This document shows positions 1-64,000 of a stretch of 64,000 bases of DNA, in pieces. The stretch lies in contig QHSQ01000108.1 in the NCBI GenBank assembly GCA_003221615.1, positions 9,678 through 73,677 on the forward strand, written 5' to 3'. The position numbers and the translations under genes are program-made. The notes under the pieces are model-generated. The model made no database searches. It was not told the DNA's origin and saw nothing but the letters and a program-made list of their open reading frames with translations. The number at the start of each line of letters is the position of its first letter. Within the stretch, counting starts at the first letter, position 1. The stretch is from Candidatus Rokuibacteriota bacterium. GTDB lineage: Bacteria; Methylomirabilota; Methylomirabilia; Rokubacteriales; CSP1-6.

Positions 1-763
1 CGCCCTCTTTGCGGACGTGCTGGCCCCCCAGAGCCCGATCGTCAGCGACCAGACCCACACGTTCGAGCGTCCGGGCTGGGACTATCCCCTCGGGACCGAT
101 CAGCTCGGGCGCGATATGCTCAGTCGCGTGATTCACGGCAGTCGCATCTCGCTGGCGGTCGGCGTCTCGTCGGTGCTGCTGGCGCTCTTCGTCGGCGTCC
201 CGTTCGGGATGATCGCCGGGTACTACGGTGGCCGCGCCGACTCGATCATCATGCGCGCGATGGATTTGATCCTCGCGTTCCCGATCTACCTGCTCGCGAT
301 CATCCTCATGGTCATCTTCGCGCCGACGGCGGGAATCATCGGCACGATGAAGGTCACCGGCGCGATCGCCATCGTGCGGATTCCGATCTACGCGCGCCTG
401 GTGCGCGGCAGCGTCCTGTCCATCAAGGAGAAGGAATATATCGAGGCGTGCCGCGCCGTCGGCGTGCGCGATCCGTGGATCTTGCTGCGCCACGTCCTGC
501 CGAACTGCCTGGCGCCGATCATCGTGACGACCACGCTCGGCATCGCGACGTCGATCATCGTGGAGGCCACCCTGTCGTTCCTGGGGCTCGGCACGCAGCC
601 GCCGACACCGAGCTGGGGTTGGGACCTGAAGGCCAACGTGGCGTTCATCCAGTCCAACCCCTGGATCTCGCTGTTTCCGGGCATCGCCATCTTCGTGACC
701 GTGCTCGGCTTCAACCTCTTCGGCGACGGCCTGCGCGACGCGCTCGACCCGAGGCTCAAATAG
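1..763 (+). CDS. ABC transporter permease, peptide/nickel DppC/OppC type (5' end outside window)
   Basis: The frame is open from the window edge (listed ORF 17..763). The product is a multi-TM protein with the binding-protein-dependent permease core (...EKEYIEACRAVGVRDPWILLRHVLPNCLAPIIV...). Stop TAG at 761-763. Confidence 0.9.
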   Translation, partial: ALFADVLAPQSPIVSDQTHTFERPGWDYPLGTDQLGRDMLSRVIHGSRISLAVGVSSVLLALFVGVPFGMIAGYYGGRADSIIMRAMDLILAFPIYLLAIILMVIFAPTAGIIGTMKVTGAIAIVRIPIYARLVRGSVLSIKEKEYIEACRAVGVRDPWILLRHVLPNCLAPIIVTTTLGIATSIIVEATLSFLGLGTQPPTPSWGWDLKANVAFIQSNPWISLFPGIAIFVTVLGFNLFGDGLRDALDPRLK

Positions 764-769
764 GATGTC

Positions 770-1126
770 GTGAGCGCTCGATCGTCCGTCGCCTTGGGAG
801 TCGTGCTCATCCTCGCGTACGGTTCGGGCTCGCCCTCCGCGCAGATGACACCGCAACCGAGGCCTGAACAAAGGCCCGAGCACAGGCCGCCCTCCCCGCG
901 ACCTCCGTCCCCCGAGACCCTGCCGCCCCCGCCGGGCGCGAACATCTGCACGACACCGTGGGGCTGGTGCCAGCTGCCGACCATCACGGCGCCGTTCGGC
1001 GTGGGCTGCGCGTGCCTCGCCGGGGACAACCGGGAAGTCCCGGGTACGACGCGCTACTTCCCGTACTACGGGCCGGCGAGCCCGTACCTGCAACCGCACA
1101 CGACGACGCCCGAAACCATTCGCTGA
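770..1126 (+). CDS. Small secreted Pro-rich, 4-Cys hypothetical protein
   Basis: GTG start 7 nt after the permease stop. Hydrophobic signal-like N-terminus (VALGVVLILAYGSGSPSAQ), then a Pro-rich linker and a Cys motif ICTTPWGWCQLP...GVGCACL. No family recognised. Confidence 0.4.
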   Translation: MSARSSVALGVVLILAYGSGSPSAQMTPQPRPEQRPEHRPPSPRPPSPETLPPPPGANICTTPWGWCQLPTITAPFGVGCACLAGDNREVPGTTRYFPYYGPASPYLQPHTTTPETIR

Positions 1127-1215
1127 CGATTCTGCAGTGCCGCACGCCCGGCGGGCGGCCTCGGCGCGTTGACAGCGTTGGCGCCTTCCGCCATAGTCGT
1201 GCCCCCGTGCCGTTC

Positions 1216-3330
1216 ATGAATCTGGGGCCCTTGATGAAGCCGGCGAGCATCGCCGTCGTCGGCGCCTCGCAACGGATGACCCGCGCGACCCGGGTCGTCG
1301 CCAACCTGCAGCGTTTCGGCTACAGCGGCCGGATCTTTCCGATCAATCCGAAGTACACCGACGTCCTCGGCCTGCCCTGCTATCCCGACCTCGGCTCGAC
1401 GCCCGAGCCCGCGGACACGGTCGTCGTGGCGATTCCGGCCGAGCAGGTACCGGGCGTGCTCAGAGCCGCCGTCGAGAGCGGCGTGCGCGGGGCCGTCGTG
1501 CTTTCGAGCGGGTTCGCCGAGGCAGGGCCAGCGGGCCAGAAGCGTCAGGCCGAGCTCGAGCGCCTCGCCGCGGATCGTGGGCTCCTCATCTGCGGGCCGA
1601 ATTGCTACGGCGTGTTCAACATCCGGCTTGGCGCCGCCACCTTCAGCGCCGACCTCGCCGAGCCGCTGCGGCCGGGAGCCGTCGGGCTCGTGTCCCAGAG
1701 CGGCGGCTTCAGTCACGCGATCGGCGAGTACCTGATGCAGCAGCGCGCGGTCGGTCTCAGCTACATCGTGTCGTGCGGCAACCAGGCGGGCGTCACGGTC
1801 GAGGACTACATCGCGTTCCTGGTCGAGGACGACGAGACCGCGGTGGTCGGCGCGTTCGTGGAAGGGTTCAAGAAGCCCGGGACGTTGCGGCAGGCCGCGG
1901 CGCGCGCGCGGGCGCTCGCCAAGCCCATCGTGGTCCTCAAGGTCGGCCGGTCCGAGAACGCGCGCCAGGCGATGCTCGCGCACACCGGATCCCTGGCCGG
2001 TACCCCGGAGATCATCGAGGCCGTGCTCCGGCAGAGCGGCATCGTGCAGGTCTCGAGCATCAACGAGATGATCGACACGCTCACCCTGCTGGCGGCCGCG
2101 CGGCGTCACGCGCCGCGGGCCTGGAAGGTCGGAATCGTGAGCGGCCTCGGCGGCGAGTGCGGCCGGGCCGCCGACGCCGCAGATCGCGCCGGCGTCGAGC
2201 TGCCGTCCCTTTCAGCGGCCTCGCTCGAGACCATGAAAGGCTTCATGCCCGACTTCGCGAACCCGAGGAATCCGCTCGACGGCACCGGCGCGATGTACGA
2301 GGACGCGAGCCTGTTCCCTCAGCTCTTCGACGTCATGCTGCGCGACGAGGCCGTCGACGTGGTCGCGGTGAACCTGCGCGTCAACGTGCCTCGTCCGGGC
2401 GGCGGCGCGCCGTCACGTTCGTTCAGCCGCGCGATGATCGAGGCACTCCCGAAGAATCCCGGCCGGCTCGTGCTCGCCTTCAGCTCGTTCGCGGGCGGCG
2501 ACCTCGACCAGGAGGTCATCCGCGCCCTCGCCGACGCCGGCGTCCCCTTCCTCGAGAGCACGGAGACGGCGATGCTGGCGCTGCGCAACGCGCGCGAGCA
2601 TCGGCGCTTCCTGGACCGGCCCGTGGGCGCGCCCGCGGCCGGGCCATCGCCGAGAGCGCGCGCCGCCGCGAGCGGCACGCTCCGCAGCGCGGAAGCGATG
2701 CAGCTCCTGCGCGAGTTCGGCGTGCCGCTGGTCGAGACGATCGCCGTGAAGGACGCCGCGGCCGCGGTGATCGCCGCCGACCGACTCGGATACCCGGTGG
2801 TGCTCAAGATCGACTCCCCTGACGTCGCGCACAAGACCGACGTCGGCGGAGTGCGCGTCGGCTGCCGTGACGCCGGCGCGGTGCGCGCCGCCTTCAGAGA
2901 GATGCTCGTCGAGGTCGGTCGGCGAGCGCCGGCGGCCCGGCTCGACGGCGCGCTGGTCCAGCGCATGATCGCCGGAGGGCGCCAGATGATCCTCGGCGTC
3001 AAGACCGACCCGCTCTTCGGCCCGGCGGTGCTGTGCGGCTTCGGCGGCATCTTCGTCGAGCAGCTGCGCGACGTGTCCCTGCGCGTGCCGCCGATCGGTC
3101 CCGCCGACGCGGCGGCGATGATCGCCGAGCTCCGCGGCGCGGCGATCCTGTCGGGCGCGCGCGGCCGCGCACCCGCCGACACGGCCGCGCTGGCCGAGGC
3201 GATCGTTCGGGTGGCGGCGCTGGCCGAGGCGCACCGGCAGTCGCTCCGCGCTCTCGACATCAACCCGCTCCTCGTGCTCGACGACGGGCACGGCGTCGTG
3301 GCGGTGGACTGGCTGATCGAGCTCGCGTGA
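1216..3330 (+). CDS. Acetate--CoA ligase family protein (ADP-forming acyl-CoA synthetase: CoA-binding + ATP-grasp)
   Basis: ORF 958..3330. The first 86 codons are Arg/Pro-rich read-through overlapping the previous ORF, so the start is set at ATG 1216 (MNLGPLMKPASIAVVGAS, a typical CoA-binding start). The C-terminal ATP-grasp region contains ...GYPVVLKIDSPDVAHKTDVGGV.... Exact start uncertain. Confidence 0.85.
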   Translation: MNLGPLMKPASIAVVGASQRMTRATRVVANLQRFGYSGRIFPINPKYTDVLGLPCYPDLGSTPEPADTVVVAIPAEQVPGVLRAAVESGVRGAVVLSSGFAEAGPAGQKRQAELERLAADRGLLICGPNCYGVFNIRLGAATFSADLAEPLRPGAVGLVSQSGGFSHAIGEYLMQQRAVGLSYIVSCGNQAGVTVEDYIAFLVEDDETAVVGAFVEGFKKPGTLRQAAARARALAKPIVVLKVGRSENARQAMLAHTGSLAGTPEIIEAVLRQSGIVQVSSINEMIDTLTLLAAARRHAPRAWKVGIVSGLGGECGRAADAADRAGVELPSLSAASLETMKGFMPDFANPRNPLDGTGAMYEDASLFPQLFDVMLRDEAVDVVAVNLRVNVPRPGGGAPSRSFSRAMIEALPKNPGRLVLAFSSFAGGDLDQEVIRALADAGVPFLESTETAMLALRNAREHRRFLDRPVGAPAAGPSPRARAAASGTLRSAEAMQLLREFGVPLVETIAVKDAAAAVIAADRLGYPVVLKIDSPDVAHKTDVGGVRVGCRDAGAVRAAFREMLVEVGRRAPAARLDGALVQRMIAGGRQMILGVKTDPLFGPAVLCGFGGIFVEQLRDVSLRVPPIGPADAAAMIAELRGAAILSGARGRAPADTAALAEAIVRVAALAEAHRQSLRALDINPLLVLDDGHGVVAVDWLIELA

Positions 3331-3348
3331 AACCCTGGAGGTGACGAG

Positions 3349-4218
3349 ATGGCCTACGAGACGATCGTGTACGAGAAGAGGGGACCGGTGGTCACGCTCA
3401 CGCTCAACCGGCCCGACACCATCAACGCCATCAACCCACAGATGACCGCGGAGCTCCACGGCGCCCTGGACGAGGCCGACGCCGACGCGGAGGTCAGGGC
3501 GATCGTCCTGACCGGCGCCGGACGCGGGTTCTCGGCGGGTTTCGACATCGCGCGCCGACCCGACGGCCGCTCGTCGCTCGACGCCACCGGGGTCGAGGTC
3601 GCCGAGTACATCAAGCGCTGGTGGGGACGCGATCGCGACTCGGCGATGGAGCTCATGCACCTCTGGCACCTCACCAAGCCGGTGATCGCCGCGGTGCACG
3701 GCTGGGTGATGGGCGGCGGATTCTGGTATGCGCTCGCCGCCGACATCACGATCGCCGCCGACAACAGCGTGTTCGCCCAGCCCGAGGTCCGTCACGTCTC
3801 GAACACGACGTTCCTGTTCGCTGCCCTGGCCGGGTGGAAAGCGGCCCATCGGTACTCGCTGACCGGCGACCATTTCGATGCCGCCGAGGCCCTGCGCCTG
3901 GGCATCGTCAACGAGGTCGTGCCGGCGGCCGAGCTCCTGGCGCGCGCGCGAGCCCTCGCCGAGCGGATCGCCAAGGTGCCCGAGCCCTCCGTGCGGCTCA
4001 ACAAAGCGGTCACCTGCTACGGCTTGCTCGCGATGGGCCTGGGCGCCGGGATGCTGATGAACATCCCGTTCTCGAGCATGGCGCACGCCTCGTACAACGC
4101 CCAGCGGGCCGAGCTGATCGCGGCCATGCAGTCGGGGGGCCTGAAGGCATTTCTGGAGGCCCGGGACGGCGGGTTCCGGCCGGAGCCCTTCGGGCCAAGA
4201 TCGGCCCCGAAGTCCTGA
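3349..4218 (+). CDS. Enoyl-CoA hydratase/isomerase (crotonase) family protein
   Basis: GGAGG Shine-Dalgarno (SD) sequence 7 nt upstream of the ATG. Crotonase hallmarks: ...VVTLTLNRPDTINAIN..., ...IVLTGAGRGFSAGFDI..., ...KPVIAAVHGWVMGGG.... Confidence 0.9.
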   Translation: MAYETIVYEKRGPVVTLTLNRPDTINAINPQMTAELHGALDEADADAEVRAIVLTGAGRGFSAGFDIARRPDGRSSLDATGVEVAEYIKRWWGRDRDSAMELMHLWHLTKPVIAAVHGWVMGGGFWYALAADITIAADNSVFAQPEVRHVSNTTFLFAALAGWKAAHRYSLTGDHFDAAEALRLGIVNEVVPAAELLARARALAERIAKVPEPSVRLNKAVTCYGLLAMGLGAGMLMNIPFSSMAHASYNAQRAELIAAMQSGGLKAFLEARDGGFRPEPFGPRSAPKS

Positions 4219-4347
4219 TGTGATAGCCTTCCAACGAAGCTAGGAGGGCCCTCATGGAGGACACGACGTCCAGGTCGCTCGAAGAGTAGGATCGCGGACA
4301 GCACTCGTGGCGTCGGCTCTGACCTGCGCCCTGCTCGACGCGTTCGC

Positions 4348-5295
4348 GTGAGCCACGCCGTGCCCCCGTCCGTCTCGGTCGGCATCCACGTGCCGAGCGC
4401 CTCGGTCGCGCCGCTGGATTCCGGTGAAGCTTACGCGGAGTTTTTCCGTCAGGTCGAGGCGCTCGGGCTCGACGCGGTGTGGACCGAGGATCGGATCTTC
4501 CACGACGCGAACATGCTCGACCCGCTCATGCTCCTGGCCTCGGCGGCGGCGTGCACGCGTCGCATCGAACTGGGCACCGCGGTCCTCGTCGTCACCTTGC
4601 GCGCGGCCGCCGTCGTCGCCCGCCAGGTGTCGACGCTCCACCATCTCTCGGGTGGACGAGTGGCTCTGGGCGTTTCGCTCGGCGGTCGGCCGGAAGAGTA
4701 CGCGGCCGTCGCGGTGCCGATGAACCGTCGTGTCACGGTATTTCGGGAGAGCGTGACGGTGATCCGGCGGCTGCTCGCCGGCGAGCCGGTCGACTACCAG
4801 GGCCAGTTCTTCCGTCTCGAGAAGGCGACCGTCCGCCCGGCCGCGCGCGTTTCGCTCTATGTCGGCGGCCATGCCGAGGGCCCGCTGCGCCGCGCCGGCG
4901 AGCTGGCCGACGGCTGGATCATGAGCCCGTTCGGCGCCGTGCGCGACTTCCCGCGCCTCTGGCGCGCCGTGCGGGACGCCGCGCACGCGGCCGGCCGGAA
5001 TCCCGACGCGCTCGTCGCCGGCCGTCTACTCTACGTCGCCGTCGACGACGATCGCAACCGCGCGCGCGACGCGCTCCGCGGTTTCCTGCACGGCTACTAC
5101 GGCGCGCGCTTCGACGTCGATCAGCACGCCATCTTCGGACCGCCACGCGAAGTCGCCGCGCGGCTCATCGAGCACGTCGAGGCTGGCATGACGAAGCTCA
5201 TGCTGGGCGTACCGAGCCTCGATCTGGCTCACCTCCGCCGCCTGGCGACGGAGGTCGCGCCGGCCGTGCGCGCCCACTCGGCCGCTGCGCGATGA
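4348..5295 (+). CDS. LLM-class (luciferase-like) flavin/F420-dependent oxidoreductase
   Basis: TIM-barrel LLM pattern (...LGLDAVWTEDRIFH..., ...RIELGTAVLV..., ...GGRVALGVSLGGRPEEY...). GTG start; an alternative GTG lies 9 nt downstream. Confidence 0.85.
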   Translation: MSHAVPPSVSVGIHVPSASVAPLDSGEAYAEFFRQVEALGLDAVWTEDRIFHDANMLDPLMLLASAAACTRRIELGTAVLVVTLRAAAVVARQVSTLHHLSGGRVALGVSLGGRPEEYAAVAVPMNRRVTVFRESVTVIRRLLAGEPVDYQGQFFRLEKATVRPAARVSLYVGGHAEGPLRRAGELADGWIMSPFGAVRDFPRLWRAVRDAAHAAGRNPDALVAGRLLYVAVDDDRNRARDALRGFLHGYYGARFDVDQHAIFGPPREVAARLIEHVEAGMTKLMLGVPSLDLAHLRRLATEVAPAVRAHSAAAR

Positions 5296-7598
5296 GCATG
5301 CCGCGAACGCCGGCGGCCCGCGAAAGTGGAGCCCTGCTCGCGCGCTGGGGTCGGCTCGTGTACCGCGCCCGCTGGACCGTACTGGCGCTGTCGGTGCTTA
5401 CGCTGTGTGCGTCGTTGTGGCTGATCCACGTGGGCGGCCCGCTGGATCCACCCGACATCCCGGCCGAGACCGAATCCGGACGGGCGCGACGGCTGCTCGA
5501 GAAGGAGCTACCGGGGCAGCCGCCGTCGTTCAGCTTGATCTTCAGCAGCCGGACACGGCAGGTGTCCGACCCGGCCTTCCGCGAGGAGGTCGAGCGCGCG
5601 CTGGCGCCGCTCCGTCGCGACCCGCGAGTCGCGCGCGTGCGTACCGCATACGACCCGCCCGGGCCCGGGCCGACGGCGGTTCCTCTCGTCTCGCGGGACG
5701 GACGAGGCACGCTCGTCACGGTGGAGCTGCGCGGAACCGCCGCCGGCTTTGCCTCGCTCGAGTTCTCCGGCCTTCCGCCCGACCTGTACCCGGCGCTGCG
5801 GGGGCTGGTCCACTCCGAGACCCTGGACGTCGCGTCGGTCGGCAACGTCGCGCTCAACCACGACTTCACCGAAGTCGCTCGGAAGGACCTGGGCCGGGTC
5901 GAGATGCTGATCCTTCCCGCGGTCGCGAGTCTGTTGCTGCTCGTCTTCGGCTCGGTCGTCGCGGCCGCGCTCCCGCTGGCGGTCGGCGCCCTGGCCATGA
6001 CCGGCGCGATGGCAGTCACGCTCCTCCTGGCCCGCTTCGTGTCGGTTTCGATCTACGCGCCGAACATCGTCAGCATGATCGGGCTCGGCGTCGCCATCGA
6101 CTATTCGCTCTTCGTCGTGAGCCGCTTCCGTGAAGAGATCCGCGAGCGGCCACCGGTCGAGGCGCTGGCCCGGACCGTCGCCACCGCGGGCCGCGCGGTC
6201 TTGTTCTCGGGTCTCACCGTGGCGATCGGCCTGCTCGGCATGCTGTTTCTGGGCCTCGGCAATCTCGGCTCGATGGGCTGGGCCGGTACGAGTGTCGTCA
6301 CCCTGGCCGTCGTGTACGGCCTCACGACCGTGCCGGCGCTCCTGGCGGTGCTGGGCCCGCGCGTGAACGCGCTGCGCGTGCCGTTCCTCCACAGCGAGCG
6401 CGGCGGGGGGCTCTGGCATCGGCTGGCCGTGACGGTGATGGCCCATCCCTGGCGGGTCTTCGTACCCGTGGTGTGCGTGCTGCTCCTCTTCGGGCTGCCC
6501 TTCCTCCACCTGCGCGTCGGCTCGGGTGATGCGACCTCGCTGCCGCCCGAGGCAGAGTCGCGCCGCGGGGACGAACTGCTACGGCGTGAGTTTCCCGGCG
6601 GCGAAGCCAACCGTATCGTGGTCGTGCTCGACGCCGGCCACGCCTCGCCGCTCGAAGCCGGGCGAGTCACCCAGACCTACGCATTCAGCCGCTGGCTGGC
6701 GGGTCGTCCGCACGTCCAGCGTGTCGACAGTTTCGTCGACCTCGATCCTTCGCTCGATCTTGCGACGTACCTGCAGATGGCCGCGCTGCCACCGACCCAG
6801 CGGCCGCCCGAGCTGGTCGAGGCGCTCCGGCACACCCTGGGCGACCACGCCGCCATGCTGGTCGCGACCACGAATCTGCGTACGGCCAGCGACGAGGCCC
6901 GGGCGCTCGTCCGCGACATCCGGAAGGCGCATCCGCCCTACGACGGTGAGGTGCTGGTGACCGGGCAGACCGCCTTCGATCTCGACTTCATCGGGCTCGT
7001 GATCCGCCACGCGCCGTTCGCGATCGGCCTCGTGGTCGTCGTCACCTACGTCGTGCTGTTCTTGCTCCTCGACTCCGTGCTGCTTCCGCTCAAGGCGATC
7101 ATCATGAACCTGCTGTCGATCACCGCTTCCTACGGAGCGCTCGTGTGGATCTTCCAGGACGGCCACCTGGCGACCTGGCTCGACTTCACGCCGGGGCCGA
7201 TCCAGACGGCCACGCCGCTCATCATGTTCTGCCTGGTCTTCGGCCTCTCGATGGACTACGAGGTCCTGCTGCTGAGCCGCATACGCGAGGAGTACGAACG
7301 AAGCGGCGACAATGCGGGCGCCGTGGTGGTGGGCCTGGAGCGCACGGGACGACTGATCACCGGTGCCGCCGCGATCATGGCGGCCGTCTTCTTCGGCTTC
7401 GGGCTGGCGCGGTCCGTGGTCATTCAAGCGGTCGGCGTCGGGATCGGCGTCGCGGTCGTCGTCGACGCGACGATCGTCCGCGCGCTCCTGGTACCGGCCA
7501 CGATGCGCTTGCTCGGCCGGTGGAACTGGTGGCGGCCGGCCTGGCTCGTCCTGCGTCCCCGGCGCCGCTCGAGCGGTGTCGTCGCGGACCGAAGCTGA
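5292..7598 (+). CDS. MMPL family (RND-superfamily) membrane transporter
   Basis: ATG 5292 overlaps the stop of the LLM gene (ATGA). Two TM bundles each follow a large soluble domain, with duplicated motifs IDYSLFVVSRFREE and MDYEVLLLSRIREE. The N-terminal 271 codons of listed ORF 4479..7598 are out-of-frame read-through of the LLM gene. Confidence 0.85.
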   Translation: MSMPRTPAARESGALLARWGRLVYRARWTVLALSVLTLCASLWLIHVGGPLDPPDIPAETESGRARRLLEKELPGQPPSFSLIFSSRTRQVSDPAFREEVERALAPLRRDPRVARVRTAYDPPGPGPTAVPLVSRDGRGTLVTVELRGTAAGFASLEFSGLPPDLYPALRGLVHSETLDVASVGNVALNHDFTEVARKDLGRVEMLILPAVASLLLLVFGSVVAAALPLAVGALAMTGAMAVTLLLARFVSVSIYAPNIVSMIGLGVAIDYSLFVVSRFREEIRERPPVEALARTVATAGRAVLFSGLTVAIGLLGMLFLGLGNLGSMGWAGTSVVTLAVVYGLTTVPALLAVLGPRVNALRVPFLHSERGGGLWHRLAVTVMAHPWRVFVPVVCVLLLFGLPFLHLRVGSGDATSLPPEAESRRGDELLRREFPGGEANRIVVVLDAGHASPLEAGRVTQTYAFSRWLAGRPHVQRVDSFVDLDPSLDLATYLQMAALPPTQRPPELVEALRHTLGDHAAMLVATTNLRTASDEARALVRDIRKAHPPYDGEVLVTGQTAFDLDFIGLVIRHAPFAIGLVVVVTYVVLFLLLDSVLLPLKAIIMNLLSITASYGALVWIFQDGHLATWLDFTPGPIQTATPLIMFCLVFGLSMDYEVLLLSRIREEYERSGDNAGAVVVGLERTGRLITGAAAIMAAVFFGFGLARSVVIQAVGVGIGVAVVVDATIVRALLVPATMRLLGRWNWWRPAWLVLRPRRRSSGVVADRS

Positions 7599-7735
7599 GC
7601 GGTCGGCAGGCGCGCCGAGCTCGCGCTGGCAATTTGACCTGCCGTGTCGGATACTCGGCGCGACGAACGCGTCGCGATCGACTTCACGCGGCGCGCGGGC
7701 GCGCTCGTACCCCGCCTCGGGCGCTGCGGGCTGTC

Positions 7736-7752
7736 GCGGGGCCGGGCCCCGC
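7736..7752. repeat. GC hairpin GCGGGGC-CGG-GCCCCGC (REP-like; second copy at 35231..35248)
   Basis: Perfect 7-bp stem read directly from the sequence. The flanks GTC...CGGC are shared with the copy at 35228..35252. It lies 140 nt downstream of the MMPL stop. Confidence 0.35.
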
Positions 7753-7789
7753 CGGCCAGAGGCGTGTCAATCAATCCACGGAGGATGCG

Positions 7790-8293
7790 ATGGCAATCAA
7801 GGCTGGCGATCGGCTTCCCGACGGCACCCTGACAGAGATGATCGATACCGAGCGGCCGGGCTGCACGGTCGGCCCGAACGCCTTCTCGGTCGGCGAGATC
7901 ACCAAGGGCAAGAAGATCGCGATCTTCGGGCTGCCGGGCGCCTTCACCCCCACGTGCTCGGCCAAGCACGTCCCGAGCTACGTGCAGAACTTCGACAAGC
8001 TCCGGGCCAAGGGTGTCGATGAGGTCTGGTGCGTCGCCGTCAACGACGCCTTCGTGATGGGCGCCTGGGGCCGAGACCAGAAGGCCGGGGGCAAGGTCCG
8101 GATGATGGCCGACGGTAGCGCCATCTTCACCAAGGCGCTCGGGCTCGACATGGACCTGACCGCGCGCGGCATGGGCGTGCGCTCCCAGCGCTACTCGATG
8201 CTGGTGGACAACGGCGTCGTCAAGGCCGTCAATGTCGAGCAGCCCGGCAAGTTCGAGGTCAGCGACGCGGACACGATGCTGAAGTCGCTCTGA
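7790..8293 (+). CDS. Peroxiredoxin, Prx5 subfamily
   Basis: GGAGGA SD at 7780-7785, then ATG 7790. Motif IFGLPGAFTPTCSAKHVP, and the C-terminal fold is typical of the Prx5/AhpC-TSA family. Confidence 0.9.
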   Translation: MAIKAGDRLPDGTLTEMIDTERPGCTVGPNAFSVGEITKGKKIAIFGLPGAFTPTCSAKHVPSYVQNFDKLRAKGVDEVWCVAVNDAFVMGAWGRDQKAGGKVRMMADGSAIFTKALGLDMDLTARGMGVRSQRYSMLVDNGVVKAVNVEQPGKFEVSDADTMLKSL

Positions 8294-8310
8294 TCTTCGA
8301 AGCCCAACCC

Positions 8311-8784
8311 ATGGCGGCGATTGCCGAAGGCACGAAGGCCCCCAGCTTCACCCTCGAGGACGGCGCGGGCAAGCGCGTCTCGCTCGGGGACTTCAAGGGC
8401 AAGAACGTCGTCGTCTATTTCTACCCAAAAGACGACACGCCGGGCTGCACCAAGGAGGCCTGCGGGTTCCGCGACCTCTGGAAGGAGCTGCAGCGGGCCG
8501 GCGTGGTCGTCCTCGGCGTCTCCGCCGACGACGCCGAGTCGCACACGAAGTTCGCGAGCAAGTACAAGCTCCCCTTTCCGCTGCTCTCCGATCCGGATCG
8601 AAAGCTGATGCAGGCGTGGGGCGCGTACGGGGACAAGATGATGTACGGCAAGAAGACCAAGGGCGTGATCCGGTCGACCGTGTGGATCGGGCCCGACGGA
8701 GTCGTGCGCAAGCACTGGGCGCGAGTCCCCGACGCCGCCAAGCACCCCGCCGCCGTCCTCGAGGCGATCCGCGGCGGCGACTAG
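8311..8784 (+). CDS. bcp: Thioredoxin-dependent thiol peroxidase (Bcp/PrxQ)
   Basis: Motif VVVYFYPKDDTPGCTKEACGFRD plus ...VLGVSADDAESHTKFASKYKLPFPLLSD..., characteristic of Bcp. Confidence 0.9.
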   Translation: MAAIAEGTKAPSFTLEDGAGKRVSLGDFKGKNVVVYFYPKDDTPGCTKEACGFRDLWKELQRAGVVVLGVSADDAESHTKFASKYKLPFPLLSDPDRKLMQAWGAYGDKMMYGKKTKGVIRSTVWIGPDGVVRKHWARVPDAAKHPAAVLEAIRGGD

Positions 8785-8805
8785 GCTCGACAGGAGATTC
8801 CCGCG

Positions 8806-8998
8806 ATGGCCTACGATCTCGTGATCAAGAACGGCATGCTGATCGACGGCTCGGGGCTGCCTCGCTACCGCGCGGCTCGTGCAGCGCGCGCGGGATCGCG
8901 GCGACGGTCGTGAACGGCGAGGTCCTGCTCCGCGACGGCAAGCACACGGGGCCCTGCCGGGTCAGCTCCTGCGTGGACCGCTCGCGCGACAGCGGTAG
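8806..8998 (+). pseudogene. Remnant of an N-acyl-D-amino-acid deacylase (D-aminoacylase) gene with the central ~500 codons deleted
   Basis: SD CAGGAGA plus ATG 8806 encodes MAYDLVIKNGMLIDGSGLPRYRA. This matches the N-terminus of the intact paralog at 55430..57154 (MGLDLLIRNGTVVDGSGAARFRG). It is joined out of frame to GIAATVVNGEVLLRDGKHTG, and after a further 1-nt shift to ALPGQLLRGPLARQR-stop. These match the paralog C-terminus (EGIAATVVNGQVTLENGETTGRTPGVVLRGPGARPA). Confidence 0.6.
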
Positions 8999-9041
8999 GC
9001 ATCGGGCTGCGCGCCGGCGTGGAGAGTGGGACAATCGAGTC

Positions 9042-9428
9042 ATGCGGTGGCGAGTCATGCTGATCGGAACGGCGATGATCCTGAGCGCGGGCTCGCTCCA
9101 CGCCGCGCTCGGACAGACGAGGACGCCGCCGGGCGGGACGACCCCGGGCGGCGCCATGTTCGACCGCCTCCGCCAGTCGACCACGCGCCCGATGCCCGAG
9201 ACGCCTGCGCCGATCGTCCGCCCGCCCGACATGAGCTGGGTGCCCGATCGATTCGTTCTGGTCCCCGGCGTCGACGGTCAGCTCCTCGTGCCTGGACACT
9301 GGGAGCGCCGGCTGTCCGACCACGAGGTGTACGCGCCGCCGTTGACCGGCCGAACCCTGCAGGGCGACACGACCATCAACTTCCCTGCCCGTGCACGGCC
9401 GCCCGTCAACGAGCGCCAGTTCCCCTGA
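9042..9428 (+). CDS. Hypothetical secreted protein
   Basis: ATG 9042 gives MRWRVMLIGTAMILSAGSLHAALGQ (signal-peptide-like). Third-position GC looks coding. No family recognised. Confidence 0.5.
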   Translation: MRWRVMLIGTAMILSAGSLHAALGQTRTPPGGTTPGGAMFDRLRQSTTRPMPETPAPIVRPPDMSWVPDRFVLVPGVDGQLLVPGHWERRLSDHEVYAPPLTGRTLQGDTTINFPARARPPVNERQFP

Positions 9429-9451
9429 CCGCCGCCTTCCCGAGGGGCTCT

Positions 9452-9664
9452 GTGCCGACGGATTGTGGACGGCGCGCGATAGCCATCGCCGATCTGGTCC
9501 AGCGCCTCGCGGGACACCTCGACGAGCATCGTGACTGCGCCGATCTCGCCGGCAGCATCCTCGAGGTGACCGCGAACGGCGCGCGCTGGGGGGTGGCGTG
9601 GCTGCGGTGCCCCTCGTGCGGCATGCGCTGGGAGCGGCGTCTGGCCCTGAACGGAGCCCCATAG
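9452..9664 (+). CDS. Possible small Cys-containing (zinc-ribbon-like) protein
   Basis: GTG 9452 opens a 70-codon frame with strong GC3 bias, ending ...WLRCPSCGMRWERRLALNGAP and with upstream Cys residues. The SD is weak and no family was recognised. Confidence 0.3.
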   Translation: MPTDCGRRAIAIADLVQRLAGHLDEHRDCADLAGSILEVTANGARWGVAWLRCPSCGMRWERRLALNGAP

Positions 9665-9720
9665 CCTCGAGCCGCACTTCGGGCTTGACTCCATCGTCAC
9701 CGGCGCTGTATCCGGTCTCG

Positions 9721-10377
9721 ATGGCCAGCCACGCCTCCGTGTCCGACGCGCACCGTCACCTCTCGCGCGACCCGGTGATGCGCCGGTTGATCCGCCATCA
9801 CGGTCCCTGCGCCCTCGCCCCCCGCAGGTGGTCGCCGTACGAGGCGCTCACGCGCGCCATCGCCCACCAGCAGCTCAACGGCCGCGCTGCGGAAACGATC
9901 CTCACACGCTTCGTGGCCCTGTTCGAGAACGGACGCTTTCCGTCGCCCGCGGACGTCTCGGCGGCTCGCGTCGCACGGTTGCGCCGGGCCGGCTTCTCGC
10001 GCGGCAAGGTGCGGGCAATCAAGGACATCGCACGGCACGCGCTCGGGGGCGCGGTGCCGACGCGCCGGGTGGCGGCGCGTCTCGACGATGAGGCGATCAT
10101 CGAGCAGTTGACGCGAATCCACGGGGTCGGGCGGTGGACGGTGGAGATGCTCTTGATCTTCACCCTCGGGCGGCCCGACGTCTTGCCCGTGGACGACTTC
10201 GGCGTGCGCGAGGGCTACCGCCTGGCATACGGGCTCCGACAGCGGCCGACGCCCAAGGCGTTGCGGGCCATCGGCGAACACTGGAAGCCCTATCGCTCGG
10301 TCGCCGCCTGGTATCTCTGGCGCGCGGCGAGCGAGCGCCGGAGAACCCCCACACCGGTGAAGACTCCGAAATCGTGA
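9721..10377 (+). CDS. DNA-3-methyladenine glycosylase II-like HhH-GPD base-excision repair protein
   Basis: HhH-GPD pattern: ...LTRIHGVGRWTVEMLLIFTLGRPDVLPVDDFGVREGY... (helix-hairpin-helix, then the catalytic Asp). Start set at ATG 9721 within ORF 9598..10377. Confidence 0.85.
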   Translation: MASHASVSDAHRHLSRDPVMRRLIRHHGPCALAPRRWSPYEALTRAIAHQQLNGRAAETILTRFVALFENGRFPSPADVSAARVARLRRAGFSRGKVRAIKDIARHALGGAVPTRRVAARLDDEAIIEQLTRIHGVGRWTVEMLLIFTLGRPDVLPVDDFGVREGYRLAYGLRQRPTPKALRAIGEHWKPYRSVAAWYLWRAASERRRTPTPVKTPKS

Positions 10378-10388
10378 GGAGGCTCGAT

Positions 10389-11927
10389 ATGAGCGGGTTC
10401 GTGCGACGAATCCTCCTCGGTTCCTTCATCGCCGCGGCGTCGGTCGGGGAAGCCGCGGCTCAGGCTCAGCCCGAGGGGCAGCTGACCGTCGCGTTCGACG
10501 CGTCGATCGCGCCCACGTTCCTCGATCCGGCCGAGACTCCGGGGATCGGCACGCCGTTCGTATTTCTCTACGCGATGCACGACGCGCTCATCAAGCCGTT
10601 GCCGGGCAACGACATGGCGCCGTGCCTGGCCGAGTCGTGGAAGGAGAGCGCGGATGGGCTCACGTACGAATTCAAGCTGCGCCCCGGCCTCAAATTCCAC
10701 AACGGCGATCCCTTCACCGCGGACGACGTGAAGTTCACGTTCCAGCGCTACAAGGGCGCGTCCGCGAAGCTGTTGCACGACCGGGTGAAGTCGGTCGACG
10801 TCCTCGATCCGCTTCGCATCCGGTTCGTGCTGGACAAGCCGTGGCCCGATTTCCTCCTGTTCTACGCGACACCCGCCACCGGGGCCGCCTGGATCGTGCC
10901 GAGGAAATATATCGAGAAGGTCGGCGAGGACGGCTTCCGTCGCCAGCCGGTCGGGCTCGGACCCTATCGCGTCGTGCGTCTGACGCCCGGGGTCGAGCTG
11001 GTCCTGGAGGCCAACGAGCAGTACTGGCGCAAGAAGCCCTCGATCAGGACCATCGTCATCAAGGGCGTACCCGATCGGACGACGCGCCTGGCCATGCTCA
11101 AGACCGGCGAGGCGGACATCGGCTATCTGATGGTCGGCGTCGAAGCCTCGACCATCAAGGCCGACCCCAAGCTTCGGCTTGCGCGGGTGATTCCACCGGC
11201 GGTGTGGTGGCTCGACTTCCCGGAGCAGTTCACTCCAAAATCGCCGTGGCACGATCGCCGCGTGCGCCTGGCGGCGACGATGGCGGTCGACAAGCAAGCC
11301 CTCAACGAAGCCGAGCGGCTCGGCTTCTCGCGCCTGACGGGATCGATCATCCCGAGCGTCATGGAGTTCGCGCTGCGCATCGAGCCGTATCCGTACGACC
11401 CCACGCACGCCAAGCGTCTCCTCGTGGAGGCCGGCTACCCGAACGGCTTCGACGCCGGAGACATCACCCCGCTGCCCCCGTTCGTCACGATGGGCGAGAG
11501 CGTGGCGAACTATCTCGCCGCGGTCGGCATCCGCGGCCGCGTGCGCAGCATGGAGCGCGCGACCTACATGGAAGCGTGGCGAACGAAGACCCGATCGGGC
11601 GTGTTCGTGACGGTCACGGCGGCCCCGGGAAACGCGGCCTCACGGATCGAGAACTTCGTCATCAGCACCGCGCCCTACGCCACCGGCGGTCATCCTGACA
11701 TCGACGACCTGTTCCGCCAGCAGGCGCAGGAGCGCGATCGCAAGAAGCGCGAGACGCTCTTGCATCAGATCCAGCGCCTGATGTACGACCGCGTCATGTA
11801 CGGAGGGATCTTCGAGCCGGCCACCCTGCACGGCATCGGCCCGCGGGTCGATGAGCCGGGAGTCGGCTTGAGCCCGCAGCTCTATTTCACCTCGCCCTGG
11901 GAAGACATGCGCGTGAAGAAGCCGTAA
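10389..11927 (+). CDS. ABC transporter substrate-binding protein, family 5 (peptide/nickel type)
   Basis: GAGGAGG SD, then ATG 10389 and the signal peptide MSGFVRRILLGSFIAAASVGEAAAQA. Family-5 SBP core (...LTYEFKLRPGLKFHNGDPFTADDVKFTF...). Confidence 0.9.
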   Translation: MSGFVRRILLGSFIAAASVGEAAAQAQPEGQLTVAFDASIAPTFLDPAETPGIGTPFVFLYAMHDALIKPLPGNDMAPCLAESWKESADGLTYEFKLRPGLKFHNGDPFTADDVKFTFQRYKGASAKLLHDRVKSVDVLDPLRIRFVLDKPWPDFLLFYATPATGAAWIVPRKYIEKVGEDGFRRQPVGLGPYRVVRLTPGVELVLEANEQYWRKKPSIRTIVIKGVPDRTTRLAMLKTGEADIGYLMVGVEASTIKADPKLRLARVIPPAVWWLDFPEQFTPKSPWHDRRVRLAATMAVDKQALNEAERLGFSRLTGSIIPSVMEFALRIEPYPYDPTHAKRLLVEAGYPNGFDAGDITPLPPFVTMGESVANYLAAVGIRGRVRSMERATYMEAWRTKTRSGVFVTVTAAPGNAASRIENFVISTAPYATGGHPDIDDLFRQQAQERDRKKRETLLHQIQRLMYDRVMYGGIFEPATLHGIGPRVDEPGVGLSPQLYFTSPWEDMRVKKP

Positions 11928-11954
11928 CGATCCAACGCTGTGGGAGGTACCGAC

Positions 11955-12350
11955 ATGGCCATCCAGCTCGACCACGTCATCGTGCCCTCGCGCCAGCGAC
12001 TCGCCTCGGCGAAGCTGCTGGCCGACCTGCTCGGCGTGCCCTGGGAGGAATCGCGGGGTGAGTTCACGCCGGTGTACGTCAACGACTCGCTGACCGTCGA
12101 CTTCGCCGATCGCGAGCAGTTCCAGCGCTACCATCTCTGCTTCCGCGTCACCGACGCCGACTTCGACGCGATCTTCGGCCGCGTTCAGTCCGCCGGGCTC
12201 GCGTACCGGAGCCGCCCGCGTGGCGAGAACGACATGCTGATCAATCACCGTCTCGGCGGGAAGAACGTCTACTGGGAAGATGGCGACGGACATCTCTGGG
12301 AGATTTTGACGGTCAGCTACGCTCGTGCTGATTCTCCCGTCGCCGTTTAG
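11955..12350 (+). CDS. VOC (glyoxalase/bleomycin-resistance/dioxygenase) family protein
   Basis: GGAGG at 11943-11947 precedes ATG 11955. The sequence MAIQLDHVIVPS...HLCFRVTDADFDAIFGRV...GHLWEILT fits the VOC beta-alpha-beta-beta-beta fold pattern. Confidence 0.8.
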   Translation: MAIQLDHVIVPSRQRLASAKLLADLLGVPWEESRGEFTPVYVNDSLTVDFADREQFQRYHLCFRVTDADFDAIFGRVQSAGLAYRSRPRGENDMLINHRLGGKNVYWEDGDGHLWEILTVSYARADSPVAV

Positions 12351-12360
12351 ATTTCGCGTC

Positions 12361-12535
12361 GACGGAGGCGGAAGCGGCGGGAGGGTGCGGTAGGGGTCGA
12401 CGGACCACGCGGCACGCGTGCGCCGGCCCGCGGCGGCTGGGCTCCATCCGGGCGCACGACGTCCGCCGCGCGCTTGGCGGGAACGGGTCCTTTCGACCCC
12501 TACCACACCCTCCCGCCGCTTCCGTCTGCCCGTCG
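12361..12535. repeat. Long extragenic imperfect inverted repeat (arms ~31-43 bp, ~92-bp spacer)
   Basis: The left arm 12361..12400 contains GGAAGCGGCGGGAGGGTGCGGTAGGGGTCGA. The reverse complement of 12493..12535 contains GGAAGCGGCGGGAGGGTGTGGTAGGGGTCGA, so the 31-nt core has 1 mismatch. It lies between convergent genes. Confidence 0.6.
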
Positions 12536-12670
12536 TGCCAACGTCAACTGCGTCAGGTCAGCGCGTCTTCGGCGTCCTTCGCCTCTCCGTCGAGATCAGC
12601 TTAGGCAGGAAACTCGCGCCGTCCCTCCAGCGCCGTTCCGCCCAACACGGTCTCCGCGGATCATTCGCGG

Positions 12671-13570
12671 TCAGCGGGGGTGGGTGCGGGGGTCGAGGAG
12701 GTCGCGGAGAGCGTCGCCGACGAGGTTCAGGGCCAGGACGATGACGAAGATCGCGAGGCCGGGGAGCAGGACGACGTGAGGGCTCAGGACGACGAACTGG
12801 CGGCCGGTCGCGAGCATGCTTCCCCAGTCGGCGGTCGGCGGTTGGGTGCCGAGCCCGAGGAAGGAGAGGCCGGCTGTCGCGAGGATCTTCGCCCCCACGT
12901 CGAGGCTGAAGGCCACGATCACCGGCGACAGGAGGTGCGGCAGGATGTGGCGGCCGAGGATCAGCGGGTCGGTCGCGCCGAGCGCGCGCGCGGCCTCGAC
13001 GAACTCGCGCTCGCGCAGTGAGAGGACCACGCCGCGCACGAGGCGCGTGTAGATCGGAAAGCCCACGATCGCGATGGCGATCATCGCGTTGCGCAGGCCG
13101 GGCCCGAGGCCCGCGACGATGGCGATGGCCAGCAGGATGTACGGGAACGCCATCAGGATGTCGGTCAAGCGCATCACGACGGTCTCGATCCAGCCCGTGT
13201 AGAAGCCGCCGAGAATTCCGAGCGTCACGCCGATCACCATCGCCGCGCCCGCGGTGGCCACGCCCGCGAGCAGGGACACCCGCGCGCCCCAGACGAGCCG
13301 AGCCAGGAGATCGCGACCGAACTCGTCGGTGCCGAGCCGATGACCGGATGTCAACGGCGGACGCAAGCGGTTCGGCGTGTCGACCGTATCGGGGTCGAGC
13401 AGCGGGAGCCAGGGCGCGAGCAGGGCCACGAGCACCGCCGCCAGCAAGGCGAGCCCGGCCACCACCGCCAGGCGGTCGCGCCGCGCGGCTCGGCCGAGCC
13501 CGAGCCGGAAGCGTGACGCCTCGGCGGCACGCCCGATCGGATCGCCGACACCCGCGACGCGAACGCTCAC
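12671..13570 (-). CDS. ABC transporter permease (DppC/OppC type)
   Basis: The protein closely parallels the permease at 1..763 (...GTDEFGRDLLARLVWGARVSL..., ...EREFVEAARALGATDPLILGRHILPH...). GTG start. Confidence 0.9.
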   Translation of the reverse strand: MSVRVAGVGDPIGRAAEASRFRLGLGRAARRDRLAVVAGLALLAAVLVALLAPWLPLLDPDTVDTPNRLRPPLTSGHRLGTDEFGRDLLARLVWGARVSLLAGVATAGAAMVIGVTLGILGGFYTGWIETVVMRLTDILMAFPYILLAIAIVAGLGPGLRNAMIAIAIVGFPIYTRLVRGVVLSLREREFVEAARALGATDPLILGRHILPHLLSPVIVAFSLDVGAKILATAGLSFLGLGTQPPTADWGSMLATGRQFVVLSPHVVLLPGLAIFVIVLALNLVGDALRDLLDPRTHPR

Positions 13571-13583
13571 CGTCTCGCCGTCC

Positions 13584-14534
13584 TCACTCGTAACGGATCC
13601 GCGGATCGAGCCACGCGTAGAGGAGGTCCACGACCAGGTTGATGAGGACGAAGCTCAGCGCGACGACCAGCACGCAGCCCTGCACCAGCGGAAAGTCACG
13701 CGCGAGGATTCCCTGCACCATCAACGTGCCGACACCCGGCCAGGCGAACACCGTCTCGGTGAGCACCGCGCCGCCCAGGAGGTAGCCGGCCTGCACACCC
13801 ACGACGGTGACGATCGGGATGAGCGCATTCTTCAGCCCGTGGCGCAGCACGACGGCGCGCTCGACGACACCTTTCGCCCGAGCAGTCCGGATGTAGTCCT
13901 GGCCGAGCGTCTCGAGCATGGTGCTGCGCGTGAGACGCGCGATGATGGTGACGGACGTCGCCGCCAGAGTGACGGCGGGCAGCGCCAGATGCACGAGCAG
14001 GTCTCGCAGGTCGCCTCCGCCGTAGGGCGCGAACATGCCCGAGGCGGGCACCCAGCCGAGCCAGAGCGCGAAGATCACCATGAGCACGATGCCGAGCCAG
14101 AAGACCGGCATGCTGGCGCCGAAGAGCGAGGCCACCGCGCTGAGCCGATCGAGCAGCGAGTTCGGGCGGATGGCGGACGCGATGCCGAGCGCCAGACCGC
14201 CCGCCGTCGAGAGCACGAGCGCCGCGCCGGTGAGCACGAGTGTCGCCTTGAAACGCCCGAGCACTTCGTTCAGCACCGGCCGTTTCATCCAGATCGAGTG
14301 TCCCAGATCGCCGCGCGCGACCAGGCCGAGCCAGTGGACGTACTGCACGTAGAGCGGCTCGGTCAGGCCGAGCTCGGCGCGCAGACGCTCGAGATCGGCC
14401 TGGGTCGCCTGGGAGCCGAGCATGATCTCGGCCGGGTCTCCGGGCGCCAGGTGGAGCACCATGAAGATGATGACCGACACACCCAGCAGGACCGGCACCA
14501 GGAGCAGCAGGCGGCGGACGACGTATCGTCTCAC
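13584..14534 (-). CDS. ABC transporter permease (DppB/OppB type)
   Basis: GTG start gives MRRYVVRRLLLLVPVLLGVSVIIF. The motif ...DYIRTARAKGVVERAVVLRHGLKNALIP... is typical of DppB-like permeases. Confidence 0.9.
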   Translation of the reverse strand: MRRYVVRRLLLLVPVLLGVSVIIFMVLHLAPGDPAEIMLGSQATQADLERLRAELGLTEPLYVQYVHWLGLVARGDLGHSIWMKRPVLNEVLGRFKATLVLTGAALVLSTAGGLALGIASAIRPNSLLDRLSAVASLFGASMPVFWLGIVLMVIFALWLGWVPASGMFAPYGGGDLRDLLVHLALPAVTLAATSVTIIARLTRSTMLETLGQDYIRTARAKGVVERAVVLRHGLKNALIPIVTVVGVQAGYLLGGAVLTETVFAWPGVGTLMVQGILARDFPLVQGCVLVVALSFVLINLVVDLLYAWLDPRIRYE

Positions 14535-14547
14535 CGTCCGGCGAGCC

Positions 14548-16110
14548 TCACTTCAGCGAGATCGTCTCGACGCGGAGGTCGAAGCTCGGGTGGAGCTTGA
14601 ACCCCTGAACCCGCTTGGAATGCGCGGCGGTCTGGATCTCGTGGTCGATGAAGATCCACGGCGGATCGTCGACGAGAATTCGCTGGGCCTCGCGGTAGAG
14701 CGACGCGCGCTTGCCCTGGTCGGTCGTGAGCCGCGCCTGGTGCAGGAGCTCGTCGAAGCGCTCGTTCTTGTAGAGCGCGCGATTCGGCCCGGCCGGGGTC
14801 CACTGGCTCGAGTGGAGCAGCGGGTACATCACCATGTCCGGGTCCTCGTTGCCCGCCATCCACGAGAGCGCGAACAGCTCTTGCTCCTTCGTCCTGAGCT
14901 TGGCCAGATAGGCGCCCCACTCCATCGTCTGCAACGTCACCGTGACGCCGACGGCCTTGAGGTTCGACTGGATCACGGTCGACATCGGCACCGGCGCTTG
15001 CATCCCCGAGCCCGATTCCGGCACCCAGAGGGAAGTCGAGAATCCACTCGGGTAGCCGGCTTCGGCCAGGAGCTTTCGCGCGCGCTCCGGATCGTAGGGA
15101 TAGGGCTTGAGCCCGGAATCGGCGCCCCACGTGGCGGGTAGCACCGGGCCGCGGGACAGTGAGCCCGTGCCCTTGAGGACGTCGCGCACGATCGCGTCCT
15201 TGTTCACCGCGTAGTTCAGCGCCTGGCGGACGCGCTTGTCGTCGAACGGCTTCTTCTGGTTGTTGATGCCGAGGTACCAGACGTGGGCGCCGACCTGCTT
15301 GAGCAAGGTCGCCTTCGGGCTCTGCTCGACCTGGCCGACGAAGTCGGGCGGCACGTCGACGATGAGATCGAGTGAGCCGGTCAGAAGCTCGGTCAACCGC
15401 GCCTGGCCCTCGACGATCGGTCGGTAGACCACGCGGTCAAGCTTCACCGGATAGCGCCAGTAGCTCGGGTTCTTCTCCAGGACCACGCGCTGGCCGCGAT
15501 CCCACGACCCAAACTTGAACGGACCGGTACCGACCGGCTGAAGCGCGTAGTCGGCGCCGAATTTCTTTACCGCCGTCGGGCTGACGATCGACGCCGCCGC
15601 GGACGTCAGGATCGTCAGGAACGACGCGCGCGGCTCCTTCAGCACGAACTCGACGGTGGACGGGTCGACGACCTCGACGGCCCTCACGTTGCCGAAGAAA
15701 TAATTGGCGAACGGATACTTGCCGAGCTTGTTGAACGGATGCTCGGGATCGATCTGGCGCTCGATGGAGAACTTCACGGCCTCGGCGTTGAGGGGCGTGC
15801 CGTCGTGGAACGTGACGCCCTTGCGCAGCTTGAAGCCGTAGCGCAGACCGTCCTTCGAGATCGTCCACGACTCGGCCAGACCCGGCACGACCTGCGTGCT
15901 CTCCTCGGGGAACGTCACGAGCGTCTCGACGACGCGGCGGCCGACCCGGTTGGAGTTGAGGTCGGTCACCTGGGCCGGATCGAGGTTCACGGGCTCGGCC
16001 ACGAGGCCGACGACGAGCGTTCCGGCCGGCTGCGCCGAAGCCGAGGCCATCGGGCCGACGAGACCGATGAGCGCGACCACGAGCGCGGGCCACACCGCGG
16101 CAATTCTCAT
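14548..16110 (-). CDS. ABC transporter substrate-binding protein, family 5
   Basis: Start set at ATG 16110, preceded by GGAGG, giving the signal peptide MRIAAVWPALVVALIGLVGPMASASAQ. Family-5 SBP core (...LRYGFKLRKGVTFHDGTPLNAEAVKFS...). Confidence 0.9.
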   Translation of the reverse strand: MRIAAVWPALVVALIGLVGPMASASAQPAGTLVVGLVAEPVNLDPAQVTDLNSNRVGRRVVETLVTFPEESTQVVPGLAESWTISKDGLRYGFKLRKGVTFHDGTPLNAEAVKFSIERQIDPEHPFNKLGKYPFANYFFGNVRAVEVVDPSTVEFVLKEPRASFLTILTSAAASIVSPTAVKKFGADYALQPVGTGPFKFGSWDRGQRVVLEKNPSYWRYPVKLDRVVYRPIVEGQARLTELLTGSLDLIVDVPPDFVGQVEQSPKATLLKQVGAHVWYLGINNQKKPFDDKRVRQALNYAVNKDAIVRDVLKGTGSLSRGPVLPATWGADSGLKPYPYDPERARKLLAEAGYPSGFSTSLWVPESGSGMQAPVPMSTVIQSNLKAVGVTVTLQTMEWGAYLAKLRTKEQELFALSWMAGNEDPDMVMYPLLHSSQWTPAGPNRALYKNERFDELLHQARLTTDQGKRASLYREAQRILVDDPPWIFIDHEIQTAAHSKRVQGFKLHPSFDLRVETISLK

Positions 16111-16233
16111 CGAGCGCCTCCATTCGAGCGATCGGTGCAGCGATCGCGTCGCCAACTTATACGATCGAGCGCGGCCACGCAAGACGCCGGGTCGGGGGCC
16201 ACCGCTCTGTTAGAATCCGCGCGGGAGACACCG

Positions 16234-17463
16234 GTGCCCAGATTCAACGAGTTCTACCTGAACCTCAATCAGAGCTATCTCTTCGCCGAGATCCGGCGCC
16301 GGACGAAGGTGTACACCGACGCGCATCCCGACGTTCGCCTGGTCGATCTCGGCGTCGGCGACGTGACCCAGCCTCTGCCCGCGGCCGTCGTGCGGGCGAT
16401 TCACGAGGCGGCGGACGACATGGCGCGGCGCGAGACCTTCAAGGGCTACGGGCCCTACGTCGGTTACGAGTTCCTGCGCGCCGAGATCGCGACCCACGAC
16501 TTCGGCTCGCGCGGCGTGAAGATCGCCGTCGACGAGGTCTTCGTGAGCGACGGCGGCAAGAGCGACAGCGCGAACCTCCAGGAGATCTTCGCGCAGGACT
16601 GCGTGGTCGCGCTCATGGATCCCGTTTACCCCGTCTACGCCGACAGCAACGTGGTCGCCGGGCGTAGCGGCCGCGCCGACGAGAGCGGCCGCTACGCTGG
16701 CATCGTGTACCTGCCCTGCACCGCCGAGAACAAGTTCCAGCCGGCGCTGCCCGACCGGCACGTCGACCTGATCTATCTCTGCTATCCGAACAACCCCACC
16801 GGGGCCGTGGTCACCCGCGAGGCGCTCGAGCGCTGGGTCGACTACGCGCGCGCCGAGGACGCGGTCATCCTGTACGACGCCGCCTACGAGGCGTACATCG
16901 TCGAGCCGGAAGTCCCCCACTCGATCTACGAGATCGATGGCGCGCGGGAGGTGGCGATCGAGTGCCGCAGCTTCTCGAAGAACGCGGGCTTCACCGGCAT
17001 GCGCCTGGCCTATACGGTCGTACCGAAGGAGACGCGTGGCCGCGGCGCGGACGGCAAGACGATGAGTCTCAACACCTTGTGGACGCGCCGCACGTCGATG
17101 AAGTCCAACGGCCCGCCCTACGTCATCCAGAAGGCCGCCGCCGCGGTGTACACCCCCGAGGGGCAAACGCAGGTGCGCGCGCTGATCGACTTCTACATGG
17201 AGAACGCGCGGATCATCGGCGCCGGGCTGAGGGCCGCGGGCTTCACCGTCTACGGCGGGCGCAACGCGCCCTACATCTGGGTCCGCACGCCGCCGTCGAT
17301 CGCGTCGTGGGATTTCTTCGACAGGGTTCTGGAGAAGGCGAACGTCGTCGGAGCGCCGGGCGCCGGGTTCGGTCCGAGCGGCGAGGGTTATTTCCGGCTG
17401 ACCGCGTTCGGATCTCGCGCGCAGACCGAAGAGGCGGTCGAGCGGATCAAGACGCGGATGTGA
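16234..17463 (+). CDS. dapL: LL-diaminopimelate aminotransferase
   Basis: GTG 16234 gives VPRFNEFYLNLNQSYLFAEIRRR..., the characteristic DapL N-terminus. PLP-aminotransferase core present (...SFSKNAGFTGMRLAYTVVP...). The upstream part of ORF 15739..17463 is antisense read-through of the SBP gene. Confidence 0.85.
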   Translation: MPRFNEFYLNLNQSYLFAEIRRRTKVYTDAHPDVRLVDLGVGDVTQPLPAAVVRAIHEAADDMARRETFKGYGPYVGYEFLRAEIATHDFGSRGVKIAVDEVFVSDGGKSDSANLQEIFAQDCVVALMDPVYPVYADSNVVAGRSGRADESGRYAGIVYLPCTAENKFQPALPDRHVDLIYLCYPNNPTGAVVTREALERWVDYARAEDAVILYDAAYEAYIVEPEVPHSIYEIDGAREVAIECRSFSKNAGFTGMRLAYTVVPKETRGRGADGKTMSLNTLWTRRTSMKSNGPPYVIQKAAAAVYTPEGQTQVRALIDFYMENARIIGAGLRAAGFTVYGGRNAPYIWVRTPPSIASWDFFDRVLEKANVVGAPGAGFGPSGEGYFRLTAFGSRAQTEEAVERIKTRM

Positions 17464-18211
17464 GGGCGCCGCGCCGCACCACCGCGCCGTCCCGTCCCTG
17501 CGAGCTTGCCAACGTCTGGGCCAGCAGCGCCGCCGTCGAGGGTGCGAGGCGGTGCTTCCGTGAGAGCTCGAGCACCGCCTGATAGAGCTGCGAATAGCGA
17601 ACGACCGTCGCCCGCGCGTCGCCCGCCTCCACACGGCACAGCGGATGGGTGAAGACGATGATCGACTCCACCCAGCGCAGGGTCGAGGCGGCCAGCTCGG
17701 GGTGGCGCTCGGTCAGAAAATACCGGATGGCGCACGCGCCAGAGTTGACCTGTCGGCCGATGCTCTTTCGCCGATATCCGTTGACGGACCAGTCGTCGCC
17801 CCAGCAGCGAATGTTCCCCGCGAGGCGTTTCGTCTCGATGACGACCACGCCACACGGGCCGATCAGCACGTGATCGATGTTGCCGTGCGCCAATCCGAGC
17901 GTCACGTCGTTGACGAGCCAGTAGTCGTCCGGGAGGCCACCGAGGAGATCGGTGACCAGGCGCTCGCCGAGGCGGCCGGTGCGCACGTTGCGCAGTCGTC
18001 GGGCCACGGGCCGGCCGAGCCGGAACGCGGTGACGACGGCGAGGAGCCCGACGCCCAGGTGGAGCGGGGTCGGATGGAACAGTCCGGAACCCGGCTCGCC
18101 GACGACCAGCGCAATTCCCAGGCTCGCAAGCACGATCAGACCGACGAGCGCGGCCCACAACCGCTGCTCGCGGCCTTCGAGGTAATGGCCCCCGACGCGC
18201 ACCTGCCGCAT
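17447..18211 (-). CDS. Membrane-anchored NERD (nuclease-related) domain protein
   Basis: Two N-terminal hydrophobic helices, then a NERD pattern (...GERLVTDLLGGLPDDYWLVNDVTLG..GNIDHVLIGPCGVVVIETKRLAG...). The ATG lies 1 nt after the mglB stop (TGAcATG). The 3' end overlaps the dapL 3' end by 17 nt. Confidence 0.8.
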   Translation of the reverse strand: MRQVRVGGHYLEGREQRLWAALVGLIVLASLGIALVVGEPGSGLFHPTPLHLGVGLLAVVTAFRLGRPVARRLRNVRTGRLGERLVTDLLGGLPDDYWLVNDVTLGLAHGNIDHVLIGPCGVVVIETKRLAGNIRCWGDDWSVNGYRRKSIGRQVNSGACAIRYFLTERHPELAASTLRWVESIIVFTHPLCRVEAGDARATVVRYSQLYQAVLELSRKHRLAPSTAALLAQTLASSQGRDGAVVRRGALTSAS

Positions 18212-18212
18212 G

Positions 18213-18695
18213 TCAGCTTGGCGGGGTCCAGGCCGGGCGCGACTCGGTTTCGCTCAGCGGCGCGGCGAATTCTCCCGCCGGCCTGGGGCGCGCGCGGGCT
18301 TCACCGAGCACGCCCCCGACCGTGCGGCTGGCCTCGCTGGCGAAGAGCCGCACCATGCCAACCGTGGTGCGCTCGTCGAAGATGGCGAGGAGGATCGCCT
18401 CGTCGTCGACGGTCGAGACGTGGATCGAGCGCTTCGTGCCCTCGTGGAAGAGCACGCTGAACTCAGGCTCGCCGAGCAGGTGGGCCATCGCCGCGGTGGA
18501 GCTGAAGGCGGCGGCCGCCAGCGCCGAGATGGACACCGCGTCGAGCGCCTGGGAGACGCCGTCCATCGCCAAGAGCTGACCGCTGCGGTCGATCAGGAGC
18601 GCCGCGCCCGCGCCCGATTCGCCGAGGAAGCGCGTCAGGATCTCCCGGATCCGCGTCGCGTCTTGCTGCTGGATGACGGTGTTACGAAGCTTCAT
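18213..18695 (-). CDS. mglB: Roadblock/LC7 domain protein, MglB-like
   Basis: Roadblock pattern (...GAGAALLIDRSGQLLAMDG....LAAAAFSSTAAMAHLLG...FHEGTKRSIHVSTVDDEAILLAIFD...). The start overlaps the mglA 3' end by 14 nt. Confidence 0.8.
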   Translation of the reverse strand: MKLRNTVIQQQDATRIREILTRFLGESGAGAALLIDRSGQLLAMDGVSQALDAVSISALAAAAFSSTAAMAHLLGEPEFSVLFHEGTKRSIHVSTVDDEAILLAIFDERTTVGMVRLFASEASRTVGGVLGEARARPRPAGEFAAPLSETESRPAWTPPS

Positions 18696-19299
18696 CGCGC
18701 CTCTCCCGCTTGCCGCCGAACTCGCTGGCGAGGGCCATGCGCGAGACGGTGTTGAGCGTGTCGAAGACGCCCTTCCCCCTGACGGCCGAGGCCTCGAAGA
18801 ACGGGACGCGCGTGGCTCGGCGGTTGAGGACGAACTCCAGGTAGGTCACGGGCGCCAGGTTCGGCAGGTCACGTTTGTTGTACTGCAGCACGTACGGGAT
18901 CTCGTCGAGCGTCGACTCGTACTCACGGAGATTCGCCTCCAGATCGCGCAGGCTCTCCACGTTTTCGCGCAGGCGGTCGAACTGCGAGTCGGCGACGAAC
19001 ACGAGGCCGTCGGCGCCCCGGAGGACCAGCCGTCGCGTCGCGTTGTACTGGACCTGGCCGGGCACGGTGTAGAGCTGGAAGCGCGTCTGGAACCCGCGCA
19101 CGGTGAGCGCCGACACCGGCAGGAAGTCGAAGTAGATCGTCCGGTCGTCGCCAGTCGCAAGCGAGATCATGTTCCCGCGATTCGCATTCGGCAGGCTGCG
19201 ATGGATGTACTGCAGGTTGGCGGTCTTTCCGGCCATGCCGGGTCCGTAGTAGACGATCTTGAAGTCGATGACCCGGTTCGCGTAGTTGATGACGGACAC
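18682..19299 (-). CDS. mglA: Ras-like small GTPase MglA
   Basis: The product can be aligned along its full length, by eye, to my recollection of Myxococcus MglA. P-loop YYGPGMAGKT, DRTIYFDFLP (intrinsic Arg region), the MglA-specific YTVPGQV in place of DxxGQ, and NKRD (G4). Confidence 0.9.
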   Translation of the reverse strand: MSVINYANRVIDFKIVYYGPGMAGKTANLQYIHRSLPNANRGNMISLATGDDRTIYFDFLPVSALTVRGFQTRFQLYTVPGQVQYNATRRLVLRGADGLVFVADSQFDRLRENVESLRDLEANLREYESTLDEIPYVLQYNKRDLPNLAPVTYLEFVLNRRATRVPFFEASAVRGKGVFDTLNTVSRMALASEFGGKRERRDEAS

Positions 19300-19302
19300 G
19301 GC

Positions 19303-21567
19303 TCAGCTCCGCACCAGGGCGTCCAGACGTGTCGCCGCCCGGTCGAGCTCGATCCGCGCGAGCCCCGGTCGATCGATGCGCCCGACGCCGACCAGCATCG
19401 TCACGCTGCCCGACGCCCCGTCCATCGCCCGCAAGACCAGACGATGTGCGCCGAGCTTCAGGATGACCGAGGTCACCGGGCCGACTTCGGCGCCCTCGAG
19501 TGCGAGGTGCAGATCACGCGCGAATCGCGCGAGCGGGAGCGCGTCGAGTGAGCTCGGCAGGAACAGGCACGCGCTGAGCGCGCCCGCATGGTCACGCAGC
19601 AGGGTCGGCGACACCGGACCGAACGCCGTCAGCGACCCCGCCAGGTCGCGCACCGCGGCCGGAACGTTGGCGGCGCGAAGCTCGAGCCCGGCGCCCGCTT
19701 CACTCCGCGGCCCATTGTGCTTGCCGTTGCCGGCTCCGAGCTGTACTTCCCGCGCCGCGATCCGGCACAGCCGCTCGAGCCAGGCCAGTGACGCGCGCGA
19801 GACGACCGCCGTCAGGAGCATCGCGCCGGCGTCGGGGGACTCGAATGGGGTCAGCACGATCGTCGCCCCGGCCGCTGTCAACGTGGCCTGTGTCACCGGC
19901 TCAGGAAGGCGGGCGTCGGCCAGGAACCCCACGAGCCGCGCCGCCGTGCGCACGACCGAATCTTCGCTGATGGCCGGCGCGACGACCGTGACGAGCGTGG
20001 TACCCGCGCCGTCTCGCTGCCCGATCTCGAGACCATTCAGGAGCGGCGCGAGCAAGGTGGCGATGCGTCGCGCTTGCTCGCTCCTGCCGCTCTCGGCCGC
20101 CACGTTCGCGGGCGCCGCGCTCGCAGAAGGTTCGAGCTCGACGATCGGCTCCGGTCCGGTCAGAAGCTCGGCACCGGGCTCCAGCTCGAATTCTGGCTCT
20201 GGTTCTGCCTCGGCCTCCGGCTCTTCCTCCGGCTCTTCCTCCGGCTCGGTCTCTTCGACCGCCTCGGGCTCGCGCGTCTCGTCCACCTCAGCGACGTCCG
20301 GTTCGGCTGTTTCTTCCACGTCGGGAGCGGCCGCCTCGGGAGGCGCCGGAGCATGCGGTTGGAACGGCGCGGGAAACTCTTCGATGTCGTGGAAGTCGGT
20401 CAGCGGCGTCTGGAGCGCGAGCAACGCCGGCGGGATCTGCGGCACCACTTCGTCGAGCGGCAGCAGCAACGAGCCGTCGGGCAAGCGATCCGCGATCTCC
20501 TCGTGAGTCAGCGCGAGCTCGTCCAGGGGGAACTGGTCGGCGACGACCTCCCACTTGACCGGCGCCAGCCCTTCGCCCAGATGCGGCATCAAGAGGTTTC
20601 GCGGCACGAGCAGCGAGACACCCGGCCGCTGCGCATCTTTCAACCCTTCGCGGCCGCGGGCGAACATCTCGACGGGGAGCTGCTCGGCGATGCGAAAGAA
20701 CGGCACCCGAATCATCGGCTCCGTCCAGTCGAGCGCGCGCTTCGGGGTCGTGGCGCCCGGCTTCGACTCCGCCGACGTGGGAACCGTGCTGCGCGGCGCC
20801 GCCGCTCCCACGACGGGCGGCTTGACGGACGCCGGCGGCGGTACGACCACCGGGGTTGACGGCGACGACGCGAGCGCCTGGCCGGCAGGCGCGGGCGACA
20901 AGACGATAGGGCTGGTCGGCGCGGCTGACGGCGCGATCGCCGACGCGACGACGGCCGCTGGCGCCGCTGGAGGTCGAGCTTGAGCCTGCGCCGCGGCGGC
21001 CTGCTCACGCTTTTGCGCGATCGCCGCGCGGGTAGCGGCGGCCGAATCCGCCGTAGGCCCTCCGAGTGGCCGGGGCGCCCCCAGGATCGCGGGCGCCTCG
21101 GGGCGCCGCTGAGCGAGGACCTCTCGCGCCTCGCGAGCCGCGCGGGGCAACAAGAGCGGCTTGAGGCGCGCGAACACCAGCGGCGCAGCCGTCAGCTGGA
21201 GCAAGGTCACCGCCGGCGAGCCCCAGAGCGCGAACGCGACCGCGGCGCCATAGTTGAGAAGGTCTGGGATCATGAAGAGCGCGCCGGTCGCCACCACGAG
21301 CACCGCATGCACCCCGCACATCGTGGCCGCCGCGCCGAGCACTGAACGGATCGAGAGCGGGCGCACGCTGACGAGCCCGACGAGCACGTAGAACACGGGC
21401 GGGATCACCAGAGCCGGCAGCACGAGCGCCGGCGAGGCTTCGAGCGGTGTGGCGCGAAGGCCCCGGGCGTGAAGGGCCAGCACCGCGCAAGCGTAGAGCT
21501 CGAGACCGAGCGAGAGCTCGAGCGCCCAGACCAGCCTCACCCGCGAGGAGCGTGGCCACGCCATCAA
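19303..21567 (-). CDS. Large multi-domain protein: N-terminal TM bundle, Pro/Ala-rich linker, conserved central module, acidic PE-rich repeat, two C-terminal Roadblock-like modules
   Basis: The ATG overlaps the stop of the upstream REC/Roadblock gene (ATGA). There are 4-5 hydrophobic helices in the first ~140 aa and a low-complexity AP-rich region. The acidic stretch reads EETAEPDVAEVDETREPEAVEETEPEEEPEEEPEAEAEPEPEFELEP. C-terminal segments (...TLVTVVAPAISEDS..., ...VTSVILKLGAHRLVLRAMDGASGSVTMLVGVGR...) resemble the Roadblock/LC7 alpha-beta-alpha pattern; this assignment is an inference. Confidence 0.7.
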   Translation of the reverse strand: MMAWPRSSRVRLVWALELSLGLELYACAVLALHARGLRATPLEASPALVLPALVIPPVFYVLVGLVSVRPLSIRSVLGAAATMCGVHAVLVVATGALFMIPDLLNYGAAVAFALWGSPAVTLLQLTAAPLVFARLKPLLLPRAAREAREVLAQRRPEAPAILGAPRPLGGPTADSAAATRAAIAQKREQAAAAQAQARPPAAPAAVVASAIAPSAAPTSPIVLSPAPAGQALASSPSTPVVVPPPASVKPPVVGAAAPRSTVPTSAESKPGATTPKRALDWTEPMIRVPFFRIAEQLPVEMFARGREGLKDAQRPGVSLLVPRNLLMPHLGEGLAPVKWEVVADQFPLDELALTHEEIADRLPDGSLLLPLDEVVPQIPPALLALQTPLTDFHDIEEFPAPFQPHAPAPPEAAAPDVEETAEPDVAEVDETREPEAVEETEPEEEPEEEPEAEAEPEPEFELEPGAELLTGPEPIVELEPSASAAPANVAAESGRSEQARRIATLLAPLLNGLEIGQRDGAGTTLVTVVAPAISEDSVVRTAARLVGFLADARLPEPVTQATLTAAGATIVLTPFESPDAGAMLLTAVVSRASLAWLERLCRIAAREVQLGAGNGKHNGPRSEAGAGLELRAANVPAAVRDLAGSLTAFGPVSPTLLRDHAGALSACLFLPSSLDALPLARFARDLHLALEGAEVGPVTSVILKLGAHRLVLRAMDGASGSVTMLVGVGRIDRPGLARIELDRAATRLDALVRS

Positions 21568-22412
21568 AGCGCCTGCACGAGCTCCGGCACGGCTTTCCTC
21601 ACGTAGTAGCGCACCTTGCCCAAGACACCTTGATCACCGACCAGCACCGCCAGCAGCGCTGAGGGCCCGACACCGTGCAGCAGCAACGTGCCGGACTCGT
21701 ACTCGAGGATCGTGCCCACCAGCCGCCCCTGGCCGAGCTCGCGTCCGATGCCGTCGGACGCCTCGGCCAGACACGAGGCCAGCGCGCCGGCCACCTCGTC
21801 GGCGTCGGGCGCGAGGTCGCCGGCGGTCTCGATCAGGAATCCCTCGCGATCGGTGAGCGCGACGAAGCGGATGCCCGGCGTGCCGGCGAGCGCCTCCAGG
21901 CGCTTCTTGAGGCCCTGGTCCGACGGCGCGGGGGCGGTCGACGCGGAGGAGGGTCCATTCGACGCGGGCACGGGCGCCGACGACGTGGGTATGGACAGCG
22001 GCGCGGGCGGAGCCGCGGCGGCCGCCTTCTGCGTTCCGTTGGAGCGCCCGGCGAGCAGGTGGTCGATCTTCCGCACGAGGTCGTCGACGCCGAACGGCTT
22101 GAACATCACCTCGTCGGATCGCACCTCGGCGGCCCGCGCCTGGACCGTGCCGTTGTCGATCCCGGAGATCAGGAGCACCGGCGTCGCGCCGATGGCGGGA
22201 TGGGTCCTCACGTACTGGCAGATCTGATAGCCGTCCTTGTCAGGCAGGATCACGTCGCAGATCACGACGTCGGGTCGGTCGCGATCGATCATCAGGATCG
22301 CCTCGGCGCCGGACGCGGCGGCGAGCACCTGAAGCCCACGACCCTCGAGCGCTTTCTCGACGACCTTCCTCACGCTCAAGCTGTCGTCTACCACGAGGAC
22401 CTTCGGCATCAC
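21564..22412 (-). CDS. Response regulator: receiver domain fused to Roadblock/LC7 domain
   Basis: Canonical REC (VLVVDDS..., VVICDVILPDKDG, LLISG, MFKPF), a Ser/Pro/Ala linker, then a Roadblock pattern (...IRFVALTDREGFLIETAGD...ILEYESGTLLLHGVGPSALLAVLVGDQGVLGKVR...). Confidence 0.85.
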   Translation of the reverse strand: MMPKVLVVDDSLSVRKVVEKALEGRGLQVLAAASGAEAILMIDRDRPDVVICDVILPDKDGYQICQYVRTHPAIGATPVLLISGIDNGTVQARAAEVRSDEVMFKPFGVDDLVRKIDHLLAGRSNGTQKAAAAAPPAPLSIPTSSAPVPASNGPSSASTAPAPSDQGLKKRLEALAGTPGIRFVALTDREGFLIETAGDLAPDADEVAGALASCLAEASDGIGRELGQGRLVGTILEYESGTLLLHGVGPSALLAVLVGDQGVLGKVRYYVRKAVPELVQAL

Positions 22413-22418
22413 GTCCTC

Positions 22419-23204
22419 CTAGGAGATGGGAGCCACGGCCGCGTCTGCGCGGCCCTCGTCGATCTCGGCGGCGGCGCTCAGCAAGAGCTGCTTGAGATCC
22501 CGATGAATCGTCTTCGCGGCTTTGACCGCCGTCGCCTCGAGTGGATTGAACGCGAAATTCCCGGTCGCCTCGCCGTGCGCCGCGATCAGCAAGGCCGCGA
22601 AGGCCGTCTCGCCGATGAGCCCGAAGAACTCCGCGTGCACGACCCGTCCGCGGTCGAAGAAGACGGCGCCGCGCCCCGACGGCAGCGTGACCACGAGCTG
22701 GCCGGTCTTGCCGCCGAGCGCGATCGCCTGCGTGATGTCCGGCAGCTCCATCACCGCTAGCGACCCGCGCAGGCCGTGGGCGCCGTCGGGCTGGGGGGCG
22801 GGCGCGGTCGGCTCGCTCGTCGCGACGGGCGGCTGCGCCGCGCGCCCCAGGAGGTTGGCGACCTCGGAGACGATCGCGGTGAGTGGCAAGTCACCGGCAA
22901 GCGTCTGGTCCGGCTTGCCCTCCAGCATCGTCGGGGCCGCCTCATCACCGGGGCTCACGAGCAGCAGGAACAGCACGCCCGTCATCAGGGGATCCTTGCG
23001 GACGATCGAGCATAGCTCGTAGCCGTCGATGTCCGGCACGCCCACACGGCTCACGATGAGATCGGGCCGATTGCGCTCGAGCATCGTCAGCGCGAAGGAG
23101 CCGCTGGTCAGGGCCAGCACGTCGCTGAAGCCGCCCTGGGCCAGGGCCGCCTGCATCGCAGCGAGCCCCGTTCGGTCCGGATCGATCACGATCACGCGCG
23201 GCAT
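22419..23204 (-). CDS. Atypical receiver domain (phospho-acceptor Asp replaced) fused to C-terminal DUF4388/PATAN domain
   Basis: REC-like N-terminus whose acceptor position reads PDLIVSRVGVPDIDG (Arg where Asp is expected). The C-terminus LRGSLAVMELPDITQAIALGGKTGQLVVTLPSGRGAVFFDRGRVVHAEF...GETAFAALL...GNFAFNP matches the DUF4388 consensus pattern. Confidence 0.8.
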   Translation of the reverse strand: MPRVIVIDPDRTGLAAMQAALAQGGFSDVLALTSGSFALTMLERNRPDLIVSRVGVPDIDGYELCSIVRKDPLMTGVLFLLLVSPGDEAAPTMLEGKPDQTLAGDLPLTAIVSEVANLLGRAAQPPVATSEPTAPAPQPDGAHGLRGSLAVMELPDITQAIALGGKTGQLVVTLPSGRGAVFFDRGRVVHAEFFGLIGETAFAALLIAAHGEATGNFAFNPLEATAVKAAKTIHRDLKQLLLSAAAEIDEGRADAAVAPIS

Positions 23205-23211
23205 GGTCGCC

Positions 23212-26130
23212 TCAGGCTCCCGCGCGCGCCGGCGTCGCGACGGCGAGCGACTCGATCAGCTGAACGAAGCTCGCCTCGTCGACCGGCTTGGCCACGTAGT
23301 GCTCCACGCCGAGCTCGCGCGCGAGGTTGACGTGCTTGGCGCCGGCCCGCGTGGTCAGGACCACGACCGGCAGGTCGCATGTTCTCGGCTCACGGTTGAG
23401 GTCGCGGATCAGCTCGTAGCCGTTGAGGCGCGGCATCTCCAGATCCGTGACGATGACGTCCACCGACTGCTCCGAGAGCTGTTGCAGCGCTTCCGCGCCG
23501 TCCCGAGCGGCGACGACGTGGAACCCGGCGCGCTCCAGCATTCCGCCGACGAACCTGCGCACGCTGACCGAGTCGTCGACGAGCAAGACGCGGCGCCTGG
23601 CCTCGACGGCCGGCGCGGCGACCGCCTCGCGCTCGCGACGAAACTCGCCGGCGCGCGGCCGGGCCGACGCCGCGCTCATCTCGAGGAGCTTCAGCGAGTC
23701 GAGCAGCAGGACGACCTGCCCCTGCCCGGTGACGGTCGCGCCGGCGAAGGGCCCGATGCCCTGCAGGAAGGCGCCGAGATTCTTGATCACGATCTCTGCC
23801 TTGCTGAGGAACTCGTCCACGACCACGGCGAGCGTCTTGCGCCCGGTTCGGAGGGTGACGACCGACAGCGGCCCAGCGGTCGCGCGGCCCGCGATCTGGA
23901 GCACGCGATCCAGCCGCACGAGGTCCACGCTCTCGCCCTCGATCTCGATCGACTCGACGCCGTCCATGGTCCGGATCTCTTCCGGACGGACGTGGATCGC
24001 CCCCTTCACGGCCGGGACTGGGATCGCCAGGGTCTGCGGCCCCACGTTCACCATGAGCGCATCGGCGATGGCGACGGTCAGCGGCAGACGTATCCTGAAG
24101 CGCGTGCCGCGCCCCGCCTCGGTCTGCACCTCGATCTCGCCGCCGAGGCGGCCGACGTTCGAGCGCACGACGTCCATGCCGACGCCGCGGCCCGCGGCGG
24201 TCGTCACCGAGGTAGCGGTGGTGAGGCCGGGCAGGAAGATCAGGTCGAGGATGTCGCGCTCGCCGAGCCGCGCCAGGGTCTCGGCCGTGGCGAAGCCGCC
24301 GCGCCGCGCGGCTTCCGCGACGGCCTCCACGTCGATGCCGCGGCCGTCGTCCGCGACCTCGATGTAGATCGACCCACCCTTGTGGGCGGCGCCGAGGTGG
24401 ATCGTGCCCTGCGGCGGCTTGTCCGCACGGCGGCGCACCTCCTCGGGCTCGATGCCGTGGGCGATGGCGTTGCGCACCAGATGGATCAGGGGATCGGCCA
24501 TGAGCTCGACGATGGTCGTGTCCATCTCGACCGTCTCGCCGCGGACCTCCAGCACGACGCTCTTGCCGGCGGCCCGCGAGCCGTCACGCACCATTCGGAC
24601 GAACGGCGCGAAGAGTCGGCCGACGGGGACCATGCGCGCGCGCGTGATCTGACCGCGCAGCTCGCCGCTGAGGCGCTGGACGCCGCCGGCGTCCTCCCGC
24701 ACGACCCGCACCAGACCGGTCAGCTCGTGCTGGATCTCCGTGAGGTCACTCGAGATCTCGCCGACACGGCGGGCGAGGAGGTTGAAGTCATCGTAGCGGT
24801 CGAACTCGAGGTCGTCGAAGAACTCCCCCAGTGGAGACGCGCCCGCCTCGGTCGAGCCCCCGCCCGACGAGCGGACGGGCGGCACCAGACGGTCGGCGTA
24901 CTTCGACTCGAACTCGGCGACGGTCTGGGTCATGCGCGATTGCGTGAACGACAGGAGCTCGCCGGCCTGCTCGAGCTGGACCAGGTGGCGCTCCAGGCGG
25001 CTTCGCGTGATCACGAGCTCACCGACCAGGTTCATCAGCGCGTCCAGTCGATCGAGGCTGACGCGGATGCTCGGACGCACCCTACGCGCTGCGGCCTCGC
25101 GGCCCGAACGGCCCCGCTCCGGGCCACGCGTGACGGGCTCGGGAGCGTGGGCGACGCGCTCGGCGGCCACCGCCGGCTCGAGACGCTCGGGCGCCTCCGC
25201 GACGGATGGCTGGCTCGTCGCGACCGCGCTCACCGCCGCCGCGTCGTCGGCGGTCGGATGCTCGACCGATTGGACGCTTGGCTGAGGCGTCAGCGTCGTC
25301 CCCGTGCCGATCGCCGGCAATGAAGCGAGGAGCCCCATCGCGCGCTCGTAGGCGGTGGCGCGCGTCTCCGCTCGGTCCTCCCCGCTCCGCACGAGGAGGC
25401 GAAGGGCATCGAGGCCGGCGAAGACGGTCTCGATCGCGGCTCGATCCAGCGGGCGCTGATGCTCGCGGATCTGGCCGAGCATGTCCTCGACCCGATGCGC
25501 GAGGTCGCCGACCATTCCGCACCCGACCGTGTAGGCGGCACCCTTGAGCGTGTGGACCGCCCGGAACAGCGCCGCGATCTCGGACTCGGTCGCGCCCTCG
25601 CCCTCGAGCGCGACCAGCGACTGCGCCATCGATTCGAGGTGCTCGACCGCCTCCGGCACGAAGTACTCGAGCACGTCCGCCTGGTCGGTGAAGAATCGGT
25701 CGAGCTCGGCGAGCCGCCGCGACGTCTCATCGGCCGGCGGCGGTGGCGTCGAGGGGACCAACCCCGCGAGTGACTCCGCGATCGCCTCGGCGTCCTCCAC
25801 CCCCGTCTCGCCGATACCGTCGAGCGCCGTCTTGAGCCAGAACACCATGTCGCCGAGTGACGCGAGGGCGCGGCGATCCGTGCCCGGGGGCGTCGCGCCT
25901 ACTCGCTCCACCGCCCCCTCCATCGCCGCGGCGAGACCGGCCACCTGAGGAAAGCCGCTGAGGGCGGCCGAGCCGCGGAGGCGATGCGTCACCACCGCCA
26001 GATGCTCGACCACGGCGGTCGGATCCGCCGAGCCCCGGAGCGTAGCGAGGCCGTCCTCGACGGCGGCGAGGGTGTCCCACGCCTCCATCAGGAAGACACT
26101 CAGGAGAAACTGCCGGTCGTCTTCAGCCAC
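23212..26130 (-). CDS. cheA: Hybrid CheA-type histidine kinase (HPt-HPt-dimerisation-HATPase-CheW-like-REC)
   Basis: GTG start after GGAGG. Two HPt motifs (VVTHRLRGSAA and AVHTLKGAA). Dimerisation segment (RVSLDRLDALMNLVGELVI). ATPase boxes (HLVRNAIAHGIE; DDGRGID; GRGVGMDVV). CheW-like domain, then a C-terminal canonical REC (VLLVDDS...VIVTDLEMPRLNG...KPV). Confidence 0.9.
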   Translation of the reverse strand: MAEDDRQFLLSVFLMEAWDTLAAVEDGLATLRGSADPTAVVEHLAVVTHRLRGSAALSGFPQVAGLAAAMEGAVERVGATPPGTDRRALASLGDMVFWLKTALDGIGETGVEDAEAIAESLAGLVPSTPPPPADETSRRLAELDRFFTDQADVLEYFVPEAVEHLESMAQSLVALEGEGATESEIAALFRAVHTLKGAAYTVGCGMVGDLAHRVEDMLGQIREHQRPLDRAAIETVFAGLDALRLLVRSGEDRAETRATAYERAMGLLASLPAIGTGTTLTPQPSVQSVEHPTADDAAAVSAVATSQPSVAEAPERLEPAVAAERVAHAPEPVTRGPERGRSGREAAARRVRPSIRVSLDRLDALMNLVGELVITRSRLERHLVQLEQAGELLSFTQSRMTQTVAEFESKYADRLVPPVRSSGGGSTEAGASPLGEFFDDLEFDRYDDFNLLARRVGEISSDLTEIQHELTGLVRVVREDAGGVQRLSGELRGQITRARMVPVGRLFAPFVRMVRDGSRAAGKSVVLEVRGETVEMDTTIVELMADPLIHLVRNAIAHGIEPEEVRRRADKPPQGTIHLGAAHKGGSIYIEVADDGRGIDVEAVAEAARRGGFATAETLARLGERDILDLIFLPGLTTATSVTTAAGRGVGMDVVRSNVGRLGGEIEVQTEAGRGTRFRIRLPLTVAIADALMVNVGPQTLAIPVPAVKGAIHVRPEEIRTMDGVESIEIEGESVDLVRLDRVLQIAGRATAGPLSVVTLRTGRKTLAVVVDEFLSKAEIVIKNLGAFLQGIGPFAGATVTGQGQVVLLLDSLKLLEMSAASARPRAGEFRREREAVAAPAVEARRRVLLVDDSVSVRRFVGGMLERAGFHVVAARDGAEALQQLSEQSVDVIVTDLEMPRLNGYELIRDLNREPRTCDLPVVVLTTRAGAKHVNLARELGVEHYVAKPVDEASFVQLIESLAVATPARAGA

Positions 26131-26153
26131 GCCACCTCCAGTCGATCGGAGCC

Positions 26154-27929
26154 TCAGCTGCTCAGCTTGAACCGTGCGAGGCTCGCCGTGAGCGCCTCGG
26201 CCACGCGGACCATCTGATCCATGGTCTTCCGCGTCTCGACCACGGCCTTCTCGGTCTCGACCGCCACGCCGGCGATCGACTGGACCGCGACCGCGCCGCC
26301 CTCGACGCCCCGCACCTGGTCCTGCGTCGTCTGCGAGATCTCCAGCGCCAGCGCCGCGGACTTCTGCGAGATCTCGCCGATCTGGTGCAAACGCTCGCCG
26401 GCCTCGACCGTCACCTTGAAGCCCGCCTCGACTTCACGAGTGCCTTCTTCCATGGCCACGACCGCCTGCTGGGTCTCGGCCTGCACGGCCTTGATCAGCA
26501 CGACGATGTCCTTGGCCGCCTTGCCGGAGCGCTCGGCGAGCTTTCTCACCTCTTCGGCCACGACCGCGAAGCGCAGGCCGGACTCGCCGGCGCCAGCGGC
26601 CTCGATGGCGGCGTTGAGCGCCAGGAGGTTGGTCTGCGACGCGATGTCCTCGATCGTGTTCACGATCTCGGAGATCTCGAGCGAGCGATCGGCCAGGCTC
26701 TTGACCTTCTTCGAGATCCCCTGCACCTCGCCCCGGATCCGCTGCATCCCGGTGAGACTGGCGCGCACCGCGTGCTCGCCCTTGGTCGCGGAGTCGAGCG
26801 TCAGCTTGGCGGCCTCCGCGGAGGCCTCCGCGTTCCCGGCGACCCGCCGCATCGAGCGAGTCAGATTCTCCATCGCGTCGCTCACGCCCACGGCTTCCCG
26901 CGACTGCGTCTGAGCGCCGCCGGCCGTCGCTTCCATCGCGCCGATCATCTCCGTGGCGCTCGTCAGCACCTGCTGCGCGGTATCGCGCACGTCGTTGATG
27001 ATCATCGCCAGCTCGCCGACCATCACGTTGATCGCGTCGACGACGCTGCCGAGGGCGTCGGAGGTCACCTGGCCGCGCTTGGTCAGGTCCCCCTGCGCGA
27101 TCTCGGTCGCGATGTCGAGGAACCGCGTGATGTTGCGCTGGAGCTCCTCGCGCTTGTGGCGCTCCTCGTCACGCTCCGTTTCGGTCTGGACCAGCGACCG
27201 CAGCCGGACCACGGTGTCGTTGAAGGTGTTCGCGAGCTGCCCGATCTCGTCGCGTGACTTCACGACCACGAGCCTCGAGAGATCGCCCTGCCCCACGCGC
27301 TCGGCGACCCGCACGACCTGGATGACCGGCTTGGTGATCTGGTGGGCGAAGACCGCGCCGGCGAGGACCGCGAGCAGCGCGACGCCGCCGAAGACCAGGA
27401 GCAGGTTCTGGCCGGACTTGGCCGCCGCGGCGGTGATGATCGAGCGGTCCATCCCCACGCGAACCGTTCCGAGCTGGCCGGCGAGGACCGGCACGCCGAT
27501 GTCGATGATCTGCTGAACCGCCCCCGTGACCGGGTCGGCGTAGGCGATGTCGCGGACCTGCTGCGTCGCCTCGCCGGGCACCAGGTTGCGGTCGACGATC
27601 CCGGCCGGGACCAGCGGCGAGAACGTGTGCGCGACCAGCGTCTTCTGCGGGTCGTACACGATCACGTACTTGACGCCGTTGATGGCGGCGAACTGGTCGA
27701 CGGTGGCCTGCACCGTCGACGCGTCGCGGGTCAGCAGCAGGTCGACGCCCGAGCTGGCCAGGCTCTTGGCGATGGCGCTGCCCTTGGAGGTGAACTCGTC
27801 CGTCAGGTTCGTGGTGAGGGCGCGCACCGAGATCCACCAGGTGATCGTCGCCAGCGGAACGAGCGTCACCGCCAGGAACAGGATGATCTTCCCGAGGAGA
27901 CCCAGCCGCACGGTCCGTTGCTTGTTCAT
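26154..27929 (-). CDS. Methyl-accepting chemotaxis protein (TM1-periplasmic sensor-TM2-HAMP-signalling domain)
   Basis: The start ATG 27929 ([21 protein letters not shown]...) overlaps the stop of the upstream SBP gene (ATGA). HAMP (...[25 protein letters not shown]...) is present. The conserved hairpin tip reads [42 protein letters not shown]. The rest of listed ORF 26154..29153 is read-through. Confidence 0.9.
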
Positions 27930-29227
27930 GCTTTCACCGCCGCCGCCCAGTCCGTGATGGGGGCCCATCGAGCGTTCACCACTCTGGTGAAGTACACGTT
28001 GTCCAGCCCCTGATGCCGCTCGGGCCCGAACGTGAGGGGCGCGCCGATGCCGAGGTCGAAGCTCCTCAGTGATTCGAGCGCCTGGCGGAATCCGGCGCGC
28101 GTCGGGTTCGGTCCGGCGCGCCGTAATCCCTCGACGATCACCCGGGCATTGACGAAGCCTTCCAGGCTCCGGAAGCTGAGCTGCTCGGGCGCGTGCTTGG
28201 CATCGCGAAGATAGTCGGGAATCTGTGGATTGTGCTTCTCCATCAGCGCCCGATACTCGACGACGCCGGGCAGGCTCACGTCGTCGTAGCTCGGCACCAC
28301 CTGTGAATTGACGAGCGCCTGCGTGTAGTCGCGCGCGGTGGCCTGGCCATGCTTGAGGAGGAGATGCAACATCGCCTCGGAGCCGACGAACGACACGTTC
28401 GAGATCGGCACGGTCCAGCCCAGGTCCCGCGCGGTCCGCACGAACGCGCCGCAACCCTGATAGGCGCCGGTGCACAGCACCGCCTCGACGCCGGCCTCGC
28501 GAAGCGCCTGCACGGCCGGAGTCATGTCGTCCTCGAACTTGGCGCCGCGGATATAGGTGGCCTCGGCGGCGATCCGCATTCCGCGGTGCGCGAGCCCGCG
28601 GGCGACGCCGTCGGTACCGCTGCGGCCGTAGGCGTCGATCTGGTAGTAGACGCCGAACCGACGTACGCCCGTCTGCCAGAAGCGCTCGACGAGCGCCACC
28701 ATCTCCTGCCGGTACGAGGCCCGGATGTTGAAGACCTGCTCGAGATAGGGCTCCTCGCGCTGCGGCTGGGCGCCCGTGAAGTTGCCGACCAGGATCACCT
28801 GGCGGTCGGCATAGCGCTTGATCACCGGGAGCGCGCGCGTGAGCGTCGGCGTGCCGACGTAGTTCGAGAGAAAGAAGACCTGCTCCTTCTCGACGAGCTC
28901 GATCGTGTTCTTGATGCACGGAGTCGGCTCGTACCCGTCGTCGAGCGCGACGACCGAGATCGCGCGGCCGTGCACACCGCCGCGCTGATTGATTTCGCTG
29001 TAGTAGGCCAGCGCGCCGCGATAGAGCTCGACCCCGAGGCCCGCCGAGGGCCCCTTGAAGGCGGCGCTCATACCGATCCGAATGTCCTTGGTGCTCACGC
29101 CGGGGCTGGCGCCCCGCGCATCGATGCCGCTCCGGGCGGCCGCCTGGCCCCACGCCGAACGGTTCCGGCCCAGGACTCCGCCCACCGCGGCCGCCGAGAG
29201 CACCTTGAGCACCGTTCGCCGTTTCAT
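27926..29227 (-). CDS. Periplasmic binding protein, Leu/Ile/Val-binding (type 1, LivK-like) family, encoded inside the che operon
   Basis: GGAGGAGG SD, then ATG 29233 or 29227. Tat-like signal [20 protein letters not shown]. Core ...[53 protein letters not shown].... Confidence 0.85.
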
Positions 29228-29229
29228 CG

Positions 29230-29697
29230 TCATTCCTCCTCCCGCTGCGCTTCTCTCAGCGCCCGCAGAAGCCGTCCCGGATCGAGCAGGGGTACGAGCC
29301 GCTCGCCGTCGGGCAGAAACCCGAGGGCCCACCGCGCGTGGGGCTGCGGGCTCGACTCGTCGAGCGTCACGATGCCGCCGAACGCCTCGAGGCTGACCTC
29401 ACCGTCGATGACCAGTGCGACCTCGAATTCTTCGGCCTCCACGATCAAGGTCGACAGCTTGCGCCCGCCGCGGCGGGCGGCGAGCCCGAGCACTGCACGG
29501 GCATCGGCGATCGGTACGACGTCGCCGCGCAGGTTGGCCACACCCACGAGATGCGGCGGCGCTAGCGGCACCGTCGTCCACTCCTCGAAGATCGCGACCT
29601 CGCGCACCTGGATGACGTCGAACGCGAACGGCTGGCCGGCGAGCGCGAACACGCAGGCGCGGACCGCCGCGGAGCTGTCGAGCAGACTGGTGCTCAT
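29230..29697 (-). CDS. cheW: CheW-like coupling protein
   Basis: ATG 29697 overlaps the cheY stop (ATGA). CheW pattern ...[20 protein letters not shown]...[23 protein letters not shown].... Confidence 0.9.
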
Positions 29698-30056
29698 CGG
29701 AGGAACCGCCTGACGATCGCGAGGAGCTGGTCGGCCGTGAACGGTTTCGCCAGGTACTCGTCCGCGCCCTGGCGCATGCCCCAGATGCGGTCGCTTTCCT
29801 GGTTCTTCGAGCTGACCACGATCACGCGCGCCTGCTTGGTGCGCTCGTCCCGGCGCACGCCGCGGAGCGCCTCGAAGCCGTTCCGCTTGGGCATCACGAT
29901 GTCGAGCAGCACGACGTCCGGCTGCTCCTTGGCGATCTTCTCCTCCAGCTGGTCGCCGTCGAGGTACGTGACAACGTCGTACCCGGCCGATCGGAGGATC
30001 GTTTCCATCACCTGGAGCTCGGAGTACGCGTCGTCGACCACCATCACCTTGGGCAT
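29694..30056 (-). CDS. cheY: Single-domain CheY-like response regulator
   Basis: ATG 30056 (MPKVMVVDDAY...) with GGGAGG upstream. Canonical REC residues (DD, VVLLDIVMP, VVSS, AKPF). Upstream codons of ORF 29694..30167 were discarded. Confidence 0.9.
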   Translation of the reverse strand: MPKVMVVDDAYSELQVMETILRSAGYDVVTYLDGDQLEEKIAKEQPDVVLLDIVMPKRNGFEALRGVRRDERTKQARVIVVSSKNQESDRIWGMRQGADEYLAKPFTADQLLAIVRRFLR

Positions 30057-30211
30057 CGGGGCGCAGGCCTCCCGGGGCGGTTCTGCCGTCGTGTCCGCCG
30101 TATGTGCCTCGGTGCAACCCATCTGCCACCGCCAGCGTCGATGGCGCGCGCCTTTACGCTCGAACAAACGCGGTACTTAGGCGATTTAACTCGCTCCGCG
30201 GCTCGTGCTCG

Positions 30212-30251
30212 TGACAACTAGTCCGTTCCGATGACAACTTCTGTCAATACT
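30212..30251. promoter_or_regulatory. Direct repeats TGACAACT (x2, 20-bp spacing) plus TGTCAATACT in the divergent che / TPR-Roadblock intergenic region
   Basis: TGACAACT occurs at 30212-30219 and 30232-30239, and the related TGTCAATACT at 30242-30251. The patch is locally AT-richer within the 299-bp divergent intergenic region. Confidence 0.25.
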
Positions 30252-30355
30252 GTCCCGTGCCAGCGTGGCGCGCCTTCGTCAACCGCGCGACAGGTCAGGG
30301 CCCGATGGGCGCCGAGGGCATGTGGCGAAGATCTTGAAAGCGCCGAAAAGGCGCC

Positions 30356-31132
30356 ATGCTGTTCGCGCGAATCTGGCACCTGGTCCGGGGCACGAAACGA
30401 CAGCCGACGAGCGCACTGATGTTGCGGGCGCAGCGCCTTCGGGACGAGGGACGCTACCGGCGCGCGGCCGGGCTCGTCGACGAAGCGCTGGTCCACGATC
30501 CGAAGAGTGTCGTGGGGCATCTGTTGGCGGCCTCGCTCCACATGGTCCTGCGCGAGACCGGCCAGGCCAGGACCTCGTTCGAGCGAGTGCTCGCGCTCGA
30601 GCCGACGCAGCCGCGAGCGCTGCTGGGGCTCGCGCGCGTCGAGCTCGAGGACGGCGAGACGTCGGCGTGCTGCGCGCTGCTCAATCGAGCGCTGGCACGC
30701 TATCCGGACTTCCCGGAGGCACGCGCCCTGCTCGAGGTCGCCCGGGGGCTCCTGATAACCGCCGACACGAAGCGCGACACCACGTCGAACGGGACGGCCC
30801 ACGCCGACCGTCTGCGTCTGCCGGCCGAGAGCCGCGAAGCGTTGTTCATGCGAGCCGATGCGACCGTGATCGTCGCCGAGCCGCATGGACCGCGGACCGA
30901 CGCGGTCACCGCTCGCGCCGTGAAGCTCGCGACCGTCGCAACGGCGATGCTCGGACGCGCCGGGCTCGGTCCGTTGCGTCACGCCGTCATCGAGGGCGCG
31001 GCCGAGACGACGTACCTGCGCAGGGACGACGCGGCGCTGCTGACCCTGTCCTTCGACCGCGACGTGAAGTGCACGACGGCGCTGGGGCACCTCGAGCGGG
31101 TGTGGCGCAGGTGCCGCTCGGAGCTCGCATGA
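30356..31132 (+). CDS. TPR-repeat protein with C-terminal Roadblock-like region
   Basis: N-terminal TPR-like helices (...RYRRAAGLVDEALVHDPKSV...FERVLALEPTQPRALLGLARVELEDGE...LNRALARYPDFPEARALL...). C-terminus ...ALFMRADATVIVAEP....AVIEGAAETTYLRRDDAALLTLSFDRD... (Roadblock-like by inference). Confidence 0.7.
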   Translation: MLFARIWHLVRGTKRQPTSALMLRAQRLRDEGRYRRAAGLVDEALVHDPKSVVGHLLAASLHMVLRETGQARTSFERVLALEPTQPRALLGLARVELEDGETSACCALLNRALARYPDFPEARALLEVARGLLITADTKRDTTSNGTAHADRLRLPAESREALFMRADATVIVAEPHGPRTDAVTARAVKLATVATAMLGRAGLGPLRHAVIEGAAETTYLRRDDAALLTLSFDRDVKCTTALGHLERVWRRCRSELA

Positions 31133-31521
31133 GCGCCACCGCCGTCGCGACGCGTCCCGCGGACGGGCGCGACCTCCGTGCCGTGCTCGCCGAGCTTCTG
31201 AAGCTCGAGCACATCATCGGCGGGCTCGTCGTCGCTCCCGACGGGCTCGTGATCGCCGCCAATCTTCCGCGCGAGGTTCAGGCCGAGCCGCTGTCAGCGC
31301 TGGCGGCCGCGCTGGGTCGCGAGCTCGAGCTTCGCGGCCCTCGGCTTCGGCGCGGAACGTTTCCGACGGCACAGTTCGCGAGCGTGAGCGGATCCGCGTT
31401 TCTGGGCAGCACTCCCGTGGGCTACATCGTGCTGCTCGGTGAACCGCGCGCGGACTGGGACTCGGTTCGCTCGGGTCTGCGCGGCGCGCTCGGAACCGTC
31501 TATCGCGCCTGGGCGGGCTAG
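31129..31521 (+). CDS. Roadblock/LC7 domain protein
   Basis: The ATG overlaps the stop of the TPR gene (ATGA). Pattern ...IIGGLVVAPDGLVIAANLP....LSALAAALGREL....FASVSGSAFLGSTPVGYIVLLGEPRAD.... Confidence 0.75.
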   Translation: MSATAVATRPADGRDLRAVLAELLKLEHIIGGLVVAPDGLVIAANLPREVQAEPLSALAAALGRELELRGPRLRRGTFPTAQFASVSGSAFLGSTPVGYIVLLGEPRADWDSVRSGLRGALGTVYRAWAG

Positions 31522-31629
31522 TCCACCTCGGCAACTGCGCGAATTTCTTCGCCGAAATCCCTGATAGTTCTTGCTGGTTTCCCGGCGTCTTGGGAGTAAG
31601 ATTTACGCTCACCTAAGGAGAATCCGGCC

Positions 31630-31956
31630 ATGCTAAACGGTGAGCGCTCGATACTGATCGTGGTCCCGAGAGGCGGGCAAGATGCGTGTCGGTCGCTGAG
31701 CCATACCTTCGCCGACGACTCGACGGTCGAGGTGATCGTCGACCGCCGCCTCACCGATCGTCGATCTGGGAACGGCGCGCACCGACCCGAGCGGCGCCAG
31801 GGCGATCGGCGGACGCGGCCCGACGCCGACGCCGAGCTGAAGGTCGACCGGTGGATCGCGGTTCCGCGCGCGACGGGGGCCAATCGGTCGAGCGTCAGGC
31901 GGCCGCTGAGCCGCGTGGGCGCGACCGAGCCGTCCGCTCAGGCCGCCACGGGCTAG
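31630..31956 (+). CDS. Small protein with uncharacterised 'DRR' N-terminal domain (paralog 1 of 3)
   Basis: AAGGAGA SD 8 nt upstream of the ATG, with strong GC3 bias. It shares a pattern with 35360..36190 and 36209..37501: hydrophobic strand (ILIVV), ...VEVIVDRR..., ...DRRTRPDADAELKVDRWIAVP. Confidence 0.6.
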   Translation: MLNGERSILIVVPRGGQDACRSLSHTFADDSTVEVIVDRRLTDRRSGNGAHRPERRQGDRRTRPDADAELKVDRWIAVPRATGANRSSVRRPLSRVGATEPSAQAATG

Positions 31957-31966
31957 TCGTCGCGAG

Positions 31967-31987
31967 CCGGGTAGCGGCGCTACCCGG
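31967..31987. terminator. Perfect 10-bp-arm palindrome CCGGGTAGCG-G-CGCTACCCGG between convergent genes
   Basis: Read directly from the sequence. It lies 11 nt after the stop of 31630..31956 and overlaps the amidohydrolase stop codon (31980-31982). There is no U-tract, so intrinsic-terminator function is an inference. Confidence 0.4.
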
Positions 31988-33338
31988 TTCGAAGCCCCCG
32001 GAGGAGCTGGTCCGGCTCGTAGACCGCGCCGCGCGCGATCACTCGCTCGATGCGTCCGATGTTCCGGATGTCGGCCAGCGGATCGGCGGTCAGCAGCAGA
32101 AGATCGGCCGCTCGACCCGGCGCGATCGTCCCGAAGAGCTCGCGCTTCCCCAGACGCTCTGCGGGCCGCCGGGTCGCCGCCAGGATCGCTTCCATCGGCG
32201 AGAGACCCGCGCGCACCAGAAGCTCGAGCTCCCGATGCAGCGAGAAGCCCGAGACGATCGCGACGTTCGGACAATCGGTTCCCGCCAATACCATCCCGCC
32301 CGCCCGATGAAAGCCGCCGACCAGCGTGAGGATGTTGTCCCACGCACGTCTCATGCGATGCCTGGCCGCCTCCGAGGCGCCGTGCGCGGCGGCGCGGCGC
32401 TCGGCCCACCGGCCGACGAGCTCTTTGCCCACCGCCGAGGGTAAAAGTGGCAGGGCCTTCGTTCGCTCCGGATCGTCCATCGACGTGTCGCCGACATCGT
32501 CGCCGAGAGCGCCCGGCCTCGCGGCATAGAGAACCAGGGTCGGATCGAGCGCCGTACCGGCCGCGATCAGGCCGTCGTAGAGCCGGTGAACCGCGTCGGA
32601 GCGCGGATCGAAATCGCCGAGCCAGCGCCAGAGCCAGCCGCCGTACTCGAAGGGGTTCAGCTTCGCCGGTTCGGCCAGCCAGAACCCCTGAGGCGCGAGC
32701 TGGCCGAAGACGTTCACGTGCTCCACCGAGTCGATGCCCGCGAGCGCGGCCTCGACGCCCCAGGTCGCGTGCTGGTGCATGAAGACCGGCAGGCCCCGCG
32801 CGTGGGCGCGCGCGCACGCGCGGCGCGCCGTGTCGGGTCTCACGGTCACATAGAGCTTGATGGCGTCCACGCCCGCGTCCGCCAGCGCATCGACCTCGGC
32901 CTCCGTGTTCGTCGAGTCGAACCGACGGCAGAAGCCGGCGAATCCCGCGTACAACTCGCCTTCCTCCAGCATCGGTCCTGTAAAGAGAATGCGCGGGCCG
33001 GGCCTCGCGCCTGATTCGATCAGGGCGCGATAGCCCGCGACGTCGTGAAGCTGGCCGCCGAGATCGAGCACCGTAGTGACGCCCGCGGCCAGAAAGAACT
33101 CGGGATGCCACTTCTCGGGCGTGTACACGTGGACGTGCATGTCGACGAGCCCGGGAGTGACGAACTTCCCCTTGCCATCGATGATCGTCGCGTCCGGCGG
33201 AATTGGTGTCGTCACCGCCGACCCGACCGAGGCAACCCGGTCACCCTCGATCACGACCGTTGCGCTCTCGAGGGGAGGACGTCCGGTACCGTCCAGGACG
33301 GTGGCGCCCGAAACGGCCAGCCTGTGGATTTCTCTCAT
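31980..33338 (-). CDS. Amidohydrolase family protein (metal-dependent hydrolase)
   Basis: N-terminal ...GKFVTPGLVDMHVHVY... (HxH metal motif). The remainder is typical of the amidohydrolase superfamily (...GTDCPN..., ...ADLLLLTADPLADIRN...). Confidence 0.85.
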   Translation of the reverse strand: MREIHRLAVSGATVLDGTGRPPLESATVVIEGDRVASVGSAVTTPIPPDATIIDGKGKFVTPGLVDMHVHVYTPEKWHPEFFLAAGVTTVLDLGGQLHDVAGYRALIESGARPGPRILFTGPMLEEGELYAGFAGFCRRFDSTNTEAEVDALADAGVDAIKLYVTVRPDTARRACARAHARGLPVFMHQHATWGVEAALAGIDSVEHVNVFGQLAPQGFWLAEPAKLNPFEYGGWLWRWLGDFDPRSDAVHRLYDGLIAAGTALDPTLVLYAARPGALGDDVGDTSMDDPERTKALPLLPSAVGKELVGRWAERRAAAHGASEAARHRMRRAWDNILTLVGGFHRAGGMVLAGTDCPNVAIVSGFSLHRELELLVRAGLSPMEAILAATRRPAERLGKRELFGTIAPGRAADLLLLTADPLADIRNIGRIERVIARGAVYEPDQLLRGLRTG

Positions 33339-33455
33339 GTCATAAATCCCAGTTTTACCAGGATGTTGCGTGGCACAACCGAGCGGTTACCAACAGAGTT
33401 ATCCACAGCAGTGCATAACCTTCGCCGGGCCTGTCGGTGACCGGGGTCACGAGCC

Positions 33456-35147
33456 TCAGTGCCGAACGGAGGAGACCTTTCCGATCACCCGGAGCACTGA
33501 CTGCGAGTCGGTCTGCTTCACGGGCGCGATTCGCGGCAGACGCACCACGAACTCGCTTCCGCGCCCCGGCCCATCGCTGAAGGCCTCGACTCTCCCACCG
33601 TGAAGCTCCACGAGCCGGCGCACCAGGGTAAGGCCGATGCCGAGGCCGCCCTGAGCATGATCGAGCCGCCGCTCGCCCTGCAGCGGCAAGTCGAACATGT
33701 GAGGAAGAAGCTTGAGCGGAATCCCGATCCCCGTGTCGGAGACGCCGATGACGGCAAGAGCCTCCTCGCCCGTGACCCGAATCCGGATCGTCCCGCCGGG
33801 CGTGGTGTACCTGATCGCGTTCGTTAGCAGATTCGAGACGATCTGGTTGAGCCGCGTCGGGTCCGCGTTCGCCCAGACGGGCTCGGCCCGAACATCGACG
33901 ACGTGGCGCTCGAGCCTTCCCGTGCTCGCCAGGTCGCTCACCGAGCGCTGAACGCTTGTCGCCAGGTTCAACGGCTCGCACGAGAGCGCGATCTGGCCGC
34001 TGGCGACGTGGACGATGTCCAGGAGGTCGTCGACCAACCGGCCGAGATGGGTGATCTGATGACGGATCCCCTCGCGCGCGCGCATCGCGACGTCGTCGTG
34101 GCCGCCGATCCGATCGAGGACGCTGACCGCGCTGATGATGGCGGCCAGCGGATTGCGAAGCTCGTGACCCAGCATCGCGAGGAACTCGTCCTTCGCCCGA
34201 TTGGCGGCTTCGGCTTCGGCGCGCGCGGCCTCGGCCCTCACGAGCAGTTGCTCGCGCTCCTGATCGATGCGCCGGCGCTCTTCGACGACGGCCCCGGCCG
34301 ACATGGCCATCACCGACACGGTGCCCATGAAGACTTGCAGCAGCAGCAGCGACTCGTTCGTCGGCACACTCGCCAGAGGCCCGAAGCCGCGAAGCGTTTC
34401 CCAGACCGCGATGCCGGACAGCACGGCGACGAGCATCGCGGCCTCGCGCTGACGGAAGCGCACGGCGGCCCAGACGAGCGGAGGCGTGCACAGGAACGTG
34501 AGCGGAAGCGTCATCAGCCCCCGATGCGCCAGCCCTTCGCCGAACACCGCGAGCCCGATGAACGTCGTCGTGAGCCAGAGGGCGGCGGCCTCGAGCAACC
34601 GGCCAGACGAGGGGCCGGACCACCAGTCGCGCACCAGCAAAACCAGGAGCGGAGCGAAGACCAGCGCGCCTGTCGCGTCGCCGAGCCACCACGTGAGCCA
34701 GATGCCGTCGAGATCGCCCCATCCCGCGAATCCGCCGAGCGAGAGGCTGACGACGCCGATGGTCGCGCTGACGAGGCTCGACAGCAGGCCCGCGAGCACG
34801 GCGAACTTGAAGACGTCCTGAGCATGGTCGAACGCGCGCGCGCCGTTGGCGTATCGCACGACGAGAAACGCGCCAAGGAGTCCCTCGAGCGTGTTGCCCA
34901 GCGCGATGGCCACCGCCGTCGCCGCCGAGCCCGCGGTGCTGACGTTCACAACGAACGCGCCCGCGAAGATCGCCGGCCAGAGGCGGTAGCCGAGTGTCAA
35001 GAACGCGGCGAGCGCGATTCCAGTCGGCGGCCAAACCGGCGAAGCGCTCGCGTGGACCGACGCGAGGGAAAGCCCGACCTTTCCCGCGAGGACGTAGAGG
35101 CCGAAGATCCCCGCCAGGCTCAGGAGATATTTGCGATCGGCGAGCAT
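33456..35147 (-). CDS. Sensor histidine kinase with N-terminal MASE1 membrane domain
   Basis: MASE1-like multi-TM N-terminus (...LAGKVGLSLASVHASASPVWPPTGIALAAFL...). HisKA H-box FLAMLGHELRNPL. HATPase region (...VSDTGIGIP...GGLGIGLTLVRRLVELHGG...). Confidence 0.85.
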   Translation of the reverse strand: MLADRKYLLSLAGIFGLYVLAGKVGLSLASVHASASPVWPPTGIALAAFLTLGYRLWPAIFAGAFVVNVSTAGSAATAVAIALGNTLEGLLGAFLVVRYANGARAFDHAQDVFKFAVLAGLLSSLVSATIGVVSLSLGGFAGWGDLDGIWLTWWLGDATGALVFAPLLVLLVRDWWSGPSSGRLLEAAALWLTTTFIGLAVFGEGLAHRGLMTLPLTFLCTPPLVWAAVRFRQREAAMLVAVLSGIAVWETLRGFGPLASVPTNESLLLLQVFMGTVSVMAMSAGAVVEERRRIDQEREQLLVRAEAARAEAEAANRAKDEFLAMLGHELRNPLAAIISAVSVLDRIGGHDDVAMRAREGIRHQITHLGRLVDDLLDIVHVASGQIALSCEPLNLATSVQRSVSDLASTGRLERHVVDVRAEPVWANADPTRLNQIVSNLLTNAIRYTTPGGTIRIRVTGEEALAVIGVSDTGIGIPLKLLPHMFDLPLQGERRLDHAQGGLGIGLTLVRRLVELHGGRVEAFSDGPGRGSEFVVRLPRIAPVKQTDSQSVLRVIGKVSSVRH

Positions 35148-35230
35148 ATGAGAGTGCGCGCCCTCGTTCCGGCCGGGTCCGTGCGCACAGGCCCTGACCA
35201 GTCGCCAGTTGTGTGCGCCACAGGCCGGTC

Positions 35231-35248
35231 GCGGGGCTGAGGCCCCGC
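35231..35248. repeat. GC hairpin GCGGGGC-TGAG-GCCCCGC (second copy of the 7736..7752 element)
   Basis: Perfect 7-bp stem with the same stem and flanking bases (GTC...CGGC) as at 7733..7755. It lies ~110 nt downstream of the stop of 35360..36190 on the minus strand. Confidence 0.35.
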
Positions 35249-35359
35249 CGGCAGCGGCGCGCCTCTAAATCGAGGTCGCTACTCTGGGCCCACTCCGGGA
35301 CGAACGCAACCCCAAACTGAGGCGCGGCCGACTCGCCGACCGGAGCGACCCTCGTCGAG

Positions 35360-36190
35360 CTAAGGAGTCTGGGCGGGACGCGGCTTGATGCCGACGGGAG
35401 CGTCGTCGATCGCCGGCTCGCCGCCGATGTCGATCGGCGCATGCCCGACGATTTCACTCTTGACGCGATCCATCAGGCCCTTGGCTTTCGACACGATGCG
35501 TCCAGTCGCGTCCTCGACTCGCTCCGCATATGTCTCGATCGTGCCGCGCCTGGTCTTCTGCGCCCGGGTAGCGGTCGTCCGCGCCGCGGGCGGATTCGGG
35601 CGCGCGCGCGAGACGTTGGCAGGCGCCGGTGCGTTTGTCGGTGGGCCGCTCACGATCGGCGCGTGAGCCGCTCCGGCCGAAGGAGCCTGCTCAGGGCGAG
35701 GCGCGAGCGTCGAGGGTTCGTGTGTCGTCGCTCCCGACGAAGAGGACGCATCGCTGGGTATTCGCTCAGAGAGACTGCTCGAGGGCGGCGACAAGATCAG
35801 CGCGACCATGACCGCGCCGGCGGCGCCGACGACGCGCCGCGGCCGTGCCTCGCGTCTGCGCCTGAAGCTCAGGATATTCTCGAACCGCGCGCGATCGTCG
35901 TCGGGCTCCGTGAGACGGCGCGCCGTCATCGGCGCCCCCGGCACGATGGCAAATCCCTTCGTCCTCACCTCGAGATCCACCTGTGGATTCTGACGGCGAT
36001 CGACAAGTCCCCGGTCCGGCTCGGCGGCGCTCGTTTGGAACACGTTCCGGTCCCGGCGCCGATCCATGACGATCTCGACCTCGTCGTCCGGGTCCAGAGA
36101 CGCCTGCAGGCTCAGAACGAGATCGCTGCACTGCAGTGGATCGCGCGAGACGATACAGAGGCTCCGGCGTGCGGGGTTCATCGCATCCAT
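35360..36190 (-). CDS. 'DRR'-domain membrane protein (paralog 2 of 3)
   Basis: N-terminus ...SLCIVSRDPLQCSDLVLSLQASLDPDDEVEIVMDRRRDR...VDRRQNPQVDLEVRTKGFAIVP. Then an acidic/Arg motif (DDDRARFENILSFRRRRE), one TM helix (VVGAAGAVMVALIL) and a Ser/Pro/Ala-rich tail. Confidence 0.6.
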   Translation of the reverse strand: MDAMNPARRSLCIVSRDPLQCSDLVLSLQASLDPDDEVEIVMDRRRDRNVFQTSAAEPDRGLVDRRQNPQVDLEVRTKGFAIVPGAPMTARRLTEPDDDRARFENILSFRRRREARPRRVVGAAGAVMVALILSPPSSSLSERIPSDASSSSGATTHEPSTLAPRPEQAPSAGAAHAPIVSGPPTNAPAPANVSRARPNPPAARTTATRAQKTRRGTIETYAERVEDATGRIVSKAKGLMDRVKSEIVGHAPIDIGGEPAIDDAPVGIKPRPAQTP

Positions 36191-36208
36191 CGTGGGCGCC
36201 GGGTGTCG

Positions 36209-37501
36209 CTACGGGCCAATAGGAATTTCGACTCGTTTGTCACCTGTGATCACGCGGATCCGGAGATCGACCGGCGCCGACCGGACAGGGGGCAACGTCC
36301 CTCGATAGGTGCCTTGCTCGGGCACGAAGCCCATCCGGACGTTTTCGAGCGTACCGTCCGCCATGCGGGCGATCAGCAACACCTCGGCGTCCGACAGCGG
36401 CTTGCCCGTCGGGTCCGCGATCCTGACCGCGTACGCCCCACCCGATGCGCTGGCCTCGCGAATCAGCTCGATGCGAGGCAGACCAGCAAACCGCGGCGCG
36501 ATCGTCCTCGACACCGGTTCCGGTGACGACGGGACACTCGCGGTCTCTCTGGGAGCCGGCGCGGGAACCGGCGTGCTCGGGCTCGGCCGAACCGGCTCGA
36601 TCGATCTCGGTCTGGCTTTGGAACCCATTCCCGTCGCCGCTCTCGAAGGTGCGGCGCTCTCGACCGGCGGCGTGCTGCTCTCGCTCGGCGAGGTGACCGC
36701 GCCGTTGTCACGCGACGGCGCGGGCTCCGTGGGGGCGGAGCCAAGCGACGCCGATCCGCGAGTCGTCCGCTCGAGAGGCGCGGTCTCGGCGCCTGGTGTA
36801 CGAGTGGGGGCCGAGGCAGGCTTTTCGGCCACCGCCGGAGCCTGCGTCGGGGCCGAAGTGTCGGCCGTCTGAGCTGGCTGATTCGACGGGCCCGGTGCCT
36901 CCGGCGAGATTCGCTGCACGAGGTTGTTCCTGAGACTCTGCCCCGTGGGCGATAGAAGAAACGCGGCGGTTGCCACCGCGACCAGCCCGGCGACGAGCCA
37001 CGGGACGAGGCCGCTCGACCGCTCGCGCCTGAAGTCGCGGATCGCCTCCAGCCGCTCATCGTCGTCATCGTCGAAAGCGCGCCCGCTCGGCACCGAGGGA
37101 ACCAAACGGGACAGCGGAGTCCGGTTGCCTTCCGGGGCGAGACTGCTCGAGCGCTCGCGCTTGAAGTCGCGGATCGCCTCCAGCCGTTCCTCGTCGTCGT
37201 CGACGCCAAGGCGCCCGCTCGGCGCCGAGGGACGCAAACGCGACGGCGGAGTCTGGTCGTCTTCCGAAGCCGGTGCTGGAACCATGGCAAAGCCGTTGGT
37301 CCGCAACGCGGCATCGACTTGAGGCCGGCGACGGCGATCCACCGCGCGTTCCCATTCGCCCTGAGTCTCGCCGCCGCGGCGATCCACGATGATCTCAAGC
37401 TGGTCGTGGGGACGGAGCGACGCTCGGAGGGCCGCGATAAAGTCCCCGCCGCGAATCCGTTCTCCGGAGATGATGCACAGGCACGTCGGCTGATCAGCCA
37501 C
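36209..37501 (-). CDS. 'DRR'-domain membrane protein (paralog 3 of 3) with a duplicated juxtamembrane module and a C-terminal beta-rich domain
   Basis: The likely start is GTG 37501, 5 nt after GGAGG (the listed ORF starts at TTG 37513). N-terminus ...CLCIISGERIRGGDFIAALRASLRPHDQLEIIVDRR...VDRRRRPQVDAALRTNGFAMVP. The 44-aa module ...SRL.PS.PSGR...DDD.ERLEAIRDF.RERSS occurs twice. Then a TM helix (WLVAGLVAVATAAFLL), a Pro/Ser/Ala-rich region and a C-terminal domain (...YAVRIADPTGKPLSDAEVLLIARMADGT...). Confidence 0.65.
   Translation of the reverse strand: MADQPTCLCIISGERIRGGDFIAALRASLRPHDQLEIIVDRRGGETQGEWERAVDRRRRPQVDAALRTNGFAMVPAPASEDDQTPPSRLRPSAPSGRLGVDDDEERLEAIRDFKRERSSSLAPEGNRTPLSRLVPSVPSGRAFDDDDDERLEAIRDFRRERSSGLVPWLVAGLVAVATAAFLLSPTGQSLRNNLVQRISPEAPGPSNQPAQTADTSAPTQAPAVAEKPASAPTRTPGAETAPLERTTRGSASLGSAPTEPAPSRDNGAVTSPSESSTPPVESAAPSRAATGMGSKARPRSIEPVRPSPSTPVPAPAPRETASVPSSPEPVSRTIAPRFAGLPRIELIREASASGGAYAVRIADPTGKPLSDAEVLLIARMADGTLENVRMGFVPEQGTYRGTLPPVRSAPVDLRIRVITGDKRVEIPIGP
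37020..37283. repeat. Tandem 132-bp (44-codon) in-frame duplication inside CDS 36209..37501
   Basis: CGCTCGCGCCTGAAGTCGCGGATCGCCTCCAGCCG at ~37020 recurs as CGCTCGCGCTTGAAGTCGCGGATCGCCTCCAGCCG at ~37152. Similarity continues through both units. Confidence 0.8.
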
Positions 37502-37649
37502 GAGTACCTCCAATGTAGCAACGCGGATGCCGACCCGGGTGGCGAGGGCCCGACCTCGAGGTGGCCGGCTCAGCGCAGAAAGCCCGCGTCAGGTCAGAGG
37601 CAGAGCGCTCCAGTCGGTTCCCCTGGTGAGCCTGGGCGCTCGGGGACAG

Positions 37650-37681
37650 GTAAAAGTTACTCGGCACACGGTAACTTCTAC
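37650..37681. promoter_or_regulatory. AT-rich inverted repeat GTAAAAGTTAC-N10-GTAACTTCTAC in a divergent intergenic region
   Basis: The 11-nt arms have 1 mismatch. This is the most AT-rich patch of the 265-bp region between the paralog-3 gene (-) and the MetE-like gene (+). Confidence 0.25.
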
Positions 37682-37766
37682 ACATTCTGGGGCGTCGGTG
37701 TGGGAAGCGCCTGAGCACGGGATCGAGTACACTCCCGACACTTCGCTCACGCGTGGAGGACGCACC

Positions 37767-38981
37767 ATGAGGCAGAGCCGCGATCAGATTCTGACTAGCC
37801 ATGCGGGGAGTCTGCCACGCCCTGATGCGTTGATCGAGGCCAATCGTGCGCGCGAGTCGGGCATGGCGACCGACGAGCGCCGCTTCCAGGACGAGCTGCG
37901 GTCGAGCGTCGCGGAGGTCGTGCGCCTCCAGAAGCAGGCAGGCATCGCGATTCCCGGCGACGGTGAGTTCGGGAAGTCGATGGGACACAAGGTCAACTAC
38001 CGGGCGTGGTGGAGCTACTCTTTCCAGCGTCTGGGCGGGCTCGAGCTCGGCACCACGGGGCTCTACGACATGCCAGCGCAGCGATCCCGGCCCGGCGAGG
38101 TGGTGCTGACGAGCTTTGCCGATCGTCGCGACCGCGTGAGGTTCGCGGCCGCCTACGCCGACCCCGACTCGGGCATCACGACCGGGCCTCGCTCTGCATT
38201 GTGGCCGGTGTGCGTCGGTAGGCTGACCTACACGGGACAGGCAGCCATCCAGTCCGACATCGCGAACTTCAAGGCGGCGCTGCACGCTGCAGGTGTCCAG
38301 GAAGGCTTCATGACCTCGATCGCGCCGGGCAGCGCTTCACGCATCGCGAATCGCTACTACAAGACCGAAGAGGAGTTTCTATTCGCGTGCGCTGATGCGA
38401 TGCGTGAGGAATACAAGGCCATCGTCGACGCCGGGCTCGTCTTGCAGCTCGATGATCCGGCGATCGCCGAGAACTGGGACATGGTCAATCCGGAGCCCGC
38501 GGTGGCCGACTACAAGAGGTTCTCGATGGTCCGCGTGGAAGCGCTCAACCACGCGCTCAAGGGACTCCCGGAAGACCGGATCCGGTTTCATCTTTGCTGG
38601 GGCAGTTGGCACGGCCCGCATACGACCGACGTACCCATGCGTGACATCGTCGAGGTCATGCTGGCGGTCAAGTGCCGCGCCTACTCGTTCGAGGCCGCCA
38701 ATGTGCGGCACGAGCACGAGTGGAAGGTATGGCAAGACGTGAAGCTACCCGACAGCAAGCTGATCCTGCCCGGGATCGTGAGTCACGCGACGAACGTGGT
38801 CGAGCATCCCGAGCTCGTGGCCGAGCGCATCACGAAATTCGCGAATGCCGTCGGCAAGGAGCGCGTGATCGCCTCGACCGACTGCGGTCTCGGCGGCCGC
38901 GTCCATCCACAGATCGCCTGGGCCAAGCTCGAAGCGCTCGCGCAGGGAGCCGCGCTGGCGACGCGACAGCTCTGGCGCTAG
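37767..38981 (+). CDS. Cobalamin-independent methionine synthase (MetE C-terminal-like) family protein
   Basis: GGAGGA SD, then ATG 37767. Sequence MRQSRDQILTSHAGSLPRP...GIAIPGDGEFGK...IRFHLCWGSWHGPH...ASTDCGLGG, matching the Meth_synt_2-like pattern (Zn-ligand His/Cys/Cys positions). Confidence 0.8.
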   Translation: MRQSRDQILTSHAGSLPRPDALIEANRARESGMATDERRFQDELRSSVAEVVRLQKQAGIAIPGDGEFGKSMGHKVNYRAWWSYSFQRLGGLELGTTGLYDMPAQRSRPGEVVLTSFADRRDRVRFAAAYADPDSGITTGPRSALWPVCVGRLTYTGQAAIQSDIANFKAALHAAGVQEGFMTSIAPGSASRIANRYYKTEEEFLFACADAMREEYKAIVDAGLVLQLDDPAIAENWDMVNPEPAVADYKRFSMVRVEALNHALKGLPEDRIRFHLCWGSWHGPHTTDVPMRDIVEVMLAVKCRAYSFEAANVRHEHEWKVWQDVKLPDSKLILPGIVSHATNVVEHPELVAERITKFANAVGKERVIASTDCGLGGRVHPQIAWAKLEALAQGAALATRQLWR

Positions 38982-38988
38982 GGAAGCC

Positions 38989-41235
38989 TCAGCGGCCCGG
39001 CTGCTCCTTGCCGCCTCCGCGACGCTCTGGCTGCTGACCTTCGGGCTGCTGGCGCCGCGACTCGGCCCGTTCGGGCGATATGCGGTTTGCCGGCTCTCCG
39101 GGAAGCCGCTGCTGCTGTTGTGGTCCCCGCCCCTCGACCCGCTGGGGATGGGGCGCCGGTTGTTGGGCCTGCGGCGGCGGCTGCCGCTGGCCGCGCGCGT
39201 CCTCGCGCGGAGCGGCCGGCCCGGGCCCGGGACGCTGCACATTGCCGTCCGGACGCTGCGTGTTGCCATCCGGGCGCGCCGGACTGTTGTCGGGGCGCCG
39301 CGTGCTCCCGTCGGGTCGCGGAGCGTTGCCTGGACGCTGCGCGTTGCTGTCGGGACGCTGTGCGTTGCTGTTCGGCTGTTGCACGCTGCTGTCGGAACGC
39401 TGCGCGCTACCGGGACGCTGTGCGTTGTTCTCGGGACGCTGTGCGTTCCCGTCGGGGCGCTGCGTGTTCCCCTCGGAGCGCTGCGCGTTGTTGCCGTCTC
39501 GACGCGGCGCGTTGCCGTCGGGACGTTGCGGGTTGCCGCTGGGGCGCTGCGCTTCGTTATCCCGCGCACCGCGCATCGCCTCGGGCGGTTCCGGGGCTCC
39601 GAATTGCCGCGGCTGAGGTGGACGCTGACGCTCCACCTGACTGTTTCCGAACGTGGGCCTCGCGGACACAGCTCCAGTGGATGCCGGCTTCGGCGCCGGC
39701 ACGATCCGGGGCGGCGGTGCGCCGGCACCATTCCCCGCCCGCGGGCCGTCGGCGCGCGGACCTTCGTTATGCGCGCCCTCGACTCGGGCCGCGTCTGCAG
39801 GCCGTGGGCCGTCTCGCCGCGGCGCGCGCGTGGCGACCACCGTCCGGGTGATCGTGTGATCGGGCGGCCGCGTCGCGCGCCCGCTCGCCGCGACGAAGCT
39901 CGACGCGTCGGGAGCCACGCGGATCGGCCCGCGCGCCGGCTCAAGATGGCGCGCGTCGATCTGCGCGATGCGCGCCTGCTGAACAGGGCTGCGGCCGAAG
40001 TGGTCCTCGCGAACCGCGACGACCGCGTTGTGGACGTTGGTGTTCCTGTAGACGTTGATGTTGGTGACGTTCACGACCGTCGTGCGATTGACGACGACGT
40101 TGTTGACGAAGCGCGGCCCGCCCCAGCCGACCCAGGTCGGCCGGCCGACGAACTGGGGTCTGCCCCACCACGGCACGAGCGGCTCACCCCAGCTCAACGC
40201 GACCCAGCTCACCCCGGGGACGCCGATGGCCACACGGACGCTCGGCGCTCCGAAGAACGCGACCAGCGCGGGGGCGTAAACAGGCCTGACGATCACGGGC
40301 CCCGGCGCCCACGCCCAGTAGCCACTCACGAAGACCCAGCGGCCATAGTGATATGGAGCCCAGCCCCACGGCGCGGTATCGACCCAGGTCCAGCCGTAAT
40401 ACGGATCCATGACCCAGCGGCCAGTACTGTACGGCGCCCACCCGGCAGGAACCGACTGGGGAACCCACACGGATCCGTACGTCGGAACCACTCGCCAGTC
40501 GCCGTAATGGTCGAGGTCATCGACGCCGTACACGCCCGCGGAGACGTAGCGAGAGCTGATCGTATCGATGAGGTCCTCGGTGCGCGCGTAGTTCCACCGA
40601 TCCCACACGTCGAGCTCCGGGGCCACGTAGCTCCGCACGGTCGGCGTCTCCACGCCCTCGAGCACCACCTCTTCGCTCGACGCGATCGCCACGGCCTGGC
40701 CACCGGCAGGCGTCATCGTCGCCTGTCCGGAGCGCCGCGTCACGAAGGAGCTCCCGCTCTGCGTCACGTCGACACGGTAGTAGCCAGCGCGCTCGATCGT
40801 GAACGCCGCCTGAGGCGTATCGATCTCCACCGTGCGGCCCGGATCGACGCTGCGGAGGTCGAGCGCGACGTGGCCCCCGGTGACCTTGATCTGCAGGAAA
40901 TCCGGCTCGTGGTTCACGAGACCGAGCTGGGAGTCGCCCCATGCCCGCACGAACGCGCGCGCGCCCACCTGGAGCTCGAGATTGCCCCGGTTACCCGTGT
41001 AGAGCTCGTCCCCGGGCGCCAGGGCCGTGTTGACTTGCGCGGGAGCCCAGTCCGACGCCCCCGGCCGAAAATAAGAGACCTCGCCCTCGGCATAGCTCAG
41101 CCGGGGCGGGGTGTTACCAATCGCGCCGTCGTCACTCTCAGCCGCCCGGACGGCTCCCACACCGAGAACAGTCTGAGAGGCGAGCATCAGAGCCAGAGCA
41201 GCCGAGATTGCCGGCCTTCCCGCACGCCTGAGCAT
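38989..41235 (-). CDS. Large secreted protein: FecR-like N-terminal domain, Trp/Tyr/Gly-rich central domain (DUF6600-like), C-terminal heptapeptide repeat array
   Basis: Signal peptide MLRRAGRPAISAALALMLASQTVLGVGAVRA. FecR-like ...GEVSYFRPGASDWAPAQVNTALAPGDELYTGNRGNLELQVG.... Central ...GWAPYSTGRWVMDPYYGWTWVDTAPWGWAPYHYGRWVFVSGYWAWAPG.... C-terminal (QRPDGNA)n repeats. Confidence 0.8.
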   Translation of the reverse strand: MLRRAGRPAISAALALMLASQTVLGVGAVRAAESDDGAIGNTPPRLSYAEGEVSYFRPGASDWAPAQVNTALAPGDELYTGNRGNLELQVGARAFVRAWGDSQLGLVNHEPDFLQIKVTGGHVALDLRSVDPGRTVEIDTPQAAFTIERAGYYRVDVTQSGSSFVTRRSGQATMTPAGGQAVAIASSEEVVLEGVETPTVRSYVAPELDVWDRWNYARTEDLIDTISSRYVSAGVYGVDDLDHYGDWRVVPTYGSVWVPQSVPAGWAPYSTGRWVMDPYYGWTWVDTAPWGWAPYHYGRWVFVSGYWAWAPGPVIVRPVYAPALVAFFGAPSVRVAIGVPGVSWVALSWGEPLVPWWGRPQFVGRPTWVGWGGPRFVNNVVVNRTTVVNVTNINVYRNTNVHNAVVAVREDHFGRSPVQQARIAQIDARHLEPARGPIRVAPDASSFVAASGRATRPPDHTITRTVVATRAPRRDGPRPADAARVEGAHNEGPRADGPRAGNGAGAPPPRIVPAPKPASTGAVSARPTFGNSQVERQRPPQPRQFGAPEPPEAMRGARDNEAQRPSGNPQRPDGNAPRRDGNNAQRSEGNTQRPDGNAQRPENNAQRPGSAQRSDSSVQQPNSNAQRPDSNAQRPGNAPRPDGSTRRPDNSPARPDGNTQRPDGNVQRPGPGPAAPREDARGQRQPPPQAQQPAPHPQRVEGRGPQQQQRLPGEPANRISPERAESRRQQPEGQQPERRGGGKEQPGR
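39220..39555. repeat. About 15-16 tandem 21-nt (some 18/24-nt) coding repeats encoding QRPDGNA-type heptapeptides
   Basis: Plus-strand units such as GGGACGCTGTGCGTTGCTGTC and GGGACGCTGTGCGTTGTTCTC repeat. The translation reads QRPSGNP QRPDGNA PRRDGNNA QRSEGNT QRPDGNA QRPENNA ... QRPDGNV. Confidence 0.8.
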
Positions 41236-41366
41236 GAGGAACCCTCCTTTCCATCCGCTGATTCATCTGGTTGGACGGGTAACCATGGCGCCGCATTTCA
41301 TCGGGTCGGGACCCGATCCCGACTTGACGGTGCCGGGTACACGCGAGCAGACTCAATGCGTCCATA

Positions 41367-41394
41367 TAGTGAGGAGAGGATAGTGAGGAGAGGT
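41367..41394. repeat. Perfect tandem duplication TAGTGAGGAGAGG x2, containing the SD sequence and ending 2 nt before ATG 41397
   Basis: 41367-41380 TAGTGAGGAGAGGA and 41381-41394 TAGTGAGGAGAGGT, read directly from the sequence. Confidence 0.7.
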
Positions 41395-41396
41395 CG

Positions 41397-42149
41397 ATGG
41401 CAAGCAAGGGCCTGATAATCGCTGGTGTCGTGTTGGCCCTCGCCGCTGGTGTGGCGCTCGCGCCGGGCCACGCCTGGGCTCAACGGTCCCGGGGCGGTAT
41501 GGTCGCCGGTGGTGGACGCGCGTTCGTCGGAGGCGGCGGGCGCGTGATCGTCGGCGGAGGTGGGCGCGGCATCGTCGCGGGAGGCGGACGCGCCGTCGTG
41601 ACGCGGCCGGGATTCGCGCATCATCAGTTCATCCACCGCCCGTTCGTTCGGCCGTTCGTACGACCGTTCTTTCCGTTCGCGATCGTGGCGGCGGCGCCTG
41701 CCTTCGGCTATGACTATGCGTATCCACCGGCATATTATCCGCCCCCGGCGTACTATCCTCCGCCCTACTACGATCCTCCGAGCTACAGCCCGCCCGTGAG
41801 CTACGCTCCGGCGCCGAGCAGCACAGTGTCCGTCGCGCCGGCGCCGCCCACCGCGCCGCCCGCGCCGAACGTCGTGCAGTTTGCGACGGGACGCTACGAG
41901 TTGCGCGGTGATGGCGTGGCGTCGCCGTACACATGGGTGTGGATCCCGAATCCTCCGACGTCGGCGCCTCCCGCGGCCCCCACTGCCCCGCCGGCGGGAG
42001 AGCCGGGCTCGAGCAGCATCGCGCCCCCCGCCCGTGTGGGCCATCTCTATCGCTGGACCGACGCGCAGGGCGTCGTCTACTGGACCGATCGCCTGGACGC
42101 CGTGCCCGAGCAGTACCGCTCGCGAGCAAAGCAAACCACGCCCTCCTGA
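41397..42149 (+). CDS. Secreted Gly-rich / Pro-Tyr-rich protein with C-terminal DUF4124-like domain
   Basis: Signal peptide MASKGLIIAGVVLALAAGVALAPGHAWA. GGGGR.IV repeats, FVRPFVRPFFPF and YYPPPAYYPPPYYDPPSY low-complexity stretches. C-terminal ...LYRWTDAQGVVYWTDRLDAVPEQYR matches the DUF4124 pattern. Confidence 0.7.
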   Translation: MASKGLIIAGVVLALAAGVALAPGHAWAQRSRGGMVAGGGRAFVGGGGRVIVGGGGRGIVAGGGRAVVTRPGFAHHQFIHRPFVRPFVRPFFPFAIVAAAPAFGYDYAYPPAYYPPPAYYPPPYYDPPSYSPPVSYAPAPSSTVSVAPAPPTAPPAPNVVQFATGRYELRGDGVASPYTWVWIPNPPTSAPPAAPTAPPAGEPGSSSIAPPARVGHLYRWTDAQGVVYWTDRLDAVPEQYRSRAKQTTPS

Positions 42150-42181
42150 GCGGCGCGCAATCGGATCGCCGGGGCACGCTC

Positions 42182-42669
42182 ATGATCCTCGATCCGCAGC
42201 TCTAGGCCCTCTTCCTGACCGCCGCGCTCCTGCTGACCCTGGCTCCCGGCCCTGACACGATGTTCGTCCTCGGCGCCGGCCTCGGGGGCGGCCCGCGTGG
42301 TGGCCTCCTGGCGTCCGCCGGCATCATGACGGGCTTGCTCGTTCATTGTCGCTCGCCCTCGTCGGCGTGTCCGCCCTGATCGCCGCCTCGCCGCTCGCGT
42401 TCGACGTGCTTCGTTGGGCCGGCGCCGCCTATCTCATCTGGATCGGCGTGCCGCCGTTCGCGCGCGCGTGGCGAGACCGGAATGCCGCGCTCGCGTCCGG
42501 GCCGACGCCTTCGCCGAGGCGCGTCTACTGGCAGGGATTGACCACGAACCTTCTCAACCCGAAAGTCGCGATCGCCGCCGCGGGATTTGTGTTCGTGGGG
42601 CTGGCGCTACGCTTGATGCTCGTCAAACGCAAGATGGGCCCTTATCGGCCCCCTGCGGCGCGCTACTGA
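42182..42669 (+). pseudogene. LysE/RhtB-family amino-acid exporter pseudogene (in-frame stop, frameshift, internal deletion)
   Basis: ATG 42182 gives MILDPQL, then TAG at 42203, then ALFLTAALLLTLAPGPDTMFVLGAG...GIMTGLLVH. After a frameshift near 42345, the second frame continues LALVGVSALIAASPLAFDVLRWAGAAYLIWIGV...GLTTNLLNPKVAI. That jumps directly to a C-terminal helix (AGFVFVGLALRLML), and the usual FFLAFLPQF-type segment is missing. Confidence 0.65.
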
Positions 42670-43490
42670 CTCAGGAAGTCTCGGACGACGCGGGCCACGG
42701 TGTCGGTCTGCTCGAGGTGCGGCGCGTGACCGGCGCCGTCGATCGTCTCGACGCGGGCGCCGGAGAGACGCCGCGTGAACTCCTCGGCGTAGACGGCCGG
42801 CACCAGACGGTCCTCGCGTCCCCAGACGAGCAGGCTCGGCGCCTTGACGCGGTGGATGCGTTTCTTCAGACCCTTGTCGGGGATCGGCCAGATGAACTTT
42901 CCGGTCGTGCCCATCGCCCACATGAGTCGCACGCGAGCCTCCGTCGTCGCCGCGTCTTGCGCGTCGGTTCGCGGGAACATGCGGCGCGCCGCGTCGCCCT
43001 CGGGATCGCGGAAGATGTGAGCGCGCAGGGCCGTGGGCTCGAGCATCATCCAGTTGACGATGCGGTCGGGATCACGCCAGAAGCCGAGCGGCGCGATCAT
43101 CGCCAGGCGCCGGACCCGATCGGGGTACGCCGCCGCCACCTCGCAGGCGACCATGCCGCCGAACGAATGGCCGACGAACGCGGCGTCGCGAATCCCCAGG
43201 GTCTCGAGCAGCTCCTCGTAGCACAGCACGAGGTCCCAGAGCCCGTCGAGGTGATAGACGTCGTCGTGCGCCTCCGGTGTGGTCCCAGGATGCTCGGGGG
43301 CATAGACCGTGAAACTCTCGGCGAGCCGATCGAGGAACGGGTCCCACGTGAGTCCCCACGGACCATGAAAGAAGACCAGCGCGGGCCCGCGTCCCTTCGA
43401 GACGACCCGCATCCGCACGCGTCCTTGCCAGACCGTGACGGTACGCTCCTGCGTGCCGCCGGTGACCGGCGCTTCCGCGCGGACGCTCAT
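42663..43490 (-). CDS. Alpha/beta-fold hydrolase
   Basis: ATG 43490 overlaps the stop of the upstream LLM gene (ATGA). Sequence ...GPALVFFHGPWG..., nucleophile elbow VGHSFGG, C-terminal ...IDGAGHAPHLEQ.... Confidence 0.85.
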   Translation of the reverse strand: MSVRAEAPVTGGTQERTVTVWQGRVRMRVVSKGRGPALVFFHGPWGLTWDPFLDRLAESFTVYAPEHPGTTPEAHDDVYHLDGLWDLVLCYEELLETLGIRDAAFVGHSFGGMVACEVAAAYPDRVRRLAMIAPLGFWRDPDRIVNWMMLEPTALRAHIFRDPEGDAARRMFPRTDAQDAATTEARVRLMWAMGTTGKFIWPIPDKGLKKRIHRVKAPSLLVWGREDRLVPAVYAEEFTRRLSGARVETIDGAGHAPHLEQTDTVARVVRDFLSQ

Positions 43491-44740
43491 GCGCCGCCCG
43501 CCGCGACTCCGGCCACAACGGGCGTGGCGTGCTGGCGGAGCCGCTCGGGCCACCAGCGATTCACCCAGCCCTCGTCGTCCCAGACGTCGCGGAGGCCCGG
43601 CAGCACTTCGCGGCCGAAGAGCTCGATGTTCTCGAGAGCCAGCTCGTGCGGCATCGACCCGATCTGGAGGAGCACCATCAAGTTCCCGACGCGCAGGCTC
43701 TTGATCACTTCTTCCTTCAGTCGGTCGCGCACGGTGGCCGGGCTGCCGGCGATGACGAAGCCCTTCTCGACGAAGTCGCGGTAGCGCAGGTTCTTGGGAT
43801 TCTCGGCCCGGCGCACCGGATTGCTCATCGTCGCCACGAGGCTCCGGTAGTCCTGGTTGCCCGGCGGCGAGAACCACATCGCCGGGACGTGCAGACACTT
43901 GTGATAGAAGTACTCGACGTGCCGGGCGTACTTCTCCTCGGCGCGCGCGTCGTTCTCGGCCACGACGACCAGCTGCAGGAAGCCCGCGCGATAGGGATTG
44001 AGGTCACGACCCTTGTCCGCCACCACGCGCCAGTAGCCGTCCATCATCGTCTTCGCCGACCTGGCGCCGGAGTAGCTCAGGAAGCAGTAGCAGACGTCGT
44101 GCTCCACGGCGAAGTCGAACGTGCTGATGCTGCCCGAGCCCGGGATCCACACCGGGGGATGCGGCTGCTGGATCGGCCGCGGCCACAGGTTCACGCTCGC
44201 CAGCTGGAAGTAGCGCCCGTTCCACGAGAAGATCTCGCGCGCCTGCCAAGCTTTCAGGGTGAGCGCGACGGCTTCGCGGTAGCGTTCGCGGTGCTCCATC
44301 GGTGTGATGCCGTAGCAGAGGTTCACGTCCATCGGGCTGCCGAGCGGGAGGCCAGCCACCAGCCGCCCGCCGCTGATGCAGTCGAGCATCGCGTATTCCT
44401 CGGCGACGCGCAGCGGCGGGTTCGACGTCGGTAGGGTCGCGCCCATCTGCACGATGGCGACGTTGGTGCCGTTCGTCGCCCGTGCGAGCACGCTGCCCAT
44501 GAGATTGGGGCTCGGCATGAAGCCATACGCGTTCTGGTGATGCTCGTTCGTGCACACCCCGTCGAACCCGACCTTCGCCGCGTACTGGAGCTCGTCGAGG
44601 GTCCAGTTGTAGTACTGGCCCACGCGGCGCGCGTCGGCCAGCTCCCACCAGGGCGGCGTCACCCAGACGGACTCGTAACGCTGCTCGAAATCGGCGGGCA
44701 GCTCGCGATACGGCATCAGGTGGAACGCGCTGATCTTCAT
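43487..44740 (-). CDS. LLM-class flavin-dependent oxidoreductase
   Basis: ATG 44740 gives MKISAFHLMPYRELP.... Sequence ...GFDGVCTNEHHQNAYGFMPSPNLM...GGRLVAGLPLGSPMD... is typical of the luciferase-like monooxygenase family. Confidence 0.85.
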   Translation of the reverse strand: MKISAFHLMPYRELPADFEQRYESVWVTPPWWELADARRVGQYYNWTLDELQYAAKVGFDGVCTNEHHQNAYGFMPSPNLMGSVLARATNGTNVAIVQMGATLPTSNPPLRVAEEYAMLDCISGGRLVAGLPLGSPMDVNLCYGITPMEHRERYREAVALTLKAWQAREIFSWNGRYFQLASVNLWPRPIQQPHPPVWIPGSGSISTFDFAVEHDVCYCFLSYSGARSAKTMMDGYWRVVADKGRDLNPYRAGFLQLVVVAENDARAEEKYARHVEYFYHKCLHVPAMWFSPPGNQDYRSLVATMSNPVRRAENPKNLRYRDFVEKGFVIAGSPATVRDRLKEEVIKSLRVGNLMVLLQIGSMPHELALENIELFGREVLPGLRDVWDDEGWVNRWWPERLRQHATPVVAGVAAGGA

Positions 44741-44747
44741 GGGCCTC

Positions 44748-46226
44748 TCAGTCTCCCTCGTATCGGGGCGGGCGGACGAAGCCGCCGAGCTCGCGCCCGA
44801 CCAGCGATGCAAAGCGAATCGGCGTGCGGTCCTCGAGATACGGCCCGACTGCCTGCAGGCCGATCGGCAGACCGCCGCGGCTCCGGCCGGCCGGAAACGC
44901 GGTCGACGGCTGACCGGCGAGCGTCGCCACCGAGGCGCAGAACAGACCGAGCTCTTCCAGCACGGGCTTGCCGTTCACGTCGAGCGTCTTCCTGATCGAC
45001 TCGGGCGTGTTGGGCCACGGCTTGTCCCAGTGCGGGTACGCCGGCGTGATGAACGTGGGCATCAGGAGCACGTCCCATTCGCGGAAGAACGCGCGCCACG
45101 CCGCGCGGTACTGCTCGCGCTGACCGAACCAGGCGACGTAGTCGGGCGCGCCGCTCTCGATCCCGCGCTGGGTCGCTCGGCTCCAGTCGTCATCGCGCAT
45201 GCGCAGCACCTCGAGGCGCGCGCGCCGGTCAGCGGCGGGGACGCGAGCCGAGGTGACGGCCGCGAGCAGCGACAGGTAGAGCGCGTAGTGCTGGCGATGA
45301 TCGCCGAGCCCGTCCGGCTGGGTCACCTTCACCTGGCAGCCGAGACGGCCGAGGCCCGCCGCGACGCTCTCGAGCGCGGCGGCCACCTCGGCGTCGACGG
45401 GCACCCAGTCGAGCGGCGGGAGCACCGCGACGCGGAAGCCCGCGAGCCGATCGCGGCGTGCCGCCGGAATCGCGATCTTCCACGCGACGTCCTCGCCGAC
45501 CTCGGGGCCCGCCGCCACGTCGAGCGCCAGCTCGAGGTCCTCGGCGGAGCGCGCCATCGGGCCCTGCACGCCCATCACGACTGCGGCGTTCGGCATCGGC
45601 GGCATCGGGAACTGTCCGCTCCGCGGCATCGCCGTCTCGCTCGGGCGGTGACCGTAGACGCCGCAGAAGGCGGCCGGCACGCGGATCGAGCCGCCGATGT
45701 CGCTCCCGAATTCCAGGGGCGTGAGCCCGGCCGCGAGCGCGGCCGCGCCGCCACCGGTCGAGCCGCCGGGCGTGCGGCCGAGATCCCAGGGATTGTTGGT
45801 CCGCCCGTACACCGGATTGTTCGACTGCCAGTCGGACAGCATCTGGGGCACGTTCGTCTTCGCCATGACCACGGCCCCCGCGCCCTGCACGCGCATCGTG
45901 ACCGGCGCGTCGTGCTCCGACCGAAAGTCCTTCCACGTGAACATGCCGGCGGTGGTGCGCAGCCCGCGGACGTTGATGGATTCCTTCAGGGTCATCGGCA
46001 GGCCGAGCAGCGGAGCGTCCTCGCCGCGCGCGCGTCGCGTGTCGGCGGCCTCGGCGTCGCGGCGCGCCCGCTCGAAGTCGGGCTCGACGATCGCGTTCAG
46101 CTCGGAATTGTACCGTTCGATTCGCCGCCGGTGCAGATCGAGAAGGTCAACGGCCGACACTCGGCGGGCGCGCAGCGCGGCGAGCATCTCGGTCGCGGTC
46201 GTGAAGGCGTGGACCCGGTCACTCAT
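44748..46226 (-). CDS. Amidase (amidase-signature family)
   Basis: AS-family signature ...GGSTGGGAAALAAGLTPLEFGSDIGGSIRVPAAFCGVYGHRPS..., with the catalytic Lys region ...GLPMTLKESINV.... Confidence 0.9.
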   Translation of the reverse strand: MSDRVHAFTTATEMLAALRARRVSAVDLLDLHRRRIERYNSELNAIVEPDFERARRDAEAADTRRARGEDAPLLGLPMTLKESINVRGLRTTAGMFTWKDFRSEHDAPVTMRVQGAGAVVMAKTNVPQMLSDWQSNNPVYGRTNNPWDLGRTPGGSTGGGAAALAAGLTPLEFGSDIGGSIRVPAAFCGVYGHRPSETAMPRSGQFPMPPMPNAAVVMGVQGPMARSAEDLELALDVAAGPEVGEDVAWKIAIPAARRDRLAGFRVAVLPPLDWVPVDAEVAAALESVAAGLGRLGCQVKVTQPDGLGDHRQHYALYLSLLAAVTSARVPAADRRARLEVLRMRDDDWSRATQRGIESGAPDYVAWFGQREQYRAAWRAFFREWDVLLMPTFITPAYPHWDKPWPNTPESIRKTLDVNGKPVLEELGLFCASVATLAGQPSTAFPAGRSRGGLPIGLQAVGPYLEDRTPIRFASLVGRELGGFVRPPRYEGD

Positions 46227-46389
46227 GTCAGCATCCCTCTCACGCGCAGCGGTGAGCCGACATTACCGCCCCCACCCGGCAGGGTCAAGGATTCGCGCCT
46301 CCGCGCACGCGCTTGGCAGCGCTCTCGAGCGCGGTCATGAACGCCGGGAGCGCGGGCGGCGGGACCGTCTCCGAGCGCTTCGCCCAGCC

Positions 46390-47304
46390 CTACGGGATCT
46401 CGATGGGGCGCGCGACCATGACGCCGCTGTGCGTCCGCACGCTCGCGACGTAGGTGGCCAGGTCCTCGTCGAGGACGACGGCGTTGCGCGCGGTCGACGC
46501 GTGCAGGAGTCGCGGGACACCCGCCTCGTCGCGGTAGCACACGCCCGAATGCGCGCAGTCGAGGCCATCGATCGTCGTGGTGATGCCGATGATGTCCCCG
46601 GTCAGCAGGAGCCGCTGGGCCGCCGCGACCTTCTCCCTGGGGAGATAGTGCGTCAGGCGCGCATTGATCTCGGCCTCGACCAGCACGATCTTCGCGACCT
46701 GGTCGGGGCTCGCCTTGAGCTGGCGGTAGGCGGCGGGATGCGTGCTCATGAAGTTGACCTTGCGGGTGAACCGCTCGGCGCCGGGTAGCTCGGGGGTGAT
46801 CAGGCGCACGACGCGCTTAGCCTGGTTGTCGACGAACCAGTCGCTCAGGTAGTGAAGTCGTGACGCGTAGTCGGTGAGCTGGCCGCCGCGGTAGCGGAGA
46901 AACGTGACCTCCGCCAGGAGCGCGTCCGGTGTGCGCTCGCGCTTGAGCATCCGCGCGAGGGCCAGCGCCAGCTCGAAGAACGTCACGCAATCCAGCCCGC
47001 GAAAATCGACCGAGCACACCTCACGATCGTCGTAGAGCTCGAGGGTCGAGGCGACGTAGGGCGTCTGACGCAGGGCCATGCCGATGGCGCCGATCCGCTC
47101 GCCGATCGGCAGATCGCTCCACCGCCGCTCGCGGGCCTGCGTCAGCACGCGGTCGAAGACCTCTCGCCCCTCGAAGACCTTCGCGTCCTGAGCGCTGCCG
47201 GCCGTTAGGCGGTCCGGGCGTAGGCAGGCGAGCACTCCGGCAGTCGCCAGGGTCTTCCCTGCGCTGGCGAGAAACGCACGTCGCGCGAGCCGCGGATCAC
47301 TCAT
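46390..47304 (-). CDS. DUF1460 (N-acetylmuramoyl-L-alanine amidase-like) domain protein, Tat-signal
   Basis: ATG 47304 gives MSDPRLARRAFLASAGKTLATAGVLA (twin-Arg motif). The body (...PYVASTLELYDDREVCSVDFRGLDCVTFFELALALAR...YLSDWF...) matches the DUF1460 pattern. Confidence 0.75.
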   Translation of the reverse strand: MSDPRLARRAFLASAGKTLATAGVLACLRPDRLTAGSAQDAKVFEGREVFDRVLTQARERRWSDLPIGERIGAIGMALRQTPYVASTLELYDDREVCSVDFRGLDCVTFFELALALARMLKRERTPDALLAEVTFLRYRGGQLTDYASRLHYLSDWFVDNQAKRVVRLITPELPGAERFTRKVNFMSTHPAAYRQLKASPDQVAKIVLVEAEINARLTHYLPREKVAAAQRLLLTGDIIGITTTIDGLDCAHSGVCYRDEAGVPRLLHASTARNAVVLDEDLATYVASVRTHSGVMVARPIEIP

Positions 47305-47342
47305 CTCGTCTCCAGCATGGCATCGTCTCCAGCATCGCACGC

Positions 47343-48398
47343 TCAGCCCCGCTCGGCCGAGCGCCGCGCCACCTCCTCGGCCAGGTCCCGATGCTCGGCA
47401 CAGCCGATCACCGAGAGGTCGGGGCGAGGTCCCGCCGTGTCGATGAGGCGGCGAATCGCCCGGCGGCGTCGCTCCACTGGCCCGACGTCGAGCACTCCTC
47501 GCTCGATGTCACGGCCGAGCTTCGCCACCGCGTCGTCGCGCGCCTGGGCGCTCCGGCAGATGAGCGCGAGATCGCCTCCGGCGCCGAGGAACCGCCTCGC
47601 GGCCTCGGCGACACCCCAGGTGCTCGCGACCGCGGCCATCTCGAGGTCGTCACTCACGATCAGCCCGTCGAAGCCGAGACGCCGCCTCAACAGGCCCGAG
47701 ACGATCTCGGGCGAGAGTGACGCCGGAAGCTCCGGATCGAGCACGCGGTATCGGACGTGGGCGACCAGGACGGCGGGGCAACCCGCCGTGAGCACGGCAC
47801 GGAACGGGACGAGCTCGCCGCGTTCCAGGTCCTGGAGGGTCGCCGACGTTTCCGGCAAGGCGTGGTGCGAGTCGACCGAGGTCAGCCCGTGTCCCGGGAA
47901 ATGCTTGGCGACGGGCACGAGACCCGACGGAAGCATCGCCTCGACGAACGCCACGCCGAGCGCGGCGACGGCGTCTGGAGCCGTGCCGAAGGCGCGGTCA
48001 CCGATCACCGTGTTCGCCGGATCGAGGAGGCAATCGAGCACGGGCGACAGGCCGGAGTCGAACCCGGCGGCGCGCAGCTCGCGCGCCATCGCTCTCGCCA
48101 CCGCCGCGGCCAGACGAGGATCGCCGCAGCGTCCGACGGCGGCCGCGGAGGGGAACCGCGTGAACGGCGGCGGCAAGCGGTGGACGCGGCCGCCCTCGTG
48201 GTCCACCATCACGAGGAGATCGGGATCGAGCCGCCGGGCCTCTGCGGTCAGCGCAAGCACCGTCTCGAGGCTCGGGCAATTGCGCGTGAACAACACGACG
48301 CCGCCCAGCCCGGACTGCTCCGCCAGCGCCACGACGGAGCCAGGTAGGTGCGTCCCGTCGAATCCGACGGCGAGGAGGTAGCCGGCTTCGCGCCTCAC
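47343..48398 (-). CDS. nagZ: Beta-N-acetylhexosaminidase (glycoside hydrolase family 3, NagZ-like)
   Basis: GTG 48398 overlaps the stop of the hybrid kinase gene (GTGA). Sequence ...LLVMVDHEGGRVHRL..., ...FDSGLSPVLDCLLDPANTVIGDRAFG..., ...AKHFPGHGLTSVDSHHALP... are GH3/NagZ hallmarks. Confidence 0.85.
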   Translation of the reverse strand: MRREAGYLLAVGFDGTHLPGSVVALAEQSGLGGVVLFTRNCPSLETVLALTAEARRLDPDLLVMVDHEGGRVHRLPPPFTRFPSAAAVGRCGDPRLAAAVARAMARELRAAGFDSGLSPVLDCLLDPANTVIGDRAFGTAPDAVAALGVAFVEAMLPSGLVPVAKHFPGHGLTSVDSHHALPETSATLQDLERGELVPFRAVLTAGCPAVLVAHVRYRVLDPELPASLSPEIVSGLLRRRLGFDGLIVSDDLEMAAVASTWGVAEAARRFLGAGGDLALICRSAQARDDAVAKLGRDIERGVLDVGPVERRRRAIRRLIDTAGPRPDLSVIGCAEHRDLAEEVARRSAERG

Positions 48399-51220
48399 CC
48401 GGTGAACGACCGACCGGCCAGGTTGGCCACGATCACGCCGAACTCGACCGGATCGACCGGCTTCGCGACGTGCATGCTGTAGCCGGCCGACAGCGAGCGC
48501 ACCCGATCTTCGGGCCTTCCGTAGGCGGTCAGCGCCACCGCCGGAATCTGGCCGCCGTCGGAGCCCGCCAGCCCACGGACTTTGCGAATCAGCGAGTAGC
48601 CGTCCTCGCCGGGCATCTCGATGTCCGACACGAGCACGTGCGGCTTCCACGATCGCAGCATCGCCAGCGCTTCGGGCGGCGACGAGCAGAGCCGGGCCTC
48701 CGCTTCTGCGCGTCTCAGGATCGTCGCGATCAGATCCAGCGCGTCGGGATCGTCGTCCACGACGAGGACGCGCAAACCCCGGAGCGACGGACCGTGGTAC
48801 GCCGTTACGGGCTCCCCGACGGTGGGGTGCGCGCGGTCCTCCTTCGATTCGATGGCCGCCGCGGCCAAGAGCGGAAGCTTCACCCGGAAGGTCGCGCCCT
48901 GGCCCTCGCCGGCGCTCTCGGCGGTCACGGAGCCTCCATGCAGCTCGACGAGGTGGCGAACGAGAGCGAGCCCGATGCCGAGGCCGCCCTGGGTGCGGGT
49001 GCTCCCGCTCTCGCCTTGCTTGAAGCGGTCGAAGACGACCGGCAGCAGCTCGGGGCGGATGCCGGCGCCGGTATCGCTGACGACGATCTCGAGGTGCGAG
49101 CCGACCCGCCGCAGGGCGAGCTGGATGCGGCCGTCTCTCGGCGTGAACTTGACCGCGTTCATCAAGAGGTTCCAGACGACTTGCTGCAGACGGTCCGGGT
49201 CGCCGTTGAGAGGGCCGGCGCTCGGATCGATCAGAGATTGCAGCCGGAGCCCCTTGGCCTCGAGCGCCGGCCGCACCGCGTCGAGCGCCGATTCCAGCAC
49301 CCGAGGGAGATCGACCGAGCGGATGTCGAGCCGCATCTTGCCGCTGATGATGCGGGAGACGTCGAGCAGGTCGTCGATCAGCTGCAGCTGCACGTGGGCA
49401 TTGCGCACGATCGCGTCGAGCGCGCGCGGCGTCGTCGCCGCGTCGATCTGGCCCATCTGGAGCATGCGCGCCCAGCCGTAGACCGCGTTCATCGGCGTCC
49501 GCAGCTCGTGTGACAGCACCGCGAGGAATTCGTCCTTCGCGCGATTGGCGCCCTCGGCCTGCGCCCGCGCCTGCTCGGCCTCGGTATAGAGCGTCGCGTT
49601 GTCGACCGCGAGCGCCGCGCGGCGCGCCAGCTCCTCCGCCATCGCCACGTCGGCGTCGTCGTACTGACGGCCCGGCGTGGTTCTCACGAGCGTGATGGCG
49701 CCGATCACCCGCAGTCGGCTCGTCATCGGCACGGCGAGCGCCGAGTACGGATGAAGCCGACGCATGATCGCCAGGTGCCGATCGTCGCGAGCGGTGGAGA
49801 CGAGCGTTTCCTCGGTGACCTCCGGGATCACGACCGTCCTCCGCGACCGGATCGCTTCGGCGGACGGCTGTGAGGATGCCCAGTCGGGCGCGTACTGCCG
49901 AAGCTCCGCCAGCAGCGCGTCGCTGTCGGCGCCGGCCGCGGAGACGGCAACACGCTCGAGCGTGTTCTCACGCGTCACCAGATCGACGATGCACCAGTCC
50001 GCGAATCGCGGCACCACGAGCTGCGCCACCGTGCGCAGGGTCGTGGAGGCGTCGAGCGAGGAGCTCAGGATGGCGCTCCACTCCGACAAGATCGTGGCAC
50101 GACGCTCGGCCGACTCGGCGCGCGCCCGGGCCACTTGCTCGGCGGTGAGGAGCCTGGCTCGCTCGGCCTCGACGCGGAGGCGCTCTCCGATGCCCCGCGC
50201 GATCTTCGAGGCGCCGACGATGCGGCCGCCGGCGTCCTTGATCGGCGAGACGGTCAAGGCGATGTCGATCGGCGTGCCATCCTTGCGGATGCGCACGGTC
50301 TCGAAATGCTCGATCGTTTCGCCGCGCCGAAGGCGACTCAGGACGTCGTCTTCCTCGCTCTGACGGTCGGCCGGGACGATCATCCTGATCGATCGGCCGA
50401 TCGCCTCCTGTGCCGTGAAGCCGAACAACCGCTCGGCCGCTGGATTCCATGCGGTGATGATCCCGTCGAGGTCCTTGCCGACGATCGCCTCATCGGACCA
50501 GCGGACGATGGCGGCGAGCCTCAGCGAGGCTTCCTCGGCTCGCTTCTGGTCGGTGGTGTCCTCGAGCAGAACGGAGAACCCGTCAGGGGTCGGGAACACG
50601 CGAGCTCTGAACCAGCGCCCGTACGGCCGGTACAACGTCTCGAACACGATGGGCGCGGGCTCGACCGACGCGCGCCGCAGCCGGGTCTCGACGTCGGTCC
50701 CGACGATATCGGGGAACAACTCCCAGATCGCCTTGCCGATCATCGGCGTCGGGTGGCGGAGCAGCACGGCGCCACGGTCGTTCACGTAGCGGTACCGCCA
50801 GTCTCGATCGAAGACGACGAACCCCTCGTCGATGCTGTGGAGCAGGCTCTCGAGGCGGCGGCGGCCGCGGTGCATCGTCCCGCTGAGCGCGCTGATCAAC
50901 GCGCCGATCCCGATGAAGAACAGAAGACCGACGACGTCGGCGAGGCTCCCGATCTTGAAGCTGTAAGACGGAGGCAGCCAGAAATATTGGACGATCGCGG
51001 CCCCGAGCACGGTCGTCAGGAGGCCCGGCCAGAACCCGCCTGCCCATGCGCTGAGAACCATGGCGGGTATGAACGTCAGGAAGGGCAGATCCTCGCCCCA
51101 GATCGGTGACAGCACCCCGCGCAGCACGCCCGCCCCGAGCGCGGCGACGACCGCGATGGTGTAGCGGACGGGCGTTGGCCAGTCCGGAGTCCGAACATAG
51201 CTCGAGAGCCTTGTGTCCAT
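48395..51220 (-). CDS. Hybrid sensor histidine kinase (DUF4118-like TM domain, PAS x2, GAF, HisKA, HATPase, REC)
   Basis: Start taken at ATG 51220 (the listed ORF begins at TTG 51256). KdpD-type TM region (...FLTFIPAMVLSAWAGGFWPGLLTTVLGAAIVQYFWLPP...). PAS segments. H-box FLAVLSHELRTPMNAV. ATPase boxes. C-terminal REC (VLVVDDDPD...VLVSDIEMPGEDG...AKPV). Confidence 0.85.
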   Translation of the reverse strand: MDTRLSSYVRTPDWPTPVRYTIAVVAALGAGVLRGVLSPIWGEDLPFLTFIPAMVLSAWAGGFWPGLLTTVLGAAIVQYFWLPPSYSFKIGSLADVVGLLFFIGIGALISALSGTMHRGRRRLESLLHSIDEGFVVFDRDWRYRYVNDRGAVLLRHPTPMIGKAIWELFPDIVGTDVETRLRRASVEPAPIVFETLYRPYGRWFRARVFPTPDGFSVLLEDTTDQKRAEEASLRLAAIVRWSDEAIVGKDLDGIITAWNPAAERLFGFTAQEAIGRSIRMIVPADRQSEEDDVLSRLRRGETIEHFETVRIRKDGTPIDIALTVSPIKDAGGRIVGASKIARGIGERLRVEAERARLLTAEQVARARAESAERRATILSEWSAILSSSLDASTTLRTVAQLVVPRFADWCIVDLVTRENTLERVAVSAAGADSDALLAELRQYAPDWASSQPSAEAIRSRRTVVIPEVTEETLVSTARDDRHLAIMRRLHPYSALAVPMTSRLRVIGAITLVRTTPGRQYDDADVAMAEELARRAALAVDNATLYTEAEQARAQAEGANRAKDEFLAVLSHELRTPMNAVYGWARMLQMGQIDAATTPRALDAIVRNAHVQLQLIDDLLDVSRIISGKMRLDIRSVDLPRVLESALDAVRPALEAKGLRLQSLIDPSAGPLNGDPDRLQQVVWNLLMNAVKFTPRDGRIQLALRRVGSHLEIVVSDTGAGIRPELLPVVFDRFKQGESGSTRTQGGLGIGLALVRHLVELHGGSVTAESAGEGQGATFRVKLPLLAAAAIESKEDRAHPTVGEPVTAYHGPSLRGLRVLVVDDDPDALDLIATILRRAEAEARLCSSPPEALAMLRSWKPHVLVSDIEMPGEDGYSLIRKVRGLAGSDGGQIPAVALTAYGRPEDRVRSLSAGYSMHVAKPVDPVEFGVIVANLAGRSFTG

Positions 51221-51410
51221 GCCGAGGTACCTACGCAACTTGTAGAAATACCACAAGAAATGCCGCCTCGGTCAAGTCAGGAGATCCCCGCGCCCGTTCG
51301 CGTGGTCCTCCCGCCGGGCCGGAAAGGGCGGGCCCACCTGTTCCCAATTGGGCCGCCCCAACGACGGCGCGTTCTGCGATAGTGTGGGCCTCGCTCCAAG
51401 GAGGAGAGGG

Positions 51411-52221
51411 ATGAAGGCGATCGTGTTCGCGCAAACGGGAGGTGGCGGGGGTGATCGAGGCGGTCGGTGAGGGCGTGACGAATCTCCGACCAGGCCTGCG
51501 CGTGGCCGCCCTCACCAGCCGGGCATACGCGGAGTACTGCGTCTCGCCGGCGTTCATGGTGGTCCCGCTGCCCGACTCGGTGAGCTTCGTCGACGGCGCC
51601 GCGTTCCTGATCCAGGGCCTGACCGCCTATCACCTGCTCCACACGATGGATACGACGACTCCCGGTAAGAGCGTCCTCGTGCACGCGGCGGCCGGCGGCG
51701 TCGGGCTCGTGGCCGTGCAGCTCGCCAAGGTGGCCGGCGCTCGCGTGTTCGGCACCGTCTCGAGCGACGCGAAGGCGGGGCTCGCGAAGGAGGCGGGCGC
51801 CGACGCGATCATCAACTACGTGAAGGACAAGTTCGCCGACGAGGTGCTGCGCCTGACCAATGACCGCGGCGTCGATCTCATCCTCGACGCGGTCGGCAAG
51901 CCGACCTTCGAGGAGGGGCTACGCTGCCTGGCCGCCTTCGGGCACATCATCCTCTACGGCCGCGCGGGCGGCGCGCCGGATCCGCTGAACCTCTCGGCGC
52001 TCTCCCCGAAGTCGCAGAAGGTGAGCGCGTTCTCGCTGCCGACCCTGACGCGGGGCTTCCCCGACAAGACGCGCGAGGGCTCCGAGCGGTGCTTCGCGCT
52101 GATGCGCGAGGGGCGCCTCAAGCTCCACATCAGCAAGACGTTCCCGATGGCGCAGGCGGCGGAGGCCCATCGCTTTCTCGAGTCGCGTGAATCGACGGGC
52201 AAGCTGATCCTGCTCCCCTGA
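51411..52221 (+). pseudogene. Quinone oxidoreductase (zinc-type ADH/MDR family) gene with an N-terminal internal deletion and frameshift
   Basis: Strong SD AAGGAGGAGAGGG plus ATG 51411 encodes MKAIVFAQTGG, then GGGDRGGR-stop. In the +1 frame from 51442 the protein resumes at AGVIEAVGEGV... and runs intact to the C-terminus. About 50 residues of the GroES-like N-domain, normally found between these points, are absent. Confidence 0.55.
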
Positions 52222-52282
52222 CGCCGAGGGCGCGCGCTGCGGGCGGTCGGGCTCCCCGCCGGCCGAGGCGCGAAAGGACGAC

Positions 52283-53644
52283 ATGGATCGAACGACCGAG
52301 ACGCTGGCTCGCTACGTCACCTCGCTCCGTTACGAGGATCTCAGCCCGCGCACGGTTCAGGAAGCCAAGCGGCACGTGATCGACTCGCTCGGCTGCGCCA
52401 TGGGCGGCGCGGCGAGCGAGCCGGCCGTCATCGCCCGGCGGGTCGCGCCGGCCTCGAGCGGCGCGTCGTCGGCTCGGCTCCTCGGTGACGGGCGCGCGAC
52501 CACCCCGGAGGCCGCGGCCTTCGCCGGCTCGGTCATGATCCGGTTTCTCGACGCCAACGACACGTACATCACGCGGGGCTCCGGCCATCCGAGCGACATG
52601 CTCGGCGCCATCCTGGCCGCGGCGGAGATGCAGGGAGCGTCGGGAAGAGATTTCCTGCTCGCGACGGTCGCCGGCTACGAGGTCTTCGGCGCCCTGGCCG
52701 ATCACGTCGCGCTCCGTGATCGCGGCTGGGACCAGGGCGTGTTCGTGGCGCCGGCCTCGGCGGCCGGCGCGGGGCTTCTCCTCGGCCTGTCGGTGCCGGA
52801 GATGGCCGACGCGATCGCGATCGCGGTCTCCGCGAACGTGGCGACCCGTCAGACGCGGGCCGGCGAGCTTGCGATGTGGAAGGGCTGCGCCACCGCGGCG
52901 GCCGCGAAGGCCGGGCTCTTCGCGGCGCAGCTGGCCAAGGCCGGGATGACCGGGCCGACGGCCGCGTTCGAGGGACGCCACGGTCTTTGCGAGCAAGTGA
53001 CGGGGCCCTTCGAGCTCGGCGACCTCGGCGGCGCCGGCCGGCCCTTCGCGATCGAGCGCACGAACTTCAAGTTCTTCGCGGCCGAGTATCACGCCCAGGC
53101 GCCGCTCGCGATCGCGCTCGGCCTGCGCGACCGGGTGCGGGCGGAGGAGATCGAGGCCCTCGAGGTGCAAATCTACGCGATGGCCCACAGCGAGATCGGC
53201 AGCGAGCCGGCCAAGTGGGATCCGCGCACGCGCGAAACCGCCGATCACAGTCTTCCCTACATGCTCGCCGTGGCGCTCGTGGACGGCCGGCTCACCCCGG
53301 CCAGCTTCGAGCCGAAGCGCTATCTCGATCCGAGCCTGCGGCCGCTCATGAACCGCATCCGCGTCGTCGAGGACGCGGAGCTCACGCGACGCTTTCCTCA
53401 AGAGCTGGCGTCGCGGATCGAGGTGATCACGCGCTCCGGCCAGCGATTCACCGAGCGAGCCGACTACCCGAAGGGCCACGCCAGGAATCCGATGACCGAC
53501 GCCGACGTCGAGAGGAAGTTCCGCGATCTCTCGGCGGCCGCCCTCGGGCGAGCGCAGTCGGCCGGCGTGCTCGAGGCGCTCTGGCGTCTGGACGAGGTGC
53601 TGAAGATGGCCGCGGTCGTGGATCTGCTCATACCGAAACGTTGA
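52283..53644 (+). CDS. MmgE/PrpD family protein (2-methylcitrate dehydratase-like)
   Basis: Sequence ...LARYVTSLRYEDLSPRTVQEAKRHVIDSLGCAMGG..., ...DANDTYI...GHPSD... is typical of MmgE/PrpD. Confidence 0.9.
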   Translation: MDRTTETLARYVTSLRYEDLSPRTVQEAKRHVIDSLGCAMGGAASEPAVIARRVAPASSGASSARLLGDGRATTPEAAAFAGSVMIRFLDANDTYITRGSGHPSDMLGAILAAAEMQGASGRDFLLATVAGYEVFGALADHVALRDRGWDQGVFVAPASAAGAGLLLGLSVPEMADAIAIAVSANVATRQTRAGELAMWKGCATAAAAKAGLFAAQLAKAGMTGPTAAFEGRHGLCEQVTGPFELGDLGGAGRPFAIERTNFKFFAAEYHAQAPLAIALGLRDRVRAEEIEALEVQIYAMAHSEIGSEPAKWDPRTRETADHSLPYMLAVALVDGRLTPASFEPKRYLDPSLRPLMNRIRVVEDAELTRRFPQELASRIEVITRSGQRFTERADYPKGHARNPMTDADVERKFRDLSAAALGRAQSAGVLEALWRLDEVLKMAAVVDLLIPKR

Positions 53645-53656
53645 AGAGGTGACGCG

Positions 53657-54475
53657 ATGGACTTCGGACTGACAGGCAAGCGCGCGCTCGTGACGGGCGG
53701 GAGTCTCGGCATCGGCAAAGCCATCGCGCTCGAGCTGGCCCGCGAGGGCGTCGACGTCGCGATCGTGGCGCGCACGAAGGACCGGCTGGAGGCCGCCGCG
53801 CGCGAGCTGGAAGGCCAGACGGGTCGCCGGGTTCTTCCGCTCGTCGCCGACGTGACCAGCAGAGAGCAAGTCGACCGCGCGGTCGCCCAGGCCGCCGACC
53901 GACTGGGCGGCTTGCACATCCTGGTCAACAGCGGCTCGCCGCCCGGGGGCTCCGCCACCGCGACCGGTCCGATCGAGACGATCGTCGACGAGGACCTGCT
54001 GCAGGACTTCAACGTGAAGTACGTCGGCGCGCTGCGATGCGCCCGCGCCGCGATTCCCTACCTCAAGCAGCAGGGCTGGGGGCGGATCATCAACATCAGC
54101 GGCACCAACGCCCGCAACGCCGGAAACCTGAGCGGCGGCGCGCGCAACGGCTCGCTGGTGCACTTCACCAAGACCCTCGCCGTGCAGCTCGGCCGGTTCG
54201 GGATCACGGTCAACTGCATCCATCCGGGCACGACGCGTACCGAGCGCACCCCACGGCTTCTGGGCGCGCGCGCGGCCGAGCTCGGCATCTCGGTCGACGA
54301 CGTCGAGAAGCGCGATTTCGCCCACGACTCGCCGCGCGGCAACGCCATCGGGCGCATGGTGGACGCCTCGGAGATCGCCTATCTCGCGGTCTTCCTGGCG
54401 TCGGACAAGGCCTGGGCGGTCACCGGCGAGCTGGTCGTGGCGACCGGCGGGGCCGGACGCGCGGTGTACTACTAG
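53657..54475 (+). CDS. SDR family oxidoreductase
   Basis: Cofactor-binding motif ALVTGGSLGIGKAIA. NSG motif (ILVNSGS). Short-chain dehydrogenase length and pattern. Confidence 0.9.
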   Translation: MDFGLTGKRALVTGGSLGIGKAIALELAREGVDVAIVARTKDRLEAAARELEGQTGRRVLPLVADVTSREQVDRAVAQAADRLGGLHILVNSGSPPGGSATATGPIETIVDEDLLQDFNVKYVGALRCARAAIPYLKQQGWGRIINISGTNARNAGNLSGGARNGSLVHFTKTLAVQLGRFGITVNCIHPGTTRTERTPRLLGARAAELGISVDDVEKRDFAHDSPRGNAIGRMVDASEIAYLAVFLASDKAWAVTGELVVATGGAGRAVYY

Positions 54476-54499
54476 CCGAATTCATCGAGAGGAGCGGCG

Positions 54500-55402
54500 A
54501 TGGCCGACTGGAAGCCACCCACGCAGGATCGCGTCGAGGGGTATTTCAAGGAGCTCAACAACTGGGGGCGCTGGGGACACGACGATCAGCGCGGCACCGC
54601 GAACCTCATCACCGCCGTCAAGCGCGCCCAGGCCTCGTCCCTGGTGCGGACCGGCCGCACGGTTTCGCTGGCGCGCGACATCGGGCCCCAGCCGGCGATC
54701 ATGTACAACGTGACGTTCCCGTCGAGCCGTGAGCGTGCCGACGTCGTGCTCGATCGCTTCGACCTCGTCTACCACGGGTTCTCGATCACCCACATTGACG
54801 CGCTCTGCCACGTGGCCTGGGACGGCGAGCTCTACAACGGCCGCGCGTTCAAGGACAGCCTGACCGCGGCCGGGGCCACCTGGTGCGCGATCGACGCGTA
54901 CTTCGACGGCCTGACGACCCGAGGCGTGCTCCTCGACGTCGCCGCCGGCCGCAAGGAGGGCTACGTGACCGTCGGCCAGCCGGTCACGCCCAAGGAGCTC
55001 GACGCCGTGGCCGCACGGGCGGGCGTGACGGTCGAGCCGGGCGACGTCGTCGTCGTGCGCAACGGCGACGAGGCCTTTCGGAAGGCGAATCCCGACTGGG
55101 TGCCCCGGGTGTCCCCGCATCCGGGGATGCATCTGTCGTGTCTGGAGTGGTTTCGCGAGAAGGACATCGCCGCGATCTCGTGGGACATGATGGACGAGCG
55201 GCCGACCAGCTATCCGGGCTTCGCGATGAGCACGCACCTGGCCATTCCGTTCCTGGGCCTGGTGCTCGTGGACAACTCGAATCCCGAGCGGCTCGCGCGC
55301 GCGTGCGCCGAGGAGGGACGCTACGAGTTCCTCTTCACCGCGACGCCGATCCGGCTGGTCGGCTCGACGGGCGCGCCGGCGCATCCGCTCGCCATTTTCT
55401 GA
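54500..55402 (+). CDS. Cyclase family protein (kynurenine formamidase-like fold)
   Basis: Sequence ...NNWGRWGHDDQRGTANLIT..., ...HGFSITHIDALCHV... (HxGTHxDxPxH-like metal motif region) is typical of the putative cyclase family. Confidence 0.85.
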   Translation: MADWKPPTQDRVEGYFKELNNWGRWGHDDQRGTANLITAVKRAQASSLVRTGRTVSLARDIGPQPAIMYNVTFPSSRERADVVLDRFDLVYHGFSITHIDALCHVAWDGELYNGRAFKDSLTAAGATWCAIDAYFDGLTTRGVLLDVAAGRKEGYVTVGQPVTPKELDAVAARAGVTVEPGDVVVVRNGDEAFRKANPDWVPRVSPHPGMHLSCLEWFREKDIAAISWDMMDERPTSYPGFAMSTHLAIPFLGLVLVDNSNPERLARACAEEGRYEFLFTATPIRLVGSTGAPAHPLAIF

Positions 55403-55429
55403 GATCGCGAGCCACGACGGAGGAAGGGG

Positions 55430-57154
55430 TCAGGCCGGGCGCGCGCCGGGCCCGCGCAGCACGACACCCGGCGTGCGGCCCGTGGTCTCGCCGTTCTCCA
55501 GGGTGACCTGACCGTTGACGACGGTGGCGGCGATGCCCTCCGCCTTCTGCACGAGGCGGCGGGCGCCGCCGGGCAGATCGGTCTCCACCGTCGGCATCGC
55601 CGGCCGCACGCGCTTGTCGTCGAACACCACCAGGTCCGCCCGGTAGCCCGCGCGCACGAGCCCGCGGTCGTTGATCTCCCACGCCGAGGCGTTGTCGAAC
55701 GTGAGCTTCCGTACCGCCTCTTCGAGGCTGAACACCTGCCTCGCGCGCACCCAGTAGCTCAGCAGGTGAGTCTGGAGGGACGAGCCCATCTCCTGACAGA
55801 CGTGCGCGCCGGAATCCGAGAACGTGGCGAGCGTGCGCGGGTGCCGCAGCATACCCAGGACGTGCTCCGGGTCCTCGTTGACGAGGGGCTGCACGAACAC
55901 CTGGTCGTCGTTCTCGAGCACCAGATCGATCATGACCTCGACCGGGTGGCGGCGCAGCTCGGCCGACAGCTGGGCGACCGTCGGATCGTTCCAGTCGACG
56001 CCCTTCATCACGTAGAGGTTTGCGTAGTCGGGCTTGCGCGGGTCGGTCGTGGCGGCGCCGCCGCCCTGGAACACGTTGTCGCGCGGCTTCATGCCGGCCT
56101 CTTCGGCGACCAGCTGTCGCCGCGTGGCCGGATCGGCCAGACGCTGCTTCTGCTCGCCGAGCGGCAAGCGGCGGAGCTGTCGCCACGCCGGCAGCACGTC
56201 GAACGGCAGATAGGACTTGAGCGAGAAGATGGCGTTGATCGAGCGTGTCGTGGTCTGTCCCCACATCCGCGCCCCCGCGGCCGCGCAGTCGTCCAGATAC
56301 TCGAGCTGATACGTCCACGGATTCGGCCGGTCGCCCTGGCGGCTCGAGATCGTGCCGAACATGACCGGCCGCCCGGTCTCCACCGCCACCTGCTTGAGCC
56401 GCGCGAGAAATTTCCGCTGCGCCTCGCCGCCCGACGTATCCGGACCCACCTGGAAGACACCGGCGTTCAGCTCGGCCATGGCGCCGACCAGGCGATCGAC
56501 CTCCGACCAGGCGGCGATCCGGCTCGCCACCGGGGTAGCGTCCGGCGTGACGTGCGTCGTCGCGCGCGAGCTCGAGAATCCCATGGCGCCGACGCGGATC
56601 GCTTCCTGCACGGCCGCGGCCATCCGCGTGAGGTCGTCTTCCGTCGCGGGCTCGCTCAACGCGCGCTTGCCCATGACGTACATGCGCAAGGCCGAGTGGC
56701 CGATGTACGCGCCGTAGTTGATCGCCTTCGGCAGGCGGTCGACGGTCGCGAGATACTCCGGGAAGGTCTCCCACGTCCAGTCGATCCCCGCCATCATCGC
56801 CTCGGTCGGGATGTCCTCGACCGCGGTCAGGCAGCGCGCGAACCATTCGCGCTCCCTGGGCCTGCACGGCGCCAGCGCGAAGCCACAGTTGCCCATGATC
56901 ACGGTGGTGACGCCGTGCCAGCAGGAGCAGCTCCCCATCCGGTCCCACGCCACCTGCGCGTCCATGTGGGTGTGACCGTCGATGAAGCCCGGCGCGACGA
57001 TCAGCCCCTCGGCGTCGATGGTACGCTCGGCCGCCGCCCGGATACGCCCGATCTCGACGATCGAGCCGTTCTTGACTCCGACGTCGCCGCGGAAGCGCGC
57101 GGCGCCCGAGCCGTCGACGACGGTGCCGTTGCGAATCAGGAGATCGAGACCCAT
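55430..57154 (-). CDS. N-acyl-D-amino-acid deacylase (D-aminoacylase) family amidohydrolase
   Basis: Sequence MGLDLLIRNGTVVDGSG...GFIDGHTHMD... plus the C-terminal ...EGIAATVVNGQVTLENG... is typical of D-aminoacylases. Confidence 0.9.
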   Translation of the reverse strand: MGLDLLIRNGTVVDGSGAARFRGDVGVKNGSIVEIGRIRAAAERTIDAEGLIVAPGFIDGHTHMDAQVAWDRMGSCSCWHGVTTVIMGNCGFALAPCRPREREWFARCLTAVEDIPTEAMMAGIDWTWETFPEYLATVDRLPKAINYGAYIGHSALRMYVMGKRALSEPATEDDLTRMAAAVQEAIRVGAMGFSSSRATTHVTPDATPVASRIAAWSEVDRLVGAMAELNAGVFQVGPDTSGGEAQRKFLARLKQVAVETGRPVMFGTISSRQGDRPNPWTYQLEYLDDCAAAGARMWGQTTTRSINAIFSLKSYLPFDVLPAWRQLRRLPLGEQKQRLADPATRRQLVAEEAGMKPRDNVFQGGGAATTDPRKPDYANLYVMKGVDWNDPTVAQLSAELRRHPVEVMIDLVLENDDQVFVQPLVNEDPEHVLGMLRHPRTLATFSDSGAHVCQEMGSSLQTHLLSYWVRARQVFSLEEAVRKLTFDNASAWEINDRGLVRAGYRADLVVFDDKRVRPAMPTVETDLPGGARRLVQKAEGIAATVVNGQVTLENGETTGRTPGVVLRGPGARPA

Positions 57155-57191
57155 GAGCGTTGTCTCCTTCAGTCGGTGCCGTTGCGCAAGG

Positions 57192-58007
57192 CTACACCGT
57201 CGCGTCGTCGCGCTCGCGCGCGGCGTCGCGTGATACGCCGTACAGGATCATGAGGATCGGCAGCAAGTACATGTGCGCGCCGCTCCACATGAGCCCGCCG
57301 CCGAGCATCTGATCGTCGACGGCGCTGATGCCGAGAGTCGTCGCGATCCGCGTGTAGTGAGGATAGAACGCGCGCTCCGGCACCGCCAGCAACATGCCGA
57401 GCGCGGTGCTCTGCGCGGTCGCGGCGACCAGATACGCGATCTGCAGCCCGGGGTGCAGCCGCGGACCGAGCCGCGGGGCCGGGCGGATGATCGGCCACCA
57501 GAACAGCAACGCCGTCACGAAGAAGATGACGTGCTCGACGGCGTGCAGGAGCTCGTGCTCGGCCGCGGCGTCGTACAGCACCGGGAGATGCCAGACCCAC
57601 ACGGACGCCACGTGGAGAAAGCCTGCCGCGGGCCAGAACGTCAGCGCCGACAGCGCGGAGCGCGGCAGGGCATCTCGCCGCAGGGGCATCGCGAGGCGGT
57701 GCCGGAGGCCCGGCGGCACACCCCAGAGGACGAGCGACAGTGGATTGCCGAGCAGCAGGAGCGGCGCGGCCATCATCGTCAGCAGCAGGTGCTGAGCCAT
57801 GTGGGCCGAAAACCGGGAGACCGCGAGGTCATCGAGCGGCGACAGCAGCGCGCCCGCGACGGTCAGGAGCCCGAGAGCGTACGCCGCCGTCCGCCAGACG
57901 GGCGGCGCGTGTCCGACAGCGTTGAGCCGACGCCACCCTCGCGTGTAGGCGGTAGCCAGAACGGCCAGGACGAGCAGGAGCAGGGTCTTGAGCGCTGCCT
58001 CGACCAT
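57192..58007 (-). CDS. Cytochrome c oxidase assembly protein (caa3-type CtaG family membrane protein)
   Basis: Polytopic membrane protein with ...FSAHMAQHLLLTMMAAPLLLLG... and ...LHAVEHVIFFVTALLFWWPI..., matching the Caa3_CtaG pattern. Confidence 0.8.
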   Translation of the reverse strand: MVEAALKTLLLLVLAVLATAYTRGWRRLNAVGHAPPVWRTAAYALGLLTVAGALLSPLDDLAVSRFSAHMAQHLLLTMMAAPLLLLGNPLSLVLWGVPPGLRHRLAMPLRRDALPRSALSALTFWPAAGFLHVASVWVWHLPVLYDAAAEHELLHAVEHVIFFVTALLFWWPIIRPAPRLGPRLHPGLQIAYLVAATAQSTALGMLLAVPERAFYPHYTRIATTLGISAVDDQMLGGGLMWSGAHMYLLPILMILYGVSRDAARERDDATV

Positions 58008-58050
58008 CTACCGGTTCACCTGAACGAGCAGTGTCGGCGGGCCACGAGGC

Positions 58051-58115
58051 GGTGTCAATTCCGCGGCTCCGTCGTGGGCGAATTTGACACCACGCTCCCG
58101 ACGGCTTAATTTGAC
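58051..58115. promoter_or_regulatory. Inverted repeat GGTGTCAATTC-N18-GAATTTGACACC plus a third AATTTGAC copy upstream of the AOR gene
   Basis: Arms at 58051-58061 and 58080-58091. AATTTGAC repeats at 58081-58088 and 58108-58115. The site lies in the 143-bp region between divergent ctaG-like and AOR genes. Confidence 0.25.
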
Positions 58116-58150
58116 GCAGCAGGCCACAACGCGAATTTCAGGAGCGTGTC

Positions 58151-59881
58151 ATGCGTACCTACTACGACATCGATCTGACAGGCCGAGGGATCACGAAGCG
58201 CGAGCTGCACGGCGAGGAGATCGTCCGGGCCGGTCGGTACTGGATCGCCCGGACGCTCCTCGACCTCGGCGCGGCCACCGTCGATCCGCTGTCGCCTGCC
58301 AACCCGCTCATCTTCTCGGCCGGTCCGTTCGCCGGCACCAGCTTCTCCAACGCCAATCGCACGAGCGTCGGGTGCAAGAGCCCGCTCACGGGCGGCATCA
58401 AGGAGGCCAACGGCGGCGGCAGCTTCAGCTACGGACTGGGGCAGCTCAAGGTCGCGGGCTTCACCTTGCACGGCGCCTCGGCCGAGTGGGTCGTCATCCA
58501 TTTCAAGAAGGACGGCACCATCGAGTTCGACGACGCCGCGCCGTACCTGGGCAAGGGCAACTTCGAGGCCCAGGAGATGCTGCACAAGAAGTACGGGCGG
58601 AAAGTCACGATCGCGCTCTGTGGCCCCGTCGGCGAGTATCAGGGTCTCCTGGCGGGCATCGCGTTCAGCGACAAGGACGGCAGACCTGCGCGGTTGTCGG
58701 CGCGCGGCGGCGTGGGCGCGGTGATGGGATCCAAGAGAGTGAAGGCCGTCGTGGTGGACCTGGACAAGATCCCCCCCTTCACCGACGCCAAGAAGGTCAA
58801 CGTCGCGATCAAGGACTACGCGAAGATGCTCCTGGCGGATTCCATGGTCACGAACTTCTACCAGAAGATCGGCACCATGGGCATGGCCGACCTCCAGAAC
58901 GCGCTGGGCGGCCTGCCGGTGCGCAACTTCAGCGCCGGCCAGCAGGTGGACGTCGCCGGCGGCGGAAAATTCAAGATGGGCGGCGACCACATCAGCCAGC
59001 TCAACGTCTCGCGAGGCGGCGAGCACACGCACGCCTGCATGCCGGGCTGCGTGATCCAGTGCAGCAACGTCTACGTCGATGCGAGCGGCAAGGAAGTCGT
59101 CTCGCCGGTGGAGTACGAGACGCTCGGGTTACTCGGCACGAACTGCGGCCTGAGTGATCCCGACGACCTCGCGCAGATGAATTTCCTCGCGAACGACCTG
59201 GGCGTCGACACCATCGAGCTCGGCGCCACCCTGGCCGTCCTGATGGAGGCCGGACTCGGCGTGTTCGGCGACGTGAAGTTCATGGCCGACTGCATGGCCG
59301 AGATGCGCCGGGGCACCGAGCAGGGCCGACTCTGGGCGGAAGGAACCGCGCGGGTCGGCGCCCACTACAACGTGCGCCGGGTTCCCGTCATCAAGAAGCA
59401 GGCGATCAGCGCTTACGATCCACGCGTGGTCGAGGCCACCGGCGTCACCATGATGGCGACCGCGCAGGGCGCCGACCACACCGCGGGCAATCTCCCGCGG
59501 CTCAAGACGCGCGAGATGAACGCCGAGCAGATCGTCGAGCAGAGCCTCGCCCACCAGGCGCGGGTGGCGGCCAACGACTCGCTCGGGCTCTGCATCTTCG
59601 GTATGAGCGTGACCAATCCGAACACCGAGTTCCTCGTCAACGCCATCAACGCCGCGCATGGCACGAGCCTGACCAAGGACTTCTTCGAGCCGCTGGGCCG
59701 TGACGCGCTCCGGCTCGAGTACGAGTTCAACCGCCGCGCCGGATTCACCGAGAAGGACGACGAGCTCCCGGAGTTCTTCTACACGGAGCCGCTGCCGCCG
59801 ACCAATCACGTCGCGCGCTTCCACGGCTCCGACGTGCACGAGATGTACGAACGGTTGCCCGCGCCGACGGCGCACCCCTGA
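58151..59881 (+). CDS. Aldehyde:ferredoxin oxidoreductase (tungsten/molybdopterin AOR family)
   Basis: Sequence ...NRTSVGCKSPLTGGIKEANGGGSF... and ...HACMPGCVIQCSN... (4Fe-4S Cys ligands). Length and pattern are typical of the AOR family. Confidence 0.9.
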   Translation: MRTYYDIDLTGRGITKRELHGEEIVRAGRYWIARTLLDLGAATVDPLSPANPLIFSAGPFAGTSFSNANRTSVGCKSPLTGGIKEANGGGSFSYGLGQLKVAGFTLHGASAEWVVIHFKKDGTIEFDDAAPYLGKGNFEAQEMLHKKYGRKVTIALCGPVGEYQGLLAGIAFSDKDGRPARLSARGGVGAVMGSKRVKAVVVDLDKIPPFTDAKKVNVAIKDYAKMLLADSMVTNFYQKIGTMGMADLQNALGGLPVRNFSAGQQVDVAGGGKFKMGGDHISQLNVSRGGEHTHACMPGCVIQCSNVYVDASGKEVVSPVEYETLGLLGTNCGLSDPDDLAQMNFLANDLGVDTIELGATLAVLMEAGLGVFGDVKFMADCMAEMRRGTEQGRLWAEGTARVGAHYNVRRVPVIKKQAISAYDPRVVEATGVTMMATAQGADHTAGNLPRLKTREMNAEQIVEQSLAHQARVAANDSLGLCIFGMSVTNPNTEFLVNAINAAHGTSLTKDFFEPLGRDALRLEYEFNRRAGFTEKDDELPEFFYTEPLPPTNHVARFHGSDVHEMYERLPAPTAHP

Positions 59882-59898
59882 CCGAAGGGCCGGACGCG

Positions 59899-61422
59899 TC
59901 AGCTCGCGGGCGGCGTTTCGGGGGGCGCGAGCGGCAGGAGGACCGTGAACACGCTGCCCCGGCCCTTGATGCCGTCGCTCTCCACGCCGATCTGGCCGCC
60001 GTGAAGCTCGACGAGCTTGCGCGTCAGGGCGAGGCCGAGCCCGGTTCCCTCCTGCTCGCGGGCGGGCGAGGCATCGACCTGCTCGAACTTCTCGAAGATG
60101 CGGGCCTGGTCTTCCGCCTTGATGCCGATCCCGGTGTCCGCGACTCTGATCCGTAGCGAGCACGAGCCGCTGGGGCCGCCCGGGAAGACCGTATCGGCCG
60201 TCACGGTGACGTGCCCGCCCGGATCGGTGAACTTGATCCCGTTGCTCAGCAAGTTGTAGATCATCTGCTGCACGCGCAGCCGGTCGGCGGTGATCTCCGG
60301 GAGCGGCTCCTTCACCTCCACCGTCACCGTGATGCTCTTCTGCTGGGCGAGAGCCTGGACGACGCCCACGACTTCCGGGATGTCCTCGGCGACGGCCACG
60401 CGCGTGAGGTCGAGGGTCAGGTGGCCGGCGTCGACCTTCGCCAGGTCGAGCAGGTCGTCGACCAGCTTTCGGAGGTGGCGGCCGCCGACGAGGATCGACG
60501 TCAGATATTCGAGCTGGCGCTCGTTCACGTCTCCGTACGTCTTGTTGGCGAGCACCTGGGAGAAGCCGATGACGGCGTTGAGCGGCGTGCGAAGCTCGTG
60601 GCTCATCGAGGCGAGGAACTCGCTCTTGGCCCGACTGGCCTGCTCGGCCGCCACCTTGGCCTGGAGGAGCTGCCGCGATTGCTCGGTCAGCTGACGGATG
60701 TGGAGCTGGGCTTCGGCGTGCAGGCGGGCGTTCTCGAGCGCGACGAGCAGCGCCAGGCCGACGGCCGCGCCCAGCGCGATCAGCACCCCCGTCCACGTGC
60801 GGGCTTCGAGCCGCGCGGCCTCGGCCTGCGCGGCGAGGACTCGCGTATGGATCGCGGCCATCAAGCCGTCGAGACTTTCCTGGACTTCCTCGGCGAGCGT
60901 TCGCGCCTCGGCGTCGGTCAGGGCGAGCGCCCGCGCTTTCTCGCCGCGCCGAAGGAGCTCCTGCTCGGCGATGACGACGCCGCGATACCGCTCGAAGGCG
61001 GACCGCGCCGCGGCGAGCTGGATGGTCTCGCGCGCGCTCTGCGCGTAGCTGGCGAGCTGCTCGAGATCCTCCGCCACGCGCGCCGCCCGCTCGTTCCAGG
61101 CCTTCGCGTATCCGGGGTCACCCAGCACCAGCGCGCGCATCTCGAGGCGGACGAGCGGGGTGATCGCCTCCCGAGTCGAGGCGGCCAGTCGAATCGCCGG
61201 AATCGTGCGGGTCGCGATCTCTCGATTGACGGCCACCAGATTGCCGACCGCGTGGAAGCTCAGGTATCCGACGACGGTCAGCACCACGATGACGAGCAGC
61301 GAGATGACGAAGGGTTTCGCCGCCAGCCGCGTGCCGAACACCCTCGCTATCGTGCGCAAGGATCGACCCGGAGCGCCCGACGAGCCGCCGGCGAGGGACG
61401 GCGGGCCGCACCGATAGCGCAT
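59899..61422 (-). CDS. Sensor histidine kinase with helical (4HB/CHASE3-like) extracytoplasmic domain
   Basis: TM1 FVISLLVIVVLTVVGYLSF, a helical sensor of ~170 aa, then TM2 GVLIALGAAVGLALLVAL. H-box FLASMSHELRTPLNAV and HATPase boxes are present. The start at ATG 61422 is uncertain (the listed ORF begins at 61515). Confidence 0.8.
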   Translation of the reverse strand: MRYRCGPPSLAGGSSGAPGRSLRTIARVFGTRLAAKPFVISLLVIVVLTVVGYLSFHAVGNLVAVNREIATRTIPAIRLAASTREAITPLVRLEMRALVLGDPGYAKAWNERAARVAEDLEQLASYAQSARETIQLAAARSAFERYRGVVIAEQELLRRGEKARALALTDAEARTLAEEVQESLDGLMAAIHTRVLAAQAEAARLEARTWTGVLIALGAAVGLALLVALENARLHAEAQLHIRQLTEQSRQLLQAKVAAEQASRAKSEFLASMSHELRTPLNAVIGFSQVLANKTYGDVNERQLEYLTSILVGGRHLRKLVDDLLDLAKVDAGHLTLDLTRVAVAEDIPEVVGVVQALAQQKSITVTVEVKEPLPEITADRLRVQQMIYNLLSNGIKFTDPGGHVTVTADTVFPGGPSGSCSLRIRVADTGIGIKAEDQARIFEKFEQVDASPAREQEGTGLGLALTRKLVELHGGQIGVESDGIKGRGSVFTVLLPLAPPETPPAS

Positions 61423-61699
61423 GGAAGGCGGGAGACGAGCACCATGGTCAGGCTCGAAAGAGGCAAAACACAGACCATTTCCGGACAATACCGTCATCTC
61501 CAATTTGACGGGCACTTATTGCGCTGGATCGGGCGGCCGCCCGGCTCCAGTCGGTATCTTTCTGACCGATCTGTCGGCCAGGTATGGACCGACCGTGACC
61601 AGCCCTCCCGGTCAGGGAGTCTCCGGCGGGGCCTTTCACACGGGGGCCCGGCCGGGGTCTCAGAAGGCGTAATCACCACCTCGGGCCGGGAGGAAAGCG

Positions 61700-62155
61700 A
61701 TGAGCGACAAGAGCACGATGCTGCGGCAGGCTGAGGAAACGTTCGCCGAGCTTCGTCAGGCGGTCGAGGGCCTGACCGACGAGCAGATGCGCCGCGTGTG
61801 GCTCGGGAGCTGGGGCGTGCGCGAGATCCTGATTCACATCTGCGGCTGGCACGAGGCGATGATCCCGGCGCTCGGCAACATCGCCAGGGGCGAAGCGCCC
61901 TACCCGCCCGGGACGTATGATGACTTCGATGCGTGGAACGCGCGCTTCGTCGAGCGCAAGGCGGGCGTGAAGACCGCCGACGTCTTGACGGAGCTGGATC
62001 TCAGCCATCGGTATTTCGTCGGCGCCGCCGCGGCGCTCCCGGAGCCTCACTTCGCGCCGGGCGGCGCCGCCCGCGACGCGTTCGACGGCGCCGGTGCCGG
62101 ACACTACCGGGAGCACACCGCTCAGATTCGAGAGTGGAGGCAACGGACGTCGTGA
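61700..62155 (+). CDS. DinB/ClbS-like four-helix-bundle protein
   Basis: GGGAGGAAAG SD. Sequence ...FAELRQAVEGLTDEQM...REILIHICGWHE...HYREHTAQIREW fits the DinB/DUF1706-type His-containing helical bundle. The family assignment is tentative. Confidence 0.6.
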   Translation: MSDKSTMLRQAEETFAELRQAVEGLTDEQMRRVWLGSWGVREILIHICGWHEAMIPALGNIARGEAPYPPGTYDDFDAWNARFVERKAGVKTADVLTELDLSHRYFVGAAAALPEPHFAPGGAARDAFDGAGAGHYREHTAQIREWRQRTS

Positions 62156-62718
62156 CGGACCTCGGCTTCCTGCTCTTCGAGACACCGATCGGCGTCTGCG
62201 GGATCGTGTGGGGCGACCGGGGCGTCGTGGGCGTCCGGCTGCCCGAGGCGAGCGAGGCGGCGGCGCGCGCGCGGGTACGGCGCGAGTTCCCGGATGCTCT
62301 CGAATCGCCGGCCCCATCCGACGTGCAGCGCGCGCGCGAGGGCATCGTGGCGCTGCTCCGCGGTGAGGCGACAGATCTGTCGTTCATCCAGCTCGACATG
62401 AGGCAGGTCGCGCCGTTCAACCGCCGCGTCTACGAGGTCGCGCGCACGATTCCACCGGGCGCGACGCTCTCCTACGGTGAGATCGCCGTGCGGCTGGGCG
62501 AGCCCGGCGCGGCGCGCGACGTCGGATCCGCGCTCGGTCAAAATCCGTTCGCGATCGTGGTGCCGTGCCACCGCGTGCTCGCGGCCGGCGGCAAGATCGG
62601 CGGCTTCTCGGCGCGCGGCGGGATCAGGACGAAGCTGCGCCTGCTCTCGATCGAGGGCGTTCAGGCACCCGGCACCGTTCCCCTCTTCGAGAGCGGTCGG
62701 TCCGCCGGCATCAGGTAG
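62152..62718 (+). CDS. ogt: Methylated-DNA--protein-cysteine methyltransferase
   Basis: GTG 62152 overlaps the upstream stop (GTGA). Active-site motif IVVPCHRVL, with ...TLSYGEIAVRLGEPGAARDVGSALGQNP.... Confidence 0.9.
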   Translation: MTDLGFLLFETPIGVCGIVWGDRGVVGVRLPEASEAAARARVRREFPDALESPAPSDVQRAREGIVALLRGEATDLSFIQLDMRQVAPFNRRVYEVARTIPPGATLSYGEIAVRLGEPGAARDVGSALGQNPFAIVVPCHRVLAAGGKIGGFSARGGIRTKLRLLSIEGVQAPGTVPLFESGRSAGIR

Positions 62719-62850
62719 CGCGCTCCTCCGGAAGTCTGCTTCCGTCGCCGGCGGTGATCGTCTATCATCGCATCTCACCTGAAGTTCATCTCGTCGCCGC
62801 ACGAATGCGCCGCCCCGGCACGGCGCGCTGACACGAGGGGGAAGGACCGC

Positions 62851-63345
62851 ATGCAGACCGACACGATCCCCAGGCTGGTGATCTCGCTCCTCGCCATGGG
62901 GATCGTGGGCTGCGCCTCTGGGCCGGTGATCGGGCGCGTCTCCGTGGCCGGTCAGGAGGCGGCGCCCCTCACGATGAGCTGGGAATCGGGACTCTTCGGC
63001 GGCAGTGGCACGATGGCGGCCGTCATGCCCGACGGCGAGCGGTTCTCCGGCACGTACACGGTCGTGAAGAAGGGGATGTCCCGCGGTCGGATCGATCCGG
63101 CCTGGGAGGGCGCCGAGCCGGCCGACGCTCGCGGCGAGATCGACGACAGCATGTGGGGCGCGGCGCGCGATCGGGGCGCGTTCGTCAGCGCGCATCTCAA
63201 CAAGGCGATCGCGACCTTGAAGGGTGACCGCGGCAGCACGATGCTCTGCCGATTCTCGCTCGAGGCCGCGGAAGCGGGCATGCGCGGCGGCGGCGCCGGC
63301 TCGTGTCAGACCTCGAAGGGCGCGAAGATCAGCGCGAAGTTCTAG
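62851..63345 (+). CDS. Putative lipoprotein
   Basis: Signal plus lipobox LLAMGIVGC-AS. No family recognised. Confidence 0.6.
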   Translation: MQTDTIPRLVISLLAMGIVGCASGPVIGRVSVAGQEAAPLTMSWESGLFGGSGTMAAVMPDGERFSGTYTVVKKGMSRGRIDPAWEGAEPADARGEIDDSMWGAARDRGAFVSAHLNKAIATLKGDRGSTMLCRFSLEAAEAGMRGGGAGSCQTSKGAKISAKF

Positions 63346-64000
63346 GAGACGCTCAGCGCCTGACTCGCCGCCACCTCGAGCGGAGCCGGTCGCGTCGGAT
63401 GCGGGATCAGCCACAGGACGAGCGCGGCCGCGCCGTAGCAGATCACGAACGCGATCAACGCCTGGGTGTAGCTCTGCGTCCGGTCGTAGATCCAGCCGGT
63501 GTACACGGCGGCCGGCATCGAGGCGAAACTCTGGAACATGCTGATCCAGCCCCGGATCGTGGCGAAGTGAGCACGACCGAAGACGTCGCCCACCAGGGCC
63601 CACGTCACCGAGTTCACGCCGTCACCGAACGAAAACAAGACGGCGAAGAGCACGAGCGCCCACCACGCCCCGTCACCGTACGCCAGCACGACGAGACCGG
63701 CGGCGCCCAGCAAGACCCCCACGGCGCCGACCATCTGCTTCGACTGCCGGTCGCCGAGCCACCCGGTCAGCGGCCGGATGACCACGGTCGCCAGCGCCGT
63801 GAGCCCGACGTAGAACGCCGCCGCCGGCTCGTCGAGCCCTTTCCAGACCAGGAGCGGCACCAGGTGCACGGTCACCCCGGCATAGGGGACGTTGCGCAGG
63901 CCGTGAAACGCGGCGAGCAGCCAGAACGTCGGCGTTCGCAGAGCCTCCCGGGTCGTGAACTCTGTTGCGTCGCCGAGTGGAGGCGTGCGCCCGAGCGCGG
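63342..64000 (-). CDS. MFS transporter (C-terminal half; 5' end outside window)
   Basis: The frame stays open to the window edge (...TTREALRTPTFWLLAAFHGLRNVPYAGVTVHLVPLL...). Six hydrophobic helices typical of an MFS C-domain. The listed ORF 63342..63875 starts at an internal GTG. Confidence 0.8.
   Translation of the reverse strand, partial: ALGRTPPLGDATEFTTREALRTPTFWLLAAFHGLRNVPYAGVTVHLVPLLVWKGLDEPAAAFYVGLTALATVVIRPLTGWLGDRQSKQMVGAVGVLLGAAGLVVLAYGDGAWWALVLFAVLFSFGDGVNSVTWALVGDVFGRAHFATIRGWISMFQSFASMPAAVYTGWIYDRTQSYTQALIAFVICYGAAALVLWLIPHPTRPAPLEVAASQALSVS

Follow-up and report, generated by a model that had tools for sequence, protein, structure and literature searches.

The locus described here lies in a 64-kb window (the whole stretch of DNA that was analyzed) from an uncultured soil bacterium, Candidatus Rokubacteria. 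Eleven minus-strand genes occupy positions 17447-30056, in the order cheY, cheW, a periplasmic binding protein (PBP), a chemoreceptor (MCP), cheA, a pseudo-receiver (pseudo-REC)/PATAN protein, a receiver (REC)/Roadblock protein, a 754-aa protein (P754), mglA, mglB, and a NERD-domain protein. Every junction is an overlap or a gap of at most 23 nt. The cheY/cheW, cheW/PBP, and PBP/MCP junctions overlap by 4 nt each; gaps of 23, 7, and 6 nt follow at MCP/cheA, cheA/PATAN, and PATAN/REC-Roadblock; REC-Roadblock and P754 overlap by 4 nt, or by 1 nt if P754 starts at the ATG one codon downstream; P754 and mglA are 3 nt apart, mglA and mglB overlap by 14 nt, and 1 nt separates mglB from the NERD gene. 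The string is flanked by a convergent aminotransferase gene, which ends at 17463, and by a divergent TPR gene, which starts at 30356. These genes, their order, and their tight packing are as a first-pass annotation had placed them, and a Pfam search agrees with each of its domain calls, finding domains in all products except P754.

The first five genes encode a chemosensory core. The cheY-like single-domain response regulator (120 aa; 29694..30056; Pfam Response_reg, 94 bits) has canonical phospho-acceptor residues (DD/D/S/K), and is followed by the coupling protein CheW (155 aa; 29230..29697; Pfam CheW, 71.5 bits). The PBP is a periplasmic LivJ-type solute-binding protein (435 aa; 27926..29233; Pfam Peripla_BP_6, 159.5 bits) with a Tat-like signal, RRTVLK, read from its sequence; its gene keeps the same position in all related loci, and it is probably the ligand-presenting partner of the receptor. 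The transmembrane MCP (591 aa; 26154..27929; Pfam sCache_3_2, HAMP, and MCPsignal) is laid out as TM1, periplasmic sCache, TM2, HAMP, and signaling hairpin, with hydrophobic segments at residues 11-29 and 176-194 and a C-terminal arm of about 143 aa, or about 20 heptads. The hybrid CheA (972 aa; 23212..26130; Pfam 2 x Hpt, H-kinase_dim, HATPase_c, CheW, and REC) aligns with solved CheA cores at 269 bits, keeps the H-x-L-[KR]-G histidine in both Hpt domains, and ends in a C-terminal receiver with canonical residues. CheR and CheB genes are absent from the string, and from the 10 kb around it in four annotated relatives.

Three proteins lie between this core and mglA. The pseudo-receiver/PATAN protein (DUF4388; 261 aa; 22419..23204; Pfam DUF4388, 59.6 bits; partial REC, 37.4 bits) has its domains in the reverse order of PatA-type regulators. 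Its receiver is degenerate (D57 to R, D13 to P, and K109 to G), and the phospho-acceptor position holds R, Y, or G in 55/55 distinct orthologues. The next protein fuses a receiver to a Roadblock/LC7 domain (282 aa; 21564..22412; Pfam REC, 77 bits; Robl_LC7, 44.8 bits), and its DD/D/S/K residues are invariant in 56 orthologues. The string thus holds four receivers, three of them canonical (CheY, CheA, and REC-Roadblock) and one, that of the PATAN protein, degenerate. A profile comparison shows its Roadblock domain and MglB to be homologous (hhalign probability 96.5%, E 8e-10), and we propose that the fusion, under control by phosphorylation, connects CheA with the MglA cycle.

P754 (19303..21567) belongs to an unannotated family. 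It has no Pfam or NCBIfam match, even when separate segments are searched at E<=10; all 167 of its word-index matches are labeled "hypothetical", and the family forms 303 clusters in a 50% representative library. Four TM segments at its N-terminus lead into an Ala/Pro-rich linker and a conserved 4 x (strand-helix) domain (residues 283-385); beyond a second, acidic linker come two alpha/beta domains (residues ~490-611 and 637-753), both conserved. AF2 models give pLDDT 77-90 for the middle domain, and a mean pLDDT of 77 and pTM of 0.77 for the C-terminal half; Foldseek returns no significant match to the predicted structures. Profile and Foldseek comparisons gave no support to the idea that the C-terminal domains are Roadblock-like.

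The GTPase, assigned to the MglA family in the first-pass annotation, proves by HMM and PDB searches to be a Group-1 MglA (Ras-like; 205 aa; 18682..19299; Pfam Ras/Arf). It aligns over its full length with the MglA of T. thermophilus (240.6 bits) and of M. xanthus (222.6 bits), and its P-loop, R53 (the intrinsic Arg), TVPGQ (T78, Q82), and NKRD motifs are invariant in 118 relatives. All genes of the string are under purifying selection, and mglA is the most constrained (dN/dS 0.06-0.14). The Roadblock-type MglB (160 aa; 18213..18695; Pfam Robl_LC7, 45.9 bits), whose closest solved structures are M. xanthus MglB (78.7 bits) and Thermus MglB, is a candidate cognate GAP for this MglA. Last in the string is a membrane-anchored NERD-domain protein (254 aa; 17447..18211; Pfam NERD, 56.5 bits). 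Its gene is restricted to the clade of the window, and deeper clades hold pilB in the same slot; the NERD protein, counted among the eleven genes of the operon in the first-pass annotation, is probably no working part of the device but a clade-specific addition outside the core of the system.

A divergent pair of plus-strand genes (30356-31521), missed by the first-pass annotation, belongs to the system. The TPR protein (258 aa; 30356..31132; Pfam TPR_19/TPR_14) is followed by a stand-alone Roadblock/LC7-like protein (130 aa; 31129..31521), the ATG of which shares a 4-nt overlap with the stop codon of the TPR gene. The latter scores 21.3 bits for Robl_LC7 against a cutoff of 23, and its L020 orthologue scores 31.9 bits; further orthologues were found by tblastn (L017-L020, L175), and in the same loci the TPR orthologues adjoin pilB. 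We include the pair because it co-varies perfectly with mglAB: among loci with upstream coverage, the TPR gene is present in 14/14 that contain mglAB and absent from 4/4 that do not, and mglAB and TPR-Roadblock occur jointly or are jointly missing (15 versus 4 loci) with no exception. In one locus (L164), the TPR gene is reduced to a 114-nt remnant.

Between the two divergent sets lies a putative sigma-54 (-24/-12) promoter, TGGCAGATGGGTTGCA (30113..30128, minus strand), which lies 57-72 nt before the start codon of cheY and is oriented for cheY transcription. The pattern TGGCR-N6-TTGCW has this single match on both strands of the 64-kb window, where 0.22 would be expected by chance, and 21/21 related loci whose contigs cover this region keep the element, at 59-77 nt 5' of cheY. 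Further upstream, about 105 nt from the -24 element, is a perfect inverted repeat, TGACA-N5-TGTCA (30232..30246), which is unique in the window, kept in many mglAB-containing loci, and missing from loci without mglAB. It may be the site of an enhancer-binding activator, or a common operator that also serves the divergent TPR gene.

The arrangement extends well beyond the window. The identical MglA protein occurs on at least 23 independently assembled contigs with unchanged neighbors, and about 70 further loci on independently assembled Rokubacteria contigs repeat the same order, which places it far beyond chance. The linkage of che genes to mglAB is therefore real across the whole candidate-phylum lineage and not a chimera. 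In loci keyed on P754, mglA lies immediately 3' of the P754 gene in 70/80. The ten metagenome-assembled (MAG) loci nearest by MglA (Rokubacteria/Methylomirabilota) keep the order in 10/10 as far as contigs reach, one short contig spanning only P754 to NERD, at identities down to 50% (CheA core) and 33% (P754). In about 70 loci, mglA begins 3-13 nt past the end of the gene before it, a spacing that implies co-expression. In at least ten related loci, cheY through P754 are intact and mglAB is missing. The che core has outlived at least three independent losses that removed mglAB jointly with the TPR-Roadblock pair, one of which left a clean deletion scar. MglAB is therefore a detachable accessory branch and not the obligatory output. 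It follows that REC-Roadblock, PATAN, and P754 must have a role independent of a cis-encoded MglA.

Several features speak for an output to type IV pili. The cheY-cheW-mcp-hybrid-cheA layout is that of pilus-associated systems, and it is on this layout that the pilus-type label for the pathway rests. The analogy is strengthened by the sister clades: in deeper-branching Rokubacteria, pilB directly follows mglB on the same strand (L015-L017, L019, L020/L173, L175), so that four sub-lineages of Rokubacteria show the two genes co-directional, and L175 continues the string after pilB with the TPR and Roadblock genes. These PilB proteins score 749.8 and 702.4 against the NCBI PilB equivalog cutoff of 675.65, fall below GspE's own cutoff when scored as GspE, and carry an MshEN domain with the MshE c-di-GMP motif. 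Verrucomicrobiota likewise encode pilB-X-mglA-mglB co-directionally. In Synechocystis, PATAN binds PilB1 and PilC, and PilB and PilC are the only experimentally known partners of the domain (10.1101/2021.06.11.447907). Twitching-motility genes are present in Rokubacteria (PMC5712423), whose lineages here are uncultured.

On balance, we favor, with reasonable if incomplete confidence, a Rokubacteria chemosensory pathway dedicated to type IV pilus steering, with its whole output stage encoded alongside. Going by domain architecture, the Tat-exported PBP would load a ligand, probably an amino-acid-like solute, and hand it to the periplasmic sCache domain of the receptor, which, via CheW, would govern the hybrid CheA with its two Hpt domains and C-terminal receiver. 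CheA would phosphorylate three canonical receivers: its own, the small CheY, which may be a sink or modulator, and REC-Roadblock. Because Roadblock domains dimerize and MglB is itself a GAP of the Roadblock type, we propose that phosphorylated REC-Roadblock alters pairing with MglB or with other Roadblock proteins, such as the stand-alone partner of TPR, which would shift the GTP/GDP state or location of MglA. MglA-GTP, the TPR protein, and the unphosphorylatable PATAN protein would act on the extension ATPase PilB, with P754 as a membrane anchor or scaffold. The output stage, from REC-Roadblock to MglA to PilB, is the least certain part of this model. The absence of CheR and CheB, which leaves adaptation unexplained, counts against the model, as do the lack of pilus genes in the window, the loci that keep the core without mglAB, and P754, for which no relative of known function is detectable.

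The strongest alternative, which we consider rather unlikely but worth keeping in view, is that two modules act in parallel on the same machine with no relay between them. The che core would signal only via PATAN, REC-Roadblock, and P754, and MglA/MglB with TPR-Roadblock (and pilB) would form a separate polarity module with a GTPase cycle outside CheA control. The joint losses of mglAB and TPR-Roadblock as a unit, with core and adaptors under purifying selection, fit this reading, as do about 35 Verrucomicrobiota loci with MglAB and pilB and without any che genes. However, every locus encodes, between cheA and mglA, a Roadblock domain that is homologous to MglB and fused to a canonical receiver; mglA keeps its close spacing to the preceding gene, and the M. 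xanthus Frz kinase acts on MglA/MglB through receiver proteins (PMC3441718, PMC4546325). Improbable, in our judgment, is control of some process unrelated to pili, such as gliding, development, exopolysaccharide production, or polar growth or division, with pilB adjacency secondary. Elsewhere among bacteria MglA also governs gliding and predation (PMC3983030, PMC4316618), the 64-kb window contains neither pilB nor any other pilus gene, and NERD replaces pilB in its clade; the pilB linkage in Rokubacteria and Verrucomicrobiota, the known PATAN partners, and the che gene layout argue against it.

The short junctions and the one conserved sigma-54-like promoter 5' of cheY suggest that the string is one transcription unit. 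We give little credence to internal promoters, for example in the 3' end of the P754 gene, driving mglA-mglB-NERD separately: consensus promoter scans say little in a 70% G+C genome, and mglAB detachability attests to modular evolution, but the tight junctions are conserved, a sequence scan finds no terminator-like site at any of them, and the window's sole sigma-54-type element, conserved as well, precedes cheY.

The favored pilus-steering pathway shares features with known systems. As in M. xanthus Frz and its polarity module (MglA/MglB/MglC/RomR-RomX), CheA carries a fused C-terminal receiver, several receiver proteins lie downstream of the kinase, a Group-1 MglA (TVPGQ, intrinsic Arg) is in tandem with a Roadblock GAP gene, extra Roadblock paralogues occur, and type IV pili would be addressed via factors associated with PilB, a TPR protein among them (SgmX there). 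In contrast to M. xanthus, the genes of the window form one string without CheR or CheB, the receptor spans the membrane, has a periplasmic sCache domain, and comes with its own dedicated binding protein (FrzCD is cytoplasmic), one protein joins a receiver directly with a Roadblock domain, and a PATAN protein and the novel membrane protein P754 are present. Pseudomonas Pil-Chp and cyanobacterial Tax/Pix clusters share the gene layout, multiple Hpt domains, the C-terminal receiver of CheA, a PATAN-domain protein (the PatA-type PATAN-REC binds PilB1/PilC), and the pilus extension motor as likely target, and Tax/Pix clusters also lack CheB and CheR. Unlike PatA-type proteins, the PATAN protein here is receiver-first and, judged by its orthologues, not phosphorylatable; those systems have no MglA/MglB or REC-Roadblock genes.

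Only one histidine-kinase/Roadblock/MglA-family signaling unit encoded together is established: the actinobacterial conservon CvnA-D, a sensor kinase, Roadblock, DUF742, and MglA-like GTPase in one operon (PMC4316618). Its GTPase belongs to Group 2, with GTPGQ and without the intrinsic Arg, whereas that of the window is Group 1, its kinase is a classical membrane kinase rather than a CheA/CheW/MCP array, and it has no receivers, PATAN protein, or pilus link. In the literature searched, we found no description of the chemosensory-PATAN/Roadblock-MglAB composition, in line with the first-pass annotation, which likewise knew of no characterized case; if our reading is true, the locus encodes a self-contained and previously undescribed signal-to-pilus steering device. 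PATAN occurs occasionally in Group 1 and Group 5 mglA neighborhoods (Makarova et al. 2006; Wuichet and Sogaard-Andersen 2014), an association that the window shares. The mglA neighborhood survey, which predates Rokubacteria genomes, lists no CheA, CheW, or MCP near mglA, and its supplementary tables contain none of these terms.

Eleven genes on the minus strand (17447-30056), running from cheY to a NERD gene, form one string that encodes a whole chain: a binding protein, a receptor, a kinase, a receiver-Roadblock fusion, a PATAN protein, a putative membrane scaffold, a GTPase, and its candidate GAP. The window has a G+C content of ~70%, and third-position G+C is 0.85-0.91 in all eleven open reading frames (ORFs; minus strand, 30056 to 17447). 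From cheY on, the ten junctions consist of three 4-nt overlaps, gaps of 23, 7, and 6 nt, a 4-nt overlap, a 3-nt gap, a 14-nt overlap, and a 1-nt gap; the first-pass annotation had described eleven same-strand genes joined by overlaps or gaps of 1-23 nt, and the ORF coordinates bear this out. The borders of the string are sharp, since a convergent aminotransferase gene runs up to 17463 and a divergent gene begins at 30356. Each of the earlier domain calls was also recovered with Pfam: REC in the cheY product; CheW in the cheW product; Peripla_BP_6 in the binding protein; sCache_3_2, HAMP, and MCPsignal in the chemoreceptor (MCP); two Hpt domains, H-kinase_dim, HATPase_c, CheW, and REC in the cheA product; a partial REC and DUF4388 (PATAN) in the PATAN protein; REC and Robl_LC7 in the REC-Roadblock protein; Ras/Arf in the mglA product; Robl_LC7 in the mglB product; and NERD in the last. 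The 754-aa protein encoded directly before mglA (P754; 19303-21567, -) is without any match. Pairwise dN/dS values are 0.06-0.14 for mglA, 0.13-0.25 for mglB, 0.16-0.26 for cheA, 0.29-0.35 for P754, and 0.16-0.25 for NERD, with dS approximate only in this strongly codon-biased genome. Purifying selection acts on all of the genes where they are present.

The GTPase belongs to the MglA family, as had been proposed, and no HMM or PDB comparison placed it elsewhere. Its 205 residues match full length the solved MglA of Thermus thermophilus (240.6 bits, residues 1-196) and that of Myxococcus xanthus (222.6 bits); eukaryotic Ras and Arf reach ~30 bits. Group-1 MglA proteins are defined by the G3 motif TVPGQ, where Thr replaces the usual Asp and the Gln is catalytic, and by an arginine adjoining the G2 threonine (PMC4316618). 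By these sequence marks the window GTPase is a Group-1 MglA: the G3 motif reads LYTVPGQ (residues 76-82) with T78 and Q82 invariant in 118 relatives, as is the intrinsic arginine beside the G2 threonine (DDR53-T54). The gene in tandem behind it, with the 14-nt overlap, encodes an MglB-family Roadblock/LC7 protein to judge from its sequence and is a candidate for the GAP of MglA; it scores 45.9 bits with Pfam Robl_LC7, and eight of eight PDB matches are MglB proteins (best M. xanthus MglB, 78.7 bits). It lies below the cutoff of the NCBIfam MglB equivalog (NF052242, Thermus-type; 68.7 vs 200 bits); this model is built on a narrow lineage, so the score limits the label "equivalog" and leaves the family assignment intact. 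At one related metagenome locus, the tblastn match to mglA breaks into two overlapping segments that differ in frame (L140:10421-11034), which may reflect a frameshift (pseudogene) or a sequencing error.

The linkage of chemosensory genes to mglAB is a lineage-wide trait. At least 23 soil-metagenome contigs, assembled independently and including an NCBI Rokubacteria-type MAG contig, carry the exact MglA sequence, each with the same neighbors. In a scan with one genome per species, we took the best 80 MglA loci, that is, the ten nearest and the next 70. The ten nearest (71-94% identity) are all from Candidatus Rokubacteria/Methylomirabilota MAGs; one is labeled Nitrosotalea and is probably mis-binned. 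The order binding protein-MCP-cheA-REC/PATAN-REC/Roadblock-P754-mglA-mglB is present in 10/10 as far as the contigs extend, one short contig spanning P754 to NERD only, and is kept even at 50% CheA-core and 33% P754 identity to the window. The next 70 loci are 54-63% identical, are mostly from Verrucomicrobiota, and have mglA-mglB without che genes, with one exception where che genes are present on the opposite strand. A second scan, keyed on P754 among metagenome contigs, yielded 80 additional loci. Counted over all loci, which are partly redundant for metagenomes and were scored for presence or absence by tblastn with window proteins, mglA starts a few nucleotides after the P754 gene in 70 of the 80 with at least 700 nt downstream. 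A chimeric assembly, which would make the linkage unique to this contig, is rejected by the 70 of 80 P754 loci and by the shared neighbors of the exact MglA on at least 23 contigs. Word-index searches with the REC-Roadblock proteins of the window and of a deeper-branching relative (L020) returned close Rokubacteria relatives only and are uninformative on che-mglAB strings in other phyla.

Sister clades add a pilus motor ATPase to the chain. In five deeper-branching loci (L015, L016, L017, L019, and L020), the gene for a 692-aa ATPase lies ~20 nt behind mglB on the same strand. The protein has T2SSE (483 bits) and MshEN domains; its score of 749.8 exceeds the NCBI equivalog cutoff of 675.65 for PilB, the type IV-A pilus assembly ATPase, and it falls under the GspE cutoff; the PilB of Rokubacteria loci has an MshE-type c-di-GMP-binding motif. 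L173, the L020 contig with wider flanks, reads cheY-cheW-binding protein-MCP-cheA-REC/PATAN-REC/Roadblock-(261 aa)-(731-aa P754 homolog)-mglA-mglB-pilB. A contig of 75% G+C reached via a distant P754 relative (L175) reads binding protein-MCP-cheA-REC/PATAN-REC/Roadblock-P754-mglA-mglB-pilB-TPR-Roadblock on one strand. In the window clade, the NERD gene occupies the pilB slot of the other clades. Among the ORFs of the 64-kb window scanned with Pfam, none is a pilus gene, and those outside the string gave no match to flagellar or further che genes either. Twitching-motility genes have been described in Rokubacteria genomes (PMC5712423). The NERD protein (17447-18211, -) has an N-terminal membrane segment and matches best, far below the NCBIfam cutoff (50 vs 460 bits), the NERD portion of an anti-phage MADS kinase. 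A linkage of mglAB and pilB also occurs in Verrucomicrobiota, where ~35 loci (L021-L065, e.g., L025:5019-11151) encode a TPR+MshEN protein, PilB, a large ORF, MglA, and MglB co-directionally; we found no mention of it in the literature searched. The large ORF is unannotated and ~876 aa long, with a weak Roadblock-like stretch just ahead of mglA.

The window string contains the elements of a chemosensory core: CheA with Hpt, dimerization, ATPase, and CheW-like domains, CheW, an MCP with a signaling domain, and a CheY-type receiver. The adaptation enzymes CheR and CheB occur in most chemosensory classes, not all; both are absent among the eleven genes and within 10 kb in four annotated relatives (L091, L092, L173, and L175). 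The order cheY-cheW-mcp-cheA with a multi-Hpt hybrid CheA is the Tfp-class (Pil-Chp/Tax) layout, compared here with the pilus-system gene orders pilGHIJ-chpA and pixGHIJL, and the C-terminal arm of the MCP, roughly estimated at ~20 heptads, is compatible with class 40H. In alignment with Escherichia coli CheY, the DD/D/(T/S)/K set is kept in the small CheY, in the CheA receiver, and in the receiver of the REC-Roadblock protein (21564-22412), where the acceptor set is invariant in 56 of 56 orthologs. The receiver of the PATAN protein (22419-23204) carries the substitutions D57->R, D13->P, and K109->G. Pil-Chp and cyanobacterial Tax/Pix are the closest architectural analogs of the string, which differs from them in this protein: a PatA-type regulator (PATAN-REC) is rejected, since the receiver precedes PATAN and R, Y, or G stands in place of the acceptor Asp in 55 of 55 distinct orthologs, and on sequence the protein is a PATAN-domain protein of another kind. 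On L173, a long-read MAG contig, gene calling divides cheA (6147-9100) into separate genes for Hpt, the kinase core, and the receiver, with a small antisense ORF in between, probably through an assembly frameshift error and not a true split; L174 shows a similar fragmentation.

P754 represents a sizeable, annotation-free family at the center of the device. An exhaustive profile search retrieved relatives in 303 clusters at E<=1e-3, all unannotated where named. Neither P754, queried whole and in four pieces against Pfam and NCBIfam at E<=10, nor eight longer relatives matched any domain in these searches (Pfam for the relatives). In an alignment of 30 homologs, conservation is confined to the N-terminus, which has four hydrophobic segments, to a domain at residues 283-385, and to two C-terminal domains; the linkers that separate these three parts are variable, the first Ala/Pro-rich and the second acidic. 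In the AlphaFold2 model of the middle domain, four strand-helix repeats are seen (pLDDT 77-90); for the C-terminal half, an 88-sequence alignment led to a model of two domains with the element order alpha-beta-beta-alpha-beta-beta-beta-alpha (mean pLDDT 77, pTM 0.77). In the predicted model this order of elements is that of Roadblock. Despite the fitting order, we do not call these domains Roadblock/LC7: hhalign against MglB profiles gave a probability of ~1% (E 0.04-0.2), and Foldseek against the PDB returned no significant match for either P754 model and no Roadblock protein in the top 50 for the C-terminal one. A distant relative of 1648 aa on a JGI contig (P0490) matches mainly the P754 middle, the best of four stretches covering profile positions 262-443. 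Its neighbors are ABC-transporter and HepT/MNT toxin-antitoxin genes, an unrelated context, and the middle domain is therefore not restricted to che-mgl operons.

The intergenic region between cheY and the divergent TPR gene spans 299 nt and contains invariant blocks in an alignment of eleven loci. The sigma-54 -24/-12 consensus is TGGCAC-N5-TTGCW; the block TGGCAGATGGGTTGCA (30113-30128, operon strand, -) fits it as a putative promoter and is the sole match in 64 kb. A sigma-54-type element lies 59-77 nt upstream of cheY in 21/21 window-clade loci with coverage, those lacking mglAB included, and a perfect palindrome, TGACA-N5-TGTCA (30232-30246), is located ~105 nt farther upstream. These elements are consistent with a single regulated promoter ahead of cheY and are no proof of co-transcription. 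Scans of the string for sigma-70 promoters and intrinsic terminators, uninformative for this organism, gave 0 promoters and one terminator-like site, which is intragenic, fewer than in shuffles. No sigma-54 activator gene was seen among the Pfam-scanned window ORFs, a subset of all.

The system extends beyond the string to a pair overlooked in the first-pass annotation. The TPR gene (30356-31132, +), upstream of cheY and divergent from it, is followed by a gene for a Roadblock-like protein of 130 aa (31129-31521, +), whose start overlaps the TPR stop codon by 4 nt; the pair is orthologous to that adjoining pilB in L017-L020 and L175. Residues ~150-258 of the TPR protein, without Pfam match, show by eye a Roadblock-like hydrophobic strand pattern; if the pattern is real, the TPR-Roadblock protein and the adjacent Roadblock protein could heterodimerize.

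In natural variants the GTPase module is missing from the locus. Two orthologous loci (L091 and L092) share flanking genes, have CheA cores 81-84% identical, and run from cheY through P754 to NERD without mglA-mglB. Intact mglAB directly behind P754 is missing in eight further loci, seven of which read P754-NERD. At L115:4810-5091, a clean in-frame scar with TTC microhomology fuses mglA codons 1-13 to mglB codon 83; mglAB is intact in its near-identical sibling (L117:10956-12051), which suggests strain-level polymorphism for loss of the module. The 57-nt spacer at the L092 junction does not convincingly resemble either mglA or mglB. In a neighbor-joining tree of P754 rooted on pilB-type loci, mglAB-less loci fall at three separate positions inside mglAB-containing clades. 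This placement implies ancestral mglAB and at least three losses, a count that rests on a rough tree of a fast-evolving protein; the direction of the indel is taken from the tree and the L115 scar. The TPR gene lies beside cheY in 14/14 mglAB-containing loci with upstream coverage (L173 has it behind pilB instead) and is missing in 4/4 mglAB-less loci with coverage, one of which (L164) retains a 114-nt remnant. The joint loss of mglAB and the TPR-Roadblock pair, from opposite ends of the string, argues for a joint function and provides natural deletion variants.

In Myxococcus, more than ten years passed before the route from chemosensory kinase to MglA/MglB was worked out; its components lie at scattered genomic sites, and debate about the links continues. 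The present loci show that chemosensory coupling to MglAB and PilB is no myxobacterial peculiarity. Frz with MglA, MglB, MglC, and RomR of M. xanthus is the closest functional analog of the string. There, the genes for interacting partners do not lie near mglA (PMC4316618), and that MglAB was recruited to a chemosensory system in evolution has so far been a hypothesis only (PMC4546325). The actinobacterial conservon is a known precedent for a kinase-Roadblock-MglA operon, with a Group-2 MglA (GTPGQ), a DUF742 protein, and a CvnA-type kinase with an LPxR tail; the string differs in GTPase group and kinase type and is not a conservon, as its G3 motif is TVPGQ, DUF742 has no match, and the kinase is CheA. 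A 2014 survey of MglA neighborhoods noted occasional PATAN neighbors, and its supplementary tables are without the terms CheA, CheW, or MCP (PMC4316618). A full-text literature search, with most subscription journals outside its reach, retrieved no description of a che-mglAB(-pilB) string; within that reach, the earlier view that the composition had not been characterized stands.

Quite probably, this is a chemosensory system for steering pili, to which an MglAB branch is attached. Periplasmic input would come from the binding protein, which has a Tat-like signal, and the sCache receptor, and CheW with hybrid CheA would make up the kinase array, with the small CheY and the CheA receiver likely serving as sinks or modulators. 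The REC-Roadblock protein suggests itself as the carrier of the phosphoryl signal to the GTPase module, since its output domain is homologous to MglB and Roadblock proteins act as homo- or heterodimers, as established for MglB, MglC, and LAMTOR. In M. xanthus, MglA-GTP promotes pilus formation via a TPR protein. The PATAN domain of Synechocystis binds PilB1, at its N-terminal region, as well as PilC (10.1101/2021.06.11.447907). PilB would then be the common target, which fits its adjacency in sister clades; predicted partners are MglB for the REC-Roadblock protein, and PilB for PATAN, TPR, and MglA-GTP. A strict relay from CheA through the REC-Roadblock protein to the MglA cycle is plausible and unproven, at somewhat less than even chances, given that the che core survives mglAB loss. 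A more speculative proposal, which we hold rather unlikely, is that the REC-Roadblock protein is a phosphorylation-gated MglB partner (GAP modulator or co-GAP) that provides a one-step link from CheA to a Ras-like GTPase and, with P754 as membrane scaffold, the PATAN pseudo-receiver, and the TPR-Roadblock pair, makes up a minimal, reconstitutable chemoreceptor-GTPase-PilB polarity switch. If true, the switch would serve as a natural "Rosetta stone" for the path from Frz-type kinases to the MglA module; it would have arisen or persisted in a phylum unrelated to myxobacteria and been taken apart repeatedly as the GTPase branch was deleted.

The remaining window genes serve metabolism and transport (two Opp/Dpp-type ABC systems, amidohydrolases, luciferase-like monooxygenases, and an aldehyde:ferredoxin oxidoreductase), beside three other sensor kinases, all on the minus strand: a MASE1-HisKA protein (33456-35147), a DUF4118-PAS-PAS-GAF-HisKA-REC hybrid (48395-51271), and a 4HB-like HisKA protein (59899-61515). 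Between the TPR-Roadblock pair and an amidohydrolase gene lies a small gene (31630-31956, +; 108 aa, no Pfam match). Its counterparts in the mglAB-less loci (L091:672-1196 and L092:615-1145) encode 174-176 aa with a Cys-rich C-terminus, CCSQH..C..C..CPxCG, and similarity to the window ORF is confined to the first ~82 residues (63%).

Follow-up and report, generated by a model that had tools for sequence, protein, structure and literature searches.

A response regulator with a Roadblock output domain, encoded between a hybrid CheA and mglA-mglB in Rokubacteria

The window analysed here, a stretch of 64 kb of Rokubacteria DNA, carries a tightly packed, partly overlapping string of genes in which a response regulator made of a receiver (REC) and a Roadblock/LC7 domain, hereafter REC:Roadblock, lies between a hybrid CheA and the mglA-mglB pair. 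The genes and domains concerned are the following.

29694..30056 (-), single-domain CheY, first gene of the string
29230..29700 (-), CheW
27926..29332 (-), periplasmic solute-binding protein (Peripla_BP_6), between cheW and mcp
26154..27962 (-), methyl-accepting chemotaxis protein (sCache_3_2, HAMP, MCPsignal)
23212..26130 (-), hybrid CheA, 972 aa (two Hpt domains, dimerisation domain, HATPase_c, CheW-like domain, C-terminal REC)
22419..23204 (-), pseudo-receiver:PATAN (DUF4388) protein, 261 aa (Pfam)
21564..22409 (-), REC:Roadblock response regulator, 281 aa from the ATG at 22409
22065..22400 (-), its REC domain, residues 5-116 (Pfam PF00072 Response_reg)
21915..22046 (-), its Pro/Ala/Ser-rich tether, about residues 123-166 (alignments and AF2)
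21567..21899 (-), its Roadblock/LC7 domain, residues 172-282 (Pfam PF03259 plus a C-terminal helix)
19303..21564 (-), protein X, about 753 aa, between REC:Roadblock and mglA
18682..19299 (-), group-1 MglA small GTPase, 205 aa
18213..18695 (-), MglB, Roadblock GAP of MglA, 160 aa (Pfam Robl_LC7)
17447..18211 (-), NERD-domain protein, directly after mglB
30356..31132 (+), TPR protein
31129..31521 (+), stand-alone Roadblock protein, 130 aa, divergently transcribed

A first-pass annotation had placed the regulator gene at 21564..22412, two genes downstream of the hybrid CheA and two upstream of mglA. The reading frame exists, on the minus strand, and its position among the neighbouring genes was correctly described, but translation almost certainly begins at ATG 22409, since this codon is preceded by a GGAGGA Shine-Dalgarno sequence that overlaps the stop codon of the upstream gene, and since homologues begin with MQKVL or MPKVL. 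The mechanical open reading frame opens at GTG 22412 (282 aa), and the residue numbers used here follow the 282-aa count. At the other end the stop codon shares TGATG with the ATG of protein X, and this overlap of stop and start codons, with the Shine-Dalgarno sequence lying over the upstream stop, forms a signature of translational coupling. Further downstream, the MglA product carries an intrinsic Arg finger (DDRT) and the TVPGQ motif and matches the MglA of Thermus thermophilus (E 1.2e-70) and of Myxococcus xanthus (4e-65), while mglB, overlapping the end of mglA by 14 nt, encodes a protein with E 5e-21 to M. xanthus MglB and an MglB model as its best NCBIfam match. The NERD-domain gene is probably not a core part of the cluster, since it is kept only in close relatives. 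On the other side the stop codon of the TPR gene overlaps the start of the gene for the 130-aa Roadblock protein, and this pair travels with the cluster. No pil genes were found within the 64-kb window.

The receiver of REC:Roadblock is matched by Pfam Response_reg with E 1.5e-21 and 77.1 bits (cut-off 30.2) over profile positions 1-110 of 111, its best PDB match being 3t6k (E 3.3e-22). The canonical motifs reported in the first pass are all present and make up the complete receiver quintet: D9 and D10 (the DD pair), acceptor D53 in VVICDVILPD (codon 22254-22256), S83 in LLISG and K105 in MFKPF. All of 31 diverse family members have D53 and at least 90% of them D9 and K105, and the active-site residues are also retained in the Meiothermus homologues. 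Judged by its motifs, the receiver holds every residue that phosphorylation requires. The protein encoded directly upstream joins a DUF4388 (PATAN) domain (Pfam, 59.6 bits) to a truncated Response_reg match (37 bits) in which Arg stands in place of the acceptor Asp (LIVSRVGVPD); across all lineages aligned this column holds R, G, Y, K, A, T, S or I, and the lysine of KPF is missing. Since the PATAN receiver is without its acceptor Asp everywhere, REC:Roadblock would be the phosphorylatable member of the pair. PATAN is known as an output domain that binds PilB1 and PilC in Synechocystis (10.1101/2021.06.11.447907). Pfam detects DUF4388/PATAN in this upstream neighbour and not in the REC:Roadblock polypeptide, which rules out a PatA-type regulator.

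Behind the receiver follow, as first described, a Ser/Pro/Ala-rich spacer and a Roadblock domain. The spacer (about residues 123-166) varies in sequence from one homologue to another and in length between about 25 and more than 110 residues, and is modelled by AF2 with pLDDT <50 and no secondary structure. The Roadblock HMM match sought within residues ~170-282 lies at residues 172-257 (Robl_LC7, E 1.1e-11, 44.8 bits against a cut-off of 23, profile positions 6-90 of 91), and the C-terminal helix that completes the domain bears the family-invariant R268-Y269. The AF2 model of the protein is of low confidence (pLDDT 52), and the secondary structure called in its Roadblock region (helices 167-176, 204-225 and 261-281; strands 181-186, 232-238, 241-248 and 252-258) is compatible, at pLDDT <50 and with beta2 absent from the calls, with the alpha-beta-beta-alpha-beta-beta-beta Roadblock fold. 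Compared with the PDB, the family Roadblock profile finds an archaeal Roadblock (3.5e-10), M. xanthus MglB (1.3e-9), CvnB5 (1.5e-9) and LAMTOR2 (about 1e-5), and by these matches the C-terminal domain is a genuine Roadblock; MglC stands at 0.25.

The fusion is not due to chance, since the database search for the REC+Robl_LC7 architecture that the first pass had recommended returned 1941 homologues (E<=1e-3), and the top 120 all combine PF00072 with PF03259. Most Meiothermus-type members escape the Pfam Robl model, as is also described for Roadblock members in a passage of PMC4316618. In the family the Roadblock domain is conserved as strongly as the receiver, with surface residues invariant across phyla, and this bears on the idea that the receiver is a phosphate sink that would only drain phosphoryl groups from CheA, the Roadblock merely localising it. 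The cluster does hold four receivers (CheY, the C-terminal REC of CheA, REC:Roadblock and the dead PATAN receiver), and Pfam finds neither cheB/cheR nor a recognisable phosphatase in it; however, a sink needs no Roadblock, CheY and the CheA receiver could already fill the role, and we consider this explanation highly improbable. Response_reg + Robl_LC7 fusions were mentioned in a methods passage of Wuichet & Sogaard-Andersen 2014 (PMC4316618), which gives the same domain architecture. That paper describes neither the family nor its function, and neither the genes around it nor the link to che and the pairing with PATAN; its neighbourhood tables contain no CheA or CheY entries. REC:Roadblock is a widely conserved response regulator; beyond this brief mention of 2014, the combination with a Roadblock output has never been characterised.

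As to its nearest relatives, the family Roadblock profile stands equally far from MglB, CvnB5 and the Roadblocks of archaea, and the single sequence reaches MglB structures with E of about 2e-5 to 4e-4, against 5e-21 for the neighbouring mglB product. The fused domain matches no NCBIfam MglB model, whereas the neighbouring MglB matches NF052242. Orthology to MglB is ruled out by this missing match, by the true MglB encoded nearby and by the equidistant profile, and orthology to MglC (7ct3/7cy1) by the profile E of 0.25 with partial domain coverage and without an alignment of the FDI and KRR surface motifs; an identity as CvnB is excluded by the neighbours, che genes and a group-1 MglA with TVPGQ and Arg finger. 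In the alignment to 6h5b_B, E217 and G221 correspond to A64 and G68 of the MglA-binding two-helix face of MglB, where A64 is needed for MglA binding in M. xanthus. At the A64 position this clade has Glu, whereas Meiothermus has Ser; since E217 is not conserved across phyla, no clear signal comes from this surface. On its four-helix side MglB docks on MglC through R115 and K120 (PMC10329633); the residues aligned with these, R268 and K273, are invariant in the family, and this counts for a reading in which the fused domain docks on other Roadblocks.

These observations bear on the alternative that MglA is the direct binding partner of the fused Roadblock, which would act on it as a GAP in the manner of MglB, as an anti-GAP or by promoting nucleotide exchange, an activity that phosphorylation of D53 would switch. 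Its kinship to MglB (profile E 1.3e-9; hhalign 96.5%), the DxxG(F/Q) loop and LGxVR helix motif common to both, the presence of mglA in the same operon in 23/28 Methylomirabilota loci and the general role of Roadblock dimers as GTPase platforms (PMC3747258, PMC10329633) would fit such a function, but a dedicated MglB orthologue is already encoded, the domain is no closer to MglB than to CvnB or archaeal Roadblocks and goes unmatched by the NCBIfam MglB model, the A64 position on the MglA-binding face is changed, and mglA is not adjacent in other phyla. We regard direct binding of MglA as unlikely.

Besides MglB, the locus adds two or three Roadblock domains, one in the 130-aa protein and one or two in protein X. 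The 130-aa protein scores 21.3 bits with Pfam Robl_LC7, just under the cut-off; nothing else in the locus is as closely related to the fused Roadblock (hhalign 97.7%, E 1.9e-12), and its gene is always found near the cluster in Methylomirabilota. Protein X belongs to no Pfam or NCBIfam family, and its 167 homologues all come from this lineage. In the AF2 prediction the chain opens with membrane helices, passes through a disordered stretch rich in Pro and Ala, a small folded domain (285-383) and a disordered stretch of acidic character, and ends in two domains of Roadblock-type topology, D1 (about 487-609) and D2 (637-753). The hhalign comparison of D2 with the fused Roadblock gives 84.8% at E 6.6e-6, and other alignments 26% at E 7e-4; these borderline profile scores suggest that D2 is a Roadblock-like domain, and for D1 the same is suggested by predicted topology alone. 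A Foldseek search with the X model found nothing significant, a LAMTOR chain with TM 0.62 standing at E 0.4.

When the neighbourhoods of the homologues were compared, the order cheY-cheW-(SBP)-mcp-cheA:REC-PATAN-REC:Roadblock-X-mglA-mglB was found conserved in Rokubacteria/Methylomirabilota, where the Peripla_BP_6 gene keeps its position between cheW and mcp, X comes after REC:Roadblock in 27/28 loci, and mglA and mglB follow in 23/28, down to 42% identity (they are missing in 4-5). Among the lineages examined, the adjacency of mglAB is confined to this one phylum. In Meiothermus, Gemmatimonadaceae and the other non-Rokubacteria lineages examined, mglAB does not adjoin REC:Roadblock, which ends the che operon, the next gene being one for rRNA, PhoU, a cyclase, a LOR-like protein or an aldehyde dehydrogenase; the conserved partners are there the che operon and PATAN only, and the PATAN gene, directly upstream in every lineage examined, is the sole universal neighbour. 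This is a cross-phylum type of chemosensory operon ending in a pseudo-receiver:PATAN and REC:Roadblock pair, of which we found no description in the searchable literature. In Meiothermus and Gemmatimonas, group-1 MglA-MglB are found elsewhere in the genome (Table S2, PMC4316618), and twitching-motility genes are carried by Rokubacteria (PMC5712423).

The same neighbourhoods could be read as an output independent of MglA, in which REC:Roadblock and PATAN would have the type IV pilus motor or another NTPase as their direct target, with the Roadblock as dimerisation or NTPase-binding module and the mglAB junction of Rokubacteria as a lineage-specific merger of two modules merely serving the same process. 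That REC:Roadblock is simply the last che-operon gene outside Methylomirabilota, that PATAN alone accompanies it universally and binds PilB/PilC in cyanobacteria (10.1101/2021.06.11.447907), and that the Roadblock superfamily was first proposed as general NTPase regulators (Koonin & Aravind 2000, as cited in PMC4316618) all speak for this, yet the linkage to X and mglAB is tight, long conserved across a whole phylum and marked by overlapping stop and start codons, the locus has gathered several further Roadblock proteins, and other lineages possess MglA-MglB elsewhere in the genome. Such an independent output has, in our view, a low probability. The first-pass proposal that REC:Roadblock is the direct coupling point between His-Asp signalling and MglA draws on an intact receiver, a genuine Roadblock and the CheA-to-mglAB gene string of the 23 loci, and it stands as no more than a reasonable hypothesis, because the domain is orthologous to neither MglB nor MglC, mglAB is not adjacent outside Rokubacteria and the universal neighbour is PATAN. 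The comparisons suggest that an indirect route, by Roadblock-on-Roadblock docking and by way of the PATAN protein, explains the data no less well.

Along this indirect route, a chemosensory pathway of the pilus type (PATAN-associated) would have REC:Roadblock as its terminal output, a regulator open to phosphorylation that controls MglA by way of a stack of Roadblocks; to this reading we give about even chances. The hybrid CheA would phosphorylate D53, and this would alter how the receiver associates, be it in self-association or in contact with the PATAN pseudo-receiver. The tethered Roadblock dimer would then dock differently on the other Roadblock platforms, namely the MglB dimer, the 130-aa protein and membrane protein X, by analogy with MglC on MglB or Ragulator on Rag, and the site or the strength of MglB action on MglA-GTP would shift in turn. 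Joined by the PATAN arm, whose domain binds the pilus motor PilB/PilC in other systems, this might re-set the polarity of type IV pili. REC:Roadblock itself would not be a GAP in this scheme. A more elaborate version, which we put forward tentatively and consider rather doubtful, is a membrane-anchored, multi-layer scaffold of X with its putative tandem Roadblock-like domains, the 130-aa Roadblock, MglB and the REC-tethered Roadblock, whose assembly on MglA/MglB would be directly flipped by CheA-dependent receiver phosphorylation, the dead-receiver PATAN protein serving as phospho-dependent link to the pilus motor. Relatives occur in culturable, thermophilic Meiothermus, e.g., M. hypogaeus DSM 23238, with proteins suited to biochemistry and structural work.

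The polarity module of M. xanthus likewise brings a chemosensory kinase, receivers, Roadblock proteins and MglA/MglB together in one process, but its che, rom and mgl genes are dispersed. RomR, which consists of a receiver, a disordered Pro-rich region and a C-terminal Glu-rich alpha-helix that binds MglC (PMC10329633), resembles the N-terminal two thirds of REC:Roadblock; an identity with RomR is ruled out, as the C-terminus is here a Roadblock domain and not a Glu-rich helix. MglC is a Roadblock dimer that docks on MglB via R115/K120 (PMC10329633), the positions aligned here with R268/K273. A further difference is that receiver and Roadblock here form one polypeptide, encoded inside the che operon. 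The Frz outputs FrzX and FrzZ were said in 2023 to act 'by unknown mechanisms' (PMC10329633), and according to a 2026 study FrzX~P needs MglB for its localisation while direct Frz-to-MglB interactions 'still need to be demonstrated' (PMC13408092). The REC-Roadblock fusion between CheA and mglA-mglB points to receiver-Roadblock coupling as an interface of chemosensory and GTPase control, and the locus offers, in a soil bacterium, a compact set of proteins with which to test how chemotaxis-type phosphorylation reaches a small-GTPase switch. If the scaffold reading is true, it would be a fused 'Rosetta stone' for the contact of Frz-type response regulators with MglB in Myxococcus.

The Tax/Pix systems of cyanobacteria, which output to type IV pili, have a similar set of CheY, CheW, MCP, hybrid CheA with C-terminal receiver and PATAN regulator, without CheB/CheR (10.1101/2021.06.11.447907). 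Their PatA-type proteins are PATAN-REC, whereas the order here is reversed, with the receiver first; in addition, the PATAN receiver is here without acceptor Asp, and a second regulator with Roadblock output is added. Two-component parts and Roadblock also meet in actinobacterial conservons (CvnA histidine kinase, CvnB Roadblock, CvnC, CvnD GTPase), to which the CvnB5 match of 1.5e-9 relates, but these have a membrane kinase without receiver, DUF742 and a group-2 MglA. The thaumarchaeal NitrOD3, a Roadblock-related output domain fused to REC (PMC5847659), is archaeal and described without che or MglA context. In eukaryotes, Ragulator-Rag resembles the locus in that several Roadblock domains, one of them membrane-anchored, serve a small GTPase, and in the LAMTOR2 profile match (about 1e-5) and the weak match of X to LAMTOR (TM 0.62); there is no orthology, the stacking of Roadblocks here is hypothetical, and His-Asp phosphorylation control has no counterpart in eukaryotes. 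Were the scaffold reading true, it would represent a Ragulator-like GTPase platform under His-Asp control.

The gene for the receiver-Roadblock fusion, hereafter REC:Roadblock, occupies the minus strand at 21564..22412, and its true start is almost certainly the ATG at 22409, because a GGAGGA Shine-Dalgarno sequence overlaps the preceding gene's stop codon and the homologues begin with MQKVL or MPKVL (residues are numbered here in the 282-residue frame from the GTG at 22412). Its stop and the following gene's ATG overlap in TGATG. The fusion claimed by the first-pass annotation is borne out by two Pfam matches above cut-off, Response_reg at residues 5-116 (77.1 bits against 30.2) and Robl_LC7 at residues 172-257 (44.8 bits against 23), the latter falling within the ~170-282 stretch where a Roadblock had been predicted, as well as by an intact receiver quintet (D9, D10, D53, S83 and K105) and a spacer rich in Pro, Ala and Ser (residues ~123-166). 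There is no NCBIfam model for the protein, and its AF2 model, built on a shallow alignment of 31 sequences, reaches a pLDDT of 52, too poor for a fold search or for interdomain contacts.

A database search returned 1941 homologues, and the best 120 (67-99% identity) all carry the same two Pfam domains; the names of their sources suggest Rokubacteria, Methylomirabilota and Binatia. The closest relatives of the window, whose G+C content is ~70%, are metagenome-assembled genomes of Rokubacteria/Methylomirabilota. At E<=1e-30, clustering at 50% identity leaves 231 representatives, with the complete receiver-tether-Roadblock layout in ~30 clusters at 30-65% identity. Three variants (P0262, P0268, P0273) of ~400-430 aa have an additional N-terminal receiver. 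In the family alignments both domains are strongly conserved and D53 is invariant, the tether being free to vary in length and sequence. Across phyla the beta1-beta2 turn of the Roadblock domain keeps a Gly, one of its strands reads LE[YF], and its final helix bears an invariant [VI]RY. Against solved structures, the family Roadblock profile matches archaeal Roadblock proteins (3.5e-10), M. xanthus MglB (1.3e-9), CvnB5 (1.5e-9) and LAMTOR2 (~1e-5), and MglC at only 0.25; from these profile scores, the fused domain is judged a genuine Roadblock of its own subfamily, neither an MglB nor an MglC orthologue. Membership tests rejected REC:Roadblock as an orthologue of MglB, MglC, RomR or CvnB, and also as a PatA-type family member.

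The gene belongs to a tightly packed minus-strand string running from CheY to a NERD-domain protein:

29694-30056, minus strand, CheY
after CheY in the string, minus strand, CheW
27926-29332, minus strand, periplasmic solute-binding protein (Peripla_BP_6), between cheW and mcp
after the solute-binding protein, minus strand, MCP with sCache_3_2, HAMP and MCPsignal domains
23212-26130, minus strand, hybrid CheA, two Hpt domains plus a C-terminal receiver
22419-23204, minus strand, receiver:PATAN/DUF4388 protein (the PATAN protein)
after the PATAN protein, minus strand, REC:Roadblock
19303-21564, minus strand, protein X, 753 aa, of no family
18682-19299, minus strand, MglA, group-1
18213-18695, minus strand, MglB, stand-alone Roadblock
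17447-18211, minus strand, NERD-domain protein, last in the string, 1 nt after mglB
30356-31521, plus strand, TPR protein and 130-aa Roadblock protein, divergent from the string

The MglA product (E 1.2e-70 against the T. thermophilus protein, with the intrinsic Arg and the TVPGQ motif) reads as a textbook group-1 MglA, and the stand-alone Roadblock protein of 18213-18695 (5e-21 against M. xanthus MglB) as a true MglB. The chemosensory cluster (17447-30056) contains no cheB, cheR or recognisable phosphatase genes, and a promoter and terminator scan of it was uninformative, giving 0 promoters and 1 terminator-like site, which is intragenic. In its two Hpt domains and C-terminal receiver, the CheA resembles those of pilus-type systems (Tax/Pix, Chp); no pil genes occur in the sampled remainder of the window, where metabolic or other signalling genes are found. 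Because the Peripla_BP_6 gene sits between cheW and mcp and overlaps the start of the sCache_3_2 MCP gene, ligand sensing via a binding protein is suggested; this position is kept in Methylomirabilota, and Meiothermus has a MHYT protein and a second MCP there instead. The NERD gene is conserved in the closest relatives only and overlaps, at its 3' end, an aminotransferase gene that converges on it; the best NCBIfam match of its product, far under the cut-off, is a defence-system kinase model. A MASE1 histidine kinase (33456-35147, minus strand) and a receiver-bearing DUF4118-PAS-PAS-GAF hybrid kinase (48395-51256, minus strand) have no evident tie to the cluster.

Within Methylomirabilota, 28 loci from GTDB species genomes and one 1.3-Mb contig were mapped by tblastn and HMMs made from the proteins of this window. 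Che genes, PATAN protein, REC:Roadblock and X follow one another in this order in 27 of them, and mglA-mglB come next in 23, down to a REC:Roadblock identity of 42%. Among the departures, L006 and L007 have X with mglAB absent within the locus, L024 has X, MglB and the small Roadblock with MglA absent, L026 has none of these, and in L027 the NERD gene directly follows X. The TPR and small-Roadblock pair is always near the cluster, on either side; in the window the TPR stop codon overlaps the start codon of the 130-aa Roadblock gene, and L008 has a second MglB-like gene next to the pair.

Gemmatimonadaceae, Meiothermus (M. cerbereus, M. hypogaeus DSM 23238 and further species) and several other lineages have full-length relatives with 30-43% identity. 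Outside Methylomirabilota, REC:Roadblock closes a cheY-cheW-mcp-mcp-cheA:REC-(REC)-PATAN-REC:Roadblock operon and is followed by unrelated genes, in one Meiothermus genome by a 23S-5S-tRNA operon; on one contig (L086) the PATAN gene is the only adjacent partner. Meiothermus has two paralogous che-PATAN-REC:Roadblock operons (L082, L088), the REC:Roadblock proteins of which are only ~37% identical to each other. The comparison of loci across lineages thus identifies the che operon and the PATAN protein as the universal partners of REC:Roadblock, and linkage to mglAB as a feature of Rokubacteria. Group-1 MglA-MglB is encoded elsewhere in the genomes of Meiothermus ruber, M. silvanus and Gemmatimonas (Table S2, PMC4316618). 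A GTPase ~6-8 kb downstream in L082 (16635-19115) was rejected as an MglA partner, being Rup-type and beyond the rRNA operon; it sits in the usual DUFY-DUFX-Rup cluster with coiled-coil and DUF partners and an adjoining TPR gene, and its nearness to REC:Roadblock is probably coincidence. The earlier proposal that the fusion is the direct coupling point between His-Asp signalling and MglA therefore holds in part: coupling to MglA is plausible given the phylum-wide synteny, but a direct MglA regulator is unsupported and the linkage is not general across phyla. That REC:Roadblock acts directly on MglA seems unlikely.

The invariant PATAN partner departs from REC:Roadblock at the phosphorylation site. 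Its receiver has Arg at the acceptor-Asp position (LIVSRVGVPD versus VVICDVILPD in REC:Roadblock), and across the window protein and those of L002-L031 and L082-L086 the other lineages have G, Y, K, A, T, S or I there. The acidic pair of this receiver varies and its KPF lysine is missing, and an SGxFALTMLERxRPDLIVS motif is highly conserved. On account of these replacements the PATAN protein carries, in every lineage examined, a pseudo-receiver that cannot be phosphorylated, and REC:Roadblock is the sole member of the pair able to accept a phosphoryl group. An intact acceptor of this kind could also serve as a localised phosphate sink, which we consider very improbable for a protein whose Roadblock domain is as strongly conserved as its receiver. 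The domain order of cyanobacterial PatA is opposite to that of the PATAN protein here (receiver first, then PATAN). The cyanobacterial PATAN output domain has PilB1 and PilC, proteins of the pilus motor, as binding partners (10.1101/2021.06.11.447907). An output that bypasses MglA and acts on that motor or on some other NTPase would agree with this and with the operons that end at REC:Roadblock; set against the mglAB genes downstream in most Methylomirabilota loci, we regard it as unlikely, to the same degree as direct action on MglA.

Further Roadblock domains are encoded around REC:Roadblock. In hhalign the fused domain matches the 130-aa protein (97.7%, E 1.9e-12), for which there is no NCBIfam model, and MglB (96.5%, E 9e-10), and controls run against receiver profiles came out negative. 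The 167 homologues of protein X all belong to this lineage, and neither Pfam nor NCBIfam has a match for it. Its AF2 model (pLDDT 62 overall, 80-90 in folded parts) shows membrane helices (residues 6-139), a long Pro/Ala-rich disordered region, a confidently folded small domain (285-383) that is duplicated in some relatives, a long acidic disordered region and two C-terminal domains, D1 (487-609) and D2 (637-753), of alpha-beta-beta-alpha-beta-beta-beta-alpha topology. Over its full length D2 matches the fused Roadblock at 84.8% (E 6.6e-6), an alignment-dependent score that drops to 26% (E 7e-4) with broader alignments; D1 is not significant against Roadblock profiles by sequence. Foldseek with the whole model against the PDB gave nothing at E<=0.001 and a weak LAMTOR match at rank 32, and PDB profile searches with D1 and D2 gave nothing meaningful. 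For these reasons X is graded as a membrane protein with one probable (D2) and one possible (D1) Roadblock-like domain.

Directly observed are the architecture, the intact phospho-acceptor site, the gene's place in the operon, the dead receiver of the partner and the build-up of Roadblock domains by MglA/MglB. Roadblock domains dimerise and act as small-GTPase platforms; MglB uses R115 and K120, on its four-helix side, to dock on the Roadblock dimer of MglC, a contact that MglA-GTP breaks allosterically (PMC10329633). Since R115 and K120 of M. xanthus MglB align with the family-invariant R268 and with K273, we favour a model of Roadblock docking, to which we give about an even chance as a whole. 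CheA would phosphorylate D53, and the receiver, once phosphorylated, would alter its self-association or the way it pairs with the pseudo-receiver of the PATAN protein. The Roadblock dimer on its tether would then engage, or let go of, further Roadblock platforms, namely MglB, X and the 130-aa protein, and the MglB GAP would be moved or re-tuned in its action on MglA; jointly with the PATAN arm, this change would re-set type IV pilus polarity. Twitching-motility genes are present in Rokubacteria (PMC5712423).

The receiver-Roadblock architecture is already known. Wuichet and Sogaard-Andersen (2014) noted Pfam Response_reg/Robl_LC7 fusions and five MglB-like sequences with an N-terminal receiver; the supplement does not give the identity of the five, and the neighbourhood tables contain no che genes (PMC4316618). 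Galperin et al. (2018) listed a Roadblock-related NitrOD3 output domain fused to REC in Thaumarchaeota (PMC5847659), and PATAN genes close to mglA/mglB were noted in 2006 and 2014. In the literature searched, we found no description of the che-PATAN-REC:Roadblock operon, the dead receiver of the PATAN partner, protein X or the merged che-mgl cluster. The arrangement will not shock specialists; it offers a testable handle on an acknowledged question, namely the route by which response regulators of the che type act on the MglA/MglB switch, and culturable thermophilic relatives exist for experiments. The closest functional analogue is the Frz / RomR-MglC-MglB / MglA system of M. xanthus.

Follow-up and report, generated by a model that had tools for sequence, protein, structure and literature searches.

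LuxR-type (GerE) helix-turn-helix (HTH) domains of actinobacteria are found alone and as REC+LuxR, CHD(cyclase)+LuxR (the M. tuberculosis Rv0386 group), AAA+LuxR, TPR+LuxR and PAS+LuxR proteins (PMC3466318). The similarly small domain described here, named DRR, fills the same slots, standing alone or C-terminal to REC, Guanylate_cyc-AAA_16-TPR and PAS proteins. However, it shows neither sequence nor fold similarity to the LuxR-type domain, which is a four-helix HTH, whereas DRR is predicted to be strand-helix-strand-helix-strand with a disordered loop. Two of the DRR proteins studied here, P2 and P3, are built like ToxR and CadC, with a small N-terminal head in the cytoplasm, joined by a juxtamembrane linker to one transmembrane (TM) helix, and with a sensor domain in the periplasm, but their heads lack the OmpR-type winged helix (Trans_reg_C gives no match) and are not cationic. 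PilZ c-di-GMP receptors offer a further parallel. Like them, DRR is a small module that mostly stands alone but is sometimes repeated in tandem and is also attached to signalling proteins, and it combines a flexible Arg-rich loop, often with an RRxxxR string, with a conserved Asp. As in Alg44, where an N-terminal PilZ domain precedes a TM helix and a periplasmic domain, DRR can head a single-pass protein at its N-terminus. In contrast to PilZ, DRR has no PilZ HMM match and no D/NxSxxG motif, and its predicted fold is alpha/beta rather than a beta-barrel.

Three paralogous DRR domains in one locus

The window analysed here is a stretch of 64,000 nucleotides from an uncultured soil bacterium (Rokubacteria). 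Three neighbouring genes lie where the initial annotation had placed them, at 31630-31956 on the plus strand (P1) and at 35360-36190 (P2) and 36209-37501 (P3) on the minus strand, and each product begins with a collinear cytoplasmic domain of about 80 aa, for which the name DRR is used. The N-terminal likeness proposed by that annotation holds after composition correction, with BLASTP E-values of 3e-18 for P2/P3 (38% identity over 119 aa), 5e-8 for P1/P2 and 1e-5 for P1/P3. A three-way alignment reproduces the pattern, in which a hydrophobic strand precedes (V/L)E(V/I)I(V/M)DRR and a variable spacer separates this motif from DRRxxPxxDxxL...(W/F)AxVP, with D43, R44, R45, R60, D64, R65, R66, P69, D72, V83 and P84 invariant. 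When the whole window is scanned in six frames with an HMM, these three copies alone are recovered (E = 1e-37 to 1e-45), and no other match falls below E = 0.3. These data show that the three genes carry paralogous copies of a previously undescribed domain. DRR domains mostly have dN/dS of 0.09-0.41, reaching 0.57 against the near-identical L056; the adjacent kinase has 0.10-0.15 at informative divergence. Judged by substitution rates, P1, P2 and P3 are all under purifying selection.

AlphaFold predicts a strand-helix-strand unit, a variable disordered Arg-rich loop and then a helix-strand unit. The structured blocks have pLDDT of 89-91, the loop one of about 50. In P2 (model m488b37e8b37e) the elements are strand 8-14, helix 21-31, strand 37-42, helix 69-78 and strand 80-87, and loop 45-68 is of low confidence and largely disordered; the full-length P3 model repeats the pattern. 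The invariant Asp-Arg-Arg ends strand 2, (Asp/Glu)-Arg-Arg stands just before helix 2, and the Arg-rich loop lies between these two triplets. Across the family the loop has a median of 24 aa and 9 Arg, and the domain has a median net charge of +3; the heads of P2 and P3 have net charges of -3 and 0. An RRxxxR string occurs in 215 of 366 domains, including that of P1, and is absent from P3 and many others.

P3 and P2 are followed on the same strand by the gene for a MASE1-HisKA-HATPase_c histidine kinase with almost no periplasmic part (33456-35147, minus strand; Pfam MASE1 9e-47, HisKA 1e-13, HATPase_c 3e-27). An amidohydrolase gene (31980-33338, minus strand; Amidohydro_1 4e-20) ends this co-directional run and lies tail-to-tail with P1. 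Just upstream of P1 and co-directional with it (30356-31521, plus strand) Pfam identifies a TPR gene (30356-31132) and a Roadblock/LC7 gene (31129-31521). The kinase and an MglA/Che cluster had both been named as neighbours in the initial annotation, and both are confirmed, the latter as an MglA/MglB/Che cluster (17447-30167). The order P3-P2-MASE1 kinase-amidohydrolase-P1 is kept in at least 20 metagenomic loci, and the synteny of the kinase with P3 persists where P3 identity is 33-45%. The amino-acid sequences of P2 and P3 evolve 3-5 times faster than that of the kinase. Around P3-like paralogues at other loci the genes vary and include no MASE1 kinase, so the kinase link may hold for one orthologous locus only.

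Architecture of the three proteins

P1 (108 aa), identical to the NCBI entry 'hypothetical protein DME00_12520 [Candidatus Rokuibacteriota]', carries DRR at residues 6-81 (31645-31872, plus strand; HMM E = 6e-40), with dN/dS of 0.09-0.41 against seven orthologues. It fits its earlier description as short and soluble solely because, in the present genome, a 201-nt in-frame deletion has shortened a 175-aa protein consisting of DRR and a Cys-rich domain. DNA alignment with L063, L066 and L072 places the deletion junction at about 31876/31877 (31873-31881, plus strand). Orthologue translations retain the Cys-rich domain (CC..CxxC..CPLCG..C) in all P1 orthologues, each of 175 aa, and the part missing from P1 has an omega of 0.04-0.12 in them; this domain is putatively zinc-ribbon-like. 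The order TPR, 130-aa protein, 175-aa DRR protein is repeated in L001 and L002.

P2 (276 aa), which has orthologues in at least 20 loci, consists of a DRR head (residues 8-86; 35933-36169, minus strand; HMM E = 2.6e-45), the acidic/Arg juxtamembrane motif DDDRARFENILSFRRRREARPRR (35834-35902, minus strand), which is kept in P2- and P3-like proteins, the TM helix VVGAAGAVMVALILSPP (35783-35833, minus strand), a Ser/Pro/Ala-rich tail and a C-terminal amphipathic helix. The TM helix is a hydrophobic stretch preceded by an Arg cluster, which by the positive-inside rule places the N-terminus in the cytoplasm. The extracytoplasmic amphipathic segment IETYAERVEDATGRIVSKAKGLMDRVKSEIVG (35444-35539, minus strand) has no match in Pfam and is conserved in P0056, P0058, P0060, P0063 and the split gene of L001. 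The dN/dS is 0.22-0.49 in the DRR domain and 0.38-0.68 in the tail. Several relatives have an eroded P2 or none at all, and the locus can thus do without it.

P3 (430 aa) likewise begins with a DRR head (37271-37501, minus strand; HMM E = 2e-37, dN/dS 0.14-0.57). A 132-bp tandem duplication (37001-37266, minus strand; 2.0 copies with 85% match in Tandem Repeats Finder) doubles its juxtamembrane motif DDDxERLEAIRDFxRERSS, which lies at 37145-37201 and again at 37013-37072; in the L002 orthologue the motif is present once. The TM helix (36947-37009, minus strand; AlphaFold helices 170-187 and 189-202, pLDDT 81-88) leads into a disordered Pro/Ser/Ala-rich extracytoplasmic linker (36500-36946, minus strand; pLDDT below 55 at residues 203-333, dN/dS 0.34-0.62) and a C-terminal periplasmic beta-sandwich (36212-36499, minus strand), modelled with eight strands at pLDDT 90-95. 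The sandwich has dN/dS of 0.10-0.21 at informative divergence and of 0.47 against the near-identical L056, where dS is 0.05. Foldseek matches this extracytoplasmic domain to the periplasmic metal-binding beta-sandwich proteins CrdA (9ll4), DUF4426 (3uc2) and FetP/P19 (3nrp) and also to filamin Ig domains, with probability about 1 and TM about 0.5 (target-normalised TM 0.4-0.55 for the first three), but E is only 0.008-0.03 and sequence identity to CrdA, FetP/P19 and DUF4426 is 7-17%. Pfam gives a sub-threshold CarboxypepD_reg match alone. The juxtamembrane motif, single TM helix and Ser/Pro/Ala-rich tails foreseen for P2 and P3 are all present, and by analogy both proteins would be N-in single-pass transducers resembling ToxR or Alg44.

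The DRR family, its fusions and its neighbours

An exhaustive HMM search yields 1649 clusters at 50% identity, and a second count gives 1688 at 90% identity. Proteins of at most 130 aa make up 238 of 361 sampled members, stand-alone proteins of 76-100 aa being the majority, and a TM segment follows DRR in 73 of the first 193; this bears out the earlier suggestion of a small, widespread, Arg-rich module of the cytoplasm that serves by itself as well as in the heads of single-pass proteins. The DRR-TM-beta-sandwich architecture of P3 accounts for at least 39 clusters (50% identity), and 80 P3-related metagenomic loci were fetched. The expectation of homologues in many GC-rich bacteria stands in part: named matches include some Solirubrobacterales/Thermoleophilia (Actinomycetota), Acidoferrum (Acidobacteriota) and Aminicenantes, but they are overwhelmingly from Methylomirabilota/Rokubacteria, and a genome scan with one narrow pattern gave none from Proteobacteria. 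As the initial annotation had supposed, no named or characterised family is matched: profile searches of Pfam, NCBIfam, PHROGs, PADLOC and PDB sequences are negative, Foldseek finds nothing significant in the PDB (best E = 0.4) or BFVD (best E = 0.17), and hhalign against receiver domains gives a probability of 1%. DRR is a real conserved domain, absent from the domain and structure databases searched.

Fusions to REC, GAF, HisKA and cyclase-STAND-TPR proteins, which go beyond what the initial annotation could see, provide the strongest functional clue. They comprise REC-DRR (L023), DRR-REC (L019), GAF-DRR (P0186), MASE1-PAS-HisKA-DRR (L047), PAS-HisKA-DRR (L043) and DZR-Guanylate_cyc-AAA_16-TPR-DRR (L022 and L028; fragmented in L143), beside tandem DRR proteins with two or three copies (P0197, P0131, P0168) and a DZR-DRR-TM-beta-sandwich protein (P0077). 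In L047 and L043, DRR directly follows HisKA in place of the ATPase domain, and the next gene encodes REC-HisKA-HATPase_c; the MASE1-PAS-HisKA-DRR fusion is an independent second tie of DRR to MASE1 kinases. DRR is C-terminal in REC, GAF, (MASE1-)PAS-HisKA and cyclase-STAND-TPR proteins and N-terminal in single-pass membrane proteins. Such partners place DRR among the building blocks from which bacterial signalling proteins are made and show it to be a mobile module.

Gene neighbours are varied. NYN_YacP-DRR-SNase order recurs in L003-L015, in five loci of Solirubrobacterales the DRR gene and the RNase H gene after it overlap at stop and start codon, and DnaE or LigD genes lie near DRR genes in L023 and L019. 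Each nuclease neighbourhood is limited to a single orthologous group, and the SNase has a signal-peptide-like N-terminus. Receiver domains are the commonest neighbouring family (6 of 55), and GGDEF/EAL genes are not enriched among 99 neighbour genes scanned.

What the DRR domain may bind

We read DRR as a new signalling output/adaptor domain with a polyanion as its putative ligand. Parallel strands in the strand-helix-strand unit would bring both triplets to the C-terminal edge of the sheet and the N-terminus of a helix, which is the classical phosphate-binding position of alpha/beta folds, and the two triplets with the flexible Arg-rich loop would form the polyanion-binding site. The fusions and gene neighbours make binding of nucleic acid or nucleotide more plausible. 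Nucleic acid is slightly favoured over cyclic nucleotide. The phosphate-site placement of the triplets, the LuxR-HTH-like architectural slots and the nuclease neighbours together lead to a reading of DRR as an output domain for nucleic acid, which it would bind probably as a dimer. On this reading P3 and P2 would resemble ToxR, their N-termini facing the cytoplasm, an extracytoplasmic module (the metal-protein-like beta-sandwich of P3, the amphipathic helix of P2) would control binding by the DRR head through the conserved acidic/Arg juxtamembrane helix, and the two proteins would probably act jointly with the co-transcribed MASE1 kinase. P1 would be the soluble member, normally DRR plus the Cys-rich domain, encoded with TPR and MglB-like Roadblock proteins. 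This whole reading, with P2 and P3 as ToxR-like proteins, is tentative and of less than even probability. A DNA-binding head would not usually be near-neutral or negative, as those of P2 and P3 are, and next to HisKA a DNA-binding domain would be oddly placed. An invariant Asp is found more often in nucleotide sites that recognise the base (I-site RxxD, BldD RxD/RxxD, PilZ) than in nucleic-acid backbone contacts, and its presence in both triplets counts against the backbone reading. The confinement of each nuclease neighbourhood to one orthologous group, the signal-peptide-like SNase, the P3-like loci without a kinase and the loss of P2 in relatives also weigh against it.

The same site could serve a nucleotide second messenger (c-di-GMP, another cyclic (di)nucleotide or (p)ppGpp), a possible though somewhat doubtful alternative in which DRR would be used as PilZ is, as a stand-alone adaptor, in tandem, appended or as a single-pass cytoplasmic head in the Alg44 arrangement, and the ligand would order the loop between the triplets and thereby alter the attached module. 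Asp-Arg-Arg pairs at the edge of a parallel sheet and a helix N-terminus are the usual alpha/beta nucleotide site, the frequent RRxxxR string recalls the PilZ loop, and the DRR loop is predicted to be disordered like the PilZ N-terminal loop. DRR is also fused to an adenylate/guanylate cyclase-STAND protein, and in L016 a stand-alone copy is flanked by genes for a REC-HD_5 (HD-GYP-type) protein and a T2SSE/PilT-like ATPase. One and the same small set of residues is invariant in every architecture, which suggests one universal ligand. However, no known receptor, PilZ, MshEN and GIL included, is matched in Pfam, the predicted fold is not a beta-barrel, and P3 and many other members lack RRxxxR. 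Moreover, the REC-X, GAF-X and STAND-TPR-X slots are more often occupied by outputs than by second inputs, and GGDEF/EAL neighbours show no enrichment.

It is unlikely that DRR is instead a protein-protein docking module of two-component pathways, binding DHp (HisKA) helices or a receiver domain. In that case P2 and P3 would serve as 'third-component' accessory membrane proteins comparable to SafA or MzrA, lending periplasmic sensing to the MASE1 kinase while the DRR head acts on the cytoplasmic DHp. The synteny with the kinase in at least 20 loci, the position of DRR after HisKA in L047 and L043, the fusions to REC in both orders and the prominence of receiver domains among neighbours all fit such docking, and the near-neutral heads would suit a protein interface. 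However, the family is mostly stand-alone and in non-signalling neighbourhoods, the kinase is absent near most P3-like paralogues, and P2 and P3 change much faster than the kinase. Invariant charged triplets with a loop of variable length would also be unusual for a single fixed protein interface.

The initial annotation called the topology of P2 and P3 anti-sigma-like, and this holds for the membrane topology only. Membrane-anchored anti-sigma factors share the cytoplasmic N-terminus, single TM helix and variable extracytoplasmic tail, and a head that binds sigma and holds it at the membrane under an extracytoplasmic sensor would fit this plan; a sigma-70-family gene adjoins stand-alone DRR genes in L020, L024 and L030. 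However, those sigma genes are primary-like (regions 1.2-4), convergent and of one orthologous group. The predicted alpha/beta fold differs from the helical anti-sigma domain, the zinc motif HxxxCxxC is absent, and neither the window nor the syntenic loci have an adjacent ECF sigma gene, the neighbours being a MetE-like gene and the kinase. The REC, GAF, HisKA and STAND fusions do not fit either, and this role is highly improbable.

The genome, with 69% GC, has many long overlapping ORFs, and the shared pattern is in part rich in Arg. However, the data on selection and homology rule out that the three genes are spurious ORFs, alike only through Arg-rich low-complexity composition: the BLASTP scores withstand composition correction, conservation extends to hydrophobic core positions, the called frames have GC3 of 0.77-0.84, at least seven orthologues give dN/dS well below 1, the AlphaFold core is confident, homologues number in thousands and P3 has a Shine-Dalgarno-preceded GTG start. 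This GTG, at 37501 as in the initial annotation, has GGAGG 5 nt upstream, and the TTG at 37513 is an over-extension.

A selected N-terminal domain shared by three paralogs

Three genes of the window, P1 (31630-31956, plus strand, 108 aa), P2 (35360-36190, minus strand, 276 aa) and P3 (36209-37501, minus strand, 430 aa), encode proteins with a common N-terminal domain of about 80 aa, designated DRR after its Asp-Arg-Arg triplets. The three ORFs reported in the initial annotation are all present in the ORF listing, and the collinear N-terminal pattern ascribed to them is reproduced by alignment and by BLASTP with compositional adjustment (E = 3e-18 for P2/P3, 5e-8 for P1/P2 and 1e-5 for P1/P3). 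Invariant in the three-way alignment are two DRR triplets, the first of them behind the second hydrophobic strand, and then P, D and VP. An HMM built from the three N-termini detects only the P1, P2 and P3 copies in the six reading frames of the whole window. The P3 gene starts, as originally proposed, with GTG at 37501; because GGAGG lies 5 nt upstream of this codon, the TTG at 37513 in the ORF listing is an over-extension. NCBI contains the identical P1 sequence as a 'hypothetical protein' from a Candidatus Rokuibacteriota MAG, and an exact-sequence look-up in the contig index gave no match.

The GC content of the window is about 69%, and overlapping long ORFs are frequent. P1, P2 and P3 are true genes on which selection acts rather than artefacts of high GC. 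Ratios of dN/dS were calculated by the Nei-Gojobori method between the window genes and seven orthologues from fetched metagenomic loci, and the ranges exclude the near-identical locus L056 (dS about 0.05). Spurious ORFs had been considered earlier; the DRR domains are under purifying selection, with dN/dS values of 0.14-0.29 in P3, 0.22-0.38 in P2 and 0.09-0.41 in P1. The ratios are 0.10-0.21 for the C-terminal domain of P3, 0.34-0.62 for the P3 linker and P2 tail and 0.10-0.15 for the adjacent histidine kinase. The comparison with L056 is noisier and gives higher values: the ratio is 0.25 in the kinase, reaches 2.0 in the juxtamembrane/TM segment of P3 and lies at 0.47-0.68 in most regions.

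No match to the DRR region was found in Pfam-A 2025, NCBIfam 20, PHROGs 4 or PADLOC 2 for P1, P2, P3, 83 long homologues and the short forms, in line with the initial failure to assign a named family. A DRR profile found nothing significant among PDB sequences (hmmsearch, best E = 0.53), and a literature search on the 'DRR motif' and on Rokubacteria signalling domains returned nothing relevant. An AlphaFold2 model of DRR from a 93-sequence alignment (mean pLDDT 77.5; 89-91 in the structured blocks) consists of a strand (residues 8-14), a helix (21-31), a second strand (37-42), a second helix (69-78) and a third strand (80-87), and the loop of residues 45-68 is of low confidence and largely disordered. 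The model of full-length P3 repeats the same order of secondary structure in DRR. Foldseek found no significant neighbour of the DRR model in PDB (best E = 0.42, TM 0.3) or BFVD (best E = 0.17); the insignificant partial matches cover a strand-helix-strand portion of thioredoxin-like and FtsZ folds. The segment LCIVSRD...VEIV resembles strand 1, helix 1 and strand 2 of a receiver (REC) domain, and a truncated receiver was considered and rejected: hhalign of the 93-sequence alignment against seven REC domains from the same loci aligned 16 columns with a probability of 1%.

DRR is a large family. HMMER, run exhaustively on 1.84 billion representatives, gave 1649 clusters at 50% identity with E <= 1e-3, of which 258 had E <= 1e-10, and a word-indexed search with a second profile gave 1688 clusters at 90% identity. 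Methylomirabilota/Rokubacteria are the overwhelming source of members among named sources and in a GTDB scan; some members come from Solirubrobacterales, Conexibacter and Thermoleophilia and a few from Acidoferrum and Aminicenantes, and no Proteobacteria appeared in either set. This list of taxa is a lower bound, since the GTDB loci were found with a single narrow peptide pattern. Across 368 sampled domains, near-invariance is limited to the hydrophobic core and the pair of (D/E)RR triplets; the stretch between the triplets has a median length of 24 aa (range 8-82) and contains a median of 9 Arg. DRR is real, under selection and previously undescribed, and it behaves like a mobile module of signal-transduction proteins.

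Architectures and genomic neighbourhoods

What is chiefly new is the range of domain architectures in DRR proteins. Stand-alone proteins of 76-130 aa make up most of the family sample (238 of 361 members). The architecture of P3 recurs in at least 39 clusters (50% identity): the DRR head leads through an acidic/Arg juxtamembrane helix into a TM helix, behind which lie a Pro-rich linker and a beta-sandwich. P2 and P3 each have a single hydrophobic helix preceded by an Arg cluster; after it, P3 has a Pro/Ser linker predicted to be disordered and then a confidently modelled beta-sandwich, and P2 has a conserved amphipathic segment. By the positive-inside rule, both are predicted to be single-pass proteins with a cytoplasmic N-terminal and an extracytoplasmic C-terminal domain.

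Fusions to signalling domains were found in GTDB loci by our own gene calling followed by Pfam and, for the others, by a search of cluster representatives. Gene calling revealed REC-DRR (L023), DRR-REC (L019), MASE1-PAS-HisKA-DRR (L047 2315-4213) and PAS-HisKA-DRR (L043 3137-4216). HATPase_c is absent from the latter two kinase-like proteins, and DRR occupies its expected position; the next gene encodes REC-HisKA-HATPase_c, and two REC-GerE regulators lie upstream. Proteins of about 1175 aa consist of a double zinc ribbon (DZR), a class III nucleotide cyclase (Guanylate_cyc), an AAA_16 STAND ATPase, TPR and DRR in this order (L022 45-3560 and L028 686-4225; fragmented in L143 1984-5327). The representative search added GAF-DRR (P0186), DZR-DRR-TM-beta-sandwich (P0077) and double or triple tandem DRR (P0197, P0131 and P0168). 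A conserved 'D(P)xETHG(I/M)CPRH' is seen in an N-terminal extension of three other DRR proteins (L034 1032-1589, L039 3839-4267 and L027 3815-4234).

In REC-DRR, GAF-DRR and cyclase-AAA_16-TPR-DRR, DRR is in the output position of one- and two-component architectures. The LuxR-type HTH of Actinobacteria has been reported in the same set of positions, namely alone and with REC, a cyclase (the Rv0386 group), AAA, TPR or PAS (PMC3466318). The cyclase proteins of L022, L028 and L143 have the same layout as the Mycobacterium tuberculosis Rv0386 group, with DRR replacing the LuxR HTH. DRR is new as a domain within familiar systems, i.e., modular one- and two-component proteins and single-pass transducers. 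Behind REC, GAF, PAS-HisKA and cyclase-STAND-TPR, and as the N-terminal head of membrane proteins with a single TM helix, it fills the positions that HTH or PilZ domains fill in other systems.

P3, P2, a MASE1 kinase and an amidohydrolase gene (31980-33338, minus strand) form a co-directional run on the minus strand with successive gaps of 18, 212 and 117 bp. Pfam identifies MASE1 (9e-47), HisKA (1e-13) and HATPase_c (3e-27) in the kinase (33456-35147, minus strand), which had been read from the sequence as a MASE1 kinase. P1 is tail-to-tail with the amidohydrolase gene and has the same direction as a TPR gene and a Roadblock/LC7 gene; these three genes are divergent from a Che/MglA/MglB cluster. 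The order DUF6600, MetE-like, P3, P2, MASE1 kinase, amidohydrolase and P1 is kept in at least 20 metagenomic loci, across which identity is 71-97% for the kinase, 33-60% for P3 and 55-75% for P2. Between 31400 and 37800, no sigma-70-like promoter was detected, and terminator-like sites were as frequent as expected by chance.

Elsewhere, no universal neighbour of DRR genes was found among 13 paralogous P3-like loci, 30 further GTDB loci and the stand-alone groups. The P3-like loci lack the MASE1 kinase and have heterogeneous neighbours, which are mixed metabolic and transport genes. Neighbours in the 30 GTDB loci are also heterogeneous except for receiver domains, the commonest neighbour family (6/55), and sigma-70 (3/55). 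Three neighbourhoods of stand-alone DRR genes recur, each within one orthologous group only. In Rokubacteria, an NYN_YacP ribonuclease-like gene, a DRR gene of 78-93 aa and an SNase gene form a trio (L003-L015, e.g., L008 5462-6828), the SNase being thermonuclease-like with a signal-peptide-like N-terminus. The order in Solirubrobacterales is EF-G, a 206-aa protein with no Pfam match, DRR, RNase H and FtsW, and the divergent 79-aa DRR gene overlaps the start of the RNase H (RVT_3) gene by 4 nt (L029, L035, L041, L045 and L048; e.g., L041 3989-4626). The third group, of the 'LRLTSFAIVTLP' type, is convergent with a sigma-70-family gene containing regions 1.2-4 (L020 1813-2892, L024 1239-2159 and L030 3358-4275).

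Candidate functions of DRR

A strand-helix-strand crossover requires parallel strands, which would place both triplets on the C-terminal edge of the sheet, beside a helix N-terminus. The flexible Arg-rich loop would then lie between them, with the DRR closing strand 2 on one side and the (D/E)RR preceding helix 2 on the other. Such an arrangement of sheet edge and helix N-terminus is a typical phosphate or polyanion site, and the triplets and the loop may together form one in DRR. The initial annotation had cautiously suggested a widespread Arg-rich cytoplasmic module that might bind nucleic acid or nucleotides, and the present data support and extend this cautious view.

The architectural slots of DRR and its nuclease neighbours favour the nucleic-acid side. 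We tentatively prefer the reading that DRR is a nucleic-acid-binding output domain and that P2 and P3 are ToxR-like membrane-tethered regulators acting with the MASE1 kinase, while rating it below an even chance. ToxR and CadC resemble P2 and P3 in single-pass topology. However, they have an OmpR-type winged helix (Trans_reg_C), whereas the heads of P2 and P3 have no Pfam match and a different predicted fold.

It is also possible, if rather doubtful, that DRR is a receptor for a nucleotide second messenger. The invariant Asp residues and the fusion to a cyclase would suit such a receptor, as would the HD-GYP/PilT-like neighbourhood at locus L016 and the near-neutral heads of P2 and P3, whose net charges are -3 and 0 (+3 in P1; median +3 in sampled domains). 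The single-pass layout of P2 and P3 would match that of Alg44. The frequent RRxxxR, a string also seen in PilZ, would suit a receptor as well; it is present in 215 of 366 DRR loops including that of P1 but not that of P3, and the D/NxSxxG of PilZ was not found in DRR. Neither Pfam nor the model identifies DRR as a PilZ domain: Pfam detects no PilZ in 86 scanned members, and the DRR model is alpha/beta rather than a beta-barrel.

The HisKA-DRR and REC-DRR fusions and the synteny with the kinase would allow DRR to be a DHp/receiver docking module, with P2 and P3 as accessory sensors for the MASE1 kinase, and we regard this as unlikely. The anti-sigma-like topology initially noted for P2 and P3 is a likeness in single-pass layout only, and anti-sigma factors are very improbable because the predicted strand-helix-strand-helix-strand fold differs from the helical ZAS/RskA-type domain, HxxxCxxC is absent from the P1, P2 and P3 sequences and no co-transcribed ECF sigma gene is found in the window or in at least 20 syntenic loci, where the neighbours are the MetE-like, MASE1 kinase and amidohydrolase genes.

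A broader proposal is conceivable but on balance unlikely. DRR would be an output domain of a structurally new class, binding its ligand by a pair of Asp-Arg-Arg triplets and an Arg-rich loop that adjusts by induced fit; the ligand would be either a nucleotide second messenger or a specific element of nucleic acid. An expanded signalling network of Methylomirabilota/Rokubacteria would rely on DRR as its chief effector or receptor, with single-pass DRR proteins as the extracytoplasmic sensing arm for MASE1 kinases and with the kinase ATPase domain replaced in HisKA-DRR proteins.

To our knowledge, Rokubacteria/Methylomirabilota are large-genome bacteria that abound in soil, have been cultured only within the Methylomirabilis group and have an essentially unannotated regulatory repertoire. 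Defining DRR would provide an annotation for thousands of 'hypothetical proteins' and enlarge the catalogue of bacterial signal-transduction domains by a new output or receptor type. The inputs of MASE1 kinases are, as far as we know, poorly understood, and the definition of DRR would offer a first handle on how such a kinase might receive extracytoplasmic information. Because DRR is small (about 80 aa) and has soluble versions, the question of binding can be approached directly in vitro without culturing the host.

Other features of the paralogs and the locus

Orthologues of P1 are 175 aa long and include a Cys-rich domain (CC..CxxC..CPLCG..C; about 67 aa) with no Pfam match, which is strongly constrained (omega 0.04-0.12). 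In the P1 gene of the window, this domain has been removed by a 201-nt in-frame deletion with its junction at 31873-31881 (about 31876/31877), which could be a true lineage-specific loss or a MAG assembly artefact. In P3, a tandem duplication of 132 bp (37001-37266; 2.0 copies, 85% match) doubles the juxtamembrane motif DDDxERLEAIRDFxRERSS, which is single-copy in the L002 orthologue. The C-terminal domain of P3 is modelled as an eight-stranded beta-sandwich (pLDDT 90-95). Its best Foldseek matches, at E = 0.008-0.03 and a probability of about 1, are CrdA, FetP/P19, DUF4426 and filamin Ig domains. CrdA and FetP/P19 are periplasmic metal-binding proteins, and the likeness of the modelled domain to all of these is at the level of fold only. 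The amphipathic segment at the C-terminal end of P2 is shared with its relatives. P2 appears dispensable: several syntenic loci that retain P3 and the kinase have only a truncated or split P2 or a remnant of it (L066, with the 85-aa remnant P0049; L085; L118; L131; L001 559-1354; L002 1970-2377).

The MglA/Che cluster noted earlier near P1 is recognized by Pfam at 17447-26130 on the minus strand. It encodes a NERD-domain protein, an MglB-like Roadblock protein, an MglA-like Ras GTPase, a 754-aa protein with no Pfam match, REC-Roadblock, REC-DUF4388 and a CheA-CheW-REC hybrid, and looks like a Rokubacterial polarity or motility module of the Mgl/Che type. The gene adjoining P3 (37527-38981, plus strand) is cobalamin-independent methionine-synthase-like (Meth_synt_2). 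In other Rokubacteria, the unrelated NYN-DRR-SNase trio likewise has a Meth_synt_2 gene about 4 kb away (L003 631-1827 and L008 705-1727); the presence of such a gene near both DRR contexts is probably a coincidence. The DUF6600 gene (38989-41235, minus strand) adjoins the MetE-like gene in the syntenic loci as well, and its 748-aa product has a signal-peptide-like N-terminus and a long C-terminal series of degenerate 'GN(A/T)QRP(D/E)' repeats.
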